A stretch of 60,416 bases of DNA from an uncultured bacterium (GTDB taxonomy: Bacteria; Patescibacteriota; Minisyncoccia; Phycocordibacterales; UBA9973), in contig CAIMAO010000024.1 of NCBI GenBank assembly GCA_903838985.1, positions 1 through 60,416 on the forward strand. Direction: 5' to 3'. The notes below the pieces were generated by a model that did not search any database, was not told the DNA's origin, and saw nothing but the letters and a program-made list of their open reading frames with translations. Position numbers and translations under genes: made by a program. Positions 1 to 60,416 of this stretch are shown piece by piece; positions within the stretch are counted from its first letter, which is position 1, and each line of letters opens with the position of its first letter.

Positions 1-1249
1 GAAAAAATTCACCATATTTATATATTAATCCTCTTTTATCAACATATGGCATATCATCCATATGCTTTTTTATTTCTTCTACCGCCTTAAAGTAGCCTTC
101 TTTTGTGTATTGTTTATTTAAAATACAATATTGTTTTTTTTCTAAACCAATACAGCCAAAAAGATTTGAACTCGCAAAACAATCATAACAAAATTCGGAA
201 TTATTTAGTTGTCTCCAGCATTCATTTGAAAATAAAACAGAAGAACATTGTATGCCAATACTACAACTTTCATAAATTAATTCACTGGATCTTCCCCAGT
301 ATGTATAATCCATCACATCTTTTGCACCAACAATACTAAATAAGTATTTTCCCTCTTCAACCTTATTACAATTGAAAGAATTTTTAACATTTTTTGAACT
401 TTCTATCCAATTACCACTGACATTAGTGGAATGTTGTTCTATAAGAGATGGAAAAATATAATTCAATAAATTTTTTTCTACTTTTTCTATAATTTTATCT
501 AAGTTATTTCTATTTCGTAAATCAAATTTAGAAATTTCTAATAAATACTGTTCTCTTGTATATTGTTCATTAAAAATACAGTAATTTTTATTTCTTAAAT
601 TTACACAACCAAAACAATTCTGACAATTACGACAATCTCTCAAAAAATAAGAATCTATACAAGATTCACATTCTTGTGAATACTTTAAGTTATTTGAATT
701 ATAACAATCAATGCATTCATAGCATCTTTCACATTTCTGGATATTGTAACAATCTACAGAATCTTTAGAATCCCAAAAGTCTTTTCCATAGTAACAATTT
801 TCATTGTCAGCACTACCAAAAATTAAATAACAGTTTTTTAAATTTGTAACACGATTAGTATATTCACTGTCTTTAGAAAAACCTTGTTTTATTATCCCCA
901 ATCTTGGAACCTTGTTAAGTAAACTTTTCCATTGTTCAAAAAATGTTTTTGAGAAATCATATTCAATATAATAATCAAGTGCACTCCATTTATCACTAAA
1001 AAAACATTCAAAACAAAAAACTTTAAATGGACTATTTTTAGAATAAACTAATATTTTTTCCTCTTCACATAAATCACATCTTCTTTTATATAAGACTCTT
1101 TCATTTCTCCACATCATTCTTCTTATTAACCGACACTCCGGACACCATGTAGGTGGAGGAACTTTCATTTTCTCATAAAAATTAAAATCTTCGGGTTCAA
1201 TTAAAAAATTACCTTTACAGTTTTGGCAAATTCTTGTTTCAGAAGTCAT
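1..1249 (-). CDS. Cys-rich zinc-ribbon protein of a family common in CPR genomes (partial, runs off left edge)
   Basis: Read manually from ATG at 1249: MTSETRICQNCKGNFLIEPEDFNFYEKMKVPPPTWCPECRLIRRMMWRNER..., many CxxC pairs; not in ORF track, presumably because its stop lies outside the window. Confidence 0.8.
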   Translation of the reverse strand, partial: MTSETRICQNCKGNFLIEPEDFNFYEKMKVPPPTWCPECRLIRRMMWRNERVLYKRRCDLCEEEKILVYSKNSPFKVFCFECFFSDKWSALDYYIEYDFSKTFFEQWKSLLNKVPRLGIIKQGFSKDSEYTNRVTNLKNCYLIFGSADNENCYYGKDFWDSKDSVDCYNIQKCERCYECIDCYNSNNLKYSQECESCIDSYFLRDCRNCQNCFGCVNLRNKNYCIFNEQYTREQYLLEISKFDLRNRNNLDKIIEKVEKNLLNYIFPSLIEQHSTNVSGNWIESSKNVKNSFNCNKVEEGKYLFSIVGAKDVMDYTYWGRSSELIYESCSIGIQCSSVLFSNECWRQLNNSEFCYDCFASSNLFGCIGLEKKQYCILNKQYTKEGYFKAVEEIKKHMDDMPYVDKRGLIYKYGEFF

Positions 1250-1302
1250 ACATAAATTATACCAAAAATGCTAACTTTTTTAAAGTTTGTTATAATTAAA
1301 TT

Positions 1303-1752
1303 ATGTATATATTATATGCTTTAGTTGGGGCCATTATGGCTAGTGCTGGTACAATATTCGCAAAATTAGGCTTAAAAGGTATAGACGCCAATCTTTTGAC
1401 GGCTATACGTGGCATTGTAATGGCCATAATTGTGTCTATAGCCGCCTTATCCTTTGGTAAGCTCAATATGACATCTTTATCCACCCTTTCGACAAAACAG
1501 TGGATTTTCGTAGTTTTATCGGGTCTAGGAGGTGCGTTATCTTGGATTTTCTTTTATCAAGCACTCTCTGTAGGTCCTACTGTCGCCGTCACAGTTATTG
1601 ATAAATTATCAATCGTTTTCACTGCTATTCTTGCGGTCGTAGTTTTGACAGAAGGAATAACTTTTCAAGCAGGACTCGGACTTTTCTTTGTATTATTGGG
1701 AACATTACTCGTAGCTATTCCTTGGGAAAAAATTCAAAAACTTTTCTCATAA
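1303..1752 (+). CDS. EamA/DMT family small transporter
   Basis: 149 aa, hydrophobic helices, 'FAKLGLKGID', 'SWIFFYQAL..GP', 'IDKLS' motifs. Confidence 0.85.
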   Translation: MYILYALVGAIMASAGTIFAKLGLKGIDANLLTAIRGIVMAIIVSIAALSFGKLNMTSLSTLSTKQWIFVVLSGLGGALSWIFFYQALSVGPTVAVTVIDKLSIVFTAILAVVVLTEGITFQAGLGLFFVLLGTLLVAIPWEKIQKLFS

Positions 1753-1777
1753 ATATGAAACTTTTTCTGGACTAAAT

Positions 1778-1864
1778 AATAAATAGCATAAAATTTTTTC
1801 TGTCCGAGGGTCCCACTCGGTAATCCGAGAAGGGCGCAGGACAAAAAATTTTATGCTATTTATT
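1778..1864. repeat. Palindromic element 1 (long AT arms, GC-rich inner hairpin)
   Basis: aataaatagcataaaatttttt(c)tgtcc ... ggacaaaaaattttatgctatttatt; inner ctcgg-taat-ccgag. Confidence 0.8.
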
Positions 1865-1869
1865 TTTAC

Positions 1870-1981
1870 AAAAAAAACAAGAATAAGGTTTTTGCCGGTA
1901 CGGATTTTTTAAGCTTAAAAAATCCTGAAATTGGCTCGCCGTCGCTCGCCAAACCCCTTAAAAACTTTTTCTTGTTTTTTT
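1870..1981. repeat. Palindromic element 2 (branched)
   Basis: Arms aaaaaaacaagaa..ggtttt / aaaactttttcttgttttttt; inner ggattttttaagcttaaaaaatcc and ttggc...gccaa hairpins. Confidence 0.75.
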
Positions 1982-1987
1982 AATTAA

Positions 1988-2662
1988 TTATTTTAACAAA
2001 AATCTCAATGTAGAAACTACACGAATTTTTTTGTATTCAGGTGAACCTGGATCTTTGTCTGTAATATCAAACACCCCCTGACTTCCACGATTTACACTAC
2101 CAAGTGATGAACCAGATTCTTTCGCGAATTGTGAAGCTGAATCTTTGGCGTTTTTAATAGCTTCTGCTAACATTTCTGGTTTGACACTATTGATATCTGA
2201 AAATTCAAATGAAATAGCATTTTGACTCATTGTGATTCCTTGTTTAACTAAAAACAATGTATCTTTTGAAGTAGATTTAACTAGATCAACTTTTTTGGTA
2301 TAGACGGAAAGCTGAGTAGTAGAATTATATCTAAACAAAGCATCTTTATACGTATCTTGATAAATATTTACAGGAGCGACATTTATTTCTGATGCATCAA
2401 AACCTTTACTTACAAGAAAGTTTTGAATCGTCGTAATGTTCTTTTGAATATCAGCATATAGAGAATCAACATTATTTGATTTAACATCAAAATTTATTGA
2501 CCAAATAGCTGTGTCTGCTTTCACTATTTTTTCTGATAAACCTTTTACTTCTACATAAGCTCCTTGCTTTGAAAAATTTTGTGCAGCTAAAAAGAAAACA
2601 ACTGCAAAAACAACCACAGCAACACCCACAACCCAAGCACTATAAGTTTTTATATTTTCCAT
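1988..2662 (-). CDS. SIMPL domain (DUF541) protein
   Basis: N-terminal TM, 'VEVKGLSEKIVKAD.AIW', 'KPEMLAEA.KNA', 'KKIRVVST'. Confidence 0.85.
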   Translation of the reverse strand: MENIKTYSAWVVGVAVVVFAVVFFLAAQNFSKQGAYVEVKGLSEKIVKADTAIWSINFDVKSNNVDSLYADIQKNITTIQNFLVSKGFDASEINVAPVNIYQDTYKDALFRYNSTTQLSVYTKKVDLVKSTSKDTLFLVKQGITMSQNAISFEFSDINSVKPEMLAEAIKNAKDSASQFAKESGSSLGSVNRGSQGVFDITDKDPGSPEYKKIRVVSTLRFLLK

Positions 2663-2701
2663 AATTTCTATTATAACACGTTAATAATTAATAATTCTAT
2701 G

Positions 2702-3151
2702 TTATCTTTTCTCTTCTAACTCTTTTTCAAGATCATTTAGTTGATGTGATATTTCGACAACTTCATTTCTAATCTCTGATATTGCTCCTGTCTCTGCTTT
2801 TATTTCTTCTTCTGTTTTATCTGTGAATTTTTTTTCACCTTTAAGTCCCGATATTATTATTTCATTACCAATAAAACTAGAAACAAATAAACCACTTGGT
2901 AAAAGTAAAATGGCTCCAACAATTAAAGAAAGTGGGCCATCCCACCAAGCTAAATTACCCAAGTTTATCGTACCTGCTTGTGATTGATAATAGAAAATAA
3001 CTTCAGAAATAAAATCTGCTGTATGCCAGATACCTCGCCAAAAAACAACAATACCGACACTGCCAAGCAACGCATAAATGAAAGGATGATGACTCAACCT
3101 TGTTCTAATTTTATACTCTAGTTTATCAAAAAGATTATGTATAAATTTCAT
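2702..3151 (-). CDS. Conserved hypothetical membrane protein
   Basis: 149 aa, two TM segments, 'GIVVFWRGIWHTAD', C-terminal coiled coil. Confidence 0.7.
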   Translation of the reverse strand: MKFIHNLFDKLEYKIRTRLSHHPFIYALLGSVGIVVFWRGIWHTADFISEVIFYYQSQAGTINLGNLAWWDGPLSLIVGAILLLPSGLFVSSFIGNEIIISGLKGEKKFTDKTEEEIKAETGAISEIRNEVVEISHQLNDLEKELEEKR

Positions 3152-3173
3152 ATTATATTTACAAAACTAAAAT

Positions 3174-3296
3174 TTATTTACTTTTCTTCCCAGCCTTTTT
3201 TAAAAGCATTTGCTTTTTTATCTCAAGGCGTTTCTTGGTCTTATGTGAACGTCTTGATTTTTTCTTTGGACTAAGTGTTGTACTTCTTTTTGCCAT
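3174..3296 (-). CDS. Small, very basic 40-aa protein
   Basis: Read manually: MAKRSTTLSPKKKSRRSHKTKKRLEIKKQMLLKKAGKKSK; fills an intergenic gap and is co-oriented with its neighbours. Confidence 0.6.
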   Translation of the reverse strand: MAKRSTTLSPKKKSRRSHKTKKRLEIKKQMLLKKAGKKSK

Positions 3297-3406
3297 ATAT
3301 TTGACCGTCTATGACGGTAATCTTTTATTAATAATATACTTAATATTATACTCTAAAAATAGAGATAACTCAATCCGTCTTTATTTACTAACAAAATAGG
3401 TAAAAT

Positions 3407-3820
3407 CTATTTTATCCCATCAATAAAATTGTGATATTTTTTATCTTCTTTACCGATATGTCCTATCCACCAACCACCGAGATAAGTCTCTATCTCCATT
3501 ATGAGCTGATTAGAATCAATTTCTCCTTTATTAAATTTATCTTTAAATTTAAAATATTTTTCACTAAAATCTTCATGTTTCTTTTTGTGTTCTTCAAATT
3601 CTGGATAATTATGTATTTTCATATAATGCTCTTCATAAGAAAAATGATTTTCTATATATTTTTCAAAAAAACTAAAAGCCTCAGCGATTTCTTTGGAATC
3701 TACTCCGAGTACTAGCGTATCAATGATCTTATTTATTTGAGCTAATAAGCCTTGATGTTGCGTATCTATTTTATCCTCACCGACCGACATATCCCTTTTC
3801 CATTCAAAATGAATTGACAT
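3407..3820 (-). CDS. Bacteriohemerythrin
   Basis: 'W...MSVG...ID.QH', 'HFSYEE', 'YPEFEEHKKKH', 'HI...D' iron-ligand pattern. Confidence 0.9.
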   Translation of the reverse strand: MSIHFEWKRDMSVGEDKIDTQHQGLLAQINKIIDTLVLGVDSKEIAEAFSFFEKYIENHFSYEEHYMKIHNYPEFEEHKKKHEDFSEKYFKFKDKFNKGEIDSNQLIMEIETYLGGWWIGHIGKEDKKYHNFIDGIK

Positions 3821-3928
3821 AATAAATTAAAATTTAATTAATAATAAAAATCTCGTATAAGTATAATAACATAAATAAACAACAAAAAAACTACCTATAA
3901 AATAGGTAGTTTTTTTGTTTAATTATTA

Positions 3929-4306
3929 TTATTGTTTTGCAGGTGTTTTTACTGAAGTTGGTGTCTGATTTGAAACAGGGACTGGAGCTGTTTGTTTCTT
4001 GTCTTGAGCAGATACTGGCGCCCAATCATTACCAGCAGGAAATTCATTTAAATTAAAATTCCCTCTCATCATTCCAAAACCACCTCTCCCACCAAAACCA
4101 CGTTCTGATCTAATAGAGCCAGAAATTTCACCTAGCTTAAAACCAAAACTAAATATTATTCCAACAATAATAAGTTTTAGAATAATTTTTATTAAATGAT
4201 GTCTTCCTCCGTGACAATGCATACCATTCATAGATTGCATTCCGCAACAAGAACCACCCTTTTTGCATACACCTTCCTCACAAGCCTTTTTATCTAAATT
4301 TTCCAT
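3929..4306 (-). CDS. Hypothetical single-pass membrane protein with Cys/His-rich N-terminus
   Basis: 125 aa ORF followed by terminator hairpin aaaaaaactacctat-aaa-ataggtagttttttt. Confidence 0.65.
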   Translation of the reverse strand: MENLDKKACEEGVCKKGGSCCGMQSMNGMHCHGGRHHLIKIILKLIIVGIIFSFGFKLGEISGSIRSERGFGGRGGFGMMRGNFNLNEFPAGNDWAPVSAQDKKQTAPVPVSNQTPTSVKTPAKQ

Positions 4307-4439
4307 ATCTTTATATATTATTTATAATATCGACTTTGTTAATTTACGTATTTTAACACCTATTTGTGAAATCTTCATGAAGAATAACAAAAGCCGTTTC
4401 TTGAGATAAGATCTCCGAAACGGCTTTTTTAAATCAAGA

Positions 4440-4778
4440 CTAAACTCCAACTATTTGAGCAATGAAATTTTCACTAAAATCTTCAACCAAGTAGTCTTCT
4501 TCTTCAATCTTAAAACTTCTCTTGAGTTTATCAAGAATAGAATCTTTGTCTAATTCTGTTTCAAAATCAAAATATTGTACCCCGTTAAACCCTTCAAAGG
4601 ATGTGGAGAAAAGTATTTCCATTTCTTCTTTTAAAGAAGAGTCCCAAAAAATAATTTTTCTTACATCTTCTTTTAAAAAAAGAAAAATCAAAACATCATA
4701 TATTTTCTTATAAGAATATATTAATGAATTAATTGGTTCTTTTTCTCCCAGTCTTCTATTAACAAAAAGAACTTTCAT
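4440..4778 (-). CDS. Hypothetical protein
   Basis: 112 aa ORF, SD-like AAAGGA upstream, hairpin downstream (4390-4430). Confidence 0.55.
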   Translation of the reverse strand: MKVLFVNRRLGEKEPINSLIYSYKKIYDVLIFLFLKEDVRKIIFWDSSLKEEMEILFSTSFEGFNGVQYFDFETELDKDSILDKLKRSFKIEEEDYLVEDFSENFIAQIVGV

Positions 4779-4801
4779 TTTCAGATCCTTTCTTAAAAAA
4801 A

Positions 4802-5080
4802 TTAAAAATATTTAATGTAGGTTTGTACAAAACCTTTACCATTAGTATATCCTCTTAATATACAACGCCCCCTGAAAGCTTTCTCTTTCATCACACCAGG
4901 ACCATAATTCTCCCCTCTTCTTTCGAGAAGAACATCCCAAAGATTTTTTGCTTCAGTAATAGCATCATCTTCATTTTTTATACTATCAGTTGAAAGAAGG
5001 GTTTTTTCATTTTCTTCTCCTCCCTCTTCGTTATCATAGGTAAATCCTAAATAGGATCTTTCCTCAATCTCTTTTCCCAT
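4802..5080 (-). CDS. Hypothetical protein
   Basis: 92 aa ORF, SD-like GGAGAGG. Confidence 0.55.
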   Translation of the reverse strand: MGKEIEERSYLGFTYDNEEGGEENEKTLLSTDSIKNEDDAITEAKNLWDVLLERRGENYGPGVMKEKAFRGRCILRGYTNGKGFVQTYIKYF

Positions 5081-5195
5081 TCAGCACCTCTCCAGTTTTA
5101 TTAACTTAACAATTAACCAAATTTTATTCAAGAGAAATGATAACATATACACAATTTTTTGATAGTAAAAAAGTGGATAAATAAAAAAGCGTCCC

Positions 5196-5432
5196 TTATC
5201 GAGGACGCTTCAATTCAAAATTATTTAAAAAATCTCTAAACCTTTTCTTGCACTCTTTTTGTGTTAAGAACTCAGTGAGGGGATAATTTTCATCTAATAA
5301 TACAATACAATCATGACATAGATGTTTTTTCCGCCCTGTACCCTCATACCACTGTTGAGGATATTCATAATAGTCACGTATCCCCACCTTTTTTCTACAC
5401 TTTTGGCAACAAGGTCCTTTTTTCTCAGACAT
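5196..5432 (-). CDS. Hypothetical zinc-finger-like protein
   Basis: CQKC...CHDC pairs, 78 aa. Confidence 0.55.
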   Translation of the reverse strand: MSEKKGPCCQKCRKKVGIRDYYEYPQQWYEGTGRKKHLCHDCIVLLDENYPLTEFLTQKECKKRFRDFLNNFELKRPR

Positions 5433-5455
5433 GGAACTTCCCTTCTGGTTTAAAA

Positions 5456-5794
5456 TTAAACAAGACCCAAATCTGATCTCATTCCCGCAAAAGCAGGGTT
5501 AAATGAAATCAAGGAAGAATGAATCTTTTTCAGAAAAAGAAAATTTCCAGGGCCTTTTTCATTCAATTTATTATAATTAGCCTGAAACATATCCTTATAA
5601 TCTGATAAAAATTTCGTTTGTTCATCAGAAATAGCAAATGGAATCATTCCTTCTATCAAGAAAATAAGCCTCTCCAGGGCTTTAAGAGTTAAAAGAAGCT
5701 TCTTTGAATAATTCATCTTTATTTCCTTTTTTTCCTTTTCGTATTTACGATATGTCTCAAAAAATTCTTCTTTCATATCTAAAAAACTTTTCAT
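5456..5794 (-). CDS. Hypothetical protein
   Basis: 112 aa ORF, SD-like GAAAGG. Confidence 0.55.
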   Translation of the reverse strand: MKSFLDMKEEFFETYRKYEKEKKEIKMNYSKKLLLTLKALERLIFLIEGMIPFAISDEQTKFLSDYKDMFQANYNKLNEKGPGNFLFLKKIHSSLISFNPAFAGMRSDLGLV

Positions 5795-5941
5795 AGTAAA
5801 GAACCTTTCTAAATAAATAAAAAATAATTAATTAAAAATTCAATGTTATTTATAACATTTTTGAGATAAAAAGTAAATAGTTATCTCTTTCCTTTCAAAT
5901 CTCTTCTTGCTATCTAAAATTAAATCAGATAACCTTATAAT

Positions 5942-6577
5942 ATGAACGAGCTCACTATCGGAATAATTATCATCATAATTTGTACTTTAGGATACATCAG
6001 CAACTGGCTAAATTGGCGTTTTTTGAATTATAAAATAAACCATTTATTATATTATTTTGGAACTTTCATTCACGAAAGCTCTCATGCTCTGTTGTGTATT
6101 TTAACTGGAGCAAAAATTAGTGAATATAAAATTTTTACAGAACAACCACATGTTTCTTATTCTAATTCTAAATTGCCAATTATCGGAAACTTGTTAATAT
6201 CCACTGCCCCTATGTTTGGTGGATTAACTCTCCTCTTTTTTATCAATAAATACTTTTTATTAGACACATACATAATGCCCCACTTTTCTGATTGGCATTT
6301 TTTTCTTTCAGATTTTTTAAATTTTATAAAACAAATAGACATCACTCAATGGAAAAATTTAATTACAATATTTTTATTATTAAATATTGGAGCAATGATC
6401 GGACCATCTTGGCAAGATCTAAAGAACGTATGGATTTTAATCCTAATTTTAGCTTTTATCCCTTGGTCATTTTTTACACCATTAGGACTTTTTGCTATTT
6501 CTTTGATTTTGTTAGCAATACTTTTTCAAGTATTTTTAATAATTTTAATTTCAATAATTAAATTTTTTATCAAATAA
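5942..6577 (+). CDS. M50-like membrane metallopeptidase
   Basis: HESSH (HExxH) in a hydrophobic context, 'STAP' and 'PS.QD' motifs. Confidence 0.7.
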   Translation: MNELTIGIIIIIICTLGYISNWLNWRFLNYKINHLLYYFGTFIHESSHALLCILTGAKISEYKIFTEQPHVSYSNSKLPIIGNLLISTAPMFGGLTLLFFINKYFLLDTYIMPHFSDWHFFLSDFLNFIKQIDITQWKNLITIFLLLNIGAMIGPSWQDLKNVWILILILAFIPWSFFTPLGLFAISLILLAILFQVFLIILISIIKFFIK

Positions 6578-6579
6578 AA

Positions 6580-7488
6580 CTAGTTAGGCTGAGTATCTCC
6601 TGGGGCGAAACCAAATACAACTTTTTTTATTTGAGGAAATTGTAAAAGAGTTTTTTCTACCAATGGATGTATTCTCCCAATACTGACAGAAACTCCAGCC
6701 CATCCATCTAAATCAATATTGAGTAATACATATGCTGTGTCGCCTTGTATTTTAAAATAAGAAACAGATGCTTTCGTTTGTGTAATTAACTCTCCCGCAG
6801 CAGCATCAGCACTTGCCCTAATAATGTCAGTAGTATAAGGAATGCTTAATATTTTTTTTACAAAAAGCCATTTATCTAATGGATTTTTACCTCCTTCCTG
6901 TAAATAATTAGTCATAGCTTTGTTGTAAGCATCAATATTTTCAGGCACTAAAATACTTATATCAATTTTTTTGACAAATGATTCGCAATCAACTTGTGAC
7001 ATTTGAAATCCTGGAGTAAGTTTAGTCATATCTTTATATACATATACTCCATCTCCTCTATCTACCATCTCACCAAATAATGCAACAGCACTGCCTTCAC
7101 CAAATTCAATATTTAATTGTTCTTTTACATTCATACCCTCAGCTGTTGAATCCCACCAAACGTCAGCAATGCGTCCACTAATTTTTGGATCCATTGGTCC
7201 AACAGTACCTATAAATTTACCAACCTTGCTATCTTTTTCTGCGGGAAGATTTTGATATTCACCACTCACGTTTTCACCTTGAATATTCATTTTTAACCAA
7301 GCTCTATCACTATATCCACTCAATGTTTGTTGCAAATACTGATAACACATATCGATAGATTTAACAGGAACAACATCAACGACTTTCATTTTTTCATTTT
7401 GTTTTAACAAAAAGAAATATGCTATTAAAATAGCAACAAAAATAAAAACATAAATCAAATATTTTTTCATATTCATATAATACAACAT
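6580..7488 (-). CDS. Hypothetical membrane-anchored exported protein
   Basis: N-terminal TM; C-terminal 'EKTLLQFPQIKKV' is GerMN-like; true start probably a few codons downstream. Confidence 0.65.
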   Translation of the reverse strand: MLYYMNMKKYLIYVFIFVAILIAYFFLLKQNEKMKVVDVVPVKSIDMCYQYLQQTLSGYSDRAWLKMNIQGENVSGEYQNLPAEKDSKVGKFIGTVGPMDPKISGRIADVWWDSTAEGMNVKEQLNIEFGEGSAVALFGEMVDRGDGVYVYKDMTKLTPGFQMSQVDCESFVKKIDISILVPENIDAYNKAMTNYLQEGGKNPLDKWLFVKKILSIPYTTDIIRASADAAAGELITQTKASVSYFKIQGDTAYVLLNIDLDGWAGVSVSIGRIHPLVEKTLLQFPQIKKVVFGFAPGDTQPN

Positions 7489-7507
7489 TTAAATTAACTT
7501 CTAAAAT

Positions 7508-7660
7508 TTATTCTAGTGGATTTTGTCCACGAATAACACGAATTAAAAATAAAATTACAGCCACTACTAAAAGAATATGAATAAATCCCCCTAAAACATG
7601 AAAACCGACAAAACCAAAAACCCATAAAACTAATAAGATAAATGCAATTGTTGTAAGCAT
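7508..7660 (-). CDS. lmo0937-family small membrane protein
   Basis: Read manually: MLTTIAFILLVLWVFGFVGFHVLGGFIHILLVVAVILFLIRVIRGQNPLE. Confidence 0.8.
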   Translation of the reverse strand: MLTTIAFILLVLWVFGFVGFHVLGGFIHILLVVAVILFLIRVIRGQNPLE

Positions 7661-7744
7661 ACATACAATGCCGTTTTAACAATAAAAATATTACAAGTAT
7701 CTATATACTAAAATATTCTTCAAAAAATGATTATTCTAAAAATC

Positions 7745-8302
7745 TTAAAAAGATTTAATTACTTCTCTAAATTGATGTGCCGTTGGATCTAATTTAAGAT
7801 ACAAAGATTTTCCAACTGATGGCACAACCGCAAAACTTTCTCCAACTTTTCTATCAGCATAGTTAACAACTAAAATATTATTCTCTTTCAATTCTGTTGT
7901 TTGTGGAGCTATCCTATCTCCTAAAAAGACTGCTTCACTTCCGACTTTTCCATCTACTCTATCGAGTAAAGCAACGGCATAATAGAATACTCCACTACCA
8001 CCCGTTTCCTGAGTCAACAAAAATGCTAAATCTTCTCTGCCATCATTGTCAAAATCACCAACAATATCATTACCAAAATATTTAGTAACTATTTTTGAAG
8101 CAGAACCCGGGGCTGCTTCAACCTCCGAGATGCCATTCTTTAAGGCAACCTTTTGTCCTCCTATTGTATATACACCATCATGTAGATTAATTTGAATACC
8201 ATTTCCATTATAGATATCATCATCAATAAAATTAAATTTATATATACCCAAACCTAAAATTATTAAAACTAAAATTGCTAAAAGTATCAATGTTTTTTTC
8301 AT
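7745..8302 (-). CDS. Hypothetical exported protein
   Basis: N-terminal TM, 'GDFDNDGREDLA', 'GGSGVFYY', 'FLGDRIAP'. Confidence 0.7.
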   Translation of the reverse strand: MKKTLILLAILVLIILGLGIYKFNFIDDDIYNGNGIQINLHDGVYTIGGQKVALKNGISEVEAAPGSASKIVTKYFGNDIVGDFDNDGREDLAFLLTQETGGSGVFYYAVALLDRVDGKVGSEAVFLGDRIAPQTTELKENNILVVNYADRKVGESFAVVPSVGKSLYLKLDPTAHQFREVIKSF

Positions 8303-8340
8303 ATCTCAAGTATACACTAATTTTCATTTTTAAATTCATT

Positions 8341-8371
8341 CTCCTGTTTCAAACTTGGGAGGATGTTCAAA
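8341..8371 (+). repeat. Cassette junction site S1 (degenerate)
   Basis: ctcctgtttcaaacttgggaggatgttcaaa. Confidence 0.85.
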
Positions 8372-8374
8372 GGG

Positions 8375-8989
8375 CTATTTTATCTGATCCTCTTTAGAAG
8401 AAACAAATTCTTTAAATTTTATAACATCATCCTTAGAACCTAATATGTGTATTTGTTCAGGGGTTCTAATTTTAATTTGAACGCCTTCATTAGTTGTACT
8501 TGAAGATTCTATAGCACTATCATATTTGTATAATGGTGCTTCGTCAATTGAAAAAAGATTTGTATTATAAAAATCACGTCTTTCTTTGTCATATATTTCT
8601 TTTTCTTCGGTAGTTGCATCTACTTTTGGTAATATTAATGGGTTTTTAGCATTTACAATTACTTTATAAGTAAAATTTCCAAAAGCGGTTGATTTTATGG
8701 GGGAATATGAAAAGTATGTACCAAAATGACTATTTCTAAATTTTTCTATTGCACCATCCCTACTACCATGATAAACAATATCCTTTATTTTACTATCAGG
8801 AAATATTGTATCAAGATAAGCTGAATATTGTTGTTGTGTTCCAATATTAGCTAACTCAGGATTAGATTCAAATAATTCTGCTACACCTTGTTTTATTACT
8901 TTCTGTTCAAGGTTTTTTTCTAGTTTTAAATTAAGCTGCTTTGGAAATTCCCCTATCATAATAAAATTATACCTTATGTTCGAACTCAT
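8375..8989 (-). CDS. Cassette gene: hypothetical, possible ADP-ribosyltransferase-like fold
   Basis: 'YLDTIFPDSKIKDIVYHGS...TYFS...QIHILGS'; fold assignment tentative; real start probably MIGEF. Confidence 0.55.
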   Translation of the reverse strand: MSSNIRYNFIMIGEFPKQLNLKLEKNLEQKVIKQGVAELFESNPELANIGTQQQYSAYLDTIFPDSKIKDIVYHGSRDGAIEKFRNSHFGTYFSYSPIKSTAFGNFTYKVIVNAKNPLILPKVDATTEEKEIYDKERRDFYNTNLFSIDEAPLYKYDSAIESSSTTNEGVQIKIRTPEQIHILGSKDDVIKFKEFVSSKEDQIK

Positions 8990-9034
8990 ACAAAGGCAGG
9001 CAAAATAACCATTGTAAAATATGGCTTAAAATTT

Positions 9035-9061
9035 TACTCCGCACTTGGGAGGATGTTCAAA
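9035..9061 (+). repeat. Cassette junction site S2
   Basis: tactccgcacttgggaggatgttcaaa. Confidence 0.85.
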
Positions 9062-9092
9062 TATCCATAATAAATAATAAAGAAAACTATAT

Positions 9093-9890
9093 TTAGCCAA
9101 AAACTTTCCCATCCTCCTCTACCAACCATTCACCAAATGAATCAAACATTGCTAATATCTCTTTTTTGTCAGAGGGAGGATTTTTTTCAAATTTATACAA
9201 ATCTCTCATTTCTTTTTCTTTTTCAGGATAGAAAGAAATAAACATATCTACCAACTTATCAGTTTCCATGGTATAGAAATCAACTTTCCACATACACATC
9301 ATACCAGCACTACGAATAAGTCTTTTAGCTATCTCAAAACCAATTTTGTTGATTTCCTTAACATCAGATGCTGTCTTTAACTTTTCTCTCGCAATATCAA
9401 TATCTCTTTTCATACTTAACCTAACACGACCACATGTTTCTTTGTCTAATCTAATTGGTGGAAGTTCTTGGTCAAAATCTTTTCCCCAAACCCAGGTGGC
9501 AAATACTTTCATTTGAAGTTTCTTTCCTTCGGGAAGTTTATCAATAGAAAAGAGATTTATTTCTGCACCTCTCTGAAACGGGTAAAGTTTATTCAATCTA
9601 TCCATCTCGTTGTTAACCCAAGAATTTTGACATTCTTTAATTTTTTCATCATTCAGGTCTGTTATTGCATATAAATCTATATCAGATTTAACATCCATTG
9701 CTTCTCCATGTGCCACACTTCCTCCAACATATACGGAAATGAGATGGTCACCCAGATGTTCTTTACAAACTTTTGTCATTTCATTTACAACCTCTCCCCA
9801 CTTACCAGTTATTTTTTCAATAGAGGCTTTTTTAATTAGAAATCTATTTTCATCAATATTTAATGTTGCCATATAAAAACAGTATATCAA
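9093..9890 (-). CDS. Cassette gene: Pol-beta-superfamily nucleotidyltransferase domain protein
   Basis: 'SVYVGGSVAHG....KSDIDL' motif plus helical C-terminal domain. Confidence 0.75.
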   Translation of the reverse strand: MIYCFYMATLNIDENRFLIKKASIEKITGKWGEVVNEMTKVCKEHLGDHLISVYVGGSVAHGEAMDVKSDIDLYAITDLNDEKIKECQNSWVNNEMDRLNKLYPFQRGAEINLFSIDKLPEGKKLQMKVFATWVWGKDFDQELPPIRLDKETCGRVRLSMKRDIDIAREKLKTASDVKEINKIGFEIAKRLIRSAGMMCMWKVDFYTMETDKLVDMFISFYPEKEKEMRDLYKFEKNPPSDKKEILAMFDSFGEWLVEEDGKVFG

Positions 9891-9921
9891 AAAGTAATAT
9901 AATCAACTATATAATTTATTC

Positions 9922-9933
9922 TACTCCGAACTT
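9922..9933 (+). repeat. Cassette junction S3 (left half only)
   Basis: tactccgaactt, with an upstream flank resembling those of S4 and S6. Confidence 0.6.
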
Positions 9934-9943
9934 AAAAATTGAT

Positions 9944-10108
9944 TTAGCTAAACAAAGAGAAAGTTACACCCAAATAGTAAGGCCAAAGAACTATTGCAAA
10001 TAATCCTTTCCAAAAAGCTAAATGTAAAAATCCAACAGTAAAAAGCCACGCTGCAACCCAGAAACCTCCCGCAAACATATGATTTTCAACTCTAATTTTA
10101 TTTTCCAT
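9944..10108 (-). CDS. Cassette gene: small membrane protein, paralog A (54 aa)
   Basis: MENKIRVENHMFAGGFWVAAWLFTVGFLHLAFWKGLFAIVLWPYYLGVTFSLFS. Confidence 0.75.
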   Translation of the reverse strand: MENKIRVENHMFAGGFWVAAWLFTVGFLHLAFWKGLFAIVLWPYYLGVTFSLFS

Positions 10109-10114
10109 ATTGTT

Positions 10115-10288
10115 TTATTTATTTTCCATATTTTCTTTACTAAACTTTTTTCCTATGTAGTAAGGCCAAATTATTAAAGAAAGAACACCTTTCCAAAACG
10201 AAAGATGTAAATACCCTATGCTAAAAAGCCAACCTATCATCCATAGTGTCCCAAAGACATCTTGATGAGTTATTATTGTGTTTGTCAT
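10115..10288 (-). CDS. Cassette gene: small membrane protein, paralog B (57 aa)
   Basis: MTNTIITHQDVFGTLWMIGWLFSIGYLHLSFWKGVLSLIIWPYYIGKKFSKENMENK. Confidence 0.75.
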   Translation of the reverse strand: MTNTIITHQDVFGTLWMIGWLFSIGYLHLSFWKGVLSLIIWPYYIGKKFSKENMENK

Positions 10289-10324
10289 AATATGATTATA
10301 TCAAACTTAATTATATAGTCTATT

Positions 10325-10356
10325 CTCCTGCTCCGAACCCGGGAGGAGATTCTAAA
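10325..10356 (+). repeat. Cassette junction site S4 (divergent)
   Basis: ctcctgctccgaacccgggaggagattctaaa. Confidence 0.8.
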
Positions 10357-10358
10357 AG

Positions 10359-10847
10359 CTATTTTAGATAACTATCAAAATAAATAGCGTGGCAAGTATA
10401 TCCACCAGGGTTTTTTTGTAAATAATCTTGATGATATTCTTCTGCAGGATAAAACTTAATAAGTGGCTCCAGGGTTGTAACTACAGGATTCTTCCATCTT
10501 TTTGATTTATTAACAATGTCTATAAAGTCTTCTGCTTCTTTCTTTTCCTGCTCATTCCCATAAAAAATTGCTGAACGATAAGATGTACCTCTGTCATTCC
10601 CTTGTTGATTTAATGTTGTCGGGTTATGTATTTGAAAGAAAAAATCCAGTAACTTTTTGTAAGAAGTTTTTTCAGTGTCATATTCAATTTCTAATGCTTC
10701 AGCGTGACCTTCATGGTTATGATAAGTTGGGTTTTCTACTTTTCCACCAGTATAACCAACAATAGTTTTAATCACTCCAGTTTGTTTTCTAATTAAATCC
10801 TGAAGTCCCCAAAAGCATCCTCCTGCTAATATAATTTTTTTAGTCAT
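10359..10847 (-). CDS. msrA: Peptide-methionine (S)-S-oxide reductase
   Basis: GGCFWG, GYTGG, 'AEEYHQDY' motifs. Confidence 0.95.
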
Positions 10848-10858
10848 AAATTTTTAAA

Positions 10859-11242
10859 TTATTTTCCTGGAATAAATTTCATTGAAATAGAATTAACACA
10901 GTATCTCACGTTTTTATCTGTTAAATTTTCTCCAGTAAAAACATGACCTAAATGTCCACCACATTTGGCACAAGTTATTTCGATACGAATACCATCAGCA
11001 TCTAAGGTTTTTTTAGTTGCACCTAAAATTTCGTCATCAAAGGACGGCCAACCACAAGTAGATTCAAATTTATCTTTTGAATTATATAACGGTAATTCAC
11101 ATTGTCGACATACATATACACCTGTTTCTTTATTATTCACGTATTCTCCTATAAATGGTGCTTCTGTACCTTTATTTATAATTATTTCCTTTTCTTCTTC
11201 GGTTAATTGATTCACACTAATAATTATAACAAAAAAAATCAA
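10859..11242 (-). CDS. msrB: Peptide-methionine (R)-S-oxide reductase
   Basis: 'GTEAPF.G', CxxC, GWPSF, GHLGHVF, RYCVNS; start probably GTG near 11215. Confidence 0.95.
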
Positions 11243-11256
11243 AAGTTATACATCTT

Positions 11257-11308
11257 CTCCTGCTCCGCACTTGAGAGTCTTACCCCTCCTTTTTGGAGAA
11301 TATTAGAA
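11257..11308 (+). repeat. Cassette junction S5 (interrupted by ~21 bp)
   Basis: ctcctgctccgcacttg [agagtcttacccctccttttt] ggagaatattagaa. Confidence 0.7.
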
Positions 11309-11327
11309 ATATTTTAATTAAACAGAA

Positions 11328-11915
11328 TTAAGATTTTTCTACATTTCTAACCTTTCTTAAAAATAGTATCTCTCCAATAATAATTATTTTAATAACTAGC
11401 ACTGACAAAGGATATAGCCATGTTGTTATTGAATATGTTTTAAGTGAAGCAATTGAAAGACCATGTTTAAAAGCATCAAAAAACATAGAACCAAGAGATT
11501 CACTATGTGGTGCATTCCAGGTCTTACGCATAGTAGGGAAAAATCCTACCACATCAGTAAAGGAAGCTAATACAACTGACCATAAAATATTATTAGTTAT
11601 AAGCCAAGGGATGATTGAAATCAAGGCTAATGCCAAACATACTTTATCAAATTTTGTTATGTCTTTTGTCCCGTATTTTAAAGAAAGAAAAAATATACCT
11701 ATAGTTATGACTGCAGTGACTCCAGTTGTCCAAGAACCTGGACCTCCACCAGAAAACCATTGCCCTAAAAATGCTAATACAGTTACTATTGACCATATAA
11801 GCCAAGTATAGATATGGGGTTTAGTATTTCCACGAAATATGTCTTTTATATAAAGGTAAGAACTTCCTAGAGCAAGAAAAACTGCAATACTTCCTAGAAT
11901 TATTTTTATTTCCAT
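11328..11915 (-). CDS. Cassette gene: multi-pass membrane protein
   Basis: 'YIKDIFRGNTKPHIYTWLIW', 'PTMRKTW..PHSE'. Confidence 0.75.
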   Translation of the reverse strand: MEIKIILGSIAVFLALGSSYLYIKDIFRGNTKPHIYTWLIWSIVTVLAFLGQWFSGGGPGSWTTGVTAVITIGIFFLSLKYGTKDITKFDKVCLALALISIIPWLITNNILWSVVLASFTDVVGFFPTMRKTWNAPHSESLGSMFFDAFKHGLSIASLKTYSITTWLYPLSVLVIKIIIIGEILFLRKVRNVEKS

Positions 11916-11963
11916 ACTATGAATTATATCAAAACTTAATATAATTAAGTATATAGTTTATTT

Positions 11964-11995
11964 CCCTGCTCCGAACTTGGGAGGATGTTCGAATA
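11964..11995 (+). repeat. Cassette junction site S6
   Basis: ccctgctccgaacttgggaggatgttcgaata. Confidence 0.95.
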
Positions 11996-12028
11996 GCGAT
12001 AAGAGAAAAGGTTTGATAAAATCATCTT

Positions 12029-12277
12029 ATGAATAAAAAAGAAACCCCTATTATGCCACATAAAATTTCAGAAGATTTACGAAAAGCCTTAACTGCTTCA
12101 CCTTTAGCAAAAAGAACTTGGGATGACACTACCCCGCTCGCACACAACGAATGGATTTGCTGGATTATATCAGGCAAAAAAGCAGAGACAAGAGATATAC
12201 GTATAAAGAAAGCCATATCAAAACTCAAAGGTGGAATGCGTCGACCTTGTTGTTGGGCTGGATGTACCCATCGTTGA
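12029..12277 (+). CDS. Cassette gene: YdeI/OmpD-associated family protein
   Basis: 'DLRKAL....W..TTPLAHNEWICWI.S.KKAETR..RI....RRPCCW.GC.HR'. Confidence 0.8.
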   Translation: MNKKETPIMPHKISEDLRKALTASPLAKRTWDDTTPLAHNEWICWIISGKKAETRDIRIKKAISKLKGGMRRPCCWAGCTHR

Positions 12278-12282
12278 AATTA

Positions 12283-12313
12283 AACTTGGGAGGATGTTCG
12301 AATAAGTTTGATA
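12283..12313 (+). repeat. Cassette junction S7 (right half only, core missing)
   Basis: aacttgggaggatgttcgaataagtttgata. Confidence 0.85.
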
Positions 12314-12514
12314 AATTAGATAAAAAATAAAAAAGCTGACAAACATGATTCATCAGCTTTTATTTTGTTTGTGGAAATTTTAGAACGTTCCCCATTTCCA
12401 CAGATAAAACACCATGGTACCAACAACAATTAATGTTATTGATATTTTTAACAAAGTCATTTTGGTTGTTGACTTCATCTTTTAACCTTTCTTTGTTTAA
12501 GAATTTTTTGATTG

Positions 12515-12856
12515 TTACAAATTAACCCAGAAAAAACAGCTTTTGTATTGACCAATTTCTTTCCAGTTGATTTTTTCAGCTTCAACAAAATCAACAACAA
12601 AAGAATTAGCTTCTAAGTTGTTGCTTGTACTATTGTAATAAACCAAAGCTGCTAAACCGGGTTTCTCCAAGGTGGAACAAGATATAAGGTGAATAGATGA
12701 GTATTTCAAATGACTCTCATTTTCATCCCTTACATTAAGATTAACAAGTTTTATTAAGACCTGATACAAGTGTGCAAATTTCTTTCTTGCCTTCCTTGTC
12801 TTTGACAGTTCTTCATAATACTCTGCTAGTGATTCAGTTCTAATCGGAAGCAACAT
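12515..12856 (-). CDS. Cassette gene: hypothetical protein
   Basis: 113 aa ORF, AAAGGA SD, downstream of shared leader. Confidence 0.55.
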   Translation of the reverse strand: MLLPIRTESLAEYYEELSKTRKARKKFAHLYQVLIKLVNLNVRDENESHLKYSSIHLISCSTLEKPGLAALVYYNSTSNNLEANSFVVDFVEAEKINWKEIGQYKSCFFWVNL

Positions 12857-12884
12857 ATTTTTATCCTTTTAATCGTTACTGAAA

Positions 12885-13002
12885 TTTATTGAGTTATCTC
12901 AACCTCCGTAAAGAAACTAAGATAACTCAACAAATATAAATAAAAGGAAATATCAAAGAACTTATATAAATATATAATACTACTTTATATAACAAAAGTC
13001 AA
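12885..13002 (-). promoter_or_regulatory. Shared cassette leader L1: sigma70 promoter + boxA-like motif + hairpin
   Basis: Minus strand TTGACT-17bp-TATTAT, GTTCTTTGA, then TTGAGTTATCT...AGATAACTCAA; near-identical to 16226-16344. Confidence 0.7.
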
Positions 13003-13008
13003 GTATCT

Positions 13009-13039
13009 CTCCTGCTCCGAACCTGGGAGGATGTTCGAA
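13009..13039 (+). repeat. Cassette junction site S8
   Basis: ctcctgctccgaacctgggaggatgttcgaa. Confidence 0.95.
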
Positions 13040-13075
13040 GAAGTTGTATTGAGGTACAACATTTACAAATCCACT

Positions 13076-13105
13076 CTGCTCCGAACCTGGGAGGATGTTC
13101 GAATA
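13076..13105 (+). repeat. Cassette junction site S9
   Basis: ctgctccgaacctgggaggatgttcgaata, 64 bp after S8. Confidence 0.95.
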
Positions 13106-13109
13106 GCTA

Positions 13110-13592
13110 TTACTTCAAAATCTTAAATTTATCTATATCAATATCCCAGGAGTCCGTATTAATAGGTTCTTCATTTGTAAATTTTGGATAAAAATGTAGA
13201 TGTAAATGTGATACTGATTTCTTATCCTTATCATTTTGACGTGTCCTCCAACAAGTGAATAGTTGATCACCAAATAAAGAACCCTTACCTATGATTTTAT
13301 TATTTCTGTAATGATTTTCTAATTTTTCAGTAATTTCTGCTAATTCGAGTAATTCTTCTTTTTTTAATTCAGAAAAACGAACTACGTGTCTTTTGGATAT
13401 TAGTAAAGTATGATATTTCCTATAAGGGAACGCCGCAAATACCCAATTCCAAAAAGAATATTCGTTAATAGTAAGCTCTGGAGACATAATACAAAAAGCA
13501 CACCCCCCATTCAAATCTTTAAGATGTTTTTTATATTCTTCACGTGGAAGTGGTTTAGTTATTTTCATTATTAAATAACTTATAACAGACAA
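13110..13592 (-). CDS. Cassette gene: HIT-family nucleotide hydrolase
   Basis: CAFC, 'FPY..YHTLLI.KRH', 'SVSHLHLH' histidine triad. Confidence 0.8.
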   Translation of the reverse strand: MSVISYLIMKITKPLPREEYKKHLKDLNGGCAFCIMSPELTINEYSFWNWVFAAFPYRKYHTLLISKRHVVRFSELKKEELLELAEITEKLENHYRNNKIIGKGSLFGDQLFTCWRTRQNDKDKKSVSHLHLHFYPKFTNEEPINTDSWDIDIDKFKILK

Positions 13593-13613
13593 TGTAATAT
13601 GTCAATTTATTTT

Positions 13614-13652
13614 CCTGCTCCGAACTTGGGAGGATGTTCGAATAAGTTTGAT
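13614..13652 (+). repeat. Cassette junction site S10
   Basis: cctgctccgaacttgggaggatgttcgaataagtttgat. Confidence 0.95.
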
Positions 13653-13709
13653 GGAATAAAAACGGACCCAACATTGTTGGGCCTCGTGTAAAAATAAATT
13701 AAAATGTGC

Positions 13710-14024
13710 TTATGATATCTTGTTTGTTTTAAAAAGATAATAATCAACACATCCAACAGTTTCCTTTTCACCATTGTCTTTTGTAAACTCTACGTGAATA
13801 ATCCAAGAAGTTTCATTAAATAAACCTATCACTTTTCCTTTTTTGCCAAAACCACAGTATTGATATTTGGGAGACCTTGCTCGGATAGGGTCATCTATCA
13901 CAACCTCAACCGTATCACCTATGTTTATGTGATTTCCGTAACAATCAAAACCAGCAAAATTTGATGGCGGTTTTGCAATCAATAACTTTTCCCCAAGTCT
14001 TTCTCTTTCTGTCCTTGTTATCAT
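13710..14024 (-). CDS. Cassette gene: hypothetical (KOW/SH3-like)
   Basis: 'INIGDTVEV...GKKGKVIG'; SD AAAGGAAG. Confidence 0.55.
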   Translation of the reverse strand: MITRTERERLGEKLLIAKPPSNFAGFDCYGNHINIGDTVEVVIDDPIRARSPKYQYCGFGKKGKVIGLFNETSWIIHVEFTKDNGEKETVGCVDYYLFKTNKIS

Positions 14025-14043
14025 ACTATCACTTCCTTTTTTA

Positions 14044-14583
14044 TTAATTAAAACAAATCGTAATTTTCTTTTTCCCCTTCTTGTCTTCGTAAACAGAAGA
14101 GTAAGGAGACGAACTCGTCGTTACAACGTGATATCTTTTGATAAAACCATCAGGTAAAATAACCTTACCTACAGTTAAATCTTTCTTCACTTTGAAATTT
14201 TTTTCATCGAAATCTAATTCAGCTATTTCCAAATCAGATTTATCAACTTTTATCACCGGGTATTTCTTGAAGATAAATCTTTGTCCTTTAATTGTAACTT
14301 CAAATTTTTTTCCAACAACAGAAAAAATCAAACCGAGAAGAAATAAGATGGTAGAAAAAACAACAAAGAATTGTATTTTTTCATTATAATCAGTATCTAA
14401 CTCTCCTACAATAAGAGATATTATAAAAAAGATTATAAAAAATCCTATCTTCAAAAGAATGTTTCCTTTTGATACTTTGATTCCTCCAAAAGCAAATGAA
14501 GCAATCAAAACAAGAACCAACAAAACAACAAACTGTAACATAGTAACCTCTTTATTTAATTGACGAATAATTTGCTTACCCAA
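14044..14583 (-). CDS. Cassette gene: hypothetical membrane protein
   Basis: Three TM segments; likely start MLQFV after a GAGG SD. Confidence 0.6.
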   Translation of the reverse strand: MGKQIIRQLNKEVTMLQFVVLLVLVLIASFAFGGIKVSKGNILLKIGFFIIFFIISLIVGELDTDYNEKIQFFVVFSTILFLLGLIFSVVGKKFEVTIKGQRFIFKKYPVIKVDKSDLEIAELDFDEKNFKVKKDLTVGKVILPDGFIKRYHVVTTSSSPYSSVYEDKKGKKKITICFN

Positions 14584-14621
14584 ATACTACAACTTTTTTA
14601 ATAAAAGTCAATTTATCTAAA

Positions 14622-14655
14622 TGCTCCGAACTTGGGAGGATGTTCGAATAAGTTT
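14622..14655 (+). repeat. Cassette junction site S11
   Basis: tgctccgaacttgggaggatgttcgaataagttt. Confidence 0.95.
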
Positions 14656-14723
14656 AGTAGATAAATAATTGCTTTTTTTGTCTTTTGCTATACTATGTAT
14701 TAAACAAACAAAGAGAGGTATTT

Positions 14724-14897
14724 ATGAAAGAAACACTTGTTCATTCGTTTTATCTCGGACTTATTTTTATCTTTGCAATAATAAGTCCCATATGTTATTT
14801 CTTTTGTTGGTTATTATCAAAACCACTTAAAAAACTTTATTATCTCTACATAAAATTAGGAGATAAAAAAGTAACAATATTACAAAATCCGTCTTAA
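14724..14897 (+). CDS. Cassette gene: small membrane protein
   Basis: GAGAGG SD then MKETLVHS..., one TM, followed by aaaatccgt...acggatttt hairpin. Confidence 0.45.
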   Translation: MKETLVHSFYLGLIFIFAIISPICYFFCWLLSKPLKKLYYLYIKLGDKKVTILQNPS

Positions 14898-14967
14898 AAA
14901 ACGGATTTTATTTTTATCCCCAAAAACAGAAAACTCCCAACAGCAGAAGTAATCTGCGTGGGAGTTA

Positions 14968-15426
14968 TTAATTACAAGAGAGATTAAAGAGAATTTTATA
15001 ACCCTCCTCGCACCCTTTATTTAATGCTTTTTCACTAACTCCAAGAAAACCTAGCCTTACAGATAGAGCTCCAAATTCAATGCCGTTTGGGTCACAAGCA
15101 ACCATTGCCTTCATCTGCTCATAGCCAAAATTATCAAGAACCTTTTGAGATGGTTTTAACTCTTTTATTTCTTCTGAAAGAGAATCAAACCAAGACCACT
15201 CTCTTAAAAAAATAGCTTGTGCCATTGATTCCAATTTTTCCTGAAATTTCTTGTTGGAACCATATATGTGCATTCCAAAATTTGAAAAAGGTTTTTCTAT
15301 CTCAGAATCAACAATCTGTTTTCCATTAGGATTTCGAAAATGATTTACATTTTTGAAATCACTAATTTTTACCATACTGTTAAAAGTAAACAGTATATCT
15401 CGCTCTGGATTTAGAAAACAAGGCAT
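14968..15426 (-). CDS. Cassette gene: hypothetical protein
   Basis: 152 aa, AGGAGA SD. Confidence 0.6.
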   Translation of the reverse strand: MPCFLNPERDILFTFNSMVKISDFKNVNHFRNPNGKQIVDSEIEKPFSNFGMHIYGSNKKFQEKLESMAQAIFLREWSWFDSLSEEIKELKPSQKVLDNFGYEQMKAMVACDPNGIEFGALSVRLGFLGVSEKALNKGCEEGYKILFNLSCN

Positions 15427-15523
15427 AACATCTCCTAAAATTTAGTTAGTGAAATTAACAATTAACTATTAGAAGTCCAATTAAATTATACAATTAATAC
15501 TAACTATCTGTCAATTTATTTTT

Positions 15524-15552
15524 CTGCTCCGAACTTGGGAGGATGTTCGAAT
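15524..15552 (+). repeat. Cassette junction site S12
   Basis: ctgctccgaacttgggaggatgttcgaat. Confidence 0.95.
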
Positions 15553-15581
15553 GAGTTTAACAAAGAAATAAATAAACAAAA

Positions 15582-15615
15582 AGAGCCACAGAAGAGTGGT
15601 TCTCTTTGTGGCTCA
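15582..15615 (-). terminator. Intrinsic terminator at cassette end
   Basis: gagccacagaagag-tggtt-ctctttgtggctc hairpin followed by a T-run on the minus strand. Confidence 0.65.
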
Positions 15616-15622
15616 TAATTAA

Positions 15623-16201
15623 TTACCAGTTTTTTGTAATTTCACTGATTCTTTTTTCAATATCAAACTCTGTAAAATTATTTTTCTCACAGAAATCTTT
15701 TACTGTATTTTCCAGATTTTGCCAAAATAACTTAACTTCCTCATATCTTTTTTTGGATTTTTCATAAATTTCCTGATTAGTTTCTTTCTCTAACCACTGC
15801 ATCATATAATCTTCAGGTGTAGATTTATTGTCTCCTATTCTTATCTCCCACACTTCTGTATTTGAATTATCTTCCTTTTGAGGACCAAAAATATGATAGA
15901 TTTTCTTAAAAGAAGAATCGGGATCCTTGCTAATCTCCCTAGTTAGAATTTCAAGAAGAATAGAAATATGAGGTTCAGTTTTTAAAACTATTATATCTAA
16001 ACTTCCATCCATATTAGATAAAAATAGATTAGAAAAATCTTCATATGAACCAACATCATCAAAATGACCAGCACAACTAACTCCAAATGTCGCGCAGAAT
16101 GGTATTTGATGGAATAATTTAACCAATCCCAAAAACTCTAAATCCACACTTTCTATTTTATTAAAATTATCCAAAAATGATACTACCGCATGAATAGACA
16201 T
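15623..16201 (-). CDS. Cassette gene: hypothetical protein
   Basis: 192 aa, GGAGG SD, 'TFGVSCAGH' motif. Confidence 0.6.
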   Translation of the reverse strand: MSIHAVVSFLDNFNKIESVDLEFLGLVKLFHQIPFCATFGVSCAGHFDDVGSYEDFSNLFLSNMDGSLDIIVLKTEPHISILLEILTREISKDPDSSFKKIYHIFGPQKEDNSNTEVWEIRIGDNKSTPEDYMMQWLEKETNQEIYEKSKKRYEEVKLFWQNLENTVKDFCEKNNFTEFDIEKRISEITKNW

Positions 16202-16225
16202 AGAACCTCCAACTGTTTATTTTAA

Positions 16226-16344
16226 TTTATTGAGTTATCTCAATCTCCAGAAAGAAACTAAGATAGCTCAACAAATATAAATAAAAAAGGAAATATCAAA
16301 GAACTTATATAAATATATAATACTACTTTATATAGAAAAGTCAA
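16226..16344 (-). promoter_or_regulatory. Shared cassette leader L2
   Basis: Near-identical copy of L1 in front of an unrelated gene. Confidence 0.7.
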
Positions 16345-16350
16345 GTATCT

Positions 16351-16381
16351 CTCCTGCTCCGAACTTGGGAGGATGTTCGAA
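16351..16381 (+). repeat. Cassette junction site S13
   Basis: ctcctgctccgaacttgggaggatgttcgaa. Confidence 0.95.
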
Positions 16382-16457
16382 AAATTATATTAGAGGAAAA
16401 TATCGTATAAAAAACAGAAAACCCACCGAAGCAGTTTTTCTGCTGGTGGGCACAACT

Positions 16458-16886
16458 CTATATAAACTTTTTAGTTTCATAGAAAGAAAAAAGTCTGATC
16501 TCCCTTTCTTGAGCACCAAAGGTACTTTCAAAGTAACTTTCAAGAGACTTCTGAAATTTTTTTTTAAAAGATTCTTGTCCTCGATTTATTCTCAAGATTT
16601 GATCTTCCGTACAATCTTCTTTATTAAAAGAATCCCATTCAAATTCAAGTTTTTTAAATTGAGCAACTTGTTTCGTAAGTCTCCAAAAGTCCCTGCGAAT
16701 TATATATAAACCTAATTTGAAAGAAATATACTTTTCTAAGTAAAAAAAAGTAACAAATGAAAACTCCTGAAATTCAATCTTTTTTACAAATTTTTCAAAT
16801 TGAAGTTTCCTTTCAAGCTCTCCGTGTGTTAGTAAATAATCCTTCCAAATAGGTCTCATAATTTCTATAACTTCTTTCTTTCTCAT
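16458..16886 (-). CDS. Cassette gene: hypothetical protein
   Basis: 142 aa, GAGGA SD, downstream of leader L3. Confidence 0.55.
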   Translation of the reverse strand: MRKKEVIEIMRPIWKDYLLTHGELERKLQFEKFVKKIEFQEFSFVTFFYLEKYISFKLGLYIIRRDFWRLTKQVAQFKKLEFEWDSFNKEDCTEDQILRINRGQESFKKKFQKSLESYFESTFGAQEREIRLFSFYETKKFI

Positions 16887-16911
16887 TTTTTTCCTCTTGT
16901 TGTTAAATTAT

Positions 16912-17033
16912 TTTATTAAGTTCTCTCAATCTCCATAAAAGAAACTAAGAGAACCTAATAAAACTTAACAACTAAATCAAAATATCAAAGAACTTATATA
17001 GATATATAATACTACTTTATATACAAAAGTCAA
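16912..17033 (-). promoter_or_regulatory. Shared cassette leader L3
   Basis: Same promoter block as L1; hairpin carries a compensatory change GTTCTCT/AGAGAAC. Confidence 0.7.
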
Positions 17034-17040
17034 GTATTTC

Positions 17041-17070
17041 CCCCGCTCCGAACTTGGGAAAATATTCAAA
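17041..17070 (+). repeat. Cassette junction site S14 (divergent)
   Basis: ccccgctccgaacttgggaaaatattcaaa. Confidence 0.85.
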
Positions 17071-17143
17071 AGAGCATTTTAGACAAATAAAAAAACCGTC
17101 TCTCCTAAAACAGTTTTTTATTTTAGTTAAAGACGGTTAATAA

Positions 17144-18235
17144 TTAATTTATAAGAAAATCACGAATAACAATCAGCTTCTGATTATATTGATCTTCATC
17201 TTTTTCATTCTCCATTTTCATTACATAATCACGAATTTCTTTTAATTCAATGAGCATATTAAGAATTGAGGAAAATTTAGGATTGATCAAAACATCAGGT
17301 ACACCTGAAGGAAGAAGTAAGAAATGTAAAAATTCCAATCTCAACTTAAGTTCTTCATTAAAAATGCCATTAACCTGATTAAACTTTCTTACCTTAACCC
17401 CAAATTTCGAATGGAAATTTTCATAAGATAGATCATCATAGGCAATTTCAACTTCAGCACCAAAGAAATCAGTTTTTGAAACCAACTTCCACAAAATCCC
17501 TTTGGAAATCAATTTTTTCTGATATTCCTCGATATCTCCAGCTGTCCAGAGGGTGATCGGCTTTGTTGAAGAAATTTTTTCAAGTTCATTAAGAAGCTTG
17601 GGGTTTATTTCATTACCAATAAATAAAGTACCTTCAAGATCACAGAAAACTCCAGGAAAATATTTTCCAACAAATTTAGCATCTTTCGAGTCCCACTTGA
17701 AATCTAAAATTGTTTTAAATACTTCCTCGTCTGTTCCCGTAACTCCAATTCCTCTGGCTTTGTTGATGTGTTCAAATGCCCTTTGATCTTTACAATCTGG
17801 TATACGGCCCAAAACCGAATGCTGAATGAAAGACATTACCTTTTCGTACTCTTTAGCTCTATTAAGCTCTACAGCAAGAATATCCTCCTCTTTTTTACTG
17901 TCAATCAACTCAAGATATTTATTGTAGAATACCTCGGGTTCACTAATAGTATCAATAAATCCTGTCCTCGCTTTTCCCATCAAAGCATGAAATTTTGTAG
18001 AAAATTCCTTCTTTTTGAGAAAATAATTTTTAGGCATAAAACTACACAACAAAATAGGAGCTTCATTGGAGTTAAATTCTAAAGCAATATCAATCCCCTT
18101 GAAATCCGCGGGCTGATCATTTGTTTCAGGTCTTTGATATTCTGCTTGAACCAGAAATAAATCACACCCTTTTGAGGTTAGATATTTTGTTAGTTCAGCA
18201 TAAAAGCCATTTTTTCCATTTAAATACGTTTTCAT
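17144..18235 (-). CDS. Cassette gene: multidomain hypothetical with HAD-like C-terminal domain
   Basis: 'VFCDLEGTL', 'ITLWTAG', 'AYDD' HAD-like motifs; N-terminus is receiver-like. Confidence 0.6.
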   Translation of the reverse strand: MKTYLNGKNGFYAELTKYLTSKGCDLFLVQAEYQRPETNDQPADFKGIDIALEFNSNEAPILLCSFMPKNYFLKKKEFSTKFHALMGKARTGFIDTISEPEVFYNKYLELIDSKKEEDILAVELNRAKEYEKVMSFIQHSVLGRIPDCKDQRAFEHINKARGIGVTGTDEEVFKTILDFKWDSKDAKFVGKYFPGVFCDLEGTLFIGNEINPKLLNELEKISSTKPITLWTAGDIEEYQKKLISKGILWKLVSKTDFFGAEVEIAYDDLSYENFHSKFGVKVRKFNQVNGIFNEELKLRLEFLHFLLLPSGVPDVLINPKFSSILNMLIELKEIRDYVMKMENEKDEDQYNQKLIVIRDFLIN

Positions 18236-18269
18236 TTTCCTTTTCCTTTTCCTTTTTTAAAACAAATTA

Positions 18270-18391
18270 TTTATTGAGTTATCTCTGTTTCCAAAAAAAA
18301 GAAACAAAAATAACTCAATAAATCAATTAAGGAATCATTTTCAAAGACCAAAATACTATATACATAGTACAGTATTTAAGTAAAAAGTCAA
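18270..18391 (-). promoter_or_regulatory. Shared cassette leader L4 (divergent)
   Basis: TTGACT abutting S15, GTCTTTGAAAA, TTATTGAGTTAT...ATAACTCAATAA hairpin. Confidence 0.6.
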
Positions 18392-18429
18392 TGCTCCGAA
18401 CTTGAGAGGATGTTCGAATAAGTTTGATA
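18392..18429 (+). repeat. Cassette junction site S15
   Basis: tgctccgaacttgagaggatgttcgaataagtttgata. Confidence 0.95.
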
Positions 18430-18451
18430 AACAAATAATATAAATCTCTAA

Positions 18452-18865
18452 TTAAACTTGAAAATTCCTTTTTTGATACTCGTGAATTAATTCAATATCT
18501 TTTATATCCTTATCTCTTCCCATAGCTTGTTTTAATTCAATTAAATCATCTAAAGACATAAAAGGTACCCCTTCTATTATATCTGCATTCTTTATCACAT
18601 TTTCTGTAATAAGTTTACATCCTTCAATATGTGAAAAGTTTTTTGCTACCTCAGCATTATATTTATATAAATGAAAATGATTAATCACCTTTTCTTTCTC
18701 TTCCCAACCGTCTTTTTTTAGTTTTTCATAAAGTTTATTAGTTACAATTAAATCAATGTCGTCATATTGCCTAATATTTCTCGCAGCCAAAGCACTACCA
18801 CCAACAACTAAATATTCTCCAATGGGAAGATTTAACTTCTTAACATCACTTATAATGTTAGACAT
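18452..18865 (-). CDS. Cassette gene: minimal nucleotidyltransferase-like protein
   Basis: 'VVGGSAL...IR..DDIDL', C-terminal 'K...GRDKD..DI..I'. Confidence 0.75.
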   Translation of the reverse strand: MSNIISDVKKLNLPIGEYLVVGGSALAARNIRQYDDIDLIVTNKLYEKLKKDGWEEKEKVINHFHLYKYNAEVAKNFSHIEGCKLITENVIKNADIIEGVPFMSLDDLIELKQAMGRDKDIKDIELIHEYQKRNFQV

Positions 18866-18918
18866 GTTTTATATATTAGCATATATATAATGTTCACAAC
18901 ATTCACAAGTTCACAATG

Positions 18919-18990
18919 CTCGGGAGGTAGGGATCGAACCTACGACCAATCGCTTAACAGGCGACCGCTCTACCGCTGAGCTACTCCCGA
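18919..18990 (-). tRNA. tRNA-Asn(GTT)
   Basis: TCGGGAGTAGCTCAGCGGTAGAGC..GTCGC-CTGTTAA-GCGAT..GGTTCGATCC..CTCCCGAG; CCA not encoded. Confidence 0.97.
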
Positions 18991-19068
18991 ATACATTTAA
19001 TATCTTAACAGAAAATGAACAAAAAACAAGCAAACCAAAATATTTTTATTTGTGGTATAATTTTATTT

Positions 19069-19644
19069 ATGAAAGAAAAAATAGAAAAATACTTACTTAT
19101 TTTATACAAAAAATATAGGATAACCCCTGACATTTTAAGTTATATAAGAATATTTTCTGCCCCTTGGCTTGCCCTCCTTATAACTAAAATACTTTCAGGA
19201 AAAAGTTCAATACTCGCCATTATTACGATAATCCTTTATCTAATAATAATTTCTACAGATTATCTCGATGGAATTTTAGCCCGTGCAATCTCGAAAACAG
19301 AAAAACACGATCATTATCACGGAGGAATGCTTGATCGTCTAAGCGACAAAATATTAATTATATTTACACTTATCCCCTTTGGATTAAATCTTTTTACTTT
19401 CTCAATTATTCTAGCAGAATCAATTTTAGTGTTTCAAGCACTATATTCTCCTGATCATAAAAAACAGGCAACTCGTGCTGGAAAAATAAAAATGGTTTTA
19501 CAAACATTTTTGATTCCTCTTTTAATATTACAAATAGTCTCAAGCATTATTCCAGAAATGATTATTTATGCATATATAATAGCCACAATAATAGCTACTT
19601 ATGTTTCAATCTATTCACATTATTTTTATTTTGAAAATGATTGA
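19069..19644 (+). CDS. CDP-alcohol phosphatidyltransferase (PgsA-like)
   Basis: 'TDYLDGILAR...GGMLDRLSDK' DxxDGxxAR motif, 'GKIKMVLQ'. Confidence 0.85.
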   Translation: MKEKIEKYLLILYKKYRITPDILSYIRIFSAPWLALLITKILSGKSSILAIITIILYLIIISTDYLDGILARAISKTEKHDHYHGGMLDRLSDKILIIFTLIPFGLNLFTFSIILAESILVFQALYSPDHKKQATRAGKIKMVLQTFLIPLLILQIVSSIIPEMIIYAYIIATIIATYVSIYSHYFYFEND

Positions 19645-20614
19645 TTCTCTGGCACTAAATATTTCAAATATTTTTGGTTTATGTAAAAAAACTAAATTTC
19701 CTGGAACTTTAGCAAGTTTTGCTTCTTTAATTTTTTCTTTTCTAGCTTACTATTTTTTTAATAAAACAATTTATATTTTGCTATTTTTTGTTTTTTTAAT
19801 TGTAGGATTTTGGGCTATTAATAAAGTTCATAAAAAAAGTGGGCTTGGAGACTATCAATGGATAGGCGTAGATGAATGGATTGGAATGTGGCTTGCCAAC
19901 TTTTTTCTTTTTAATTTTAATTTCAATTTAATACAGGCCATTATTTTTTCTTTAATTTGTTTTGCAATTTTTCGCATAATTGATATTTTTAAATTTATTC
20001 CACCATTACAAACAATAAACAAAAGTGAAAATCAAAATGCTTTCGCTGTAATTTTTGATGATGTTGTCGGTAGTTTATATACATACATAATAATACTATT
20101 TATACTTGGTTTTTATAATTTAGATTACATTTATTCTTCTTTTTTAATACTTATCCCCGCAATGATCGCAAATATGGCACCTACTTTATTTAAAACAAAA
20201 TATTGGAACACTCCTATAAACGAAGAAATTTTTGGCAAAAACAAAACTTGGCGAGGTTTTATAAGTGCTATCATCGTCGGAACGATAGCATATTTTTTAC
20301 TTGTTAAATTTAACTTAATAAATTTTGACACTAAAACAAGTTTAATAATTTTTGTTGGTTTTTTATTTAGTTTCGGAGCTATAACTGGAGATTTAATAGA
20401 ATCATTTTTCAAAAGAAAAATCGGAATAAAACCGGGAGAAACTTGGGCACCTTGGGACCAAATAGATTATATATTAGGAATGATATTGTTAACATATTTT
20501 ATTTATCAATACACATTTAACCAAATAATACTGCTACTTGTATTAGGAGGCATAATAAGTGCTCTCACGCACAGGATAGGATATTTAATAAAAATAAATA
20601 GTGCTAAGCAGTAA
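19637..20614 (+). CDS. PgpA-like phosphatase fused to a CDP-archaeol synthase (CarS)/CTP-transferase-like domain
   Basis: N-terminal 'PGTLAS','DEWIG','FRIIDIFK','DDVVG'; C-terminal 'ANMAP','FGKNKTWRG','GDLIESFFKR..GIKPG','DQIDY'. Confidence 0.8.
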   Translation: MIDSLALNISNIFGLCKKTKFPGTLASFASLIFSFLAYYFFNKTIYILLFFVFLIVGFWAINKVHKKSGLGDYQWIGVDEWIGMWLANFFLFNFNFNLIQAIIFSLICFAIFRIIDIFKFIPPLQTINKSENQNAFAVIFDDVVGSLYTYIIILFILGFYNLDYIYSSFLILIPAMIANMAPTLFKTKYWNTPINEEIFGKNKTWRGFISAIIVGTIAYFLLVKFNLINFDTKTSLIIFVGFLFSFGAITGDLIESFFKRKIGIKPGETWAPWDQIDYILGMILLTYFIYQYTFNQIILLLVLGGIISALTHRIGYLIKINSAKQ

Positions 20615-21698
20615 TCTTGTTCAAGAATTTTATAGCTTGTTCAAACACACTAAAACAAAATTCTAAAAAATGATCAAATAAATGAGTACTTCTCATTTTC
20701 GGAGAATATGATTCAGAATCTTTTTTCCAATTTTCTGTCACTTCTATAAGCTCTGAAATTAAATCTTTTTCAGTAAAAAATACACCTGATTCCATATTTA
20801 GATCAAAAGATAAAATATCAATATTTTGTGAACCTAAAATTCCCTCTTTGTTATCCACAAGCATTATTTTGCTATGATTCATTTCTTTTGTTAAAAAAAA
20901 TGTAATACCGTATTTGCTAAGTTTATGCATATAAAAATAATTAGCTACATTTGCTATTTTAGGATGTGTGGCAACACGTGGAATAATTATTTCAACTTTC
21001 ACTCCCCTTTTTGAAGCTTTTTTCAATGCTTTGATAAGCCAATGATTGGGCATAAAATAAGGAGTAATAATCAATATTTTTTCTCGAGCATTTTCTATTT
21101 TATCGCTATAATATTTATTTAATCTAAAAGAATTTTTCGTAGCAAAATGTTCAAAGAAAGAAAGTCTACCTTTTTGTACGCGTAATTTTTTATCATATTT
21201 CAAAACAAATTTATCTTTACCTCCACAATTTTTATATACTTTTGCAAATGATCTCAAAATGTATTTCACAACTTTTCCATCAACTCTCACCAAAAGATCA
21301 TTCCATTTTTTAAAAAACTTTTTTATATTTATCCCACCGATAAAAGCTATATGCTCATCTATTATAAGTATCTTCCTATGGGTGTGCCGAAAAAGTGTAT
21401 TAAAAAAGAATAACTCCACCCCAGCATCCCTCAATTTATTAATAGATTTTTCTGAAATTTCAGAAGAACCAAGAGAATCAAAAATTATTTTTACTTTAAC
21501 ACCTGACTTTGCCTTCTCGCTAAGTATCTCAATAAAATCATGAGTGTCGGAAGTATCATCCACAAAAATATACATTTCAAATAAAATTGAACTTTCTGCT
21601 TTACTTATAGCTTCGAGCATAGAATCCCAAGCATTTTCATTCTTTGTATATACCTTATAATGACGCATAAACCTATTATACACTAGAAAAAATGTCAT
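20604..21698 (-). CDS. Phospholipase D-family cardiolipin synthase-like protein
   Basis: Two HKD motifs, HRKILIID and HSKIMLVD; TPYF; likely start MRHYK. Confidence 0.85.
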   Translation of the reverse strand: MTFFLVYNRFMRHYKVYTKNENAWDSMLEAISKAESSILFEMYIFVDDTSDTHDFIEILSEKAKSGVKVKIIFDSLGSSEISEKSINKLRDAGVELFFFNTLFRHTHRKILIIDEHIAFIGGINIKKFFKKWNDLLVRVDGKVVKYILRSFAKVYKNCGGKDKFVLKYDKKLRVQKGRLSFFEHFATKNSFRLNKYYSDKIENAREKILIITPYFMPNHWLIKALKKASKRGVKVEIIIPRVATHPKIANVANYFYMHKLSKYGITFFLTKEMNHSKIMLVDNKEGILGSQNIDILSFDLNMESGVFFTEKDLISELIEVTENWKKDSESYSPKMRSTHLFDHFLEFCFSVFEQAIKFLNKITA

Positions 21699-21735
21699 TT
21701 TAGTTTATAATGATTTATATAACACATATCAAGAA

Positions 21736-22530
21736 ATGAAACTAAAATACCTAATTACATTACTTTTACTGATGCTGGGGGGCCTACTTGGTACGGTCTA
21801 TTATTATGGTCTCGACCCAGCACTCTTAACAAAGCTTTCTTTTTATTTAAATATGGCAAATCCAAATGTCCATATTGTAGATATACACGAAGGTTTACGA
21901 AAAGAAGAAGTGGCAAATATTGTAGCAAAAAAACTCAGCTGGAGTGAAGAAGAAAAGCAAACTTTTTTAAATACACCTATAGCCTTAAATACTTCAAACA
22001 CAGAAGGCCACTATTTTCCAGATATATATTTTTTAAATAAAGATGAAACCCCCGCCGAAGTCAGCACAAATATGTTTGATGAATATTCAACACAAGTAGA
22101 TAAAATCAAAAAACCAAAAGCAAAAGAAATAATGAATCCAGAAACTGTTCTGAAAATCGCTTCAATCATAGAGCGTGAATCAGGCGGCAAAAGTGATATG
22201 AGACTAATATCAGGAATCATTTGGAATCGTATTTTTAGTGGAATGAAATTACAGATGGATGCAACGTTGCAATACGCTAAAGGAAATGAAACAGATGGCT
22301 GGTGGCCAGAAGTTAGTCCAAATGATAAAAAAATAAAATCTTCTTACAATACTTATATGTATGCAGGTTTACCACCTAGCCCTATTGCAAACCCTGGCCT
22401 AGATGCCATAGAGGCTGCCTACAATCCTGAAAAAACAAAATGTATGTTCTACCTACATGACAAAAATGAAAAAATTCATTGTGCTGTGACCTACGAAGAA
22501 CATAAAAAAAATATTGAGAAATATTATTAG
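21736..22530 (+). CDS. mltG: Endolytic transglycosylase MltG
   Basis: 'ASIIERE','LQMDAT','YNTY...GLPPSPIANPG'. Confidence 0.9.
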   Translation: MKLKYLITLLLLMLGGLLGTVYYYGLDPALLTKLSFYLNMANPNVHIVDIHEGLRKEEVANIVAKKLSWSEEEKQTFLNTPIALNTSNTEGHYFPDIYFLNKDETPAEVSTNMFDEYSTQVDKIKKPKAKEIMNPETVLKIASIIERESGGKSDMRLISGIIWNRIFSGMKLQMDATLQYAKGNETDGWWPEVSPNDKKIKSSYNTYMYAGLPPSPIANPGLDAIEAAYNPEKTKCMFYLHDKNEKIHCAVTYEEHKKNIEKYY

Positions 22531-22577
22531 TCGGATATAAAAAGTAATAGCCCATGCAAAGATCTGCAATGGGCTAT

Positions 22578-22841
22578 TTATAATGATTTCTTGATCTTTT
22601 TTACTGTAGTTTTTTTATTCTGAGCTACAGTATCTTGTTGAATTCTGTCAATAAGATTTTTTACAATCTTTTCAACAGTCTTTATTCCAGTGAATTTGGT
22701 TTCAATAGAACCACCTTCAACATTAGAGTAAGAAAATGAACAAGATATTTTATCCTGTTCATTAATACCATCCATAAGATGATATTTTTCAACAAGACCC
22801 AAAAAAGACAAGATCACAATGAGAAAGAAAAACTTTTTCAT
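22578..22841 (-). CDS. Hypothetical protein
   Basis: 87 aa, signal-like N-terminus, GAAAGG SD. Confidence 0.5.
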   Translation of the reverse strand: MKKFFFLIVILSFLGLVEKYHLMDGINEQDKISCSFSYSNVEGGSIETKFTGIKTVEKIVKNLIDRIQQDTVAQNKKTTVKKIKKSL

Positions 22842-23431
22842 TGTTTCTTTCCTTTCTTAAAAATTAACGAACTATTTTATTTACTCTTAAAGTATAGCAT
22901 ATTTGAATAATAAAGTCAAGCACACAAAATACCCTTTTTGACAATAGCCATTTGACATATAAAAATAAAGGTATACTCTTTAAATAGAACTTCACCTAGC
23001 TCTTTGGTTTATCTCACCTAACAGGTGAAATTCTGGTTGTTAAACTAATTTTGGAGGTACCATCTATGCTTCTTTCATATTCTGCCATATTATCTTCACT
23101 GTTCTCAATGTTCGGCGCTTTCTCAATCAGAGCACCTGACATTTAATTAATTACTTTTGTTGATATTAAACCCTGTTAGGGACTTTCATTCTTTTGAGTG
23201 AGGTCCCTAATTTTTATTTAAATTAAAATTAAAAACTTTTCTCGTCCTGACAGGAATCTCGATCCTTACTAATTTATTTGTGGTCACAAATCACTAAGTA
23301 TAATTTTTCGCTTCACTCAAATTCTACGTAAGTGTTCGCGACCCCGGCTCGGCAATTTTTCTACTAAAAAATTAAGCCTGTGCCTTCCACAAACTAAAAA
23401 TCTCCCGCAGGGGAGATTTTCTTAACGTTTG

Positions 23432-23505
23432 TGGACCCTACAGGACTCGAACCTGCCACCTCCTCATTGCAAATGAGGCGCTCTAGCCAGATGAGCTAAG
23501 GGCCC
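23432..23505 (-). tRNA. tRNA-Ala(TGC)
   Basis: GGGCCCTTAGCTCA..CCTCA-TTTGCAA-TGAGG..GGTTCGAGTCC..AGGGTCCA. Confidence 0.97.
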
Positions 23506-23621
23506 AGATACAGTAAGTATTCTAACTTATTTATTAAATAATGCAAATGTTTTTTATATTGACTTAACCTTCAAAAGGATTAATATTAAAAACAAAGTAC
23601 AAAAACAACAGAAAGGATCAT

Positions 23622-24233
23622 ATGCTAAAAAGTCTTATTCTGGCTACTGATTTGGATGATGTAATTTTGCAATTTGTTCCACAATTTGTAAAATTTCATA
23701 ATTTTGTATATCCTGAAATCAGCCTAAGAACAAAAGATTTTCATAGCTATAATTTTCCAGAAGTCTTAAAAGTTTCTACCGAAGAAACAAAAAAAAGATT
23801 ACAAGATTTTTATTATTCTCCTTTTCATAAAGAAATAAAATTAATGCCTGGAGCATTAAAAGCTTTTTATTCATTGAAAAAGGTAGGATTTAAAATCTTT
23901 GTTATAACAGGAAGACATAAATCAACTTTTGATATAACAAGAGAGTTGATAGAAAAAAGAATTCCTGGAAATCTTCTTGAGGATATTCTTTATACAAATG
24001 CTCATGATTCAAATGGAGCAAAAATAAAGAAATCTGATATGTGTATAAAAATCGGATCTCAAACATTAATCGATGATGATTTAATGCATATAGAAGATTG
24101 TTGTTCCGTTGGAATAAAAACCTTTGTTTATAGTCATACATGGAATAAAGGATTTCTTCCATTGGAAGCAATAAGGACAAACAGCTGGAAAATTCTAGAA
24201 GAGAAAATCATAAAAGCCTATTCGCTTTTTTAA
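23622..24233 (+). CDS. 5'(3')-deoxyribonucleotidase-like HAD hydrolase (NT5C family)
   Basis: DLDDV, ITGR, K, LIDD, WN motifs. Confidence 0.8.
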   Translation: MLKSLILATDLDDVILQFVPQFVKFHNFVYPEISLRTKDFHSYNFPEVLKVSTEETKKRLQDFYYSPFHKEIKLMPGALKAFYSLKKVGFKIFVITGRHKSTFDITRELIEKRIPGNLLEDILYTNAHDSNGAKIKKSDMCIKIGSQTLIDDDLMHIEDCCSVGIKTFVYSHTWNKGFLPLEAIRTNSWKILEEKIIKAYSLF

Positions 24234-24425
24234 AAATTGTGAATAGGCTTTTTGTCTTTTTAATCCCTAAAACAAAAACCACCTTGCGGTGGTTTTTGCG
24301 GCACTTATGTTGTTTACGATAAATGTAAGTATTACCTCACACTCACAAGACTAGTATAGCATATCTCAAATAAAAAAGCAAGTTAATTAGAAAAATCCTC
24401 TCTTGCGAGAGGATTTTTCATATTT

Positions 24426-24787
24426 TGGTCTTGTATCTATAAGCCGAATTTTGTGCTTTTTACAAAAAGTAAAAAGTAATAGTTATTTGTCTAGCCCTTC
24501 GATTACTCTCAGGGTCAAGCGATTCTTCCCTAGATTGCTCTAAGGACACGATCTTGCACAGAAGTAAGGATTTAGCCGTTTCATCTCCTATATTGCTATA
24601 GAACTCACCCTAGAGTTGCCTATAGGGTGTCTTGAGGCTTTCACCACAAAACGTCTCTGTTCGCACCTATATGTTGCCATATATGGGTATTACCCATTAC
24701 TCATTTTTGCCCCGTATAAATATGGGGCAAACTGTGTTCGGACTTTCCTCTCTGGCTGAAGCCAGAGCAACTATCCAATACAGGACC
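24426..24787 (-). ncRNA. rnpB: RNase P RNA
   Basis: Minus strand GAGGAAAGTCCGAAC near the 5' end, ACAAAATTCGGCTTA near the 3' end, P1 pairing ggtcctgtat / atacaagacc. Confidence 0.95.
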
Positions 24788-24868
24788 GATATAATTATAA
24801 AATAAAATCAAGAAAAAGTAAATCCACACACTATTTTACATAATGTGTGGATTTACTAAATTAAAAAA

Positions 24869-27238
24869 TTAATTTTCTGTGGCTCCGTCGATTTTATCTT
24901 TCTTCCCTTCTTCAGCCAAAATATCATCAATAGAACAAACTCCAGAAACACAAGCAAATTCTTTTGCACCTACTGTATTGTCTTCTTGCTCATAATAAAC
25001 AAGCTTGGAGAAATCAATATGCTTTATTTCTTTCATTCTCTTGTCATATTCTTCTTTTGAAATTTCTTCATAAGGAGCGAGCTGGTAAACGTGTTCAGAA
25101 CGAGGCAAGAAAGAAAGTCCTCCGACTATATCCCAATTTTCATAAATGAAGTTTGCAACTTTTATCCATTCATCATTACCTACATAAATAGTGACAGAAG
25201 GATTGTGTTCAATATAATTTATTTTTAATCTCTTCCATTCATTTAATAAATCGATTGCTGAAACTTGATCTTTTGTAATAGCTCCATCTGGGGCTTTGAT
25301 TGGAAACTCAACGACAGCCACAGTAGAATTTGCGGTAGAATATCCAACCTCAGCTTTGAAAGGAACACCTTGATCTTTAATCAAAGCAAAAAGTGGGTCA
25401 TTGGTAGAGATACGAACTCGTCTGATATAGTGTTTTGCAAACCATGGATGCATTCCAGAACCAACATAGAGAAGCTGTCCAGAATTACCATGAGGTTTGA
25501 TAGTTGTGATACAAGTAGAATGATTTATACCAAATTTTTTCGCATATTCTTTGTTTGTCTTTATCGCCTCTTCACGAAGTTTTGACAAAACATCATCTGT
25601 TCTGATCGTTTTGTTATCATAGTATCCAGTAATTGATACACCAAGCAATGCTTCTTCTTCACAATTCTCTTTCCATTCTTTAGAAAGATATCCAAAATGT
25701 GTAAGTGTCGCCTGATAAGTACCCAATATTGTAGAAAGTCTAACTTTTCTCTTTAAATCTTCTACTGAGTCATGTGGACGCACTACGATAGATGTGAGAT
25801 TACAAAATTGTTTAGAACGAAGAGTAATTTCTCCACAAGGATTTGACCCTGGTAAACCAACAATAACATTCTGGTCATCAATTATTCCAGCTTTTTTCCA
25901 ATTATCAATTCTACGTTTTGGAAGCTGTGTCATAAGGCCACCTCTATTGAAAATTCCTCTTTCACCTGTGCCTGATTTTATCAATTCTATCCATTCATTT
26001 AAAAACTCTGAAGCAGAAGGCTTTTGATTGTAAACAGCTGAGTTGTTGGCCATTGAGCGTTGTCCATTATCAACCCAAAATTGACCTTGTTTTGATTTAC
26101 GCATTGATTCATCATCAATATCTGAAAGAGATATCAAAGCGCTGCGACGCACACCTCCAGCTACGACGATAAGCCCAATCTGACACATAATGTCGTGCAG
26201 ATCTAAATTCGTAAGACGCTTACCTTGCCTTGCTAATATTTTCTTTTTTGTAAAGTTTATAAGATCAATCAATGGTTGAGGTCCTGAAGCACGGCCACCA
26301 GCAACTTTTAAACGAGAACCTGACGGACGAACTTTACTAAAATCAAAATCAATATCATAACCATCAGCCCAAGTCTTACAACCAAGTACATAAGCATCTG
26401 CCCAACCTTCTTTGCTATCTTCCACTACATGTGTGGCTAAATGCTTACCTGTTTGTCTTCTTATCTGTGGAAATTTTTGCACTGTTTCAGATTCAACAGA
26501 AAAACCTAATCCTGCTCCACACATCAAGATATACATCACCTCTCCTAAGTCTTGCCAAGCTGAAGGAGCAATATAAGAACAGTTGTATGCCCAGACATTT
26601 GTTTTTTTACAAGCTTCACCTGCAGACCAGAGCAATCTCATTGATGGACAAATTTCTTGTTTTAGAATTCCTTCTTTAACTTCAGCATAATCTTTTGCAG
26701 ATAATTTATTTCCGAGATTTTCTTTCATGTATGCCATAAAGCGATCAATCGTCTCTATCCATGTTTCACGTCGGCCTAAACCATCTTGCCATTTTGAGTA
26801 TGTTCTATAAAAAATAAACTCTTCATAAGAACTAACAAAATAAGAACTTGATTCATCAAATATTTTTTTGCTTTCTTGAGGAATAGTACCTACTTCACGT
26901 CTTAATTCTGCTCTTTTTGACCTATATAAAATATAAGATTTTGCTGTAGCATGATAACCTAAGTCCATCAAAAGAGCTTCCACCAAATCCTGCATCATTT
27001 CGACTGTAGGTACAAACTTTTTCTCTTCACTTTTTGCTTTTATTTGAGTTAATTTACGAAAGACTTTTGTTGCAACATCTTTTGCCTCCTTTTTTTCTCC
27101 TTCACCTGTAATGACAAACGCCTTATAGACTGCATCAGCAATTTTATTTATGTTAAAAGGAATTATTTCCCCTTCACGATTTCTAATACTTTTAATTTTG
27201 TTTAACTCCTTTTTTTCTAAAATAAAATCTTTTTCCAT
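24869..27238 (-). CDS. nrdJ: Class II (B12-dependent) ribonucleotide reductase with N-terminal ATP cone
   Basis: ATP cone, 'RRETW.ET..R','PSMR','YNCS','GGVRRSA','NPCGEI','FCNL'; start MEKDF. Confidence 0.9.
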   Translation of the reverse strand: MEKDFILEKKELNKIKSIRNREGEIIPFNINKIADAVYKAFVITGEGEKKEAKDVATKVFRKLTQIKAKSEEKKFVPTVEMMQDLVEALLMDLGYHATAKSYILYRSKRAELRREVGTIPQESKKIFDESSSYFVSSYEEFIFYRTYSKWQDGLGRRETWIETIDRFMAYMKENLGNKLSAKDYAEVKEGILKQEICPSMRLLWSAGEACKKTNVWAYNCSYIAPSAWQDLGEVMYILMCGAGLGFSVESETVQKFPQIRRQTGKHLATHVVEDSKEGWADAYVLGCKTWADGYDIDFDFSKVRPSGSRLKVAGGRASGPQPLIDLINFTKKKILARQGKRLTNLDLHDIMCQIGLIVVAGGVRRSALISLSDIDDESMRKSKQGQFWVDNGQRSMANNSAVYNQKPSASEFLNEWIELIKSGTGERGIFNRGGLMTQLPKRRIDNWKKAGIIDDQNVIVGLPGSNPCGEITLRSKQFCNLTSIVVRPHDSVEDLKRKVRLSTILGTYQATLTHFGYLSKEWKENCEEEALLGVSITGYYDNKTIRTDDVLSKLREEAIKTNKEYAKKFGINHSTCITTIKPHGNSGQLLYVGSGMHPWFAKHYIRRVRISTNDPLFALIKDQGVPFKAEVGYSTANSTVAVVEFPIKAPDGAITKDQVSAIDLLNEWKRLKINYIEHNPSVTIYVGNDEWIKVANFIYENWDIVGGLSFLPRSEHVYQLAPYEEISKEEYDKRMKEIKHIDFSKLVYYEQEDNTVGAKEFACVSGVCSIDDILAEEGKKDKIDGATEN

Positions 27239-27367
27239 TAGATGATTATACTTCGGCAAAAAAATTTTTACCAGCAAAAAACAACAAAATTTGGCAAAAA
27301 ATATCACAAAAAAACAACTTGGGTTGGCTGTAAATAGCAGTTTTTTAAAAAGCTTAAATGACAAGCT

Positions 27368-27889
27368 TTAAGAGGACAAAAATTCTACCTTATCTCCCAC
27401 TTTTAAATTATTTTTTTGAGAAAATGAAGACATAACCTCCAAAACATACTTAGCATCTTGTTTTGGTGTAAAACTCTCTGGATATGACTCTGGTGATGCA
27501 TTATTTTTTATATAAACTACATGAAAATCTTCACTAATCCATATTATGTCTAGAGAAAAATTCATATCTTTCATCCAAAAAGAATATTTTCCTGTTTGGT
27601 TAAAAACAAAAAGCATTCCTTCATTTTCTTTTAAACTTTTTCTACCAGAAAGTCCTTGTTCTTGTGCTTCTCCAGTTAAAGCCAAATTAACTTTAAGCAT
27701 TTTCCCAGCAATTTTTACATACTTAATATCATTTATAGATAAATTAAATAAATTTTTTGAATTAAAAGTATTTTCTACAGTTTTTATTTCAGAAATAGGA
27801 GCAACTACATTCTTTTTTTCTATTAAAAAAAACATTATCACTAGAAAGATAACAATTATGAGAATATAAAATATGTTTTTATTTTTCAT
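27368..27889 (-). CDS. DUF192 domain protein
   Basis: 'GLSGR..L...EGMLFVF...FWMKDM.F.LDIIW...YVLEV'. Confidence 0.9.
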   Translation of the reverse strand: MKNKNIFYILIIVIFLVIMFFLIEKKNVVAPISEIKTVENTFNSKNLFNLSINDIKYVKIAGKMLKVNLALTGEAQEQGLSGRKSLKENEGMLFVFNQTGKYSFWMKDMNFSLDIIWISEDFHVVYIKNNASPESYPESFTPKQDAKYVLEVMSSFSQKNNLKVGDKVEFLSS

Positions 27890-27897
27890 TTGAGAAA

Positions 27898-29304
27898 TTA
27901 CTTATGATCTCCATTCCAACCAAAAAGTTTACCTAATTCCTCTGGTGTTTGTCTCTTACGAGAAAGTTTTATTTCTCCATTCTGGCAAACTACTAACGCA
28001 GGTTTTGAAATCAAACAATGATTATTACTTAAGGTGTACTGATAAGAACCTGTATCAAAAACTACTAAATATAAATCAGGAATTTCTTCGTTAAGTTTTG
28101 GCAAAAGAACATAATTACCAGAAGCAGTGTATCTATCATCAGCATCACAAGTACTTCCTGCTAACCAAACTTTTTGCAAACGACGAGCATTCAAATGATT
28201 CGCTGGAGCAAAGTGCCATTTATGACGAACAACAGACCATGTGTCAGTAAGGTTCGTAATAAAACTACCATCAATAAAATACCATTTTGTATCGCTCTTA
28301 TTACTAATACTTTTTTCTTCTATAACTTTAAAAAGGGTAATCTGAGAAGGGGCAGTAAAATAACTCCCCCACTCACAAACCAAATTTGGATGTTTAACAC
28401 CTAGTTTATCACTTTCTTTTTTTGCAGTTTTTATCATTTGATTTACCAAGTTCTTTACTGAAATCATTTTTTTTCTTTTTTCATAAGGAACTGGCATACC
28501 TCCACCAAAATTAACTGTATCAAGTCCTGGATTTTGTTCTCTCAATTTTGCATACAAAGCAATAGCTCTTTTAAGCGGTTTTATAAAACCTTCCACTTTC
28601 TCGTTTTGAGTAGAGATATGATAATGCAACATTGAAAGATTTCTTATCTTTCCTATCTTTAAAAGATCCTCTTCATCAAAACCAAAATGATTATATTTTT
28701 TATCCCAGTGCGCATCAATCTTAACATCAAGATTAACTCTAACCCCAACTTCTCCTTTAAACTTTTTTAATCTGTTTAGTTCATGAGTATTTTCTATTAT
28801 TGGTATAATTATTAGTCCTTTATCGCGAAGTTCTTCAATCAAACGAATATACTCATCTGTTTTGGGGCCATTACAAGTAACTCTAACTTTTCGATTAAAT
28901 TTGCCTTGTTCGAGCATTCTTTTTACCAAAAATAGTTCGTTTGAAGAAGAAACTTCTATGTGTGAACCTTCTGCAATAGCTGGTAAAACAAATTCACGAT
29001 TTTGGTTTGATTTCATTACATAATGATAATAAAATTTTCCTTTGTAATTTAAAATTTTAATATAAGCATTAAAAAGCTCAATGAGATCACTGACTCTGTG
29101 TTCTAAAATGGATGGGAAAAAAACTTCAGTCATAGTTCCATACTTTCTCACAATATCCATGATGTTGTATTGGTAATAACCTTCATTCACAATCATGTCT
29201 CCGTTGGCATTAACATCAAAATGCTGGGTATTGAATTCCTCCATACCCAACTTCCAAAATTTCTTCCAATTTTTGCCTTGTTTTTTTATTTTTTTCTTTG
29301 CCAT
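27898..29304 (-). CDS. PLP-dependent Orn/DAP/Arg decarboxylase (SpeA-like)
   Basis: 'YVMKSN','NGPK','HYH','NFGGG','GSTCD','DTGSYQ'. Confidence 0.8.
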   Translation of the reverse strand: MAKKKIKKQGKNWKKFWKLGMEEFNTQHFDVNANGDMIVNEGYYQYNIMDIVRKYGTMTEVFFPSILEHRVSDLIELFNAYIKILNYKGKFYYHYVMKSNQNREFVLPAIAEGSHIEVSSSNELFLVKRMLEQGKFNRKVRVTCNGPKTDEYIRLIEELRDKGLIIIPIIENTHELNRLKKFKGEVGVRVNLDVKIDAHWDKKYNHFGFDEEDLLKIGKIRNLSMLHYHISTQNEKVEGFIKPLKRAIALYAKLREQNPGLDTVNFGGGMPVPYEKRKKMISVKNLVNQMIKTAKKESDKLGVKHPNLVCEWGSYFTAPSQITLFKVIEEKSISNKSDTKWYFIDGSFITNLTDTWSVVRHKWHFAPANHLNARRLQKVWLAGSTCDADDRYTASGNYVLLPKLNEEIPDLYLVVFDTGSYQYTLSNNHCLISKPALVVCQNGEIKLSRKRQTPEELGKLFGWNGDHK

Positions 29305-29366
29305 AAAATTTAAAATTAGTCAAAGACTAGTATATCAAGTTATCAAAAAATGTAAAGAGAAAAATG

Positions 29367-30197
29367 TTATTTCTTAGAACTTTCTCTTTCATTTTTAGAT
29401 GTTAATTTTAATTTAGAAACACTACGCATTGGAGCTAAAATTTTATTTTCTAAAATATCCCAAACTGTTTTTTTATGGAATTCCCATGCTTCATCACTTT
29501 CAAATTGATCTCTTGGACGAATATACCACTCACTCCACCAATCTTTTAAAATCCCTTCCAATACTGGTACTGGAATTTTTTCTGGATAATCCTTAACAGC
29601 AACCTGTAAATGCTCTGATATACCATCAGCAGCAGGAGTGCCATCTTCATTCCAAGCAAGCGGTGGAAGCTCATAATAAATTTCTTCTCCCCCTGGTAAA
29701 TACATTCTTCTCATCCCATTTCCTGATTCTACTTCCTGTCTATTCCAATAACCTTCAGATTTTTCAACTGCCTCTCCAATATATACATTAAGTTCAATTC
29801 CTTTTTTTTCACAAAAACTTTTTGCTTCTTCAATAAGTAGATCATCAACCTTTTGACTTATTCCAGTCGCACGATAAGAAACTTCTGTAAGGGTAAAACG
29901 AAGAGCTAAAATTCCATTATGAATAGAACCATAAGCAGCACTCACAAGTTTATTTTTATCTTTCGGATCTCGAAGAGCAGTAAGTATATAACGTGTATCA
30001 GGATTTTCATTTGCAAGTTCTCTTTGCCAAACTTCTAAAGGTTCAATTTCTTCTGGTTTAAAAAAATGTCCAAGAAATTCATGAAAATCCTTAAGAGTTT
30101 GAGATTCAGGACTTGTAATAATTTCTGCGTTGTTTGAAACTCTTTTAAGAATTTCATTTTTATTGTCTTCTTTACTTCCTAATTGTTCATTTGGCAT
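29367..30197 (-). CDS. Hypothetical protein, GNAT-like
   Basis: 'SYRATGIS' resembles the acetyl-CoA binding motif A. Confidence 0.5.
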   Translation of the reverse strand: MPNEQLGSKEDNKNEILKRVSNNAEIITSPESQTLKDFHEFLGHFFKPEEIEPLEVWQRELANENPDTRYILTALRDPKDKNKLVSAAYGSIHNGILALRFTLTEVSYRATGISQKVDDLLIEEAKSFCEKKGIELNVYIGEAVEKSEGYWNRQEVESGNGMRRMYLPGGEEIYYELPPLAWNEDGTPAADGISEHLQVAVKDYPEKIPVPVLEGILKDWWSEWYIRPRDQFESDEAWEFHKKTVWDILENKILAPMRSVSKLKLTSKNERESSKK

Positions 30198-30281
30198 AAA
30201 ATTATTATATACCCAAGCTTAATAACATCAAAATATATAAATAAAACAACAACAATTAAAATTAGTCCAAAATACACAAGA

Positions 30282-31595
30282 TTAACTTTTTAAATATCCA
30301 CTCAAAAACTCTTTTTTAAATTCGTAAAAATTATCATCCAAAATTGACTGACGGATGTCATCCACAAGATGCGTTATAAAATACATATTATGTATTGAGG
30401 CAAGCGTGCCAGCCAACATTTCTTTCCCATGGAAAAGATGCGCGATATAACTTCTCGTATAATTTTTACAAGAATAACAATTACAATCTTTTTCTATTGG
30501 AGAAAAATCATTCCTATATTTTGTATTAGTAATAATTATTTTTCCATTTTTTGTGTATATAGTTCCATTCCTACCGAGTCTCGTAGGCAAAACACAATCA
30601 AATAAATCTACACCGTTTTCTATCCCCATAAAAAGATCTTCGGGTTCCCCTATTCCGAGCAAGTGACGAGGCTTGTCTTCTGGTAAAATTTCATTTACCC
30701 ATTTCACTGCAGTAGACATATCCTCTTTTGCAAAAGATCCACCAATACCAAAACCATCAAAATATTTTCCATCAACATTTATTTCTGAAATAATTTTAGC
30801 AGATTGTTTTCGTAAAGATTCTTCTCGTCCACCTTGGACTATGCCAAACAAAGCAGGTTCCAAAATAGAAGCTTCTCGTTCAGGGTCGCTGTCTCCGCTT
30901 ACTAGCGGAGCGCTGCCTCTCGACTCGTCAGTCTGCGAGACACCCTGCTCAAGAACTTCCATTTTTCCACTTAATTTAATGTGTTCAGCTAGACTTCTCT
31001 CTGCCCAACGATGTGTACGTTCCAACGCTTCTTCTTGATATTTCAAATCTTCAGTGGGACTAGTACATTCATCAAAAGCAAAAATAATATCAGCACCTAA
31101 GTTGTGTTGTATTTGAATTGATTTTTCAGGAGTAATATAATGTATACTTCCATCTAAATGAGATTTAAAAGAAACTCCATCTTGCCCTATTTTAGCAAGC
31201 CTTGGCGCATCGCTATCATCAAATCTTTCTGGAATCATTAAAGACGGATCAGTTATTTTTGTTATTTTAGAAATGTCTTTCCCATACGCAGCGCCAAGTG
31301 AAAAAACTTGAAAACCACCAGAATCAGTCATAGTCGGACCTTTCCAATTCATAAATTTACCTATGCCACCTGCATCACGCACTATTTCATCTCCTGGTTG
31401 TAAATATAAGTGGTAAGTATTGCCAAGGACAACTTGTGCACCAGCTTCACGAACTTGTTCAGGACTTAAAGATTTCACTGTGGCCTTCGTGCCAACAGCA
31501 ACAAAAGCGGGTGTCCGAATCTCTCCATGTGAAGTCATAAGCACACCCACTCGTCCTAAACTATTTTCTAATTTTTTCTCAATTTTAAATTGCAT
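30282..31595 (-). CDS. tgt: tRNA-guanine transglycosylase (with ~35 aa insertion)
   Basis: 'TDSGGFQVFSL','FDEC','GIVQGG','KPRHLLGIG','DCVLPTR', CxCxxC. Confidence 0.97.
   Translation of the reverse strand: MQFKIEKKLENSLGRVGVLMTSHGEIRTPAFVAVGTKATVKSLSPEQVREAGAQVVLGNTYHLYLQPGDEIVRDAGGIGKFMNWKGPTMTDSGGFQVFSLGAAYGKDISKITKITDPSLMIPERFDDSDAPRLAKIGQDGVSFKSHLDGSIHYITPEKSIQIQHNLGADIIFAFDECTSPTEDLKYQEEALERTHRWAERSLAEHIKLSGKMEVLEQGVSQTDESRGSAPLVSGDSDPEREASILEPALFGIVQGGREESLRKQSAKIISEINVDGKYFDGFGIGGSFAKEDMSTAVKWVNEILPEDKPRHLLGIGEPEDLFMGIENGVDLFDCVLPTRLGRNGTIYTKNGKIIITNTKYRNDFSPIEKDCNCYSCKNYTRSYIAHLFHGKEMLAGTLASIHNMYFITHLVDDIRQSILDDNFYEFKKEFLSGYLKS
30862..30965. repeat. Branched palindromic element inserted in frame in tgt
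   Basis: Arms aaaatagaagcttct..cagggt / accctg..agaacttccatttt; inner ctccgct-tact-agcggag and ctcg...cgag; GC-rich. Confidence 0.8.
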
Positions 31596-31598
31596 TAT

Positions 31599-32390
31599 TT
31601 ATTTTTCAATTTCCACAAACTTTAATTCCTGTATGTTTACTGGACTTATAAGTAATGCTTTTTGAAAAGAATCACGTGGATCAGAAACAATGGTTTGAAC
31701 AACTCCTAACACATGTGAAGTAATACCCGACAAAGAAACTTCAGTTCCTTTTTCTAAAACAAAATCTCTTGGCAAAATCATTTCAAAATTTCCATTCCCC
31801 CTACCCACAACTTCCATAAAAACATTTTTGCCAGCGACGACTACTTCTGTTTTTTCTCCTGGGTTTGAAAACAAAGTAACTTTTGAAGAATTTGGATAAG
31901 TCATGCCTATATATCCGACAGGAACATTTCCCAAGGCAAAAACTTTTTGTCCAACAGATATTCCGTCTCTTGCACCAATATCAATGACAAGGGTGTCATA
32001 AGGAGATTGGTTGGGCCTAGATAAAATAGAAGCTAAAATCATACTTGATTTAACATCTTTTCTATCTAAAATTTCTTTCATCTTCATATTTTCATCTACA
32101 ACTAAAGCATAATTGGCTCTATCTGCTTCACTTTGCAAAATTTGATTTTTCAGATTTTCATTTTCTAAAAGAAGAGATTTTTTAGAAGAAAAATAAGAAT
32201 TGACGTTTGATAAACTTGAACCAATATTGTTTCCTAAAACTAAAACGGGTTTTAAAACAATGCTTGAAACATAAGAAAATCCACTAAAAATAGTAGATCC
32301 AAAAAATATAAAAATAACTAAAATTACAACCAAAATTGTATATCTAAAAAAAATATTTCTTTTTATTTTTTTATCTAGGAGGTAGCTCAT
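31599..32390 (-). CDS. mreC: Rod shape-determining protein MreC
   Basis: TM, coiled coil 'ENENLK', 'IDIG..DGI'; downstream of mreB. Confidence 0.9.
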   Translation of the reverse strand: MSYLLDKKIKRNIFFRYTILVVILVIFIFFGSTIFSGFSYVSSIVLKPVLVLGNNIGSSLSNVNSYFSSKKSLLLENENLKNQILQSEADRANYALVVDENMKMKEILDRKDVKSSMILASILSRPNQSPYDTLVIDIGARDGISVGQKVFALGNVPVGYIGMTYPNSSKVTLFSNPGEKTEVVVAGKNVFMEVVGRGNGNFEMILPRDFVLEKGTEVSLSGITSHVLGVVQTIVSDPRDSFQKALLISPVNIQELKFVEIEK

Positions 32391-33417
32391 CTTGATTACC
32401 AATTAAAACTTCATTGTAAGAAACAAGATCGTCCAAAATAACTCCTGTACCACGAGCTACAGCTGAAAGTGGATCTTCTACAACATAAACAGGTATCTTT
32501 AAGACATTTTGCAAAAGCTCTCCTAGCCCTGGCAATAATGCTCCACCACCAGAAAGAGTAATTCCTCTATGCATTATGTCAGATAAAATTTCAGGAGGTG
32601 TCGTTTCAAGCACATCTTTTACACCTTCTACAAGCTCTTTAATAGATACTGCAAAAGCTTCACGAATATCAGAATCTGTGACAACAACTTCACGAGGAAG
32701 CCCTGTTAACAAATCACGTCCACGCACTTCTGTTTCCATGTATTCTCCAGGCAATACAGAACCTATAACTATTTTGACCATTTCAGCTGTCGTTTCTCCA
32801 ATTAAAATTTTAAACTCATCTCGCATATAAGTGATGATGTCATTATTGAATCTATCACCTGCAATTTTCAGATTTTTTGATTTAACAATACCACCCAGAG
32901 AAATCACTGCTATGTCTGTCGTCCCTCCTCCTATATCTATAATCATAGAACCCACAGGATCTTTAATAGGAAGTCTAATACCGATAGCTGCAGCCATCGG
33001 TTCTTCTACTAAAAAAACTTCTCTTGCTCCAGCAGAACGAGCAGCATCATAAACAGCACGTGTCTCAACATTCGTCGTGCCGGAAGGCACACCGACTAAC
33101 ACCCTAGGTCTAATAAATTTTTTAGACATTTTATCTGCTTTGTTTATCAAATATGAAAGCATTTCTTCTGTGACTTCAAAATCTGAAATGACACCATCTA
33201 CGAGCGGACGCACTGCTCTGATATGTCCTGGGGTTCTGCCAAGCATTTCTTTTGCTTTTTCACCCACAGCAAGAATTTGATTTGTCTTAATATTTACTGC
33301 TACAACAGAAGGCTCATTAATCACAATGCCATGCCCTTTTAAATAGACTAAGGTATTTGATGTACCTAAATCTATACCAATATCATTTGAAAATAATTTG
33401 TAAAATTTATCAAACAT
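32371..33417 (-). CDS. mreB: Rod shape-determining protein MreB
   Basis: GIDLGTSN, EPMAAAIG, DIGGGTT. Confidence 0.97.
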   Translation of the reverse strand: MFDKFYKLFSNDIGIDLGTSNTLVYLKGHGIVINEPSVVAVNIKTNQILAVGEKAKEMLGRTPGHIRAVRPLVDGVISDFEVTEEMLSYLINKADKMSKKFIRPRVLVGVPSGTTNVETRAVYDAARSAGAREVFLVEEPMAAAIGIRLPIKDPVGSMIIDIGGGTTDIAVISLGGIVKSKNLKIAGDRFNNDIITYMRDEFKILIGETTAEMVKIVIGSVLPGEYMETEVRGRDLLTGLPREVVVTDSDIREAFAVSIKELVEGVKDVLETTPPEILSDIMHRGITLSGGGALLPGLGELLQNVLKIPVYVVEDPLSAVARGTGVILDDLVSYNEVLIGNQDELPPR

Positions 33418-33419
33418 AA

Positions 33420-34727
33420 TTAAGCAGTAAGCAAAGTTAATAATTCTTCCAAAGAAACAACTTTTCCTTTTTCTTCATTTCTTTTTTTAATCTCTACACC
33501 ATTTTCTTTCATGCTTCTAGATGACACAACTATTCTGTAAGGTATGCCCAAAAGATCTGCATCAGCAAACTTTTCACCTGGAGAAACTCCACTTCTATCA
33601 TCAAAAAGTACTTCAATATTTTTTGATATTAATGCATCATACACATGATCTGCTTCTTTTTTTATATTTTCATCATCACCCAATGAAAGAAGATGCACTT
33701 TAAATGGGGCAATAGTTTCTGGCCAAATTATTCCTTTGTCGTCTGAAAGCACTTCTACAACAGTGCCCATGAGTCTACCTGGACCGATTCCATAAGAACC
33801 CATAAAAACAGATTTCTTTTCACCTTTTTCTGTTTGATATGTTAAATCAAGTGCATCAGAAAAACGAGTTCCTAAAGTAAAAATATTACCAACTTCTACT
33901 GCTCTTTTTTCAACTAATTTTTCTTTATCTAGGCCAAGACTAGAAATAACTTCATCGTTATAAACTTCTTTATTCACAGCTATACTTTTATCTTCATCAA
34001 CATAAATAGTGTCTTCACCAGCTCCAGTTATAGTTTGAAATTCATGTGAGAATTTTGAGAACATACCTCCTGAAGCAAAAGTAAAATAAGTTAAATGCCC
34101 AATACCCGCACGTTGAAAAATCTTTTGATACGCCACTTTTGATTTTTCATAAAATTCATTATGTTCTTCTTCATCTTTACAAAAAGAATACAAATCTTTC
34201 ATTTCAAATTCTCGACAACGCATTATTCCACTTTTAGCTCGTATTTCATTTCTAAATTTAGTCTGAAATTGATATATAGAGAAGGGTAAATCTCGATAAG
34301 AATTTAAAAAATTCTTTGCTATTTTGGTCATAGCTGCCTCGTGAGTGACCGCCAAACCCAACTCTGTGCCACTTTTTAATTTTGTTTTAAACCAAACATC
34401 AACCTTTTCATCATCCCATTGATCAGTAGGCTCCCAAGTTTCTTTTTCTTGCAAAGAAGAAAGGACAACTTCTTGGCCACCAATTGCATTCATTTCTTCA
34501 CGAATAATATTTTCAATCTTCTTAATAACTCGAAGTCCAAGTGGTAAATATGAGTAAACCCCTGCCATCTCTTTATGAATAAAACCCCCACGGATAAGAA
34601 GTTCTGCATTCTTTGATACTTCGTCTGAAGGAGCTTCTTTTTTCGTCTTAGTAAAAAGTTTTGATTGTCTCATAACCTTCATATTAACCGAAAAAAGTCT
34701 TTTTGGCAAAGTTATAAAAATAACCAT
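33420..34727 (-). CDS. proS: Prolyl-tRNA synthetase (short form, no editing domain)
   Basis: 'MRQSKLF','FRNE.R.KSGIMR.REF.MKD','EVGNIF','GSYGIG'; true start probably MRQSK. Confidence 0.95.
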   Translation of the reverse strand: MVIFITLPKRLFSVNMKVMRQSKLFTKTKKEAPSDEVSKNAELLIRGGFIHKEMAGVYSYLPLGLRVIKKIENIIREEMNAIGGQEVVLSSLQEKETWEPTDQWDDEKVDVWFKTKLKSGTELGLAVTHEAAMTKIAKNFLNSYRDLPFSIYQFQTKFRNEIRAKSGIMRCREFEMKDLYSFCKDEEEHNEFYEKSKVAYQKIFQRAGIGHLTYFTFASGGMFSKFSHEFQTITGAGEDTIYVDEDKSIAVNKEVYNDEVISSLGLDKEKLVEKRAVEVGNIFTLGTRFSDALDLTYQTEKGEKKSVFMGSYGIGPGRLMGTVVEVLSDDKGIIWPETIAPFKVHLLSLGDDENIKKEADHVYDALISKNIEVLFDDRSGVSPGEKFADADLLGIPYRIVVSSRSMKENGVEIKKRNEEKGKVVSLEELLTLLTA

Positions 34728-34779
34728 ATTTCAAATAGATAAGTTGCAAAAAAGCATGTATTCTGTTAGAATAAACCCT

Positions 34780-35508
34780 ATGCAAAAAGTAGAAAATAAG
34801 AATGTAAATATTCCTACAAATATCGAAAAAATGTTTGAGGCAGGTGTGCATTATGGTTATGGAAAGTCCAGAAGACATCCTTCTGTTTCCTCATATATAT
34901 ACGCCACGAAGAATAGTGGAGATATTATTGACCTTGAAAAGACAAGCGTTCAATTGGCAGATGCTGTAGAGTTTATTAAAAGTCTTGGTGCTCAAAATAA
35001 AACAATCCTTTTCGTAGGTACAAAGCCTGAAGCAAGAGATGTTATCAAAAACACAGCTTTGAGCTTAAATATGCCTTATGTTGACACACGTTGGATCGGA
35101 GGTACATTGAGTAATTTTACAGAAATCAAAAAAAGAATTGCAGAATTAGAAAAATATAATAAAGAAAGCACAACTGGTGGTTTAGAAAAATATACAAAGA
35201 AAGAACGTGTAGTTATGGCTAAAAAGATGGAGAAGCTTTCAAAATACTACAGTGGTTTAATCGGTTTGAAAAAAGCTCCAGATGCTTTACTCATTATTGA
35301 CTCAAAAGCAGAACACATAGCTGCTACTGAAGCTTTAAAATCAGGCGTAACAGTAGTCGCACTAGCAAATTCTGATTCGAATATTAAAAAAATTGATTAT
35401 CCTGTGGTCGGAAACGATTCTGGCATACCTTCAATCAAGTTTTTCATCAATGCTATCGTTGAAGCTTATAAGCAAGGCTCAATGTCATTACCAACTAAAG
35501 ATAAATAA
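34780..35508 (+). CDS. rpsB: 30S ribosomal protein S2
   Basis: 'EAGVHYG','LFVGTK','RWIGGTLSNF','GND'. Confidence 0.97.
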   Translation: MQKVENKNVNIPTNIEKMFEAGVHYGYGKSRRHPSVSSYIYATKNSGDIIDLEKTSVQLADAVEFIKSLGAQNKTILFVGTKPEARDVIKNTALSLNMPYVDTRWIGGTLSNFTEIKKRIAELEKYNKESTTGGLEKYTKKERVVMAKKMEKLSKYYSGLIGLKKAPDALLIIDSKAEHIAATEALKSGVTVVALANSDSNIKKIDYPVVGNDSGIPSIKFFINAIVEAYKQGSMSLPTKDK

Positions 35509-35513
35509 AAATT

Positions 35514-36293
35514 ATGTCTATAGATGTAACACTCTCGTTAATCAAGCAACTTAGAGATGCGACAGGCATCTCTGTTATGCAATGTAAAAACGCCCTAGAA
35601 GAAGCTGAGGGAGATATGGAAAAAGCTTTGGCTATATTAAAAAAGACAAGTTCTGATATTGCTCTTAAAAAAGCAGGCCGTGATGCAAAAGACGGAAGAG
35701 TCTGTATTAAAACAGAAAGTGATAAAGCAATATTAGTCGCTCTACATTGTGAGACAGATTTCGTATCTAGGAATGATGATTTCGTAAACTTAATTTCTAA
35801 TTTAGGAGATAAGGCTCTTAAAGATGGCATAGAAAAAATGAAAGAAGAATCAAAAGATATGATTGACCCTGTCGTTCAGAAAACTGGTGAAAAAATAGAA
35901 CTTGGTGATGTATATGAAGTAAAAGGAAGTATATTAGGAAACTATGTTCACAATAATAAAATCGCTGTCATCGTTTCATTAGAAGGTGGCAACTCTGAGC
36001 TTGCTCGTGATATAGCTATGCATATCACAGCTATGAAGCCAGAATACATTTTCCAAAGTGAAATAACAGATGAAGTAAAGAAAACAATTACTGAAATATT
36101 TGAAAAAGAAGTTGCCGAAGTAGACAAACCAGAAGAAATAAAAAAGAAAATGTTAGATGGAAAGATAGCAACTTATTTCAAAGAAAAAACATTGCTTGAT
36201 CAAATTTTTATAAAAGATCCAAATATGACGATAAATCAGCTTTTAGAAAAAAACAAAGCAAAGATAAAAGAAATAAAGCGTTATTCAATATAA
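35514..36293 (+). CDS. tsf: Elongation factor Ts
   Basis: 'IKQLRDATG','CKNAL','CETDFV'. Confidence 0.97.
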   Translation: MSIDVTLSLIKQLRDATGISVMQCKNALEEAEGDMEKALAILKKTSSDIALKKAGRDAKDGRVCIKTESDKAILVALHCETDFVSRNDDFVNLISNLGDKALKDGIEKMKEESKDMIDPVVQKTGEKIELGDVYEVKGSILGNYVHNNKIAVIVSLEGGNSELARDIAMHITAMKPEYIFQSEITDEVKKTITEIFEKEVAEVDKPEEIKKKMLDGKIATYFKEKTLLDQIFIKDPNMTINQLLEKNKAKIKEIKRYSI

Positions 36294-36299
36294 AACATT

Positions 36300-36704
36300 A
36301 TGTATTTACCTTTAATCTTATTCTTTACATCGCTTGTCGGAATAATTGTAATTATAGGACACAAGCTTGTATTACTTAGAAATGGTCAAGTCGTAAGAGT
36401 ACAACACTCTCACCCTTTTGTCGCAGATTTAGAAAAAATAAAAGTCTTAACCATAAAAAATAGTAAAAGAGCTGGATACGTAGTCGTATTTGTGACACTT
36501 AGATTTTTTATTAAGTCTTCAAATTCAATAAAAACTATTAGCAAAGAATTAAAAAATAAGATTAAGAGTAAGTTCAATAAGAATACAACGATTGAGCAGA
36601 TAGAGAAAAAAGGAGTTTCAAATTATTTAAAAGTAATTTCAGAATACAGACAAAGAATCAAAAGAATCAAGCACATTATCAAAAAAGAAGAAGGAATAGA
36701 ATAA
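36300..36704 (+). CDS. Hypothetical membrane-anchored basic protein
   Basis: 134 aa, N-terminal TM, abuts tsf. Confidence 0.65.
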   Translation: MYLPLILFFTSLVGIIVIIGHKLVLLRNGQVVRVQHSHPFVADLEKIKVLTIKNSKRAGYVVVFVTLRFFIKSSNSIKTISKELKNKIKSKFNKNTTIEQIEKKGVSNYLKVISEYRQRIKRIKHIIKKEEGIE

Positions 36705-36756
36705 TTTGATAAAATTAAATAAAATTGTTAGTATGTTTAAGTAAATAAAAAAATAT

Positions 36757-36829
36757 GCCGGCATAGCTCAGTTGGTAGAGCGCCACTTTTGTAAAGTGGA
36801 TGTCCGGGGTTCGAATCCTCGTGCCGGCT
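36757..36829 (+). tRNA. tRNA-Thr(TGT)
   Basis: GCCGGCATAGCTCAGTTGGTAGAGC..CCACT-TTTGTAA-AGTGG..GGTTCGAATCC..TGCCGGCT. Confidence 0.97.
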
Positions 36830-36835
36830 CAAAAA

Positions 36836-37231
36836 TTAGTTAAATTCTATTGAGAAATTGTACATTCCCATTGCACATAAACCTTGCATTTTTGTGCCAG
36901 CTTTTTGTGGCAGAACATCAATAAGTGTTTCTCCTGATTGAGGAAGATTATTACGATAATTCAAGCTTGGGATAGAAACAGCTGAAGAACAATCAAAACT
37001 ACCATTTGTTACCATTTTTATAACTGTAGGAATATCAGCTTTAGCTTTTGTTACTCTGGGAGAGTATCCCCCTTTAGCCTTAATAATAATAATCTGTTTT
37101 CCATTTACAATATTTACATTATTTTCATCCTGAGAGTTACTAACATTATTTTTACCTAAAAAAATAATAGATCCCATAATTATAAATGTAACAATAAATA
37201 TTAAAATAAAAGTTATTTTATTTGTTTTCAT
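36836..37231 (-). CDS. Cupredoxin domain protein
   Basis: 'GGYSP','DCSS','CAMGMY'. Confidence 0.85.
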   Translation of the reverse strand: MKTNKITFILIFIVTFIIMGSIIFLGKNNVSNSQDENNVNIVNGKQIIIIKAKGGYSPRVTKAKADIPTVIKMVTNGSFDCSSAVSIPSLNYRNNLPQSGETLIDVLPQKAGTKMQGLCAMGMYNFSIEFN

Positions 37232-37235
37232 ATTT

Positions 37236-38258
37236 TTAAAAATTAAAAATTGGCGGAATAATACCAGCTCCGACTAAAGCATTGATTAAATTAAAAATTC
37301 CAAAGAATAATACTATCAGGCCAGCTGATTTGAAAAACACACCCGACTCGGAATATTTTTTAATACTTAAGGAACTAAAACTCAAAAGTGATAACACTGG
37401 AAGTGTACCAAGTGCAAATGAAAACATTATTAAGGATCCAGTCAGAAAACTACCCGTCGTCAAACTATAAATCTGCATTGATTGAGTAAAACCACAAGGT
37501 AAAAAGAATGTTGCAATACCTACCAACAAAGGCGTAAGCGTATGATTAATATTTTTTAAACTATGAGCATATTTACCAATAAATTTCGGCATTGTTGGTT
37601 GAAATTTTTTAGCGGAAGGGAAAATATCAAGAAGATTTATTCCAAGGATAAGCAGAACAATGGCCACTACTAAGCTTAAAATAAATGTGCCTGTTCCTCC
37701 TAGTTGAAAAGTTGAACCTAACGCTCCGATCACACCACCTAAAACAAAAAATGACACAAGTCTTCCAATATGAAATAAAATTTGTGGTCTTACGCTATTA
37801 TCCTCCTTCGCAAAATTCGCTGACATAGAAAGTACAAGTCCTCCAACTACAGCCATGCAAGTAGAAACAGATGCAATGAGTCCAACTATAAATGCTGTAC
37901 CATAACTAACTTTCGATGCTGTTATTAGATTCACAATGCCAAGTTTTTGTAAAAGAATAAAAAATAAAATAAATGCCAAAGCGACAGGAATAGCAATCTT
38001 AAAATCAGACCAAACTATTTTTTGTTCTTCTTTTTCTAGGGAAAGAGTGTATCCATGTGGTTTTAAAACCATGGTTAAATCTTCTCTAATTTGTTCTGGT
38101 TCTTTTTCACCAAAATCCCCAGTCACTTCAACACTAAAATTTTTAAGCGATGCTTTTACTTTTGATACTTCTGATAATTCGCTAAGTTCGCTTTCAGTAA
38201 GCACAACACAAGCATTGCAATGCATACCATTCACATGAAATTTATAAGTTTTTTTCAT
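37236..38258 (-). CDS. HMA domain + DsbD_2/TauE-like membrane protein
   Basis: GMHCNAC, 'STCMAVVGG','FLPCG'. Confidence 0.85.
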   Translation of the reverse strand: MKKTYKFHVNGMHCNACVVLTESELSELSEVSKVKASLKNFSVEVTGDFGEKEPEQIREDLTMVLKPHGYTLSLEKEEQKIVWSDFKIAIPVALAFILFFILLQKLGIVNLITASKVSYGTAFIVGLIASVSTCMAVVGGLVLSMSANFAKEDNSVRPQILFHIGRLVSFFVLGGVIGALGSTFQLGGTGTFILSLVVAIVLLILGINLLDIFPSAKKFQPTMPKFIGKYAHSLKNINHTLTPLLVGIATFFLPCGFTQSMQIYSLTTGSFLTGSLIMFSFALGTLPVLSLLSFSSLSIKKYSESGVFFKSAGLIVLFFGIFNLINALVGAGIIPPIFNF

Positions 38259-38259
38259 T

Positions 38260-40503
38260 TTATATTTTTTTGGCTTTAAGCCTTAAAGAATTACTAACGA
38301 CCGACACACTTGATAATGCCATTGCAGAACCTGCAAAAATTGGACTTAATAACCAACCAAAAATTGGATAAAACAATCCACCTGCAAGAGGTATCCCTAC
38401 AATATTATAAATAAATGCCCAAAATAAATTTTGTTTTATTCCTCTCATTGCAATCTTTGAAAGATGCACAGCTTTCACTAATTTTGAGATATCTCCATGT
38501 AAAAGGGTTATTCCAGCAGATTCTATCGCCACATCGGTTCCAGTAGCCATAGCAACCCCTATATCAGCCTGTGCGAGGGCAGGAGCATCGTTTACCCCAT
38601 CTCCGGTCATAACAACAATATCGCCATTTTTCTGTAATTCTTTGATTTTATTCAATTTATCTAGAGGCATAACTTCTGCCACAACTTCATCTACACCGAC
38701 AAGTTTCCCGACATATTCTGCAGTATTTTTGTTATCTCCCGTAAGCATAATAACTTTTATTTTCAATAAATGTAAATCTTTTATTGCATCTATTGCTTCT
38801 TTTTTTATAGCGTCAGCTACTAAAATTATTCCAAGAATTTTTTCTTTTGTTGCTAAAATTATTGGCGTTTTGCCTTCACTCGTTTCCTTTTCAATTGAAT
38901 CTACATCAAAAACAAGATTAAGATCTTTTATAAGTTTTGTATTGCCCGCAAAATATTCTACATTTTCAACTACCCCTTTTACACCCTTACCTTTTACCGC
39001 TTCAAAATCAATTACAGAAAATAAATTAAGTTTACTTTTCTTTGCATAAGATACGATAGCGTGTGCGATGGGATGTTCAGATTTTTGTTCAAGAGAAGAA
39101 AAAATTGAAATAAGTTCCTCATCTTTTTTATCTGAAAAATTTTTAATAGATATGATTTCTGGTTTACCATAAGTAAGTGTCCCCGTCTTGTCTACCACCA
39201 CTACTGTAGCTTTACCAAGTTTTTCAAGCGTACTAGCATCCTTGATAAGGATTCCCTCTCGAGCACCTTTACCTACACCCACAATAATAGCTGTCGGCGT
39301 AGCAAGTCCTAAAGCACAAGGACAAGCGATAACTAAAATACCAACAAAAGAGGTCAAACTAAAAGATAATGTTTGAGAAAATCCTAAATACTGTGTTCCT
39401 ATCAAAAGCCAAAGACCTAATGCAGCAAAAGAAAGAACTAAAACAATAGGCACAAAAACACCTGAAATTTTATCAGCTAAAGCTTGAATAGGAGCACGAC
39501 TACCTTGAGCTTCTTCAACCATTTTAATAATACGTGCAAGCATCGTCTCAGAACCTATTTTTGTAGCTTTAAAAACAAACGAACCCGTAGTATTGATTGT
39601 TCCAGCAACGACATTGTCTCCAACATTTTTTTGAACAGGCATGGGTTCACCTGTAATCATAGATTCATCTACATAAGAAGTTCCTTCTGAAACAATACCA
39701 TCAACAGGAATATTGCCGCCTGGTTTTATAATAATTAAATCTCCATGCATAACTTCTGTGACAGATATTTCTATTTCTTTATTATCGCGTAAAACAAATG
39801 CTGTTTTTGCTTGAAGATTTAAAAGTTTCTCTATAGCATCACCTGTTTTTAATTTCGATCGAGCTTCTAAATATTTACCAAGTGTAATAAAAGCAATGAC
39901 AACAATAACAACATCATAATAACCTTGATTAACATTTATGAAAGATTTTAAACTTTCTTCAAAAGCACTGATTACAAAACTATAAATAAAGGCCACTCCA
40001 GTACCAAGTCCTATAAGCGTATCCATATTAGCCTTACCATGACGAAGAAAGCGATACAAACCCAACAAATATGGTTTGCCTACAACAAAGAGAGTATATG
40101 TAGCTAACACGGGTAAAAGATGATGAAAAAATTCACTCCAAAAATAAGACATTTCTGATACTAATTTAAGTCCTCCAAAAATATCCCAAGCCATCACAAA
40201 AAGACTAACCAAAACAATAGGAATAAGAGAAAAAAGTTTGTTTTTCATATCTTCTAGCTCAATATGTTTATTTTTTTCTTTTATTTTTATATCAGAAAAT
40301 GACAAAGAATATCCAAGTGGTTCAATTTGTTTAGAAAGAACTTCAATATTTGTTTTTGATGGATCAAAAGAAATTTTAGCTTTCTCCGTACCAGAATTTA
40401 CTTCTATTGACTCCACTCCATCTATTTTTCTGAGAGTTTTCTCAATAATGCTTGCACACGAAGCACAGTGCATTCCTTTTATTTTATAAGTTTCATTTTG
40501 CAT
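38260..40503 (-). CDS. copA: Cu(+)-exporting P1B-type ATPase
   Basis: GMHCASC, TGE, CPCALG, DKTGT, SEHP, GDGVND, YN. Confidence 0.95.
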
Positions 40504-40532
40504 AAAATTTTATTTATAGTGAGCTTGTCGAA

Positions 40533-40796
40533 CTATTTTCTTTTCAATTTATATACTTTTAAAATTTCTTCCGTAGCTTTTTTTGTTTTACCTTCTTTAA
40601 TTTGATTAACCAGACAATGACCTAAATGTCCTTCCATAAGTTCATCTTCTACACCAGAAAGAGCCTGCTTGATAGCAGACGTCTGAGTAATAATATCTAT
40701 ACAATAAATATTATTTTCTAACATATTTTGTAATCCTCTCACTTGCCCTTCAACTATTTTTAACCTACGTATTAGTTTTTGTTTGTCATTATGCAT
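40533..40796 (-). CDS. csoR: CsoR-family copper-sensing repressor
   Basis: 'RLKIVEGQVRG..M....YC.DI..Q....H..HC'. Confidence 0.9.
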   Translation of the reverse strand: MHNDKQKLIRRLKIVEGQVRGLQNMLENNIYCIDIITQTSAIKQALSGVEDELMEGHLGHCLVNQIKEGKTKKATEEILKVYKLKRK

Positions 40797-40806
40797 AAAA
40801 ACAGTA

Positions 40807-40825
40807 TATACCCCCTGGGGGTATA
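40807..40825. promoter_or_regulatory. CsoR operator
   Basis: Perfect palindrome TATACCCCC-T-GGGGGTATA immediately upstream of csoR. Confidence 0.85.
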
Positions 40826-40852
40826 ATCAAGTAGTTCTGTGGAAAACTAAAA

Positions 40853-41554
40853 TTAAATAGCTTTTTTAGTTGTCGTCTCTTTAATTATAGGTTTTACTTC
40901 TTGCAATTTGAAAGATTGTTTTACGTGAGATTCAAGTCCGTCTATACTCTGAAAACCAGTTAATACATCTTCATCTACAACAAGTGCAGGAAGTTTCGTA
41001 TCTTCTATTTTATATATCTGAAGCATAGATTTTACAGCAGACAGATCAATACCATAATCAAAAGAGTAAACACGAAGTTTTGGATACTTTTCACGCAAAG
41101 AAGAAAGCACCATCCCCTGTTTTTCACATTCTGTACAATTTGCTGCTGTCGTATAAAAATACAAAATAAATGCTGATTTTGTATTACATCTTTCAGAAAT
41201 TTTTCTTGTTAGGAGATAATCTTTGATCTCTAAAAGAGAATAATATTTTTTCAAATATGACACAGTGTCAGTAGCGCCTAGATTTTGTTGTCCCCATTCT
41301 AACTTAGTTGCCAGTTCACCAAGTTCGCCAGAAAGAACTGAATCAGAAATATTTTTACAAGAAAGCTCTGAAAGTAATGAGAATTGAGTTTCCGAAGAAA
41401 GAATATCAATGGATATTTTATCTTGAATTGATTTCAATTGATTTACTTTTTTATCGCTAAAATAATTACTAACATAACTAGCGCTCAAAAAAAGACCCAC
41501 TGTAAATAAAAAGACTATTAAATATTTTTTCCAATCAAATGTGTTTTCTTTCAT
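40853..41554 (-). CDS. Membrane-anchored thioredoxin-fold hypothetical protein
   Basis: TM, 'ILYFY....CTEC..QG','VYSFD','PALVV'. Confidence 0.65.
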   Translation of the reverse strand: MKENTFDWKKYLIVFLFTVGLFLSASYVSNYFSDKKVNQLKSIQDKISIDILSSETQFSLLSELSCKNISDSVLSGELGELATKLEWGQQNLGATDTVSYLKKYYSLLEIKDYLLTRKISERCNTKSAFILYFYTTAANCTECEKQGMVLSSLREKYPKLRVYSFDYGIDLSAVKSMLQIYKIEDTKLPALVVDEDVLTGFQSIDGLESHVKQSFKLQEVKPIIKETTTKKAI

Positions 41555-41581
41555 ATTTCAATAAAAAATTTATATTATAAT

Positions 41582-42838
41582 TTATCTCCAAGATGGTTTT
41601 CTAGATAATAAAGTATTATATATTGCTTTTAAAAACCAAAACGGACTAATAATACTAAGGATAAAAAGATAATAAATCATGCTCAAAGAAAATCTCCATT
41701 TCCCCTCAGACATTTTTCTCCCCAAAAGTACAGATAAAATAGTCAAGGAAAACAAAAAGATAGAAATAAAAAACAATATTTGAGTATTTATAAAAAATGG
41801 GTCCAAAGATTTTATATTAGAATTCATATAAAATCCAACAGTTTTAAACTGCAAAAATTTAGAAAACAAAAAACCGCCTAAACTATAAAGGGTTTTACCA
41901 AAAAGATAACTAACAGCAAAAGCAGAAATAATACTAGAAGGAACAGTAAAAAGTGAAAAATTACCGTATTTTTTTCTAAAGATTATATTACGATAATCTA
42001 TCGTATTATTTATAAAACCATAAATCCAACGTAATCTCTGTTTATAAAGTTTTACAATTGTTGGTGGTGTGTTTGTGTAAACATAAGCATCATTACAATG
42101 TTCTATTTTATAAAAATTTTTTTGCATTCTGTAAGCAATCTCTAGATCTTCTGTATTGTGAGCATGACGATATGGACCTAAATCATCAAATACTTTCTTA
42201 CGAAAGATAGTAAGTGGTCCAGGGGTAACATGTATTGCACCCAAGAAACCAAACATTTTTTTAATATAGATAGACATATCATATTCTACTTTTTGTGCGT
42301 GTTGAATAGTATTTTTAGAATTTATTGCTATTATAGAAGGTGCTACCGCCATTATTTTTGGATCTTTCTCAAAATAACTCATTATGCGTACAAGTGATTC
42401 AGGATCAGCAACAGAATCAGCATCGAGACAACCCAAAAAATCAGTCTCTACATGTTCTAAGCCTAAGTTGAGCGCAGTATACTTTCCACCATTTTCTTTA
42501 TGAAAAATTTTTACATTAGGATTTTTGGAAAATCTTTTTATAGCGTCCCAAGTGCGATCAGTAGAACCATCATCAATTAAGAAAATTTTTACTTTATCTT
42601 TAGGATAATTCAAATTTAAAAGTGAGTGTACTGTTTTATAAATAGTCTTTTCTTCATTCCAAGAAGGGACAATGATGGTGACTTTGGGATATTTCTGTAA
42701 TTCTATAGATCCTTTCCTAACAACTATCTTTTTCTTATTTTCTAAAAAAGTTATCAAAAAAAACACCTGCACGTAGACAGACAAAAAAGTCAATGTATAA
42801 AGTATTATATCTGATACAGAAAGCATATTATGCCCCAA
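41582..42838 (-). CDS. GT2 processive membrane glycosyltransferase
   Basis: DDGSTD, DAD, TED, QRLRW motifs. Confidence 0.9.
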   Translation of the reverse strand: MGHNMLSVSDIILYTLTFLSVYVQVFFLITFLENKKKIVVRKGSIELQKYPKVTIIVPSWNEEKTIYKTVHSLLNLNYPKDKVKIFLIDDGSTDRTWDAIKRFSKNPNVKIFHKENGGKYTALNLGLEHVETDFLGCLDADSVADPESLVRIMSYFEKDPKIMAVAPSIIAINSKNTIQHAQKVEYDMSIYIKKMFGFLGAIHVTPGPLTIFRKKVFDDLGPYRHAHNTEDLEIAYRMQKNFYKIEHCNDAYVYTNTPPTIVKLYKQRLRWIYGFINNTIDYRNIIFRKKYGNFSLFTVPSSIISAFAVSYLFGKTLYSLGGFLFSKFLQFKTVGFYMNSNIKSLDPFFINTQILFFISIFLFSLTILSVLLGRKMSEGKWRFSLSMIYYLFILSIISPFWFLKAIYNTLLSRKPSWR

Positions 42839-42918
42839 TAATATAACATTTTAAGTGAAATAGCAAACCCCACTTTGACTTAAATCAAGGTGGGGTTTAG
42901 CCTTTAAAAACACTTAAA

Positions 42919-43218
42919 TTACATAGTTCCTTCTGTCTTTGGAGCTTCTGTTGCACAAGTAGCACATGCACCATCTTTACATTTAGCACATTTACAACCA
43001 AATATCATTACAACAGCTGAAATACCTACTAATAGGTAAACAACAGCTTCTAATACAGGCACAGAGCCTAGAATCATATTAACAACATTCCAACCTCCTA
43101 CTGTACCTAAAAGCATACCAAGACCAACTAGACCCCAATTTACTCCACCAACGATGACAAGTATCTTGGCAATCATAGCCATAACACAACCACCTTTTTT
43201 ACAACAATCTTTACACAT
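42919..43218 (-). CDS. DUF378 family membrane protein
   Basis: 'LVIVGGVNWGLVG...VYLLVGISA'. Confidence 0.85.
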   Translation of the reverse strand: MCKDCCKKGGCVMAMIAKILVIVGGVNWGLVGLGMLLGTVGGWNVVNMILGSVPVLEAVVYLLVGISAVVMIFGCKCAKCKDGACATCATEAPKTEGTM

Positions 43219-43319
43219 AATTTTAATAAAAGTTATCTTATAATTTTTTCCCGCCTAAACGACGATTCAGTCGGGGTGATTTAAATAATACTAGATAATT
43301 ATATCATATTTAGAAAAAT

Positions 43320-44600
43320 CTAGTCAAAGTAGTTTTTAAGTCTAGCTATCTTTTCATGCTGACGAAGCTTTTCATGAACTTTTGCTTCAATCTGACGAAT
43401 ACGTTCACGAGTCACTCCAAATTCTTCTCCCACCCTTTCTAAAGTATGCTGTATACCATCAACCAAACCATAACGCATCTCAAGAATTTTACATTCTTTA
43501 GGATTTAGTTCATTTAAAACTTCACGAATTTGATCAGACAAAATACGTCGAGAAGATTCTTGATCTGGACGCAAAATTTTATCATCTGGAATAAAATTTT
43601 CAAGTGTTGATTTTTCATCATCATCTCCAACTGGTTGTTCAAGAGAAATAGTTTCTTGGCTTATATTTTCAATCACATGGATTTTTTCAACAGGAATGCC
43701 CATCTCAGTTGCTATTTCTTCTGCTAGTGGTTCACGTCCTAAATCCTGACTGAGTTTTCTGTATGTTTGTTTATATTTTGAAATAGTTTCTACCATATGC
43801 ACTGGTATGCGGATAGTCCTACTTTGGTCAGCAAGTGCCCGAGTGATAGATTGACGAATCCACCAAGTGGCATAAGTAGAAAATTTATAACCTTTTGTCC
43901 AATCAAATTTTTCAACAGCCTTAAATAAACCTAAATTACCCTCCTGAATCAAATCCAAAAGGCTCAAATTTGCACTTCTACCTACATACTTTTTAGCGAT
44001 AGAAACAACGAGTCTTAAGTTGGCTCTGGCTAACAAATTTTTTGCTTCAGGATCACCTAATTCTATACGCTTAGCAAGATCTTTTTCATCACCAGCATGA
44101 ATAAGTGAATATTGCCCTATTTCTTTCAAATACATCTGTATAGAATCATGTATAGTAGATTTATTTAAATCTTTATCAGAAACATCATTATCAAGATTAA
44201 GCAAATTTCCACCTTCTAAAACATCTATACCAGCAACTGCAAATTTTTCATAAAGTTCATCCAAAAAAAAGATATTGTTTTCAATGTCTGGAAAAGTTTT
44301 TAAAATTTCATCATAAGTAATAAATCCTCGTTTTCGTCCTTTCTCTATAAGCTCATTTGAAAGACGAGAAAAACCATCCGCTTTTTTTTCAGCAACTGTC
44401 ATTTTTTTAACAGCACCAACTTTAGCAACTTTCTTAATTTTTTTCACTATTTTTGCTTTTTTAACTACCTGCCTCGCTGATTCAAGGCGGGTCTTTTTTA
44501 CAACTTTTTTATTTGTCTTTTTAACTAAAACTGGACGTGTCTTTTTTACTATTTTTTTCGCAGCTTTTTTTACTATTTTTTTTGTTTTTTTATTTTTCAT
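43320..44600 (-). CDS. rpoD: RNA polymerase primary sigma factor
   Basis: '[12 protein letters not shown]','[10 protein letters not shown]','[10 protein letters not shown]','TRERIRQIE'. Confidence 0.95.
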
Positions 44601-44617
44601 AATTTATTTTAAATTAG

Positions 44618-46333
44618 CTAACGACCACTTTTAATTTCTTCTTTTCTTTTATTTATTTCATTTATTCTTCTTAAAATTTCTATTTCCTCTTCTTTTCCTT
44701 TAAAATTTTGCAATTCCAACATTTTTTTTGATAATTCTTCATTTAGATATTCTTCTTCAACATTTAACAACATCTCATGAACATCTTTTTCTAAATTTTC
44801 GTTATTTGAATAAAATTCTTCCGCTTCATAAATCAAATCTTCTTTAAGAACCTCATATAAACTTTTTACTTTCTCTAATTTTTTAAAAATTAATTCAGGA
44901 TCTATTTTTTTATCTTTTAAACTTTCTTGCCAAAAAGCTATACCTAAGAGTCTACGTTCTATTGGGTCTTTTCTTAATTTTTTATCTACGTTTTCTTTAG
45001 CAATTTTTGTTTCTTCTTTTTCATATTTTAATTCAAGTTCAACCCTCTTTAAATCCTCTATCAAAGCATCTTGCGTTATGCCTGATTTATTACTAATCAG
45101 AGTAATAAAGTGTGATTTTTCTATAGCACTCTCTAAGTCATTAACAAAAGGTAATAAATGTTCTTTTATTTCCCTACCAGCCTTTCTGCCGTCAGAAGAG
45201 AAATCTTTCAAAATTCTTGCAAGCATAAATTCAATGAAATGTTTAGAATTTCTTATTGCTTCACGCCAAGCATCTATGCCAACTTTTGATATTAGATCTG
45301 CAGGGTCCATGCCTTCAGGCATGCTTGCAACCTTTACATCCATACCTAAGGATAAAGCAATTTTAGCAAAACGATTTGAAGCTTTTATACCAGCACGATC
45401 TGCATCATAAGCCAAAACAATATTTTTTGATAATCTAATTATTAAACCTAAATTATTTATAATATTTTCTTTTGATTCTATGGTATCAGTCATAGCTGTG
45501 CCAGACGAAGCCACTGTATTTTTGAAACCTGCTTGGTGAGACAAAATTAAATCAAATTGGCCTTCAACAAGGATAGAAAAATTATTTTTTCTTATCGCTT
45601 CTTTTGCTTTATCTATACCAAAAAGAACAGAAGATTTATTAAATATTGGAGTCTCTGGACTATTTAAGTATTTCGCAGATTTTCCATCATCTATAAAAAT
45701 CCTTCCTGAAAAAGCTATTACTCTTCCACTAGAATCAGAAATTGGGAAAATTATTCTTCCACGAAATCTGTCATACATCGCTTTACTAGGGTCATCTGGC
45801 TTCTTGGCAAGTCCTGCACTTTCTATTTCTTTTTCAGTAAAATTTTTAGACTTTAAAAAATCAAAAAGTTTACGCCAATCAAGTAAAGCAAATCCAATTC
45901 TAAAATCTTTTATAGTTTTTTCTTCTAATCCTCTGTCTTTTAAGTATTGTAAAACTTCTTTATTTCCTACCAAATTTTTCTCAAAAAATTTGGTAGCTTC
46001 TTCTATAACTCTATATAATTTTTCTTTTTCACCCTCTTTTTCTTTGTTAAATTCTGTAAGTTTTACACCAGCACGTTCGGCTAATATTTTTAGAACACCT
46101 TTAAAATCTAGCCCCTCAAATTCTTCCACAAAAGTAAAAATGTCTCCTTTAGCAGAACAGCCAAAACAATAATAACTCCCCCGTTCTGGCGAAATGAAAA
46201 AGGATGGTGTTTTTTCATTATGAAAAGGACACCTAGCTTTAAAATTTGCGCCGACTCTATCTAACTTTATATAGGAAGAGACTACTTCTTCGATTGAAAG
46301 CCTCTCCTTAATTTGTTGAACGGGAGAGTTCAT
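44618..46333 (-). CDS. dnaG: DNA primase
   Basis: CPFH.EKTPSF...CFGC, KYLNSPET, VEG..D, DPAD. Confidence 0.97.
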   Translation of the reverse strand: MNSPVQQIKERLSIEEVVSSYIKLDRVGANFKARCPFHNEKTPSFFISPERGSYYCFGCSAKGDIFTFVEEFEGLDFKGVLKILAERAGVKLTEFNKEKEGEKEKLYRVIEEATKFFEKNLVGNKEVLQYLKDRGLEEKTIKDFRIGFALLDWRKLFDFLKSKNFTEKEIESAGLAKKPDDPSKAMYDRFRGRIIFPISDSSGRVIAFSGRIFIDDGKSAKYLNSPETPIFNKSSVLFGIDKAKEAIRKNNFSILVEGQFDLILSHQAGFKNTVASSGTAMTDTIESKENIINNLGLIIRLSKNIVLAYDADRAGIKASNRFAKIALSLGMDVKVASMPEGMDPADLISKVGIDAWREAIRNSKHFIEFMLARILKDFSSDGRKAGREIKEHLLPFVNDLESAIEKSHFITLISNKSGITQDALIEDLKRVELELKYEKEETKIAKENVDKKLRKDPIERRLLGIAFWQESLKDKKIDPELIFKKLEKVKSLYEVLKEDLIYEAEEFYSNNENLEKDVHEMLLNVEEEYLNEELSKKMLELQNFKGKEEEIEILRRINEINKRKEEIKSGR

Positions 46334-46338
46334 ATGTT

Positions 46339-49300
46339 TTATTCCTCGTCTGGTGAAATTATTCTACTTTTAAATCCAGTTCCAGCTGGAATTAATCGCC
46401 CGATAATAACATTTTCCTTTAGTCCTCTTAGAGAATCAATTCCTCCTTTAACTGCATTCTCAATAAGAACACGGTTTGTATTTTGGAATGATGCTGCGGA
46501 AAGCCAACTCTTTGTACGCAGAGAAACTTCAGTAATACCTAGAACTATCGTTTCTGCTTTTGCTTCTTTTTCACCATTTTTAGCAACTCTATTGTTTTCT
46601 TCTATAAATGCTGTATTTTCTACGATATCCCCAGCAGAGAAATTAGTTTCGCCTGAATCTTTTATTTTTCTTCGTGAGAACATTTGACGAATTATTATTT
46701 CAGTATGTTTTCTAGAGATAGAAGCACTTTGAAGTTCGTAAACTTTATTTATTTCTCGAATTATATATTCTTCAACTAATTCTTTACCTCCGAATTTAAA
46801 TATTTCTGCAATATCTGCTGATCCATCTGTTAGAAGCTCACCTTTCTTTACTTTTTGACCAACTTTCACTATTGGTGATCTGCGGAATGGTATAAGATAT
46901 TCTATCTCATTTGATTTACCATCAGCTTTGCTGTCTGAAAGTACTTTCATTATTTTTTCTTTTCCGTCTTTATCTTTTATTTCAAAGACTTCGCCATCAG
47001 TTTGAGAAATAATTGCAGGATTTTTTGGAATTCTTCTTTCAAAAATTTCTTCAATACGAGGCAAACCTGTGGTGATATCTGTTCCTGCGACACCTCCAGC
47101 ATGGAATGTACGAAGTGTAAGCTGTGTTCCTGGTTCACCGATAGCTTGAGCAGCAATAATACCTACAGCTTCTCCTAGGGCAACAAGACGATTTCTTCCT
47201 AGGTCTATTCCATAACACATTTGACAAAGTCCATGAACTGTGCGACATGTGAGTGGAGATCGAACAAAAACTTCTTCGAAGCCAGCACCTTCAATGTTGT
47301 AAGCTTCTTCTTTTGTAACCAAAAATCCTTTTTTATAAACTACTTTTCCATCTTTATCTTTTAGATCAGCGGCCAAAACTCTTCCACGAATATTTTTTGA
47401 AAGTGGAATTTCAATTCCAGAAATATTTTCTCTACTTACCATTTTACCTTCTTTAGTGCCACAATCTTCTTCTGTTATGACCACATCTTGAGAAACATCA
47501 ACCAATCTACGAGTCAAATATCCAGCTTTAGCTGTGTTCAATGCTGTATCTGAAGCACCTTTACGAGCACCGTGAGTAGTAACGAAATATTCTATTGGAG
47601 AAAGTCCTTCAAGGTAAGATGGAATAATTGGAAACTCTTGAACCTTACCCTGGTTGTTCTGAATAAGACCTTTCATACCATTCATCTGAAGCAAACTCGT
47701 CATACTACCTCTAGCCCCAGAGATAAATAAATCGTAAGTAGATCCATTTTTTTCCAAACTATTTGGTAAAACTTTTTCTAATTCTTTTTTAGTAGTAGTC
47801 CAAATTTCAATAATTTTTTGATATCTTTCATCTTCAGAGAGTAAACCATCATTCCATTCATTGATTACTTTTTCTTCTAATTTTTTACCTTCAGCTATTA
47901 TAGATGCTTTTTCTACTGGAACTTTTATGTTATCTAATCCCCAAGTAGTACCAGAAATTGTTGAATATTTAAAACCAAAAGATTTTATTCTATCCAAAAT
48001 AGCTGGAGTCTGATCTACACCATAATGCATTATAAGTTCATCAACGAGAGAAGACAATCTTCTTTGGTTCATTTCATCACCTACATAAGAAAAGTCATTT
48101 GGCAAAATACTATTGAAAAGAAGTTTACCAACAGAGGTTTCAAAAATTTCTCCATCAAATTTTTTATATTTAGGATTATCAGTTGCTAAAACTTTTACTT
48201 TTGCACGAAGAGAAACAACACCATATTCATATGCAGTGATAGCAGTGTTTGGACTTGAAAAATATTTACCTTCACCTATTTCTCCATCTACAGATTTTGT
48301 CATCCAATAAGAACCAAGCACCATATCCATTCTAGGGTGAACAATAGGGTCACCATTCTGAGGCTTAAGTAAGTTTTTATTGGCAGCCATTAATTCGCGA
48401 GCTTCATCTTGAGCTTCTTCTAAAAGAGGAACATATACAGCCATCTGGTCCCCGTCGAAGTCAGCGTTGAAAGCCTGACAAACGAGAGGATGAACTTGAA
48501 TAGCATTTCCTTCAATGAGAATAGGGTTGAAAGCTTGAATACCTAAACGGTGAAGTGTGGGTGCGCGATTTAGAAGAACATATTTGCCTTGAATTACTTC
48601 TTCTAACATTGCCCAAACTTCTGGAGTTCTTTCTTCAATAAGCTTGTTTGCTCCACGAATATTGAATGCTAATTCAGCTTGTAAAATTTTAGAAATTACA
48701 AATGGTCTGAAAAGTTCAAGAGCCATATGTTTTGGTAAACCACATTGATTGAGTTTGAGTTCAGGACCAACAACAATAACAGAACGTCCAGAATAGTCTA
48801 CACGTTTACCGAGCAAATTCTGACGAAAAAGACCTTGTTTAGATTTCAAATTGTCAGACAAAGATTTTAGAGGACGCTTTTGAGATTGACTCATTGCAGC
48901 ACTATCATTTTGTTTTGCAATTGAGTTATCAATAAGAGCATCTACTGCTTCCTGAATAATTCTTTTTTCATTTCTTAAAATTACGTCTGGAGCATTTATT
49001 TCTTTTAATTTTTTCAAACGGTTATTTCTGTTTATAACTCGACGATAAAGATCATTTAAGTCTGAAGTAGCATGACGACCTCCATCAAGAGCTACCATTG
49101 GACGTAATACTGGAGGAATAACTGGAATAACTGTTAAAAACATCCATTCTGGTCTTATGTCTGCATAAGTCATAGCACGAATAAGTGAAAGTCTTTTCTG
49201 TAGTTTTTCCTTTTCAATAATACTTGCCTTTTCAAGCATTTTTTCAGTATGAATTTTTAATTTATTCAAATCCAAATTTTTGAAAATAGAATAAATAGCT

Positions 49301-49947
49301 TCAGCTCCGATATTTGCTTCAAAACAAGTACCATATTTCAAAGAATAATGATGAAATGAAATTTCATTCAAAACTTTTCCTTCATAAATTTCTAAAATTT
49401 CTTTTTTAGTAGTAGTGAATAGATTTTTCAATTTCTCACGAGTTTCATCATCAGCAGAATTTTTTAGCTTAGCTTTATATTCTTTTTCTAATCCAGAAAT
49501 AATTATTTCTTTTTCATCTTCGTGAACTTTAGTGATTATGTATCCAGCAAAGTAAATTACTTTTTCAAGGTCAGAAACAGAAATATTCAAAAGAATACTC
49601 ATTCGAGATGGCACCCCTCTTAAGAACCATATATGAGCGACGGGTGTAGAGAGTTCTATGTGTCCCATTCTCTCTCGTCTTACTATAGAACGAGTAACCT
49701 CAACTCCACATTTTTCACAGATGATGTCTTTATAACGGATACGACGATATTTTCCACAGTAACATTCATAATCCTTTTCTGGTCCAAATATTTTCTCATC
49801 AAAAAGACCCCCACGTTCAGATCTACCTGTGCGGTAATTTATTGTTTCAGGCTTAGTGACCTCTCCATAAGACCATTCTTTTATTTGTTCTGGAGAAGCA
49901 AGCTTAAGTGAAATATAATCAAAATCTGTTTTATTTAATGTTTTCAT
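46339..49947 (-). CDS. rpoC: RNA polymerase beta' subunit
   Basis: NADFDGD, GKRVDYSGRS, TQLTLRTFH. Confidence 0.99.
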   Translation of the reverse strand: MKTLNKTDFDYISLKLASPEQIKEWSYGEVTKPETINYRTGRSERGGLFDEKIFGPEKDYECYCGKYRRIRYKDIICEKCGVEVTRSIVRRERMGHIELSTPVAHIWFLRGVPSRMSILLNISVSDLEKVIYFAGYIITKVHEDEKEIIISGLEKEYKAKLKNSADDETREKLKNLFTTTKKEILEIYEGKVLNEISFHHYSLKYGTCFEANIGAEAIYSIFKNLDLNKLKIHTEKMLEKASIIEKEKLQKRLSLIRAMTYADIRPEWMFLTVIPVIPPVLRPMVALDGGRHATSDLNDLYRRVINRNNRLKKLKEINAPDVILRNEKRIIQEAVDALIDNSIAKQNDSAAMSQSQKRPLKSLSDNLKSKQGLFRQNLLGKRVDYSGRSVIVVGPELKLNQCGLPKHMALELFRPFVISKILQAELAFNIRGANKLIEERTPEVWAMLEEVIQGKYVLLNRAPTLHRLGIQAFNPILIEGNAIQVHPLVCQAFNADFDGDQMAVYVPLLEEAQDEARELMAANKNLLKPQNGDPIVHPRMDMVLGSYWMTKSVDGEIGEGKYFSSPNTAITAYEYGVVSLRAKVKVLATDNPKYKKFDGEIFETSVGKLLFNSILPNDFSYVGDEMNQRRLSSLVDELIMHYGVDQTPAILDRIKSFGFKYSTISGTTWGLDNIKVPVEKASIIAEGKKLEEKVINEWNDGLLSEDERYQKIIEIWTTTKKELEKVLPNSLEKNGSTYDLFISGARGSMTSLLQMNGMKGLIQNNQGKVQEFPIIPSYLEGLSPIEYFVTTHGARKGASDTALNTAKAGYLTRRLVDVSQDVVITEEDCGTKEGKMVSRENISGIEIPLSKNIRGRVLAADLKDKDGKVVYKKGFLVTKEEAYNIEGAGFEEVFVRSPLTCRTVHGLCQMCYGIDLGRNRLVALGEAVGIIAAQAIGEPGTQLTLRTFHAGGVAGTDITTGLPRIEEIFERRIPKNPAIISQTDGEVFEIKDKDGKEKIMKVLSDSKADGKSNEIEYLIPFRRSPIVKVGQKVKKGELLTDGSADIAEIFKFGGKELVEEYIIREINKVYELQSASISRKHTEIIIRQMFSRRKIKDSGETNFSAGDIVENTAFIEENNRVAKNGEKEAKAETIVLGITEVSLRTKSWLSAASFQNTNRVLIENAVKGGIDSLRGLKENVIIGRLIPAGTGFKSRIISPDEE

Positions 49948-52900
49948 ATTTTTTTAGGTTAACATCAAGCGCAAGTCCTCTCAAATAATTTAGCAATACA
50001 TTGAATGATGCTGGAGAATTTGGTGCTTTAATGACTTCATTTTTGATAATAGAATCAAATGTCTGAGAACGACCTAATATGTCATCAGACTTAATTGTAA
50101 GCATTTCTCTTAATGTGTAAGCTGCTCCATAACCTTCGAGTGCCCAGACTTCCATTTCTCCGAATCTCTGTCCTCCACCTTGAGCTTTTCCGCCGAGTGG
50201 TTGTTGAGTAATGAGCGAGTACGGTCCGATCGAACGCATATGTATTTTATCTTCCACCATGTGGTGAAGTTTCAACATATACATATAACCGACTGCAATA
50301 TCTTGTTCAAATGGTTCACCAGTGCGTCCATCAAAAAGTTTTAATTTACCACTTTCTGGGAATCCTGCTTTTTTCAATTCACCTTTTATTTCATCTTGTC
50401 CTGCTCCTAAGAATGGAGGAACAATTGCTTGATATCCTAATGTATTAGCTGCCATACCAAGATGTATTTCCAAAATCTGTCCCAGGTTCATACGAGAAGG
50501 AACACCGAGCGGTGAAAGTATGATATCTACTGGTGTACCATCTGCTGCATAAGGCATATCTTCTTCTGGAAGAATTCTTGAAATGACACCTTTATTTCCA
50601 TGTCTTCCTGAAAGTTTATCTCCAACAGAAATATTTCGAACTTGTGCAACTTCGATAACAATCTTTTTGATTATTCCTGCTTCAAGTGTGTGACCTAAAT
50701 CTCGAGAGAAAATTTTAACACCAATAATACGTCCGCGTTTGCCGTGTTCCATACGAAGTGATGTGTCTTTTACATCACGTGCCTTTTCAGCAAAGATAGA
50801 ACGAAGCAATCTTTCTTCTGGAGTAAGTTCTGTTTCCCCTTTTGGAGTGATTTTGCCGATCAAAATATCATTCTCTCTAACTTCAGCTCCAATGCGCACA
50901 ATACCATCTTCATCCAAATCTTTTAATTTTAATTCTCCCACGTTTGGTATATCACGAGTTGTGATTTCTGGTCCTAGTTTTGTATCACGAACTGTACAAA
51001 CGAATTCTTCAACATAAATACTTGTAAATTTACTTTTCTTCACAAGACGTTCTGAAATTATTATAGCGTCTTCATAGTTTGAACCAGACCAAGACAAGAA
51101 AGCTACGAAAACATTTTGACCGACAGAAATCTGTCCACCCACTGTACTTGTAGTATCAGCCAACACTTCACCTTTCTTTACTTTTTGACCAACATCCACA
51201 GATGGACGTTGATGAAATGCAGAAAAGTTATTATTTCTTAAATAATTTACAAGTGGATAAGTTAATTCTCTTTTCCCTTTTACTACTATTTTCTTAGCAT
51301 CTAAGTAAGATACAACACCTTCTTCTTCTGATATCACCATTCTGCCTGTATCTCGAGAAGCTAGTGATTCGATGCCTGTAGCTACGAGTGGTGCTTCAGG
51401 AAGCACACAAGGAACAGCTTGTTTCTGCATATTACTTCCCATGAGTGCACGGTTCGCATCGTTGTGTTCCAAGAAAGGAATCATAGAAGTTGCAACAGAA
51501 AAAGCTTGGTTTGCAGCAACATCAATAAAATCAACTTCTTCAGTAGCTATCATTCCTGCTTGGGTTTTTACTCTAGCTGCAACTTTCTTTTCAGTTATTT
51601 TTCCATTTTCATCATAAGGAATACCAGCATGTGCAATGTTGTATTTTTCTTCTTCAAGAGCATTTAAATATTGAACTTCTCCTGTTATTTTTCCATTTTT
51701 TACTTTTATGTAAGGAGTTTCAATAATTCCAAAATCATTTATTTTTGCATAAGTAGATAAGTGTAAAATAAGTCCGATGTTTGGACCTTCTGGTGTATGT
51801 ATAGGACAAACTCTTCCATAGTGAGAAGGATGCACGTCACGAACTTCCAGTCCTGCACGTTCACGAGTAAGTCCTCCTGGACCGAGCGCAGAAAGTAAAC
51901 GAATGTGTTCCATTTCTGCCAACACATTTTCCTGACTCATAAATTGTGAAAGTTGGTTTGTTGTGAAAAATTCTTTTATACGAGCTTGAAGTGGACGTTG
52001 GTTGATTATGTGTATAGGCAATGCTGTATCAACATCAATAATAGACATTCTATCTTGAATGTTTCTTTTAATTTGCATCATACCTGTACGAATTTTTTGT
52101 TGAAGCATTTCTCCAACAAAACGAACACGTCTCTGACCTAAGTGATCAATATCATCAGACTTTGCTCCTACTGTATTATTCAAAACAATAATATTTTTTA
52201 TTACTGTCATTAAATCTTCTTTAGAAATAGTCCTGCGAGCAAGCTCTGTTTCGTCTTGAGGTTTTTCAAAACGCTTATTGAATCTGTATCTTCCTACTGG
52301 AGAAAGGTCATATCGTTCAGCCGTAAACAAAGAATTAATAAATTCTTTAGCGTTTTCAGGAGTTGCCATGTCTCCATCTCTTAAGCGTTTATATATTTCA
52401 ATATATGCATCATTTAATGTTTTAGCTACATCTTTTGCAAGACAAGCTTCTATAGCATCTTTACAGACAGTGTCTGATTCAAATGCCTTTAACATTGCTT
52501 CGTTTGTGCCATAACCCATCACACGCAAAAGTGCAGTTGCTGGGAATTTTCTTTTTTTATCAATTCTGACATACATTGCTCCATCAGCTTCTGACTCTAT
52601 TTCAATCCAAACTCCACGTGCTGGAATTATTTTTGCACCAAAATATCTCTTGCCTTTGTTTTCAGACTCTGTAAAGAAAACTCCGAAAGAACGTGCAAGT
52701 TGTGGCACTATAATACGCTCTACTCCATTTATTATGAATGTTCCGTGTGGAGTCATTAAAGGAAGTTCAGACATAAAAATCTCCTGTTCCTTAACAGTTC
52801 CTAAAATTTTATTTGTTAACTTCACACGAGTCTTAAGAAGACCCTGATATGAAAGTTTATTTACCTTAGCTTCATTTTCTGCACAGTTTGCTTCACCGAG

Positions 52901-53098
52901 AGAAAAAGATGTAAACTCAAGCTCAAACTTTTTTCCAGAATAATCTATGATTGGAGAAAATTCTTTAAAAACTTCTTTAATACCTTCCGCTACGAGCCAC
53001 TTGTAGGACTTCGTCTGAGCTTCAATCAAATTTGGAAACTCAATCAAAGGATCCTTGTGCCTCGCAAAATACTTCTTAGGACGCTTTTCTGTTTGCAT
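49931..53098 (-). CDS. rpoB: RNA polymerase beta subunit
   Basis: GDKLSGRHGNKG, GGQRFGEME, TPEGPNIGL; start MQTEK. Confidence 0.99.
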   Translation of the reverse strand: MQTEKRPKKYFARHKDPLIEFPNLIEAQTKSYKWLVAEGIKEVFKEFSPIIDYSGKKFELEFTSFSLGEANCAENEAKVNKLSYQGLLKTRVKLTNKILGTVKEQEIFMSELPLMTPHGTFIINGVERIIVPQLARSFGVFFTESENKGKRYFGAKIIPARGVWIEIESEADGAMYVRIDKKRKFPATALLRVMGYGTNEAMLKAFESDTVCKDAIEACLAKDVAKTLNDAYIEIYKRLRDGDMATPENAKEFINSLFTAERYDLSPVGRYRFNKRFEKPQDETELARRTISKEDLMTVIKNIIVLNNTVGAKSDDIDHLGQRRVRFVGEMLQQKIRTGMMQIKRNIQDRMSIIDVDTALPIHIINQRPLQARIKEFFTTNQLSQFMSQENVLAEMEHIRLLSALGPGGLTRERAGLEVRDVHPSHYGRVCPIHTPEGPNIGLILHLSTYAKINDFGIIETPYIKVKNGKITGEVQYLNALEEEKYNIAHAGIPYDENGKITEKKVAARVKTQAGMIATEEVDFIDVAANQAFSVATSMIPFLEHNDANRALMGSNMQKQAVPCVLPEAPLVATGIESLASRDTGRMVISEEEGVVSYLDAKKIVVKGKRELTYPLVNYLRNNNFSAFHQRPSVDVGQKVKKGEVLADTTSTVGGQISVGQNVFVAFLSWSGSNYEDAIIISERLVKKSKFTSIYVEEFVCTVRDTKLGPEITTRDIPNVGELKLKDLDEDGIVRIGAEVRENDILIGKITPKGETELTPEERLLRSIFAEKARDVKDTSLRMEHGKRGRIIGVKIFSRDLGHTLEAGIIKKIVIEVAQVRNISVGDKLSGRHGNKGVISRILPEEDMPYAADGTPVDIILSPLGVPSRMNLGQILEIHLGMAANTLGYQAIVPPFLGAGQDEIKGELKKAGFPESGKLKLFDGRTGEPFEQDIAVGYMYMLKLHHMVEDKIHMRSIGPYSLITQQPLGGKAQGGGQRFGEMEVWALEGYGAAYTLREMLTIKSDDILGRSQTFDSIIKNEVIKAPNSPASFNVLLNYLRGLALDVNLKKYENIK

Positions 53099-53323
53099 AG
53101 TTTTTTGCTTTATCAAAAACAAACACAAATAAATGAAAAGACAAAAAGAAAAGTTAGAGCAAAACGCTTCTTTTTATTTTTTCGCAATATTTTATTTATT
53201 TCGGATACTGATTAATTTAATGCCTAATAATAAGCCTATTAATACTATTGGAGATACATCCGAAACTCAATCAATCTCTTAAAGACAAGTATACTTATTT
53301 TTTATCTTTTGTCAAATATACAT

Positions 53324-54013
53324 CTATTTAGTCCCTTTTTTCCACTCCTCAATTTTTTTATGATCTCCAGATAAAAGCACTTTTGGAACTTTATAATTTT
53401 TATTATTATATTTTAAAACTTCTGGTCTAGTATAAACTTCACTTGAAGAAACTCTTTCTTCTTCTAGAGATTCATAATTTCCAAGCACACCTTCTATTTG
53501 TCTAGAAACGCAGTCTACTAAAATCATCGCTGGAAGTTCGCCTCCAGTTAATACATAATCCCCTATTGAGATTTTTTTTGTTTTTAAAATTTTGTCTACA
53601 CGTGCATCAATACCTTCATATCTTCCACAAATCAAAATAATATCTGTATATTTTTTAGAAATAGTTTTTGCATAACTTGTAGTAAATTTTTCTGCACTTG
53701 GAATAAAATTAATAGTTAAAATTTTATTCTTTTTTGATTTAGCCTCGCCCGTATGGCTATGGCCAAGGGATATTTTTTTATAAATAAAATCAAAAGCCTT
53801 AAGTAAGGGCTCAGCTCTCATTACCATACCCGGACCACCACCATAAGGTTTATCATCTACAGGTTTATAGTTGTTTTTAGGAGCTTTTATAAAATCTCTA
53901 GGATTATAAAACTTAATAGAAATAATCTTGTTTTTAATAGCTCGCCCAATAATAGACTCATTTAAATATGAATCAAAAATGTCTGGGAAAATTGTAATAA
54001 TGTGAAAACGCAT
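53324..54013 (-). CDS. trmD: tRNA (guanine-N1)-methyltransferase
   Basis: VDDKPYGGGPGM, CGRYEGID, SIGDYVLTGGE. Confidence 0.97.
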   Translation of the reverse strand: MRFHIITIFPDIFDSYLNESIIGRAIKNKIISIKFYNPRDFIKAPKNNYKPVDDKPYGGGPGMVMRAEPLLKAFDFIYKKISLGHSHTGEAKSKKNKILTINFIPSAEKFTTSYAKTISKKYTDIILICGRYEGIDARVDKILKTKKISIGDYVLTGGELPAMILVDCVSRQIEGVLGNYESLEEERVSSSEVYTRPEVLKYNNKNYKVPKVLLSGDHKKIEEWKKGTK

Positions 54014-54073
54014 ATAAATTATCATACACTAAAAGAGCCCCGACCAACAAGTCGGGGCTCTTTTTCAAAAAAA

Positions 54074-54400
54074 CTAAATTCCTTTTAAGTCTTCCATTGC
54101 TTGATCAACAGTTTTCGTTGCATTTGAAGAAGTACTTACTGGTCTTACACTTCCTTCTGGTTCGTTAATCTTCAAGTTTACACGAGCATTGTTCTTCATA
54201 CCTATTATTCTTAATAAGGTACGAATTGCTTTTGCTGTGTTTCCCATTCTTCCAATAATCTTACCCATATCGGCAGGATTTACTGTAAGAGAAATTAACA
54301 CACCCATCTCGTCGACAGTACGATCGAGTTTTACATCGTTCGGATTATCAACTAAAGCTTTGACTACGTACTCTAGAAATTCTTTATCAGCGTCATGCAT
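54074..54400 (-). CDS. khpA: KH domain RNA-binding protein
   Basis: 'DMGKIIGR.G.TAKAIRTLL'; follows rpsP. Confidence 0.9.
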   Translation of the reverse strand: MHDADKEFLEYVVKALVDNPNDVKLDRTVDEMGVLISLTVNPADMGKIIGRMGNTAKAIRTLLRIIGMKNNARVNLKINEPEGSVRPVSTSSNATKTVDQAMEDLKGI

Positions 54401-54572
54401 AGTATTCAGAGATAAATATTTTATTTTTAATATAATGCAGTGTTACGACCCACTACTGCTTGCGGTAAATTATATCAATAAATGAGGATCATAAGCAAAC
54501 TTATTTGCTTAATGTCCGAATGCCATTGATATATGGTAATCCATATATCAACAAGTGAGGATTCTTAGCAAA

Positions 54573-54881
54573 TTATTTCTTTGCTTTCAATTCTTTTCTT
54601 TTTATAGTTGGAGATTTTTTAGGTAATACATTTTTTTTCTTACCTTCAACAACTTTTTGATGTACCATAAAATTGTGCATTGTATCAGAAAGTTGAGCAC
54701 CTTTTGAAACCCAATATTTTATTCTATCAGCCTTAAAACTAGTCTCACCTGCTTTTGGATTATAAGTACCAACTATTTCTAAAAACTTTCCACTTTTTGT
54801 ACTGTTTTTAGAATCGGTCAAAACTGCCCGAAATGATGGGTCATTCTTTCTACCTATTCTTTGTAATCTAATTTTTAACAT
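54573..54881 (-). CDS. rpsP: 30S ribosomal protein S16
   Basis: MLKIRLQRIG, 'GTYNP', 'W..KGAQ.S'. Confidence 0.97.
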   Translation of the reverse strand: MLKIRLQRIGRKNDPSFRAVLTDSKNSTKSGKFLEIVGTYNPKAGETSFKADRIKYWVSKGAQLSDTMHNFMVHQKVVEGKKKNVLPKKSPTIKRKELKAKK

Positions 54882-54943
54882 AATGACAGTCTAACATAAT
54901 TCCCTAAAAAGGCAAATAGAAAAATTTATGTTATATTAAAAGA

Positions 54944-56869
54944 GTGAAAAAGAAAACAAAAAAATTTGAAAAGGTCTTACAAGGTGTAATATCAATTTCT
55001 TCTAAAGGTACTGGCTATATAAAAGTCCCTGACCAAGAAGAAGATATAGAAATTGAACATAAAGACTTAAATACTGCTCTCCATAATGACACAGTTGAAT
55101 TTTCAATAAACCCAAAAGGTGGTGGACGTAGAACTGGAGAAGTTAACAAAATAATATCACGTGCAAAAATTGGTTTTTCTGGAGTATTAGAAAAAGAAAA
55201 AGGTGCATTCTTCCTAAAACCAGATGACACAAAAATGTACACAGACATTTTAATTTCGGAGAAAAATTTAAATGGAGCAAAAATTGGTCAAAAAATTTAT
55301 GTAGAAATAATTTCTTGGCAAGATTCTGAAAAAGCGCCAGAAGGTAAAGTTTTAAAAATATTAGGTAAACCTGGCGAAAATAATGCAGAAATGCATGCCA
55401 TAGCAATAGAGAAAGGTTTTGACAATGACTTCCCTATAAAAGTTGAAGAAGAAGCATTAAAAATAAAAAACTCTGGAATCAAAGCTGAAGACTATAAAGA
55501 CAGAAGAGATTTCAGAAAAATTTTAACTTTCACAATTGATCCAGAAGATGCAAAAGATTTCGATGATGCTTTGTCTTTTAGAGAAAATGGTAAAGATGAA
55601 TATGAAATAGGCATACATATAGCTGATGTTACACATTATGTAAAAATAGGTAGCGAACTTGATCGTGAAGCAAAAAAAAGAGGCACCTCAGTATATTTAG
55701 TAGATAGAACAATACCCATGCTTCCAGAAGAACTTTCAAATGATTTATGCTCACTCGTTCCAAATAAAGATAGACTCACAATGAGCGCCGTATTTACTCT
55801 AGATAAAAATGCAAATGTTAAAAATTCTTGGTTTGGACCAACTATCATACACTCACAAAAAAGATTCACTTATGAAGAAGCAGAAGAGTCTATAAAAAAA
55901 GAAACTTTACCACTTCACAAAGAACTTTCTATTTTAAACACTTTGGCAAAAAAATTAAATAAAGAAAGATTTGCAAATGGTGCAATATCACTCGAACAAG
56001 AAGAAGTAAAATTTGTTTTAGATAAAGATGGAAAACCAATAAAAGTAATCAAAAAAGTACGTGGTGATTCAAACAAGTTAATTGAAGAATTTATGCTTTT
56101 AGCAAATAAAAAAGTCGCTGAAACTATTTCTAAGGGAACAAAAAAAGAAGGTGGCGTTTTTGTGTATCGCATACATGACAACCCAAGCAAAGAGAAAATG
56201 ACAGATTTAGCTTTTTTCTTAAGAGGCCTCGGACACAAGATATCTTTAATAGATGGAATGATACCAACAAAAGAAATAAATACACTTTTAAAAAGTCTAG
56301 AAGGCAAAAACGAAGAAAACACAGTGAATCGTGCTGTAATACGTTCAATGGCAAAAGCAATTTATTCTACAAAAAATGTCGGGCATTACGGCTTGGCTTT
56401 TGAATATTATGCTCACTTCACTTCCCCGATAAGACGATACCCAGATATAGTAGTACACAGACTTTTAAATGATTATTTGAAAGGTGTAAAAGTCGGCAAA
56501 GAAAAATTAAACATTTATGAAGAGATATCAAGATATTCTTCAGAAAGAGAAAAATTTGCTTCTGATGCTGAGAGATCATCTATCAAATATAAACAAGTGG
56601 AATATATGTCTTCTCGTCTTGGTCAAAAATTTGAAGGTATAATAAGCGGAATCACAGAATGGGGTATATATGTAGAAGAAATTGGGACAAAATGTGAAGG
56701 CTTAATACGAGTGCGAGATTTAGAAGACGACTATTATATTTTTAATGAAAAAAAATTAGAATTAGTAGGACAGAAAAAAAAGAAAAAATATCGCTTGGGT
56801 GATAAAATAAAAATTAAGGTAAAAAGTGTTGATTTAGAAAAGAAAACAATAGATTATACATTAGCATGA
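54944..56869 (+). CDS. rnr: Ribonuclease R
   Basis: TIDPEDAKDFDDA, HFTSPIRRYPD, C-terminal S1 domain. Confidence 0.95.
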   Translation: MKKKTKKFEKVLQGVISISSKGTGYIKVPDQEEDIEIEHKDLNTALHNDTVEFSINPKGGGRRTGEVNKIISRAKIGFSGVLEKEKGAFFLKPDDTKMYTDILISEKNLNGAKIGQKIYVEIISWQDSEKAPEGKVLKILGKPGENNAEMHAIAIEKGFDNDFPIKVEEEALKIKNSGIKAEDYKDRRDFRKILTFTIDPEDAKDFDDALSFRENGKDEYEIGIHIADVTHYVKIGSELDREAKKRGTSVYLVDRTIPMLPEELSNDLCSLVPNKDRLTMSAVFTLDKNANVKNSWFGPTIIHSQKRFTYEEAEESIKKETLPLHKELSILNTLAKKLNKERFANGAISLEQEEVKFVLDKDGKPIKVIKKVRGDSNKLIEEFMLLANKKVAETISKGTKKEGGVFVYRIHDNPSKEKMTDLAFFLRGLGHKISLIDGMIPTKEINTLLKSLEGKNEENTVNRAVIRSMAKAIYSTKNVGHYGLAFEYYAHFTSPIRRYPDIVVHRLLNDYLKGVKVGKEKLNIYEEISRYSSEREKFASDAERSSIKYKQVEYMSSRLGQKFEGIISGITEWGIYVEEIGTKCEGLIRVRDLEDDYYIFNEKKLELVGQKKKKKYRLGDKIKIKVKSVDLEKKTIDYTLA

Positions 56870-58767
56870 AGTCTAGTTTCACACACAAAATAAAATTCCT
56901 TTTTTGGATAATATTTGCTCTCGTTGTGGGTATATTTTTCACGTCTTTTTTATTAAATAAAATAAATTACGGAAAAATAATTAATCAAAATCAAAACACA
57001 GCAACAGCCTTAGAATCCACAAAATTACCTGGAACAACAATCTCTCAAAATACTACAAATTCATATTTTGTAAAAGATATAAATCAAAAACCAAAAGTCT
57101 CAGCACTTGCTTATCTAGTCGGAGACCTAGATACTGGGGAAATTATTTTAGAAAAAAATAAAGAAGAACAATACCCCATCGCTTCAGTCTCCAAACTCAT
57201 GACAGCCACAGTGGCCACAGATTTAATACAAAAAGACGATAGTGATATAGCAAAAGTATCTCAAAAAGCATTAAACGCTTTGGGTAAAAATGGAAATTTT
57301 AAAGTCGGGGAAAAAATAAAAGTAACCGATACTTTTTATCCATTACTTTTAGAATCTAGTAATGATGCAGCTGAAATAATAGCCGAATATTTCAAAAGAG
57401 ATTCATTTATTAAAATGATGAATCAAACAGCTTTAAAATTAGAATTAAACAAAACTTCTTTTGAAGATCCAAGCGGCCTTTCTAAAAACAATAAATCAAC
57501 TGTACTAGACATGTTTAAATTGGCAGGATATATAAATCAACAAAAACCAGAATTATTCAAAATAACAACTCAAAAAAGCTATTCAAACAAAAAACACAAT
57601 TGGTTTAGCATAAATCAATTTTTAGATGAAAAAAATTATACCGGTGGTAAAAGTGGCTACACAGACCCTGCTCAACAAACTGTAATCTCTACTTTTTCTA
57701 TTCCACTTGGAGAAACAGGTACACGCCATATAGCTATCACTCTTTTACAAAGTAAAGATAGACATAAAGATGTCGAGGATATCTTAAAATATTTAAACAA
57801 AAATATTTATTATGGAGGAGAAGCAGATGCAAATACAGCTTGGGTCAAAGAAAGAACAGACATGCCTGTAGTCTATGATCAAGATTATGCAACCTTGATG
57901 TTTGGTGGAGACATAATGCTTGATCGTGGAGTAAAAAATTCTGTAAATAAAAATTTTAATGGTGACTATTCTGTCCTTTTTGAAAAATTAGGTATCCTCA
58001 AAAAATCAGACATAGCTTTTGTTAATCTGGAAGGTCCAGCATCTGACGTCGGTAAAGATATGCACAACCTTTATTCTTTCAGAATGGATCAATCTGTAAT
58101 TCCTGCACTTAGAGGAGCTGGAGTATCTGTAATTTCTGTGGCTAATAATCATGTTGGAGATTGGGGGCGCGATGCATATGTAGACACACTAAATAATCTA
58201 AAAGAAAATGAAATCTTGTACGCAGGAGGAGGGTTAAATGACACCGAAGCTGAAAAACCTGTGGTAATTGAAAAATATGGTATAAAAATAGGATATTTAG
58301 CATTTTCTGATGTGGGACCAAATTGGATGGAAGCCGACAAAGAAAAAGCTGGCTTGCTTCTCGCCAACAATCCACGTTTTGACGAAATAATTAAAAATGC
58401 TTCAAAACAAGTTGACTATCTAGTCGTCTCTTTCCATTTTGGAGAAGAATACAAAACAAAACATAATACTAGACAAGAAAATTTAGCACATAAAGCCATA
58501 GATGATGGTGCAAAGATAGTAGTAGGTGCCCACCCACACGTAGTGGAAGACACTGAAGTTTATAAAAATGGTTTCATTGCTTATTCTCTAGGTAATTTTA
58601 TTTTTGATCAAGCTTTTTCAAAAGATACAATGCAAGGCATGCTTCTTGAAATTAAATTAGGCAGAGACGGTAGTTTGTCTACAAAAAAAGATACTGTAAA
58701 ATTAAATAACTTTTTCCAGCCAGAAAAAGTTATTATAGGAAAAGAAGAAAAAATTAAATTTAAATAA
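56866..58767 (+). CDS. D-Ala-D-Ala carboxypeptidase (S11) fused to a CapA/PGA_cap domain
   Basis: SVSK, SSN, KSG motifs; then GGDIM, NLE, ANNH..D, HFG.E, GAHPHV, YSLGNF. Confidence 0.85.
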   Translation: MKSSFTHKIKFLFWIIFALVVGIFFTSFLLNKINYGKIINQNQNTATALESTKLPGTTISQNTTNSYFVKDINQKPKVSALAYLVGDLDTGEIILEKNKEEQYPIASVSKLMTATVATDLIQKDDSDIAKVSQKALNALGKNGNFKVGEKIKVTDTFYPLLLESSNDAAEIIAEYFKRDSFIKMMNQTALKLELNKTSFEDPSGLSKNNKSTVLDMFKLAGYINQQKPELFKITTQKSYSNKKHNWFSINQFLDEKNYTGGKSGYTDPAQQTVISTFSIPLGETGTRHIAITLLQSKDRHKDVEDILKYLNKNIYYGGEADANTAWVKERTDMPVVYDQDYATLMFGGDIMLDRGVKNSVNKNFNGDYSVLFEKLGILKKSDIAFVNLEGPASDVGKDMHNLYSFRMDQSVIPALRGAGVSVISVANNHVGDWGRDAYVDTLNNLKENEILYAGGGLNDTEAEKPVVIEKYGIKIGYLAFSDVGPNWMEADKEKAGLLLANNPRFDEIIKNASKQVDYLVVSFHFGEEYKTKHNTRQENLAHKAIDDGAKIVVGAHPHVVEDTEVYKNGFIAYSLGNFIFDQAFSKDTMQGMLLEIKLGRDGSLSTKKDTVKLNNFFQPEKVIIGKEEKIKFK

Positions 58768-58820
58768 AAATAAATTGGGTTAATGTTGTAATAACATCAA
58801 CCCAATTTTTTAAACCTCTT

Positions 58821-59222
58821 TTAAGACACAATTTTTGGTAAAATTTCTGGTATATATTCTCCAATCTTTTCCAGAAAATCTTGTTTAGAAATTGGTTTAG
58901 CAAGCCAAGCAGTCGCACCAGAACGGAGACATTCTTCTTTATCTCCTTTCAGATTGCCGTGAGAAGAACAAATTATTATTGGAACATTTTCATATCCAAC
59001 AATATCTCTTATTGCTTTGGTAGCATCAAGCCCGTTCATAACCGCCATTACTTTATCCATCAAGATAAGGTCAAATTTTTCGTTAGTGGCAATAATATCT
59101 AACGCTTCTTTACCATTACATGCAATAGTAATATTATTTAAACCACTCCCTCTGAGAATACGAGAAAATGCGAGACGTGCATGTTCGTATGCTTCGACGA
59201 ACAAGATCCTATGATTTTCCAT
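58821..59222 (-). CDS. Single-domain response regulator (CheY-like)
   Basis: 'DLILMD...MNG','PIIICS','KP'. Confidence 0.8.
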   Translation of the reverse strand: MENHRILFVEAYEHARLAFSRILRGSGLNNITIACNGKEALDIIATNEKFDLILMDKVMAVMNGLDATKAIRDIVGYENVPIIICSSHGNLKGDKEECLRSGATAWLAKPISKQDFLEKIGEYIPEILPKIVS

Positions 59223-59312
59223 AGTTATCTTTCTTTTTTGTTATTAAATCGTTATTTACAAAGTTCCATTTTTATCAAACTACATCTTTTTTATAGAGAA
59301 GTCAAATACAAT

Positions 59313-60416
59313 TTATTTTGCTATTGCAGCGGCTTCGTCGAGCTTTACAGATAGGAGTTTTGAAGAACCGTCAGATCCGACAGTCACACCATACAAAATT
59401 CCAGCCCTAGACATAGTTTCCCTATTATGAGTGACCACAATGAGCTGAGAACGATGAGAAAGCTTTTCAAGCATATCTCCATATTTACGAGAATTTGCTT
59501 CGTCTAACGCTGCATCTGTCTCGTCTAATACCAAGAAAGGAGGAGGATTAACCTGCGACATAGCAAAGAGAAGAGCAATAGAGGTGAGAGATCTTTCTCC
59601 TCCTGAAAGTGCATTTAATTCTTTCACTTTTTTATGTGGCAAAGAAATATCAATTTCTATTCCTTGCTCAAAGACAATCTCCTCTGGATCCTCACCCTCC
59701 AATTCTTCTGTCCCTCTTTTCTTTTTATTTTCAATCACAACAGATAGATGTGCCTCCCCTCCACCAAACATAAGTGAGAAAAAGTTATTAAATTCTACAT
59801 TTATTTTTTTAATTCCTTCTTTAAATTCTATATCAATCTTTTCTTTCAAGTCTGACATCAATTTACGAATAGATTCTATGCTTACAGACAAATCTTCCAT
59901 TTCTTTTGCAAGAAAAGCATCTCTCCTTAAAACTTCTTCAAATTCTTTTAATACTTCAGACCCACTATTTAGTCCAGCGTCTTCTAATTTTATTTTAATT
60001 CTTTCTATTTTTCTTCTTAATTCTTCTTGGTCATCCTTATTTATTTCCTCTCCTATTTCAAAATTTTTATAAGATAAAATCTCAACACCTATCAATATAG
60101 ATCCTTCTTTTATCTCATTTTCAAAATCTTCTATTTGTTTTTTTAGATTTTCTTCTTTTACAGCTAACACATTTAACAATGAAGAAAGTTCTTGATTTTT
60201 AACTCTAAGATCAAATTTTTCTTTTTCTTTTGTATGTAGAACTTCATTTTCCTGATTTATTTCATTCTTTAAAATCTGAATTTTTTCAATAATTTTCTTT
60301 TCTTCATTTCTTATATTCTCCATCTCAGATAAAATATCTTGTTGACTATTTTTTAAATCCTGTATCTCTGAACTTGGGGTAGAAATTTCTGTCTCACTTT
60401 TTTCTTGATTAAATTC
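59313..60416 (-). CDS. smc: SMC chromosome segregation protein (C-terminal part, partial)
   Basis: Coiled coil, LSGGE, LDE.DAALD, VTH. Confidence 0.9.
   Translation of the reverse strand, partial: EFNQEKSETEISTPSSEIQDLKNSQQDILSEMENIRNEEKKIIEKIQILKNEINQENEVLHTKEKEKFDLRVKNQELSSLLNVLAVKEENLKKQIEDFENEIKEGSILIGVEILSYKNFEIGEEINKDDQEELRRKIERIKIKLEDAGLNSGSEVLKEFEEVLRRDAFLAKEMEDLSVSIESIRKLMSDLKEKIDIEFKEGIKKINVEFNNFFSLMFGGGEAHLSVVIENKKKRGTEELEGEDPEEIVFEQGIEIDISLPHKKVKELNALSGGERSLTSIALLFAMSQVNPPPFLVLDETDAALDEANSRKYGDMLEKLSHRSQLIVVTHNRETMSRAGILYGVTVGSDGSSKLLSVKLDEAAAIAK

Follow-up and report, generated by a model that had tools for sequence, protein, structure and literature searches.

In the window, a 60,416-nt stretch of DNA from an uncultured bacterium of the Patescibacteriota, the repeat TGCTCCGAACTTGGGAGGATGTTCGAA punctuates a row of short genes that ends at a tRNA-Asn gene. 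Judged from sequence, this repeat probably corresponds to the P′ arm (the recombinase-distal arm) and crossover core of an attachment site, that of a Patescibacteria family of large serine recombinases (LSRs) integrating at the 3′ end of tRNA-Asn; this estimate covers the whole explanation, namely the P′ arm identity, the stacked junctions, an LSR acting in trans and the array as a passive store. Comparison with other genomes establishes the identity of the site, its link to the tRNA, its polarity and the exchange of units between strains.

The repeat is present as 13 full or near-full and two half copies on a single strand between 8345 and 18418, in agreement with the 15 same-orientation copies of the initial annotation, whose unit lengths follow from the core coordinates. 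The 22-nt core, with three mismatches or fewer, gave 11 matches, all on the + strand at 8350-18418, and none in shuffled controls (n = 100). When the 27-mer was searched with up to seven substitutions on both strands of the 46 contigs (751,086 nt), 13 matches were obtained, all on the + strand of this contig at 8345-18418, and none elsewhere in the 751-kb genome, which extends to the entire genome the earlier statement that the window holds no full copy outside the series. The half copies at 9922 (TACTCCGAACTT, then unrelated sequence) and 11261 (TGCTCCGCACTTGAGAG, then unrelated sequence) scored weakly in nhmmer (E = 6.3 and 0.52, respectively). The five distal copies are all degenerate or half, and seven of the ten proximal ones have at most one mismatch. 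The CTCC that had been included ahead of TGCTC proved common in the window and not in other genomes. As annotated, the series stops at the 3′ end of tRNA-Asn, the sole such gene in the genome, which is overlapped by TGCTC at 18917-18921.

The LSR gene of relatives extends over its own site and was found in two states. In one, the repeat supplies the codons for the protein end ..WLRTWDDVRxxIIxx*; in the other, the integrated state, the gene enters tRNA-Asn antisense and ends ..LLRG* or ..LLGR*. The first state is seen in locus L070, where the motif forms the last 17 codons of a 486-aa ORF that carries Resolvase, Recombinase and Zn-ribbon domains. In L230 and protein P0095, too, a complete LSR continues in frame into the motif tail, and L050, L064, L112 and L209 have C-terminal LSR stubs that share the frame of the tail. 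LSRs ending ..LLRG* or ..LLGR* at a TAG in the T stem of tRNA-Asn were found in L014, L051, G172, G187, G019 and G098, and stubs entering the tRNA in L017, L019 and L097. Among the 120 best LSR homologues of L070, the antisense tRNA 3′ end forms the C-terminus of 82 (40 of the ..LLRG* type and 42 ..LLRGxDSN..), and another 20 keep a native tail, which is of the window's type in 2. In a C-terminal alignment of 22 picked homologues, similarity extends in all of them as far as ..RP(I/V)WL; 14 of the 22 keep a native tail, and in 11 of these W(D/N/S)x(F/V)R(T) comes next. The LSR genes of relatives enter tRNA-Asn across ..(T/G)G|CTC.., which supports the tRNA 3′ end as the regenerated target, and from dyad symmetry the crossover dinucleotide would be the TC of GCTCC.

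The link to tRNA-Asn recurs in other genomes. ARAGORN found a tRNA in 23 of 80 genome loci; it was tRNA-Asn in 18 of the 23, with the window's arrangement in 16 of the 18, and further tRNA-Asn genes were missed by the program because of a group I intron inside them. A 3′ piece of tRNA-Asn was present in 8 of 80 metagenome loci, 7 of them in the window's arrangement. Within the genus, the motif occurs in 65 of 212 genomes (reversed control pattern, 0), and genomes with at least four listed copies have them on one contig and one strand, except G168; public records with the motif bear labels consistent with a Parcubacteria-type organism. Confined to one locus here, the motif is found downstream of tRNA-Asn in numerous genomes. 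G172 has a large array of 13 copies and G098 one of 10, and in each a complete LSR element (about 8 and 13 kb, respectively) separates the array from tRNA-Asn. Among the matches listed, DNA homologues in the genus cover only the distal 8.3-12.3 kb of the window. The sequence comparisons support a polarity in which new DNA would enter at the tRNA-proximal end and displace older units outward, and the serial insertion that had been proposed is borne out by these two elements and by the loci L038 and L228.

Loci L038 and L228 (97-98% identical) have in common a 1124-nt unit, in which homology runs exactly from TGCTCC to the next TGCTCC with different DNA on either side, placing the breakpoints between strains at the core as anticipated. 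A 162-nt block adjoins tRNA-Asn in L038 and a motif copy in L228. Whole-unit, core-to-core homologues were also found in different genomes, with no neighbour similarity among the matches listed. Internal ends of similarity blocks fell within 20 nt of a core in 47 of 471 cases versus 6.2 ± 2.5 at random, a count that takes pairs in both directions and an enrichment that is overstated because synteny is low in the genus generally and because the ends of blocks lie preferentially between genes in any case.

In all arrays read, unit length ranges over 276-3978 bp (median 890 bp), and a unit holds one or two genes. The build is regular: the P′ arm, then the end of a gene no more than some 10-100 nt away, and often a promoter or terminator directly against the next core. 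The window's array is anchored on tRNA-Asn(gtt) at 18918-18990 on the - strand (Rfam tRNA, 70.6 bits; 1 tRNA-Asn among 44 tRNAs), whose 3′ end together with TG at 18916-18917 forms the target-side half site (+ strand, TG|CTCGGGAGGTAGGGATCGAACC). The adjoining gene of 137 aa (18452-18865, -) has a weak nucleotidyltransferase likeness (DUF6036/DUF2204, below the Pfam cut-off) and homologues in the motif-bearing loci L109 and L047. Repeat copy 15 (18392-18418; + like all copies, 1 mismatch, TGA in the tail frame) separates it from a 363-aa gene (17144-18235, -) of no family, with 29 homologues among 5.8 billion proteins. Copies 14 (17044-17070, 5 mismatches), 13 (16355-16381, exact) and 12 (15525-15551, exact) are followed outward by - strand genes of 142 aa (16458-16886), 192 aa (15623-16201) and 152 aa (14968-15426), respectively, none with a family; the first two are preceded by a shared 150-nt promoter-leader, and a - strand promoter-like TTGACA-18-TATAAT starts 11 nt left of copy 12. 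Outward of the exact copies 11 (14622-14648) and 10 (13616-13642) lie a two-gene cassette of no family (104 aa and 179 aa, 13710-14583, -) and a 160-aa HIT-domain gene (13110-13592, -; PF01230, 35.6 bits). Copies 9 (13077-13103) and 8 (13013-13039) are 64 nt apart and carry the same C variant, and the gene-less unit between them is probably a local duplication.

The next gene outward, of 113 aa (12515-12856, -), has no family and shares the promoter-leader. Copy 7 (12276-12302) is the exception to the earlier description of all copies as intergenic, which otherwise holds: in place of its first 8 nt stands the end of an 82-aa OmdA/YdeI-like ORF (12029-12277; PF13376), the sole + strand cassette gene, with homologues in 7 motif-bearing loci. 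Between copy 6 (11967-11993, exact) and half copy 5 (11261-11277) lies a 195-aa gene (11328-11915, -) of no family, whose homologue in L104 is flanked by two motif copies. Genes msrA (10359-10847, -) and msrB (10859-11242, -) are the genome's sole copies; the msrA stop lies within a few nt of copy 4 (10329-10355, 5 mismatches), and the motif is absent downstream of msrA in 10 relatives. A P′ arm a few nt past the msrAB stop is left unaccounted for by the LSR-site reading. Two small paralogous - strand ORFs (54 and 57 aa, 47% alike, 9944-10288) are followed by half copy 3 (9922-9933) and a 265-aa gene (9093-9890, -) with a weak nucleotidyltransferase likeness, whose DNA is 88% identical to G088:C22. 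The left flank of copy 2 (9035-9061, 3 mismatches) is a terminator type found in 59 of 440 unique copies elsewhere. The last gene, of 204 aa (8375-8989, -), has no family; L049 contains a 62% homologue, which begins at a core. Copy 1 (8345-8371, 4 mismatches) forms the distal array end. The - strand stops at 8375, 10359 and 13110, singled out earlier for their closeness to sites, measured 4-7 nt from a repeat copy.

No recombinase gene was found in the window and no cognate LSR in the genome (97% complete), as expected from the initial annotation, which had placed the recombinase elsewhere. The host is a lake bacterium with a tiny genome. Its two LSRs (C29 and C36) are 26-28% identical to the motif-linked family and adjoin neither motif nor tRNA. 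The genome being without a cognate LSR, the array would now be a passive store.

In the mechanism we propose, the LSR gene spans its own attP: the near arm would code ..(R/C)P(I/V)(W/L) L, crossover would take place within (T/G)G|CTC(C), and RTW(D/E)DVRxx(I/L)(I/L)xx* would be the tail coded by the far arm. On integration, the LSR gene body would be joined to the tRNA, yielding a protein that ends ..LLRG* or ..LLGR* and a rebuilt tRNA end, while the tail-coding arm would stay behind at the far end of the inserted DNA, so that each repeat in the window would be a junction between whatever adjoined the tRNA and P′. Recurring events at the end nearest the tRNA would have stacked such junctions into the array, leaving the oldest units outermost. 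Since the units lack a recombinase, they would have been moved by an LSR supplied in trans. LSR elements may have picked up and dropped units or blocks, the tRNA-side junction pairing with any 'x|P′' junction; alternatively, unit circles may integrate directly. The data are explained as well by blocks that an LSR element carries and drops as by small circles that integrate singly, and we infer both the form in which units travel and how they first arise. A TCCCA arm is present beside LSR genes and absent from the left flanks of cassette junctions, so that for unit circles to integrate directly, the LSR would have to manage with one good half site per partner. Of the earlier model of circular cassettes carrying an attP, serial insertion at the tRNA with a recombinase in trans stands; none of 80 contigs showed the terminal overlap of a circle, and no recombination event was seen in the contigs read, which break at the repeats. 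The 27-nt repeat is not a whole attP: it is the distal arm, whose sequence also serves as the recombinase gene's 3′ end.

LSR stubs beside junctions in other genomes indicate that decay in place also occurs, and the units might be leftovers of whole LSR elements that lost their recombinase and most cargo by deletion in place and never moved as units. The 5′-truncated stubs beside the tRNA or motif (L017, L019, L097, L050, L064, L112 and L209), the degenerate distal copies of the window and the serial whole-element integration in G172 and G098 are all consistent with this. However, five arrays (47 kb) contain no LSR body remnant (best non-tail match, E = 0.002), the units are regular in build, the same unit recurs core to core in other genomes and strains with other neighbours, and random deletions are not expected to stop at the core every time, all of which makes this history unlikely. 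A small peptide or leader encoded by the repeat's own short frame of about 16 codons, (M)LRTWEDVRxSILxx*, would explain why the 407 unique copies vary like codons (entropy 0.19, 0.18 and 0.67 bits by codon position) and why the frame stays open over a tight length range (median 15 codons, IQR 14-17), which the other two frames do not match. But a start codon precedes CTC in only part of the copies, others having TGG, GGG, AGG, GAG, AAG or TAG, and these codons also close, in frame, the genes of recombinases of 480-560 aa. The coding signature is explained by the repeat being the 3′ codons of recombinase genes, leaving a separate peptide gene with little likelihood.

A cis-acting element unrelated to recombination, whether REP-like, a terminator or insulator hairpin (CGAAC-N10-GTTCG) or the operator of a local regulon, would suit the 5-7-bp inverted repeat and its placement after the end of one gene and ahead of the following promoter. 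We consider it very improbable: all 13 copies sit at one locus without dispersal, the hairpin is not followed by a T run, no Rfam family matched, and this reading would leave the coding of the LSR tail, the link to tRNA-Asn and the coincidence of block ends with the core without explanation. An integron remnant of attC sites without integrase (CALIN) is hardly credible, in spite of the same-strand short cassettes, the repeat 3′ of each gene and the AAC..GTT inside it. The genome's only two tyrosine recombinases are on other contigs, 7 of the 15 units have their own promoter-like site at the core, and the site forms the terminal part of a gene for a serine recombinase; the conserved part of the site, 27-45 nt, has a single 5-bp inverted repeat without paired R″-L″/L′-R′ boxes, upholding the annotation of a site unlike attC.

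The initial claim that no described system matches was too strong, as SCC arrays and tycheposons are close in logic to the LSR-site reading. In SCC/SCCmec, Ccr large serine recombinases build composite arrays at the 3′ end of rlmH, as tandem stacks bounded by short direct repeats in which some units are recombinase-less and dependent in trans. By analogy, the array described here would likewise combine an LSR acting at the regenerated 3′ end of a conserved gene with a tandem stack, direct repeats and some units reliant on a recombinase in trans. It differs from SCC in that the target is a tRNA gene instead of rlmH, the units are of 0.3-4 kb with one or two genes instead of tens of kb, and the recombinase gene spans its own attP, its C-terminal tail being swapped upon integration. 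SSV1-type split integrase genes and mycobacteriophage repressors with attP in their 3′ end also place attP inside a gene, with tyrosine integrases. As in those switches, integration alters the product of the gene spanning attP, whereas here the gene is the serine recombinase's own and, by sequence, only its last 13-45 residues would be exchanged.

As far as the source describes them, tycheposons of Prochlorococcus integrate repeatedly and site-specifically at a tRNA gene, newcomers pushing older elements inward to the island, and 27 of 937 elements have a large serine recombinase (10.1101/2020.12.28.424599). They resemble the present array, on that account, in serial tRNA-gene integration and a streamlined host genome, and differ in having partial tRNA copies as repeats and mostly tyrosine recombinases (10.1101/2020.12.28.424599). 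Here, the repeat has only 5-7 nt in common with the tRNA and consists of the 3′ end of the recombinase's own gene, and single genes lacking an integrase make up most units. With integrons (IntI, attI, attC), the array shares, in function, a polar stockpile of small cassettes on one strand with the recombination site 3′ of the gene, the newest unit beside the anchor and a predominance of unknown and rare genes. In contrast to integrons, the recombinase is a serine enzyme, not a tyrosine one, and its gene lies away from the array; a tRNA end takes the place of attI as anchor; the half sites are of double-strand type, not folded attC; and many cassettes have their own promoter. Because its units are bounded by the half site of an LSR found at the same tRNA in relatives, the row of about 15 one- or two-gene units looks like a stockpile of captured genes, integron-like in its working and assembled from unrelated parts.

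The repeat beside the tRNA-Asn gene (copies at 8345-18418, + strand) had been read in the initial annotation as an integron-like cassette array of 15 copies, built by serial integration of circles under a recombinase acting in trans. The tRNA-Asn(gtt) gene, placed by ARAGORN at 18918-18990 on the - strand, is the only one of its kind among the 44 tRNAs of the genome (751 kb, 46 contigs). The 22-nt core CGAACTTGGGAGGATGTTCGAA gave 11 matches at up to 3 mismatches, all on the + strand between 8350 and 18418, and 0 matches in 100 shuffles. A whole-genome scan with a 27-mer, allowing up to 7 substitutions, returned 13 copies, all within this one 10-kb stretch. The genome-wide search that the initial annotation had proposed therefore ended in a single locus (13/13 copies), together with one degenerate half copy on contig C14. 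Thirteen of the 15 places first counted were recovered by the scan, those at 9922 and 11261 proved to be half copies, and the series does stop at TG/CTC on the tRNA-Asn 3′ end. Rfam models found only tRNAs across 6000-24000, apart from a sub-threshold match to the patAB leader (12321-12374, - strand; 34.2 bits vs a gathering score of 92) that is most likely due to chance, and had no match at the repeat in eight other loci. A viral contig collection gave 0 matches, leaving a viral origin without support.

The motif recurs in relatives, where a search had also been proposed: at up to 2 mismatches it was found in 65 of the 212 genomes of the genus (reversed control pattern, 0), and the public genome and metagenome collections each hold at least 120 motif stretches, in records labelled Paceibacteria, Nomurabacteria, Kaiserbacteria and similar. 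The genus tallies include the unpublished genomes G113, G114 and G115, of which G113 (3 copies) and G114 (1 copy) are among the 65; locus L161, from G113, enters the pooled unit, flank and block-end counts and supplies two of the ten members of one flank cluster, and the motif coordinate of locus L081 matches that of a G114 contig; none of the claims made here depends on these three genomes by themselves. Where copies differ, they do so at third codon positions when read in the + strand frame CTC CGA ACN TGG GAN NAT GTT CGN, with entropies by codon position of 0.19, 0.18 and 0.67 bits over 407 unique copies, a behaviour that the other two frames do not show. The frame encodes L-R-T-W-(D/E)-D-V-R-x-(S/A)-(I/L)-(L/I/M).. 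and reaches a stop after a median of 15 codons (IQR 14-17). The codon preceding CTC is frequently not a start codon, and this short frame is therefore not a gene by itself.

The gene to which the frame belongs is present in other genomes. In locus L070 a 486-aa ORF for a large serine recombinase (LSR), with Resolvase, Recombinase and zinc-ribbon domains, takes its final 17 codons from the motif; L230 and the protein P0095 are further full-length LSRs with a motif-encoded tail, and L050, L064, L112 and L209 hold C-terminal LSR stubs in frame with the tail. A serine recombinase co-occurring with the motif, which the initial annotation had suggested looking for, is thus found in L070, L230 and P0095, whose genes end in it. 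Among five LSRs scanned (L070, L014, L051, L081 and L023), Resolvase and Recombinase scored above cut-off in 5/5 and the zinc ribbon in L051 and L081; Resolvase and Recombinase were also found in the LSR of genome G172. Related LSRs in L014, L051, G172, G187, G019 and G098 run antisense into tRNA-Asn and stop at the T-stem TAG, ending in ..CTG CTC CGG GGG TAG.. (LLRG, then stop) or, with a window-type acceptor stem, in LLGR, then stop. Among the best 120 homologues of the L070 protein, 82 run out into an antisense tRNA end and 20 keep a native tail. All 22 homologues picked for a C-terminal alignment align up to ..RP(I/V)WL and then pass into the tail or into tRNA-encoded residues, and 11 of the 14 native tails in it contain W(D/N/S)x(F/V)R(T). 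That the motif might be the target was ruled out, since the tail aligns with the native C-terminus of the LSR family; the same alignment of native tails argues that the WDDVR-type tail is an old part of the protein and that the motif is an arm of the element's own site.

Hybrid junctions delimit the core: the DNA common to LSR-tRNA junctions and to junctions of other DNA with the motif is (T/G)GCTC, or TGCTCCG where the acceptor stem allows. In L070 the inverted repeats TCCCA and TGGGA lie 14 nt apart, centred on the TC of GCTCC, and other LSR-side flanks contain the related arms CCCTA and TCCTA; dyad symmetry of this kind is absent from the cassette-side and tRNA-side left arms, and on the cassette side the left arms do not contain the arm seen beside the LSR. 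Judged from these sequences, crossover likely takes place at the TC of GCTCC. A crossover inside GGGAGG was ruled out because the LSR-tRNA junctions lack the CGAACTT that would be carried over. In the motif, TCGAA sits 5 nt farther from the core than in the tRNA, an offset reminiscent of serine integrases, whose attP half sites are longer.

ARAGORN detected a tRNA in 23 of 80 genome loci (each at most 8 kb); tRNA-Asn accounts for 18, of which 16 are arranged as in the window, with the tRNA on the opposite strand and the motif downstream of its 3′ end. Some tRNA-Asn genes were missed because a group I intron lies in the anticodon loop. Anticodon-loop insertions of 250-560 nt split tRNA-Asn in L154 (8102-8413; contig C1 of G172, ~28.1-28.4 kb), L158, L159 and L051, and the G172 insertion scores as a group I intron (RF00028, 66.7 bits). 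In G172 the order is a 13-copy array, 6.4 kb of cargo (AbiEi/AbiEii, trypsin-like peptidase), the LSR and tRNA-Asn; in G098 it is tRNA-Asn, the LSR, ~11 kb and 10 copies. Because an LSR element lies between tRNA and array in both, newcomers enter beside the tRNA. The window fits entry at the tRNA end: each of the five distal copies is either degenerate or a half copy, and 7 of the 10 proximal ones have at most one mismatch; among the matches listed, a DNA search of the genus found counterparts only for the distal 8.3-12.3 kb and the tRNA. The tRNA terminator was tried as an ancestral left flank and rejected: terminator-type flanks occur both beside tRNAs and within arrays, and so cannot tell ancestral from imported DNA. 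Four contigs of other genomes (G211:C3, G101:C11, G223:C12 and G029:C2) end exactly at tRNA-Asn, as is expected of assemblies if the adjoining DNA differs between strains in the sample.

The units between copies behave as exchangeable blocks. Pooled over loci, 530 motif hits and 254 units were recorded, with a median length of 890 bp. Over stretches of 1.8 and 1.1 kb, L038 and L228 match at 97-98% identity, and their common unit of 1124 nt starts exactly at one TGCTCC and ends exactly at the next, with unrelated DNA on both sides. A 162-nt block adjoins tRNA-Asn in L038 and a motif copy in L228, which would be the change in neighbour expected from insertion at the tRNA. L106, L155 and L247 each have a unit of ~708 bp that is homologous from core to core, and their neighbouring units share no similarity among the matches listed. 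Internal ends of similarity blocks fall at most 20 nt from a core in 47 of 471 cases vs 6.2 +/- 2.5 at random places, an enrichment whose significance is overstated, since such ends tend to lie in intergenic DNA and each pair is counted twice. Recombinase remnants other than tails were absent from five arrays (47 kb).

Two hairpin-bearing features were seen in arrays of other genomes. At L228 4848-4920 and where the shared unit begins (L038 2571, L228 3746), the motif occurs as a variant with a GC-rich hairpin of ~36 nt in place of GATG between TGGGAC and TTCGAA. A module of ~200 nt stands left of a motif copy in L098, L103, L129, L131, L227, L228, L239 and L248; its beginning resembles the antisense 3′ end of tRNA-Asn (GCTCGGGAGGTAGGG) and its other end the sense 3′ end, a hairpin being inserted ahead of the acceptor strand. 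Its ends co-vary between genomes and it has no Rfam match; it may represent either a structured RNA or tRNA ends in a foldback.

One or two genes per unit had been described, and one or two ORFs do lie between copies, all but one on the - strand. Twenty ORFs were scanned, 18 from within the array and two from its left flank; four passed Pfam cut-offs (HIT, MsrB, MsrA, OmdA), two show a weak nucleotidyltransferase likeness, and the remainder had no Pfam match; NCBIfam matched 0 of ten Pfam-negative cassette ORFs tried. PADLOC returned weak nucleotidyltransferase-type matches and nothing else for the cassette genes, and the largest cassette protein (363 aa) has 29 homologues among 5.8 billion proteins. 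Promoter-like sites on the - strand, with a -35 box beginning 1-11 nt from the core, occur at 7 of the 15 cores; the scan total is not above that of shuffles, and the case for these sites is their position. A promoter-leader of ~150 nt with a conserved hairpin and no Rfam match precedes four unrelated genes, three in units of the window (12857-13012, 16202-16354 and 16887-17043) and one on C14 of the same genome (14101-14340), where the leader is accompanied by a half motif CGCTCCGAACTTAAAAG.

The genome's single msrAB has the motif a few nt past its stop; in ten relatives msrAB lies elsewhere, without the motif. It was tried as a fixed distal synteny marker and failed: in the eight relatives compared its contexts differ, tRNA-Asn is absent within 20 kb of it, and the motif nearly so. 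At 10329-10375 of the window, the motif tail codons (..KAILDN) overlap, on the opposite strand, the last codons of msrA (SYLK, then stop). Typical tails share nine nucleotides, TATTTTAGA, with the msrA end of relatives, and these may be a microhomology where the two sequences were joined.

There is no LSR in the window and no cognate LSR in the genome; LSR stubs in other genomes indicate that decay in place also occurs. The genome has a second, unrelated serine recombinase of 550 aa on contig C29 (~20.4-22.04 kb; L031), the ORF of which continues into a P-loop GTPase-like gene start in another frame (GLPNVGKSTLFNALTK); it is possibly another recombinase gene spanning its own site.

Several known systems resemble the array in part. 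An integron has intI beside its array, whereas PF00589 matches here lie only on contigs C2 and C6; attC sites measure ~57-141 bp with paired R″-L″/L′-R′ boxes, and the repeat, by eye, has 27-45 conserved nt and a single CGAAC/GTTCG pair; and integron cassettes are mostly promoterless and share a common promoter, whereas 7/15 cores here carry a promoter-like site of their own, judged by position. REP/BIME elements, with many copies across a genome, do not match a repeat with 13/13 copies in one 10-kb stretch. Tycheposon-type islands (10.1101/2020.12.28.424599) have a tRNA target, as the array does; their units are flanked by ~40-nt partial tRNA copies, whereas the sequence shared with the tRNA end here is limited to TGCTC in the window and TGCTCCG in other genomes. 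SCC-like composite islands combine tandem units, some without a recombinase, with direct repeats and the 3′ end of one conserved gene, all of which recur here, and the recombinase domains required by an LSR attP x attB system are present in the relatives' LSRs. By analogy, the array appears functionally integron-like and mechanistically closest to SCC arrays. A literature search listed no paper on this LSR family, on a recombinase gene spanning attP at a tRNA, or on such arrays; the words tRNA, recombinase, integrase and cassette are absent from a paper on gene exchange in Patescibacteria (PMC12455944).

In the proposed mechanism, LSR elements would integrate at tRNA-Asn. Any junction of other DNA with the motif would resemble the element's own far junction, and excision could take along or leave neighbouring units, so that units lacking a recombinase could pass from genome to genome. 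Instead of such block transfer, circles of single units may integrate directly, as the initial annotation had envisaged. Terminal overlaps of 20-200 nt were present in 0/80 metagenome loci, hence no circular contig was found; each repeat copy interrupts the Logan contigs of 4 runs from one study, whose listed joints lie on the repeat itself with 21-32 nt on the shorter side, and in these contigs, where gaps in coverage are uninformative, neither a circle nor an exact deletion was seen. With either route the array amounts to a polar store for imported genes. We put forward tentatively, as a reading slightly less probable than even, that Paceibacteria-type Patescibacteria have a serine-recombinase counterpart of the integron, in which cassettes of 1-2 genes with their own promoter/terminator and one LSR half site are captured, stored in polar order at tRNA-Asn and exchanged as units or blocks by LSR elements in trans, and in which the recombinase senses its own state, since integration swaps the WDDVR tail for three tRNA-encoded residues.

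Little is understood of how Patescibacteria, with their very small genomes and scarcity of recognised mobile elements, acquire accessory genes. An easily recognised 23-nt signature would mark a gene-capture locus in 65 of the 212 genomes of the genus and name the enzyme class responsible. It raises the questions of whether a serine recombinase can run an integron-like store, whether an LSR can act on partners with only one good half site each, and whether an attP within the recombinase gene serves as a switch. With its tRNA target and its short, defined sites, the system may be of interest for serine-integrase tools, and the units would amount to a catalogue of the rare, unknown genes that these bacteria trade.
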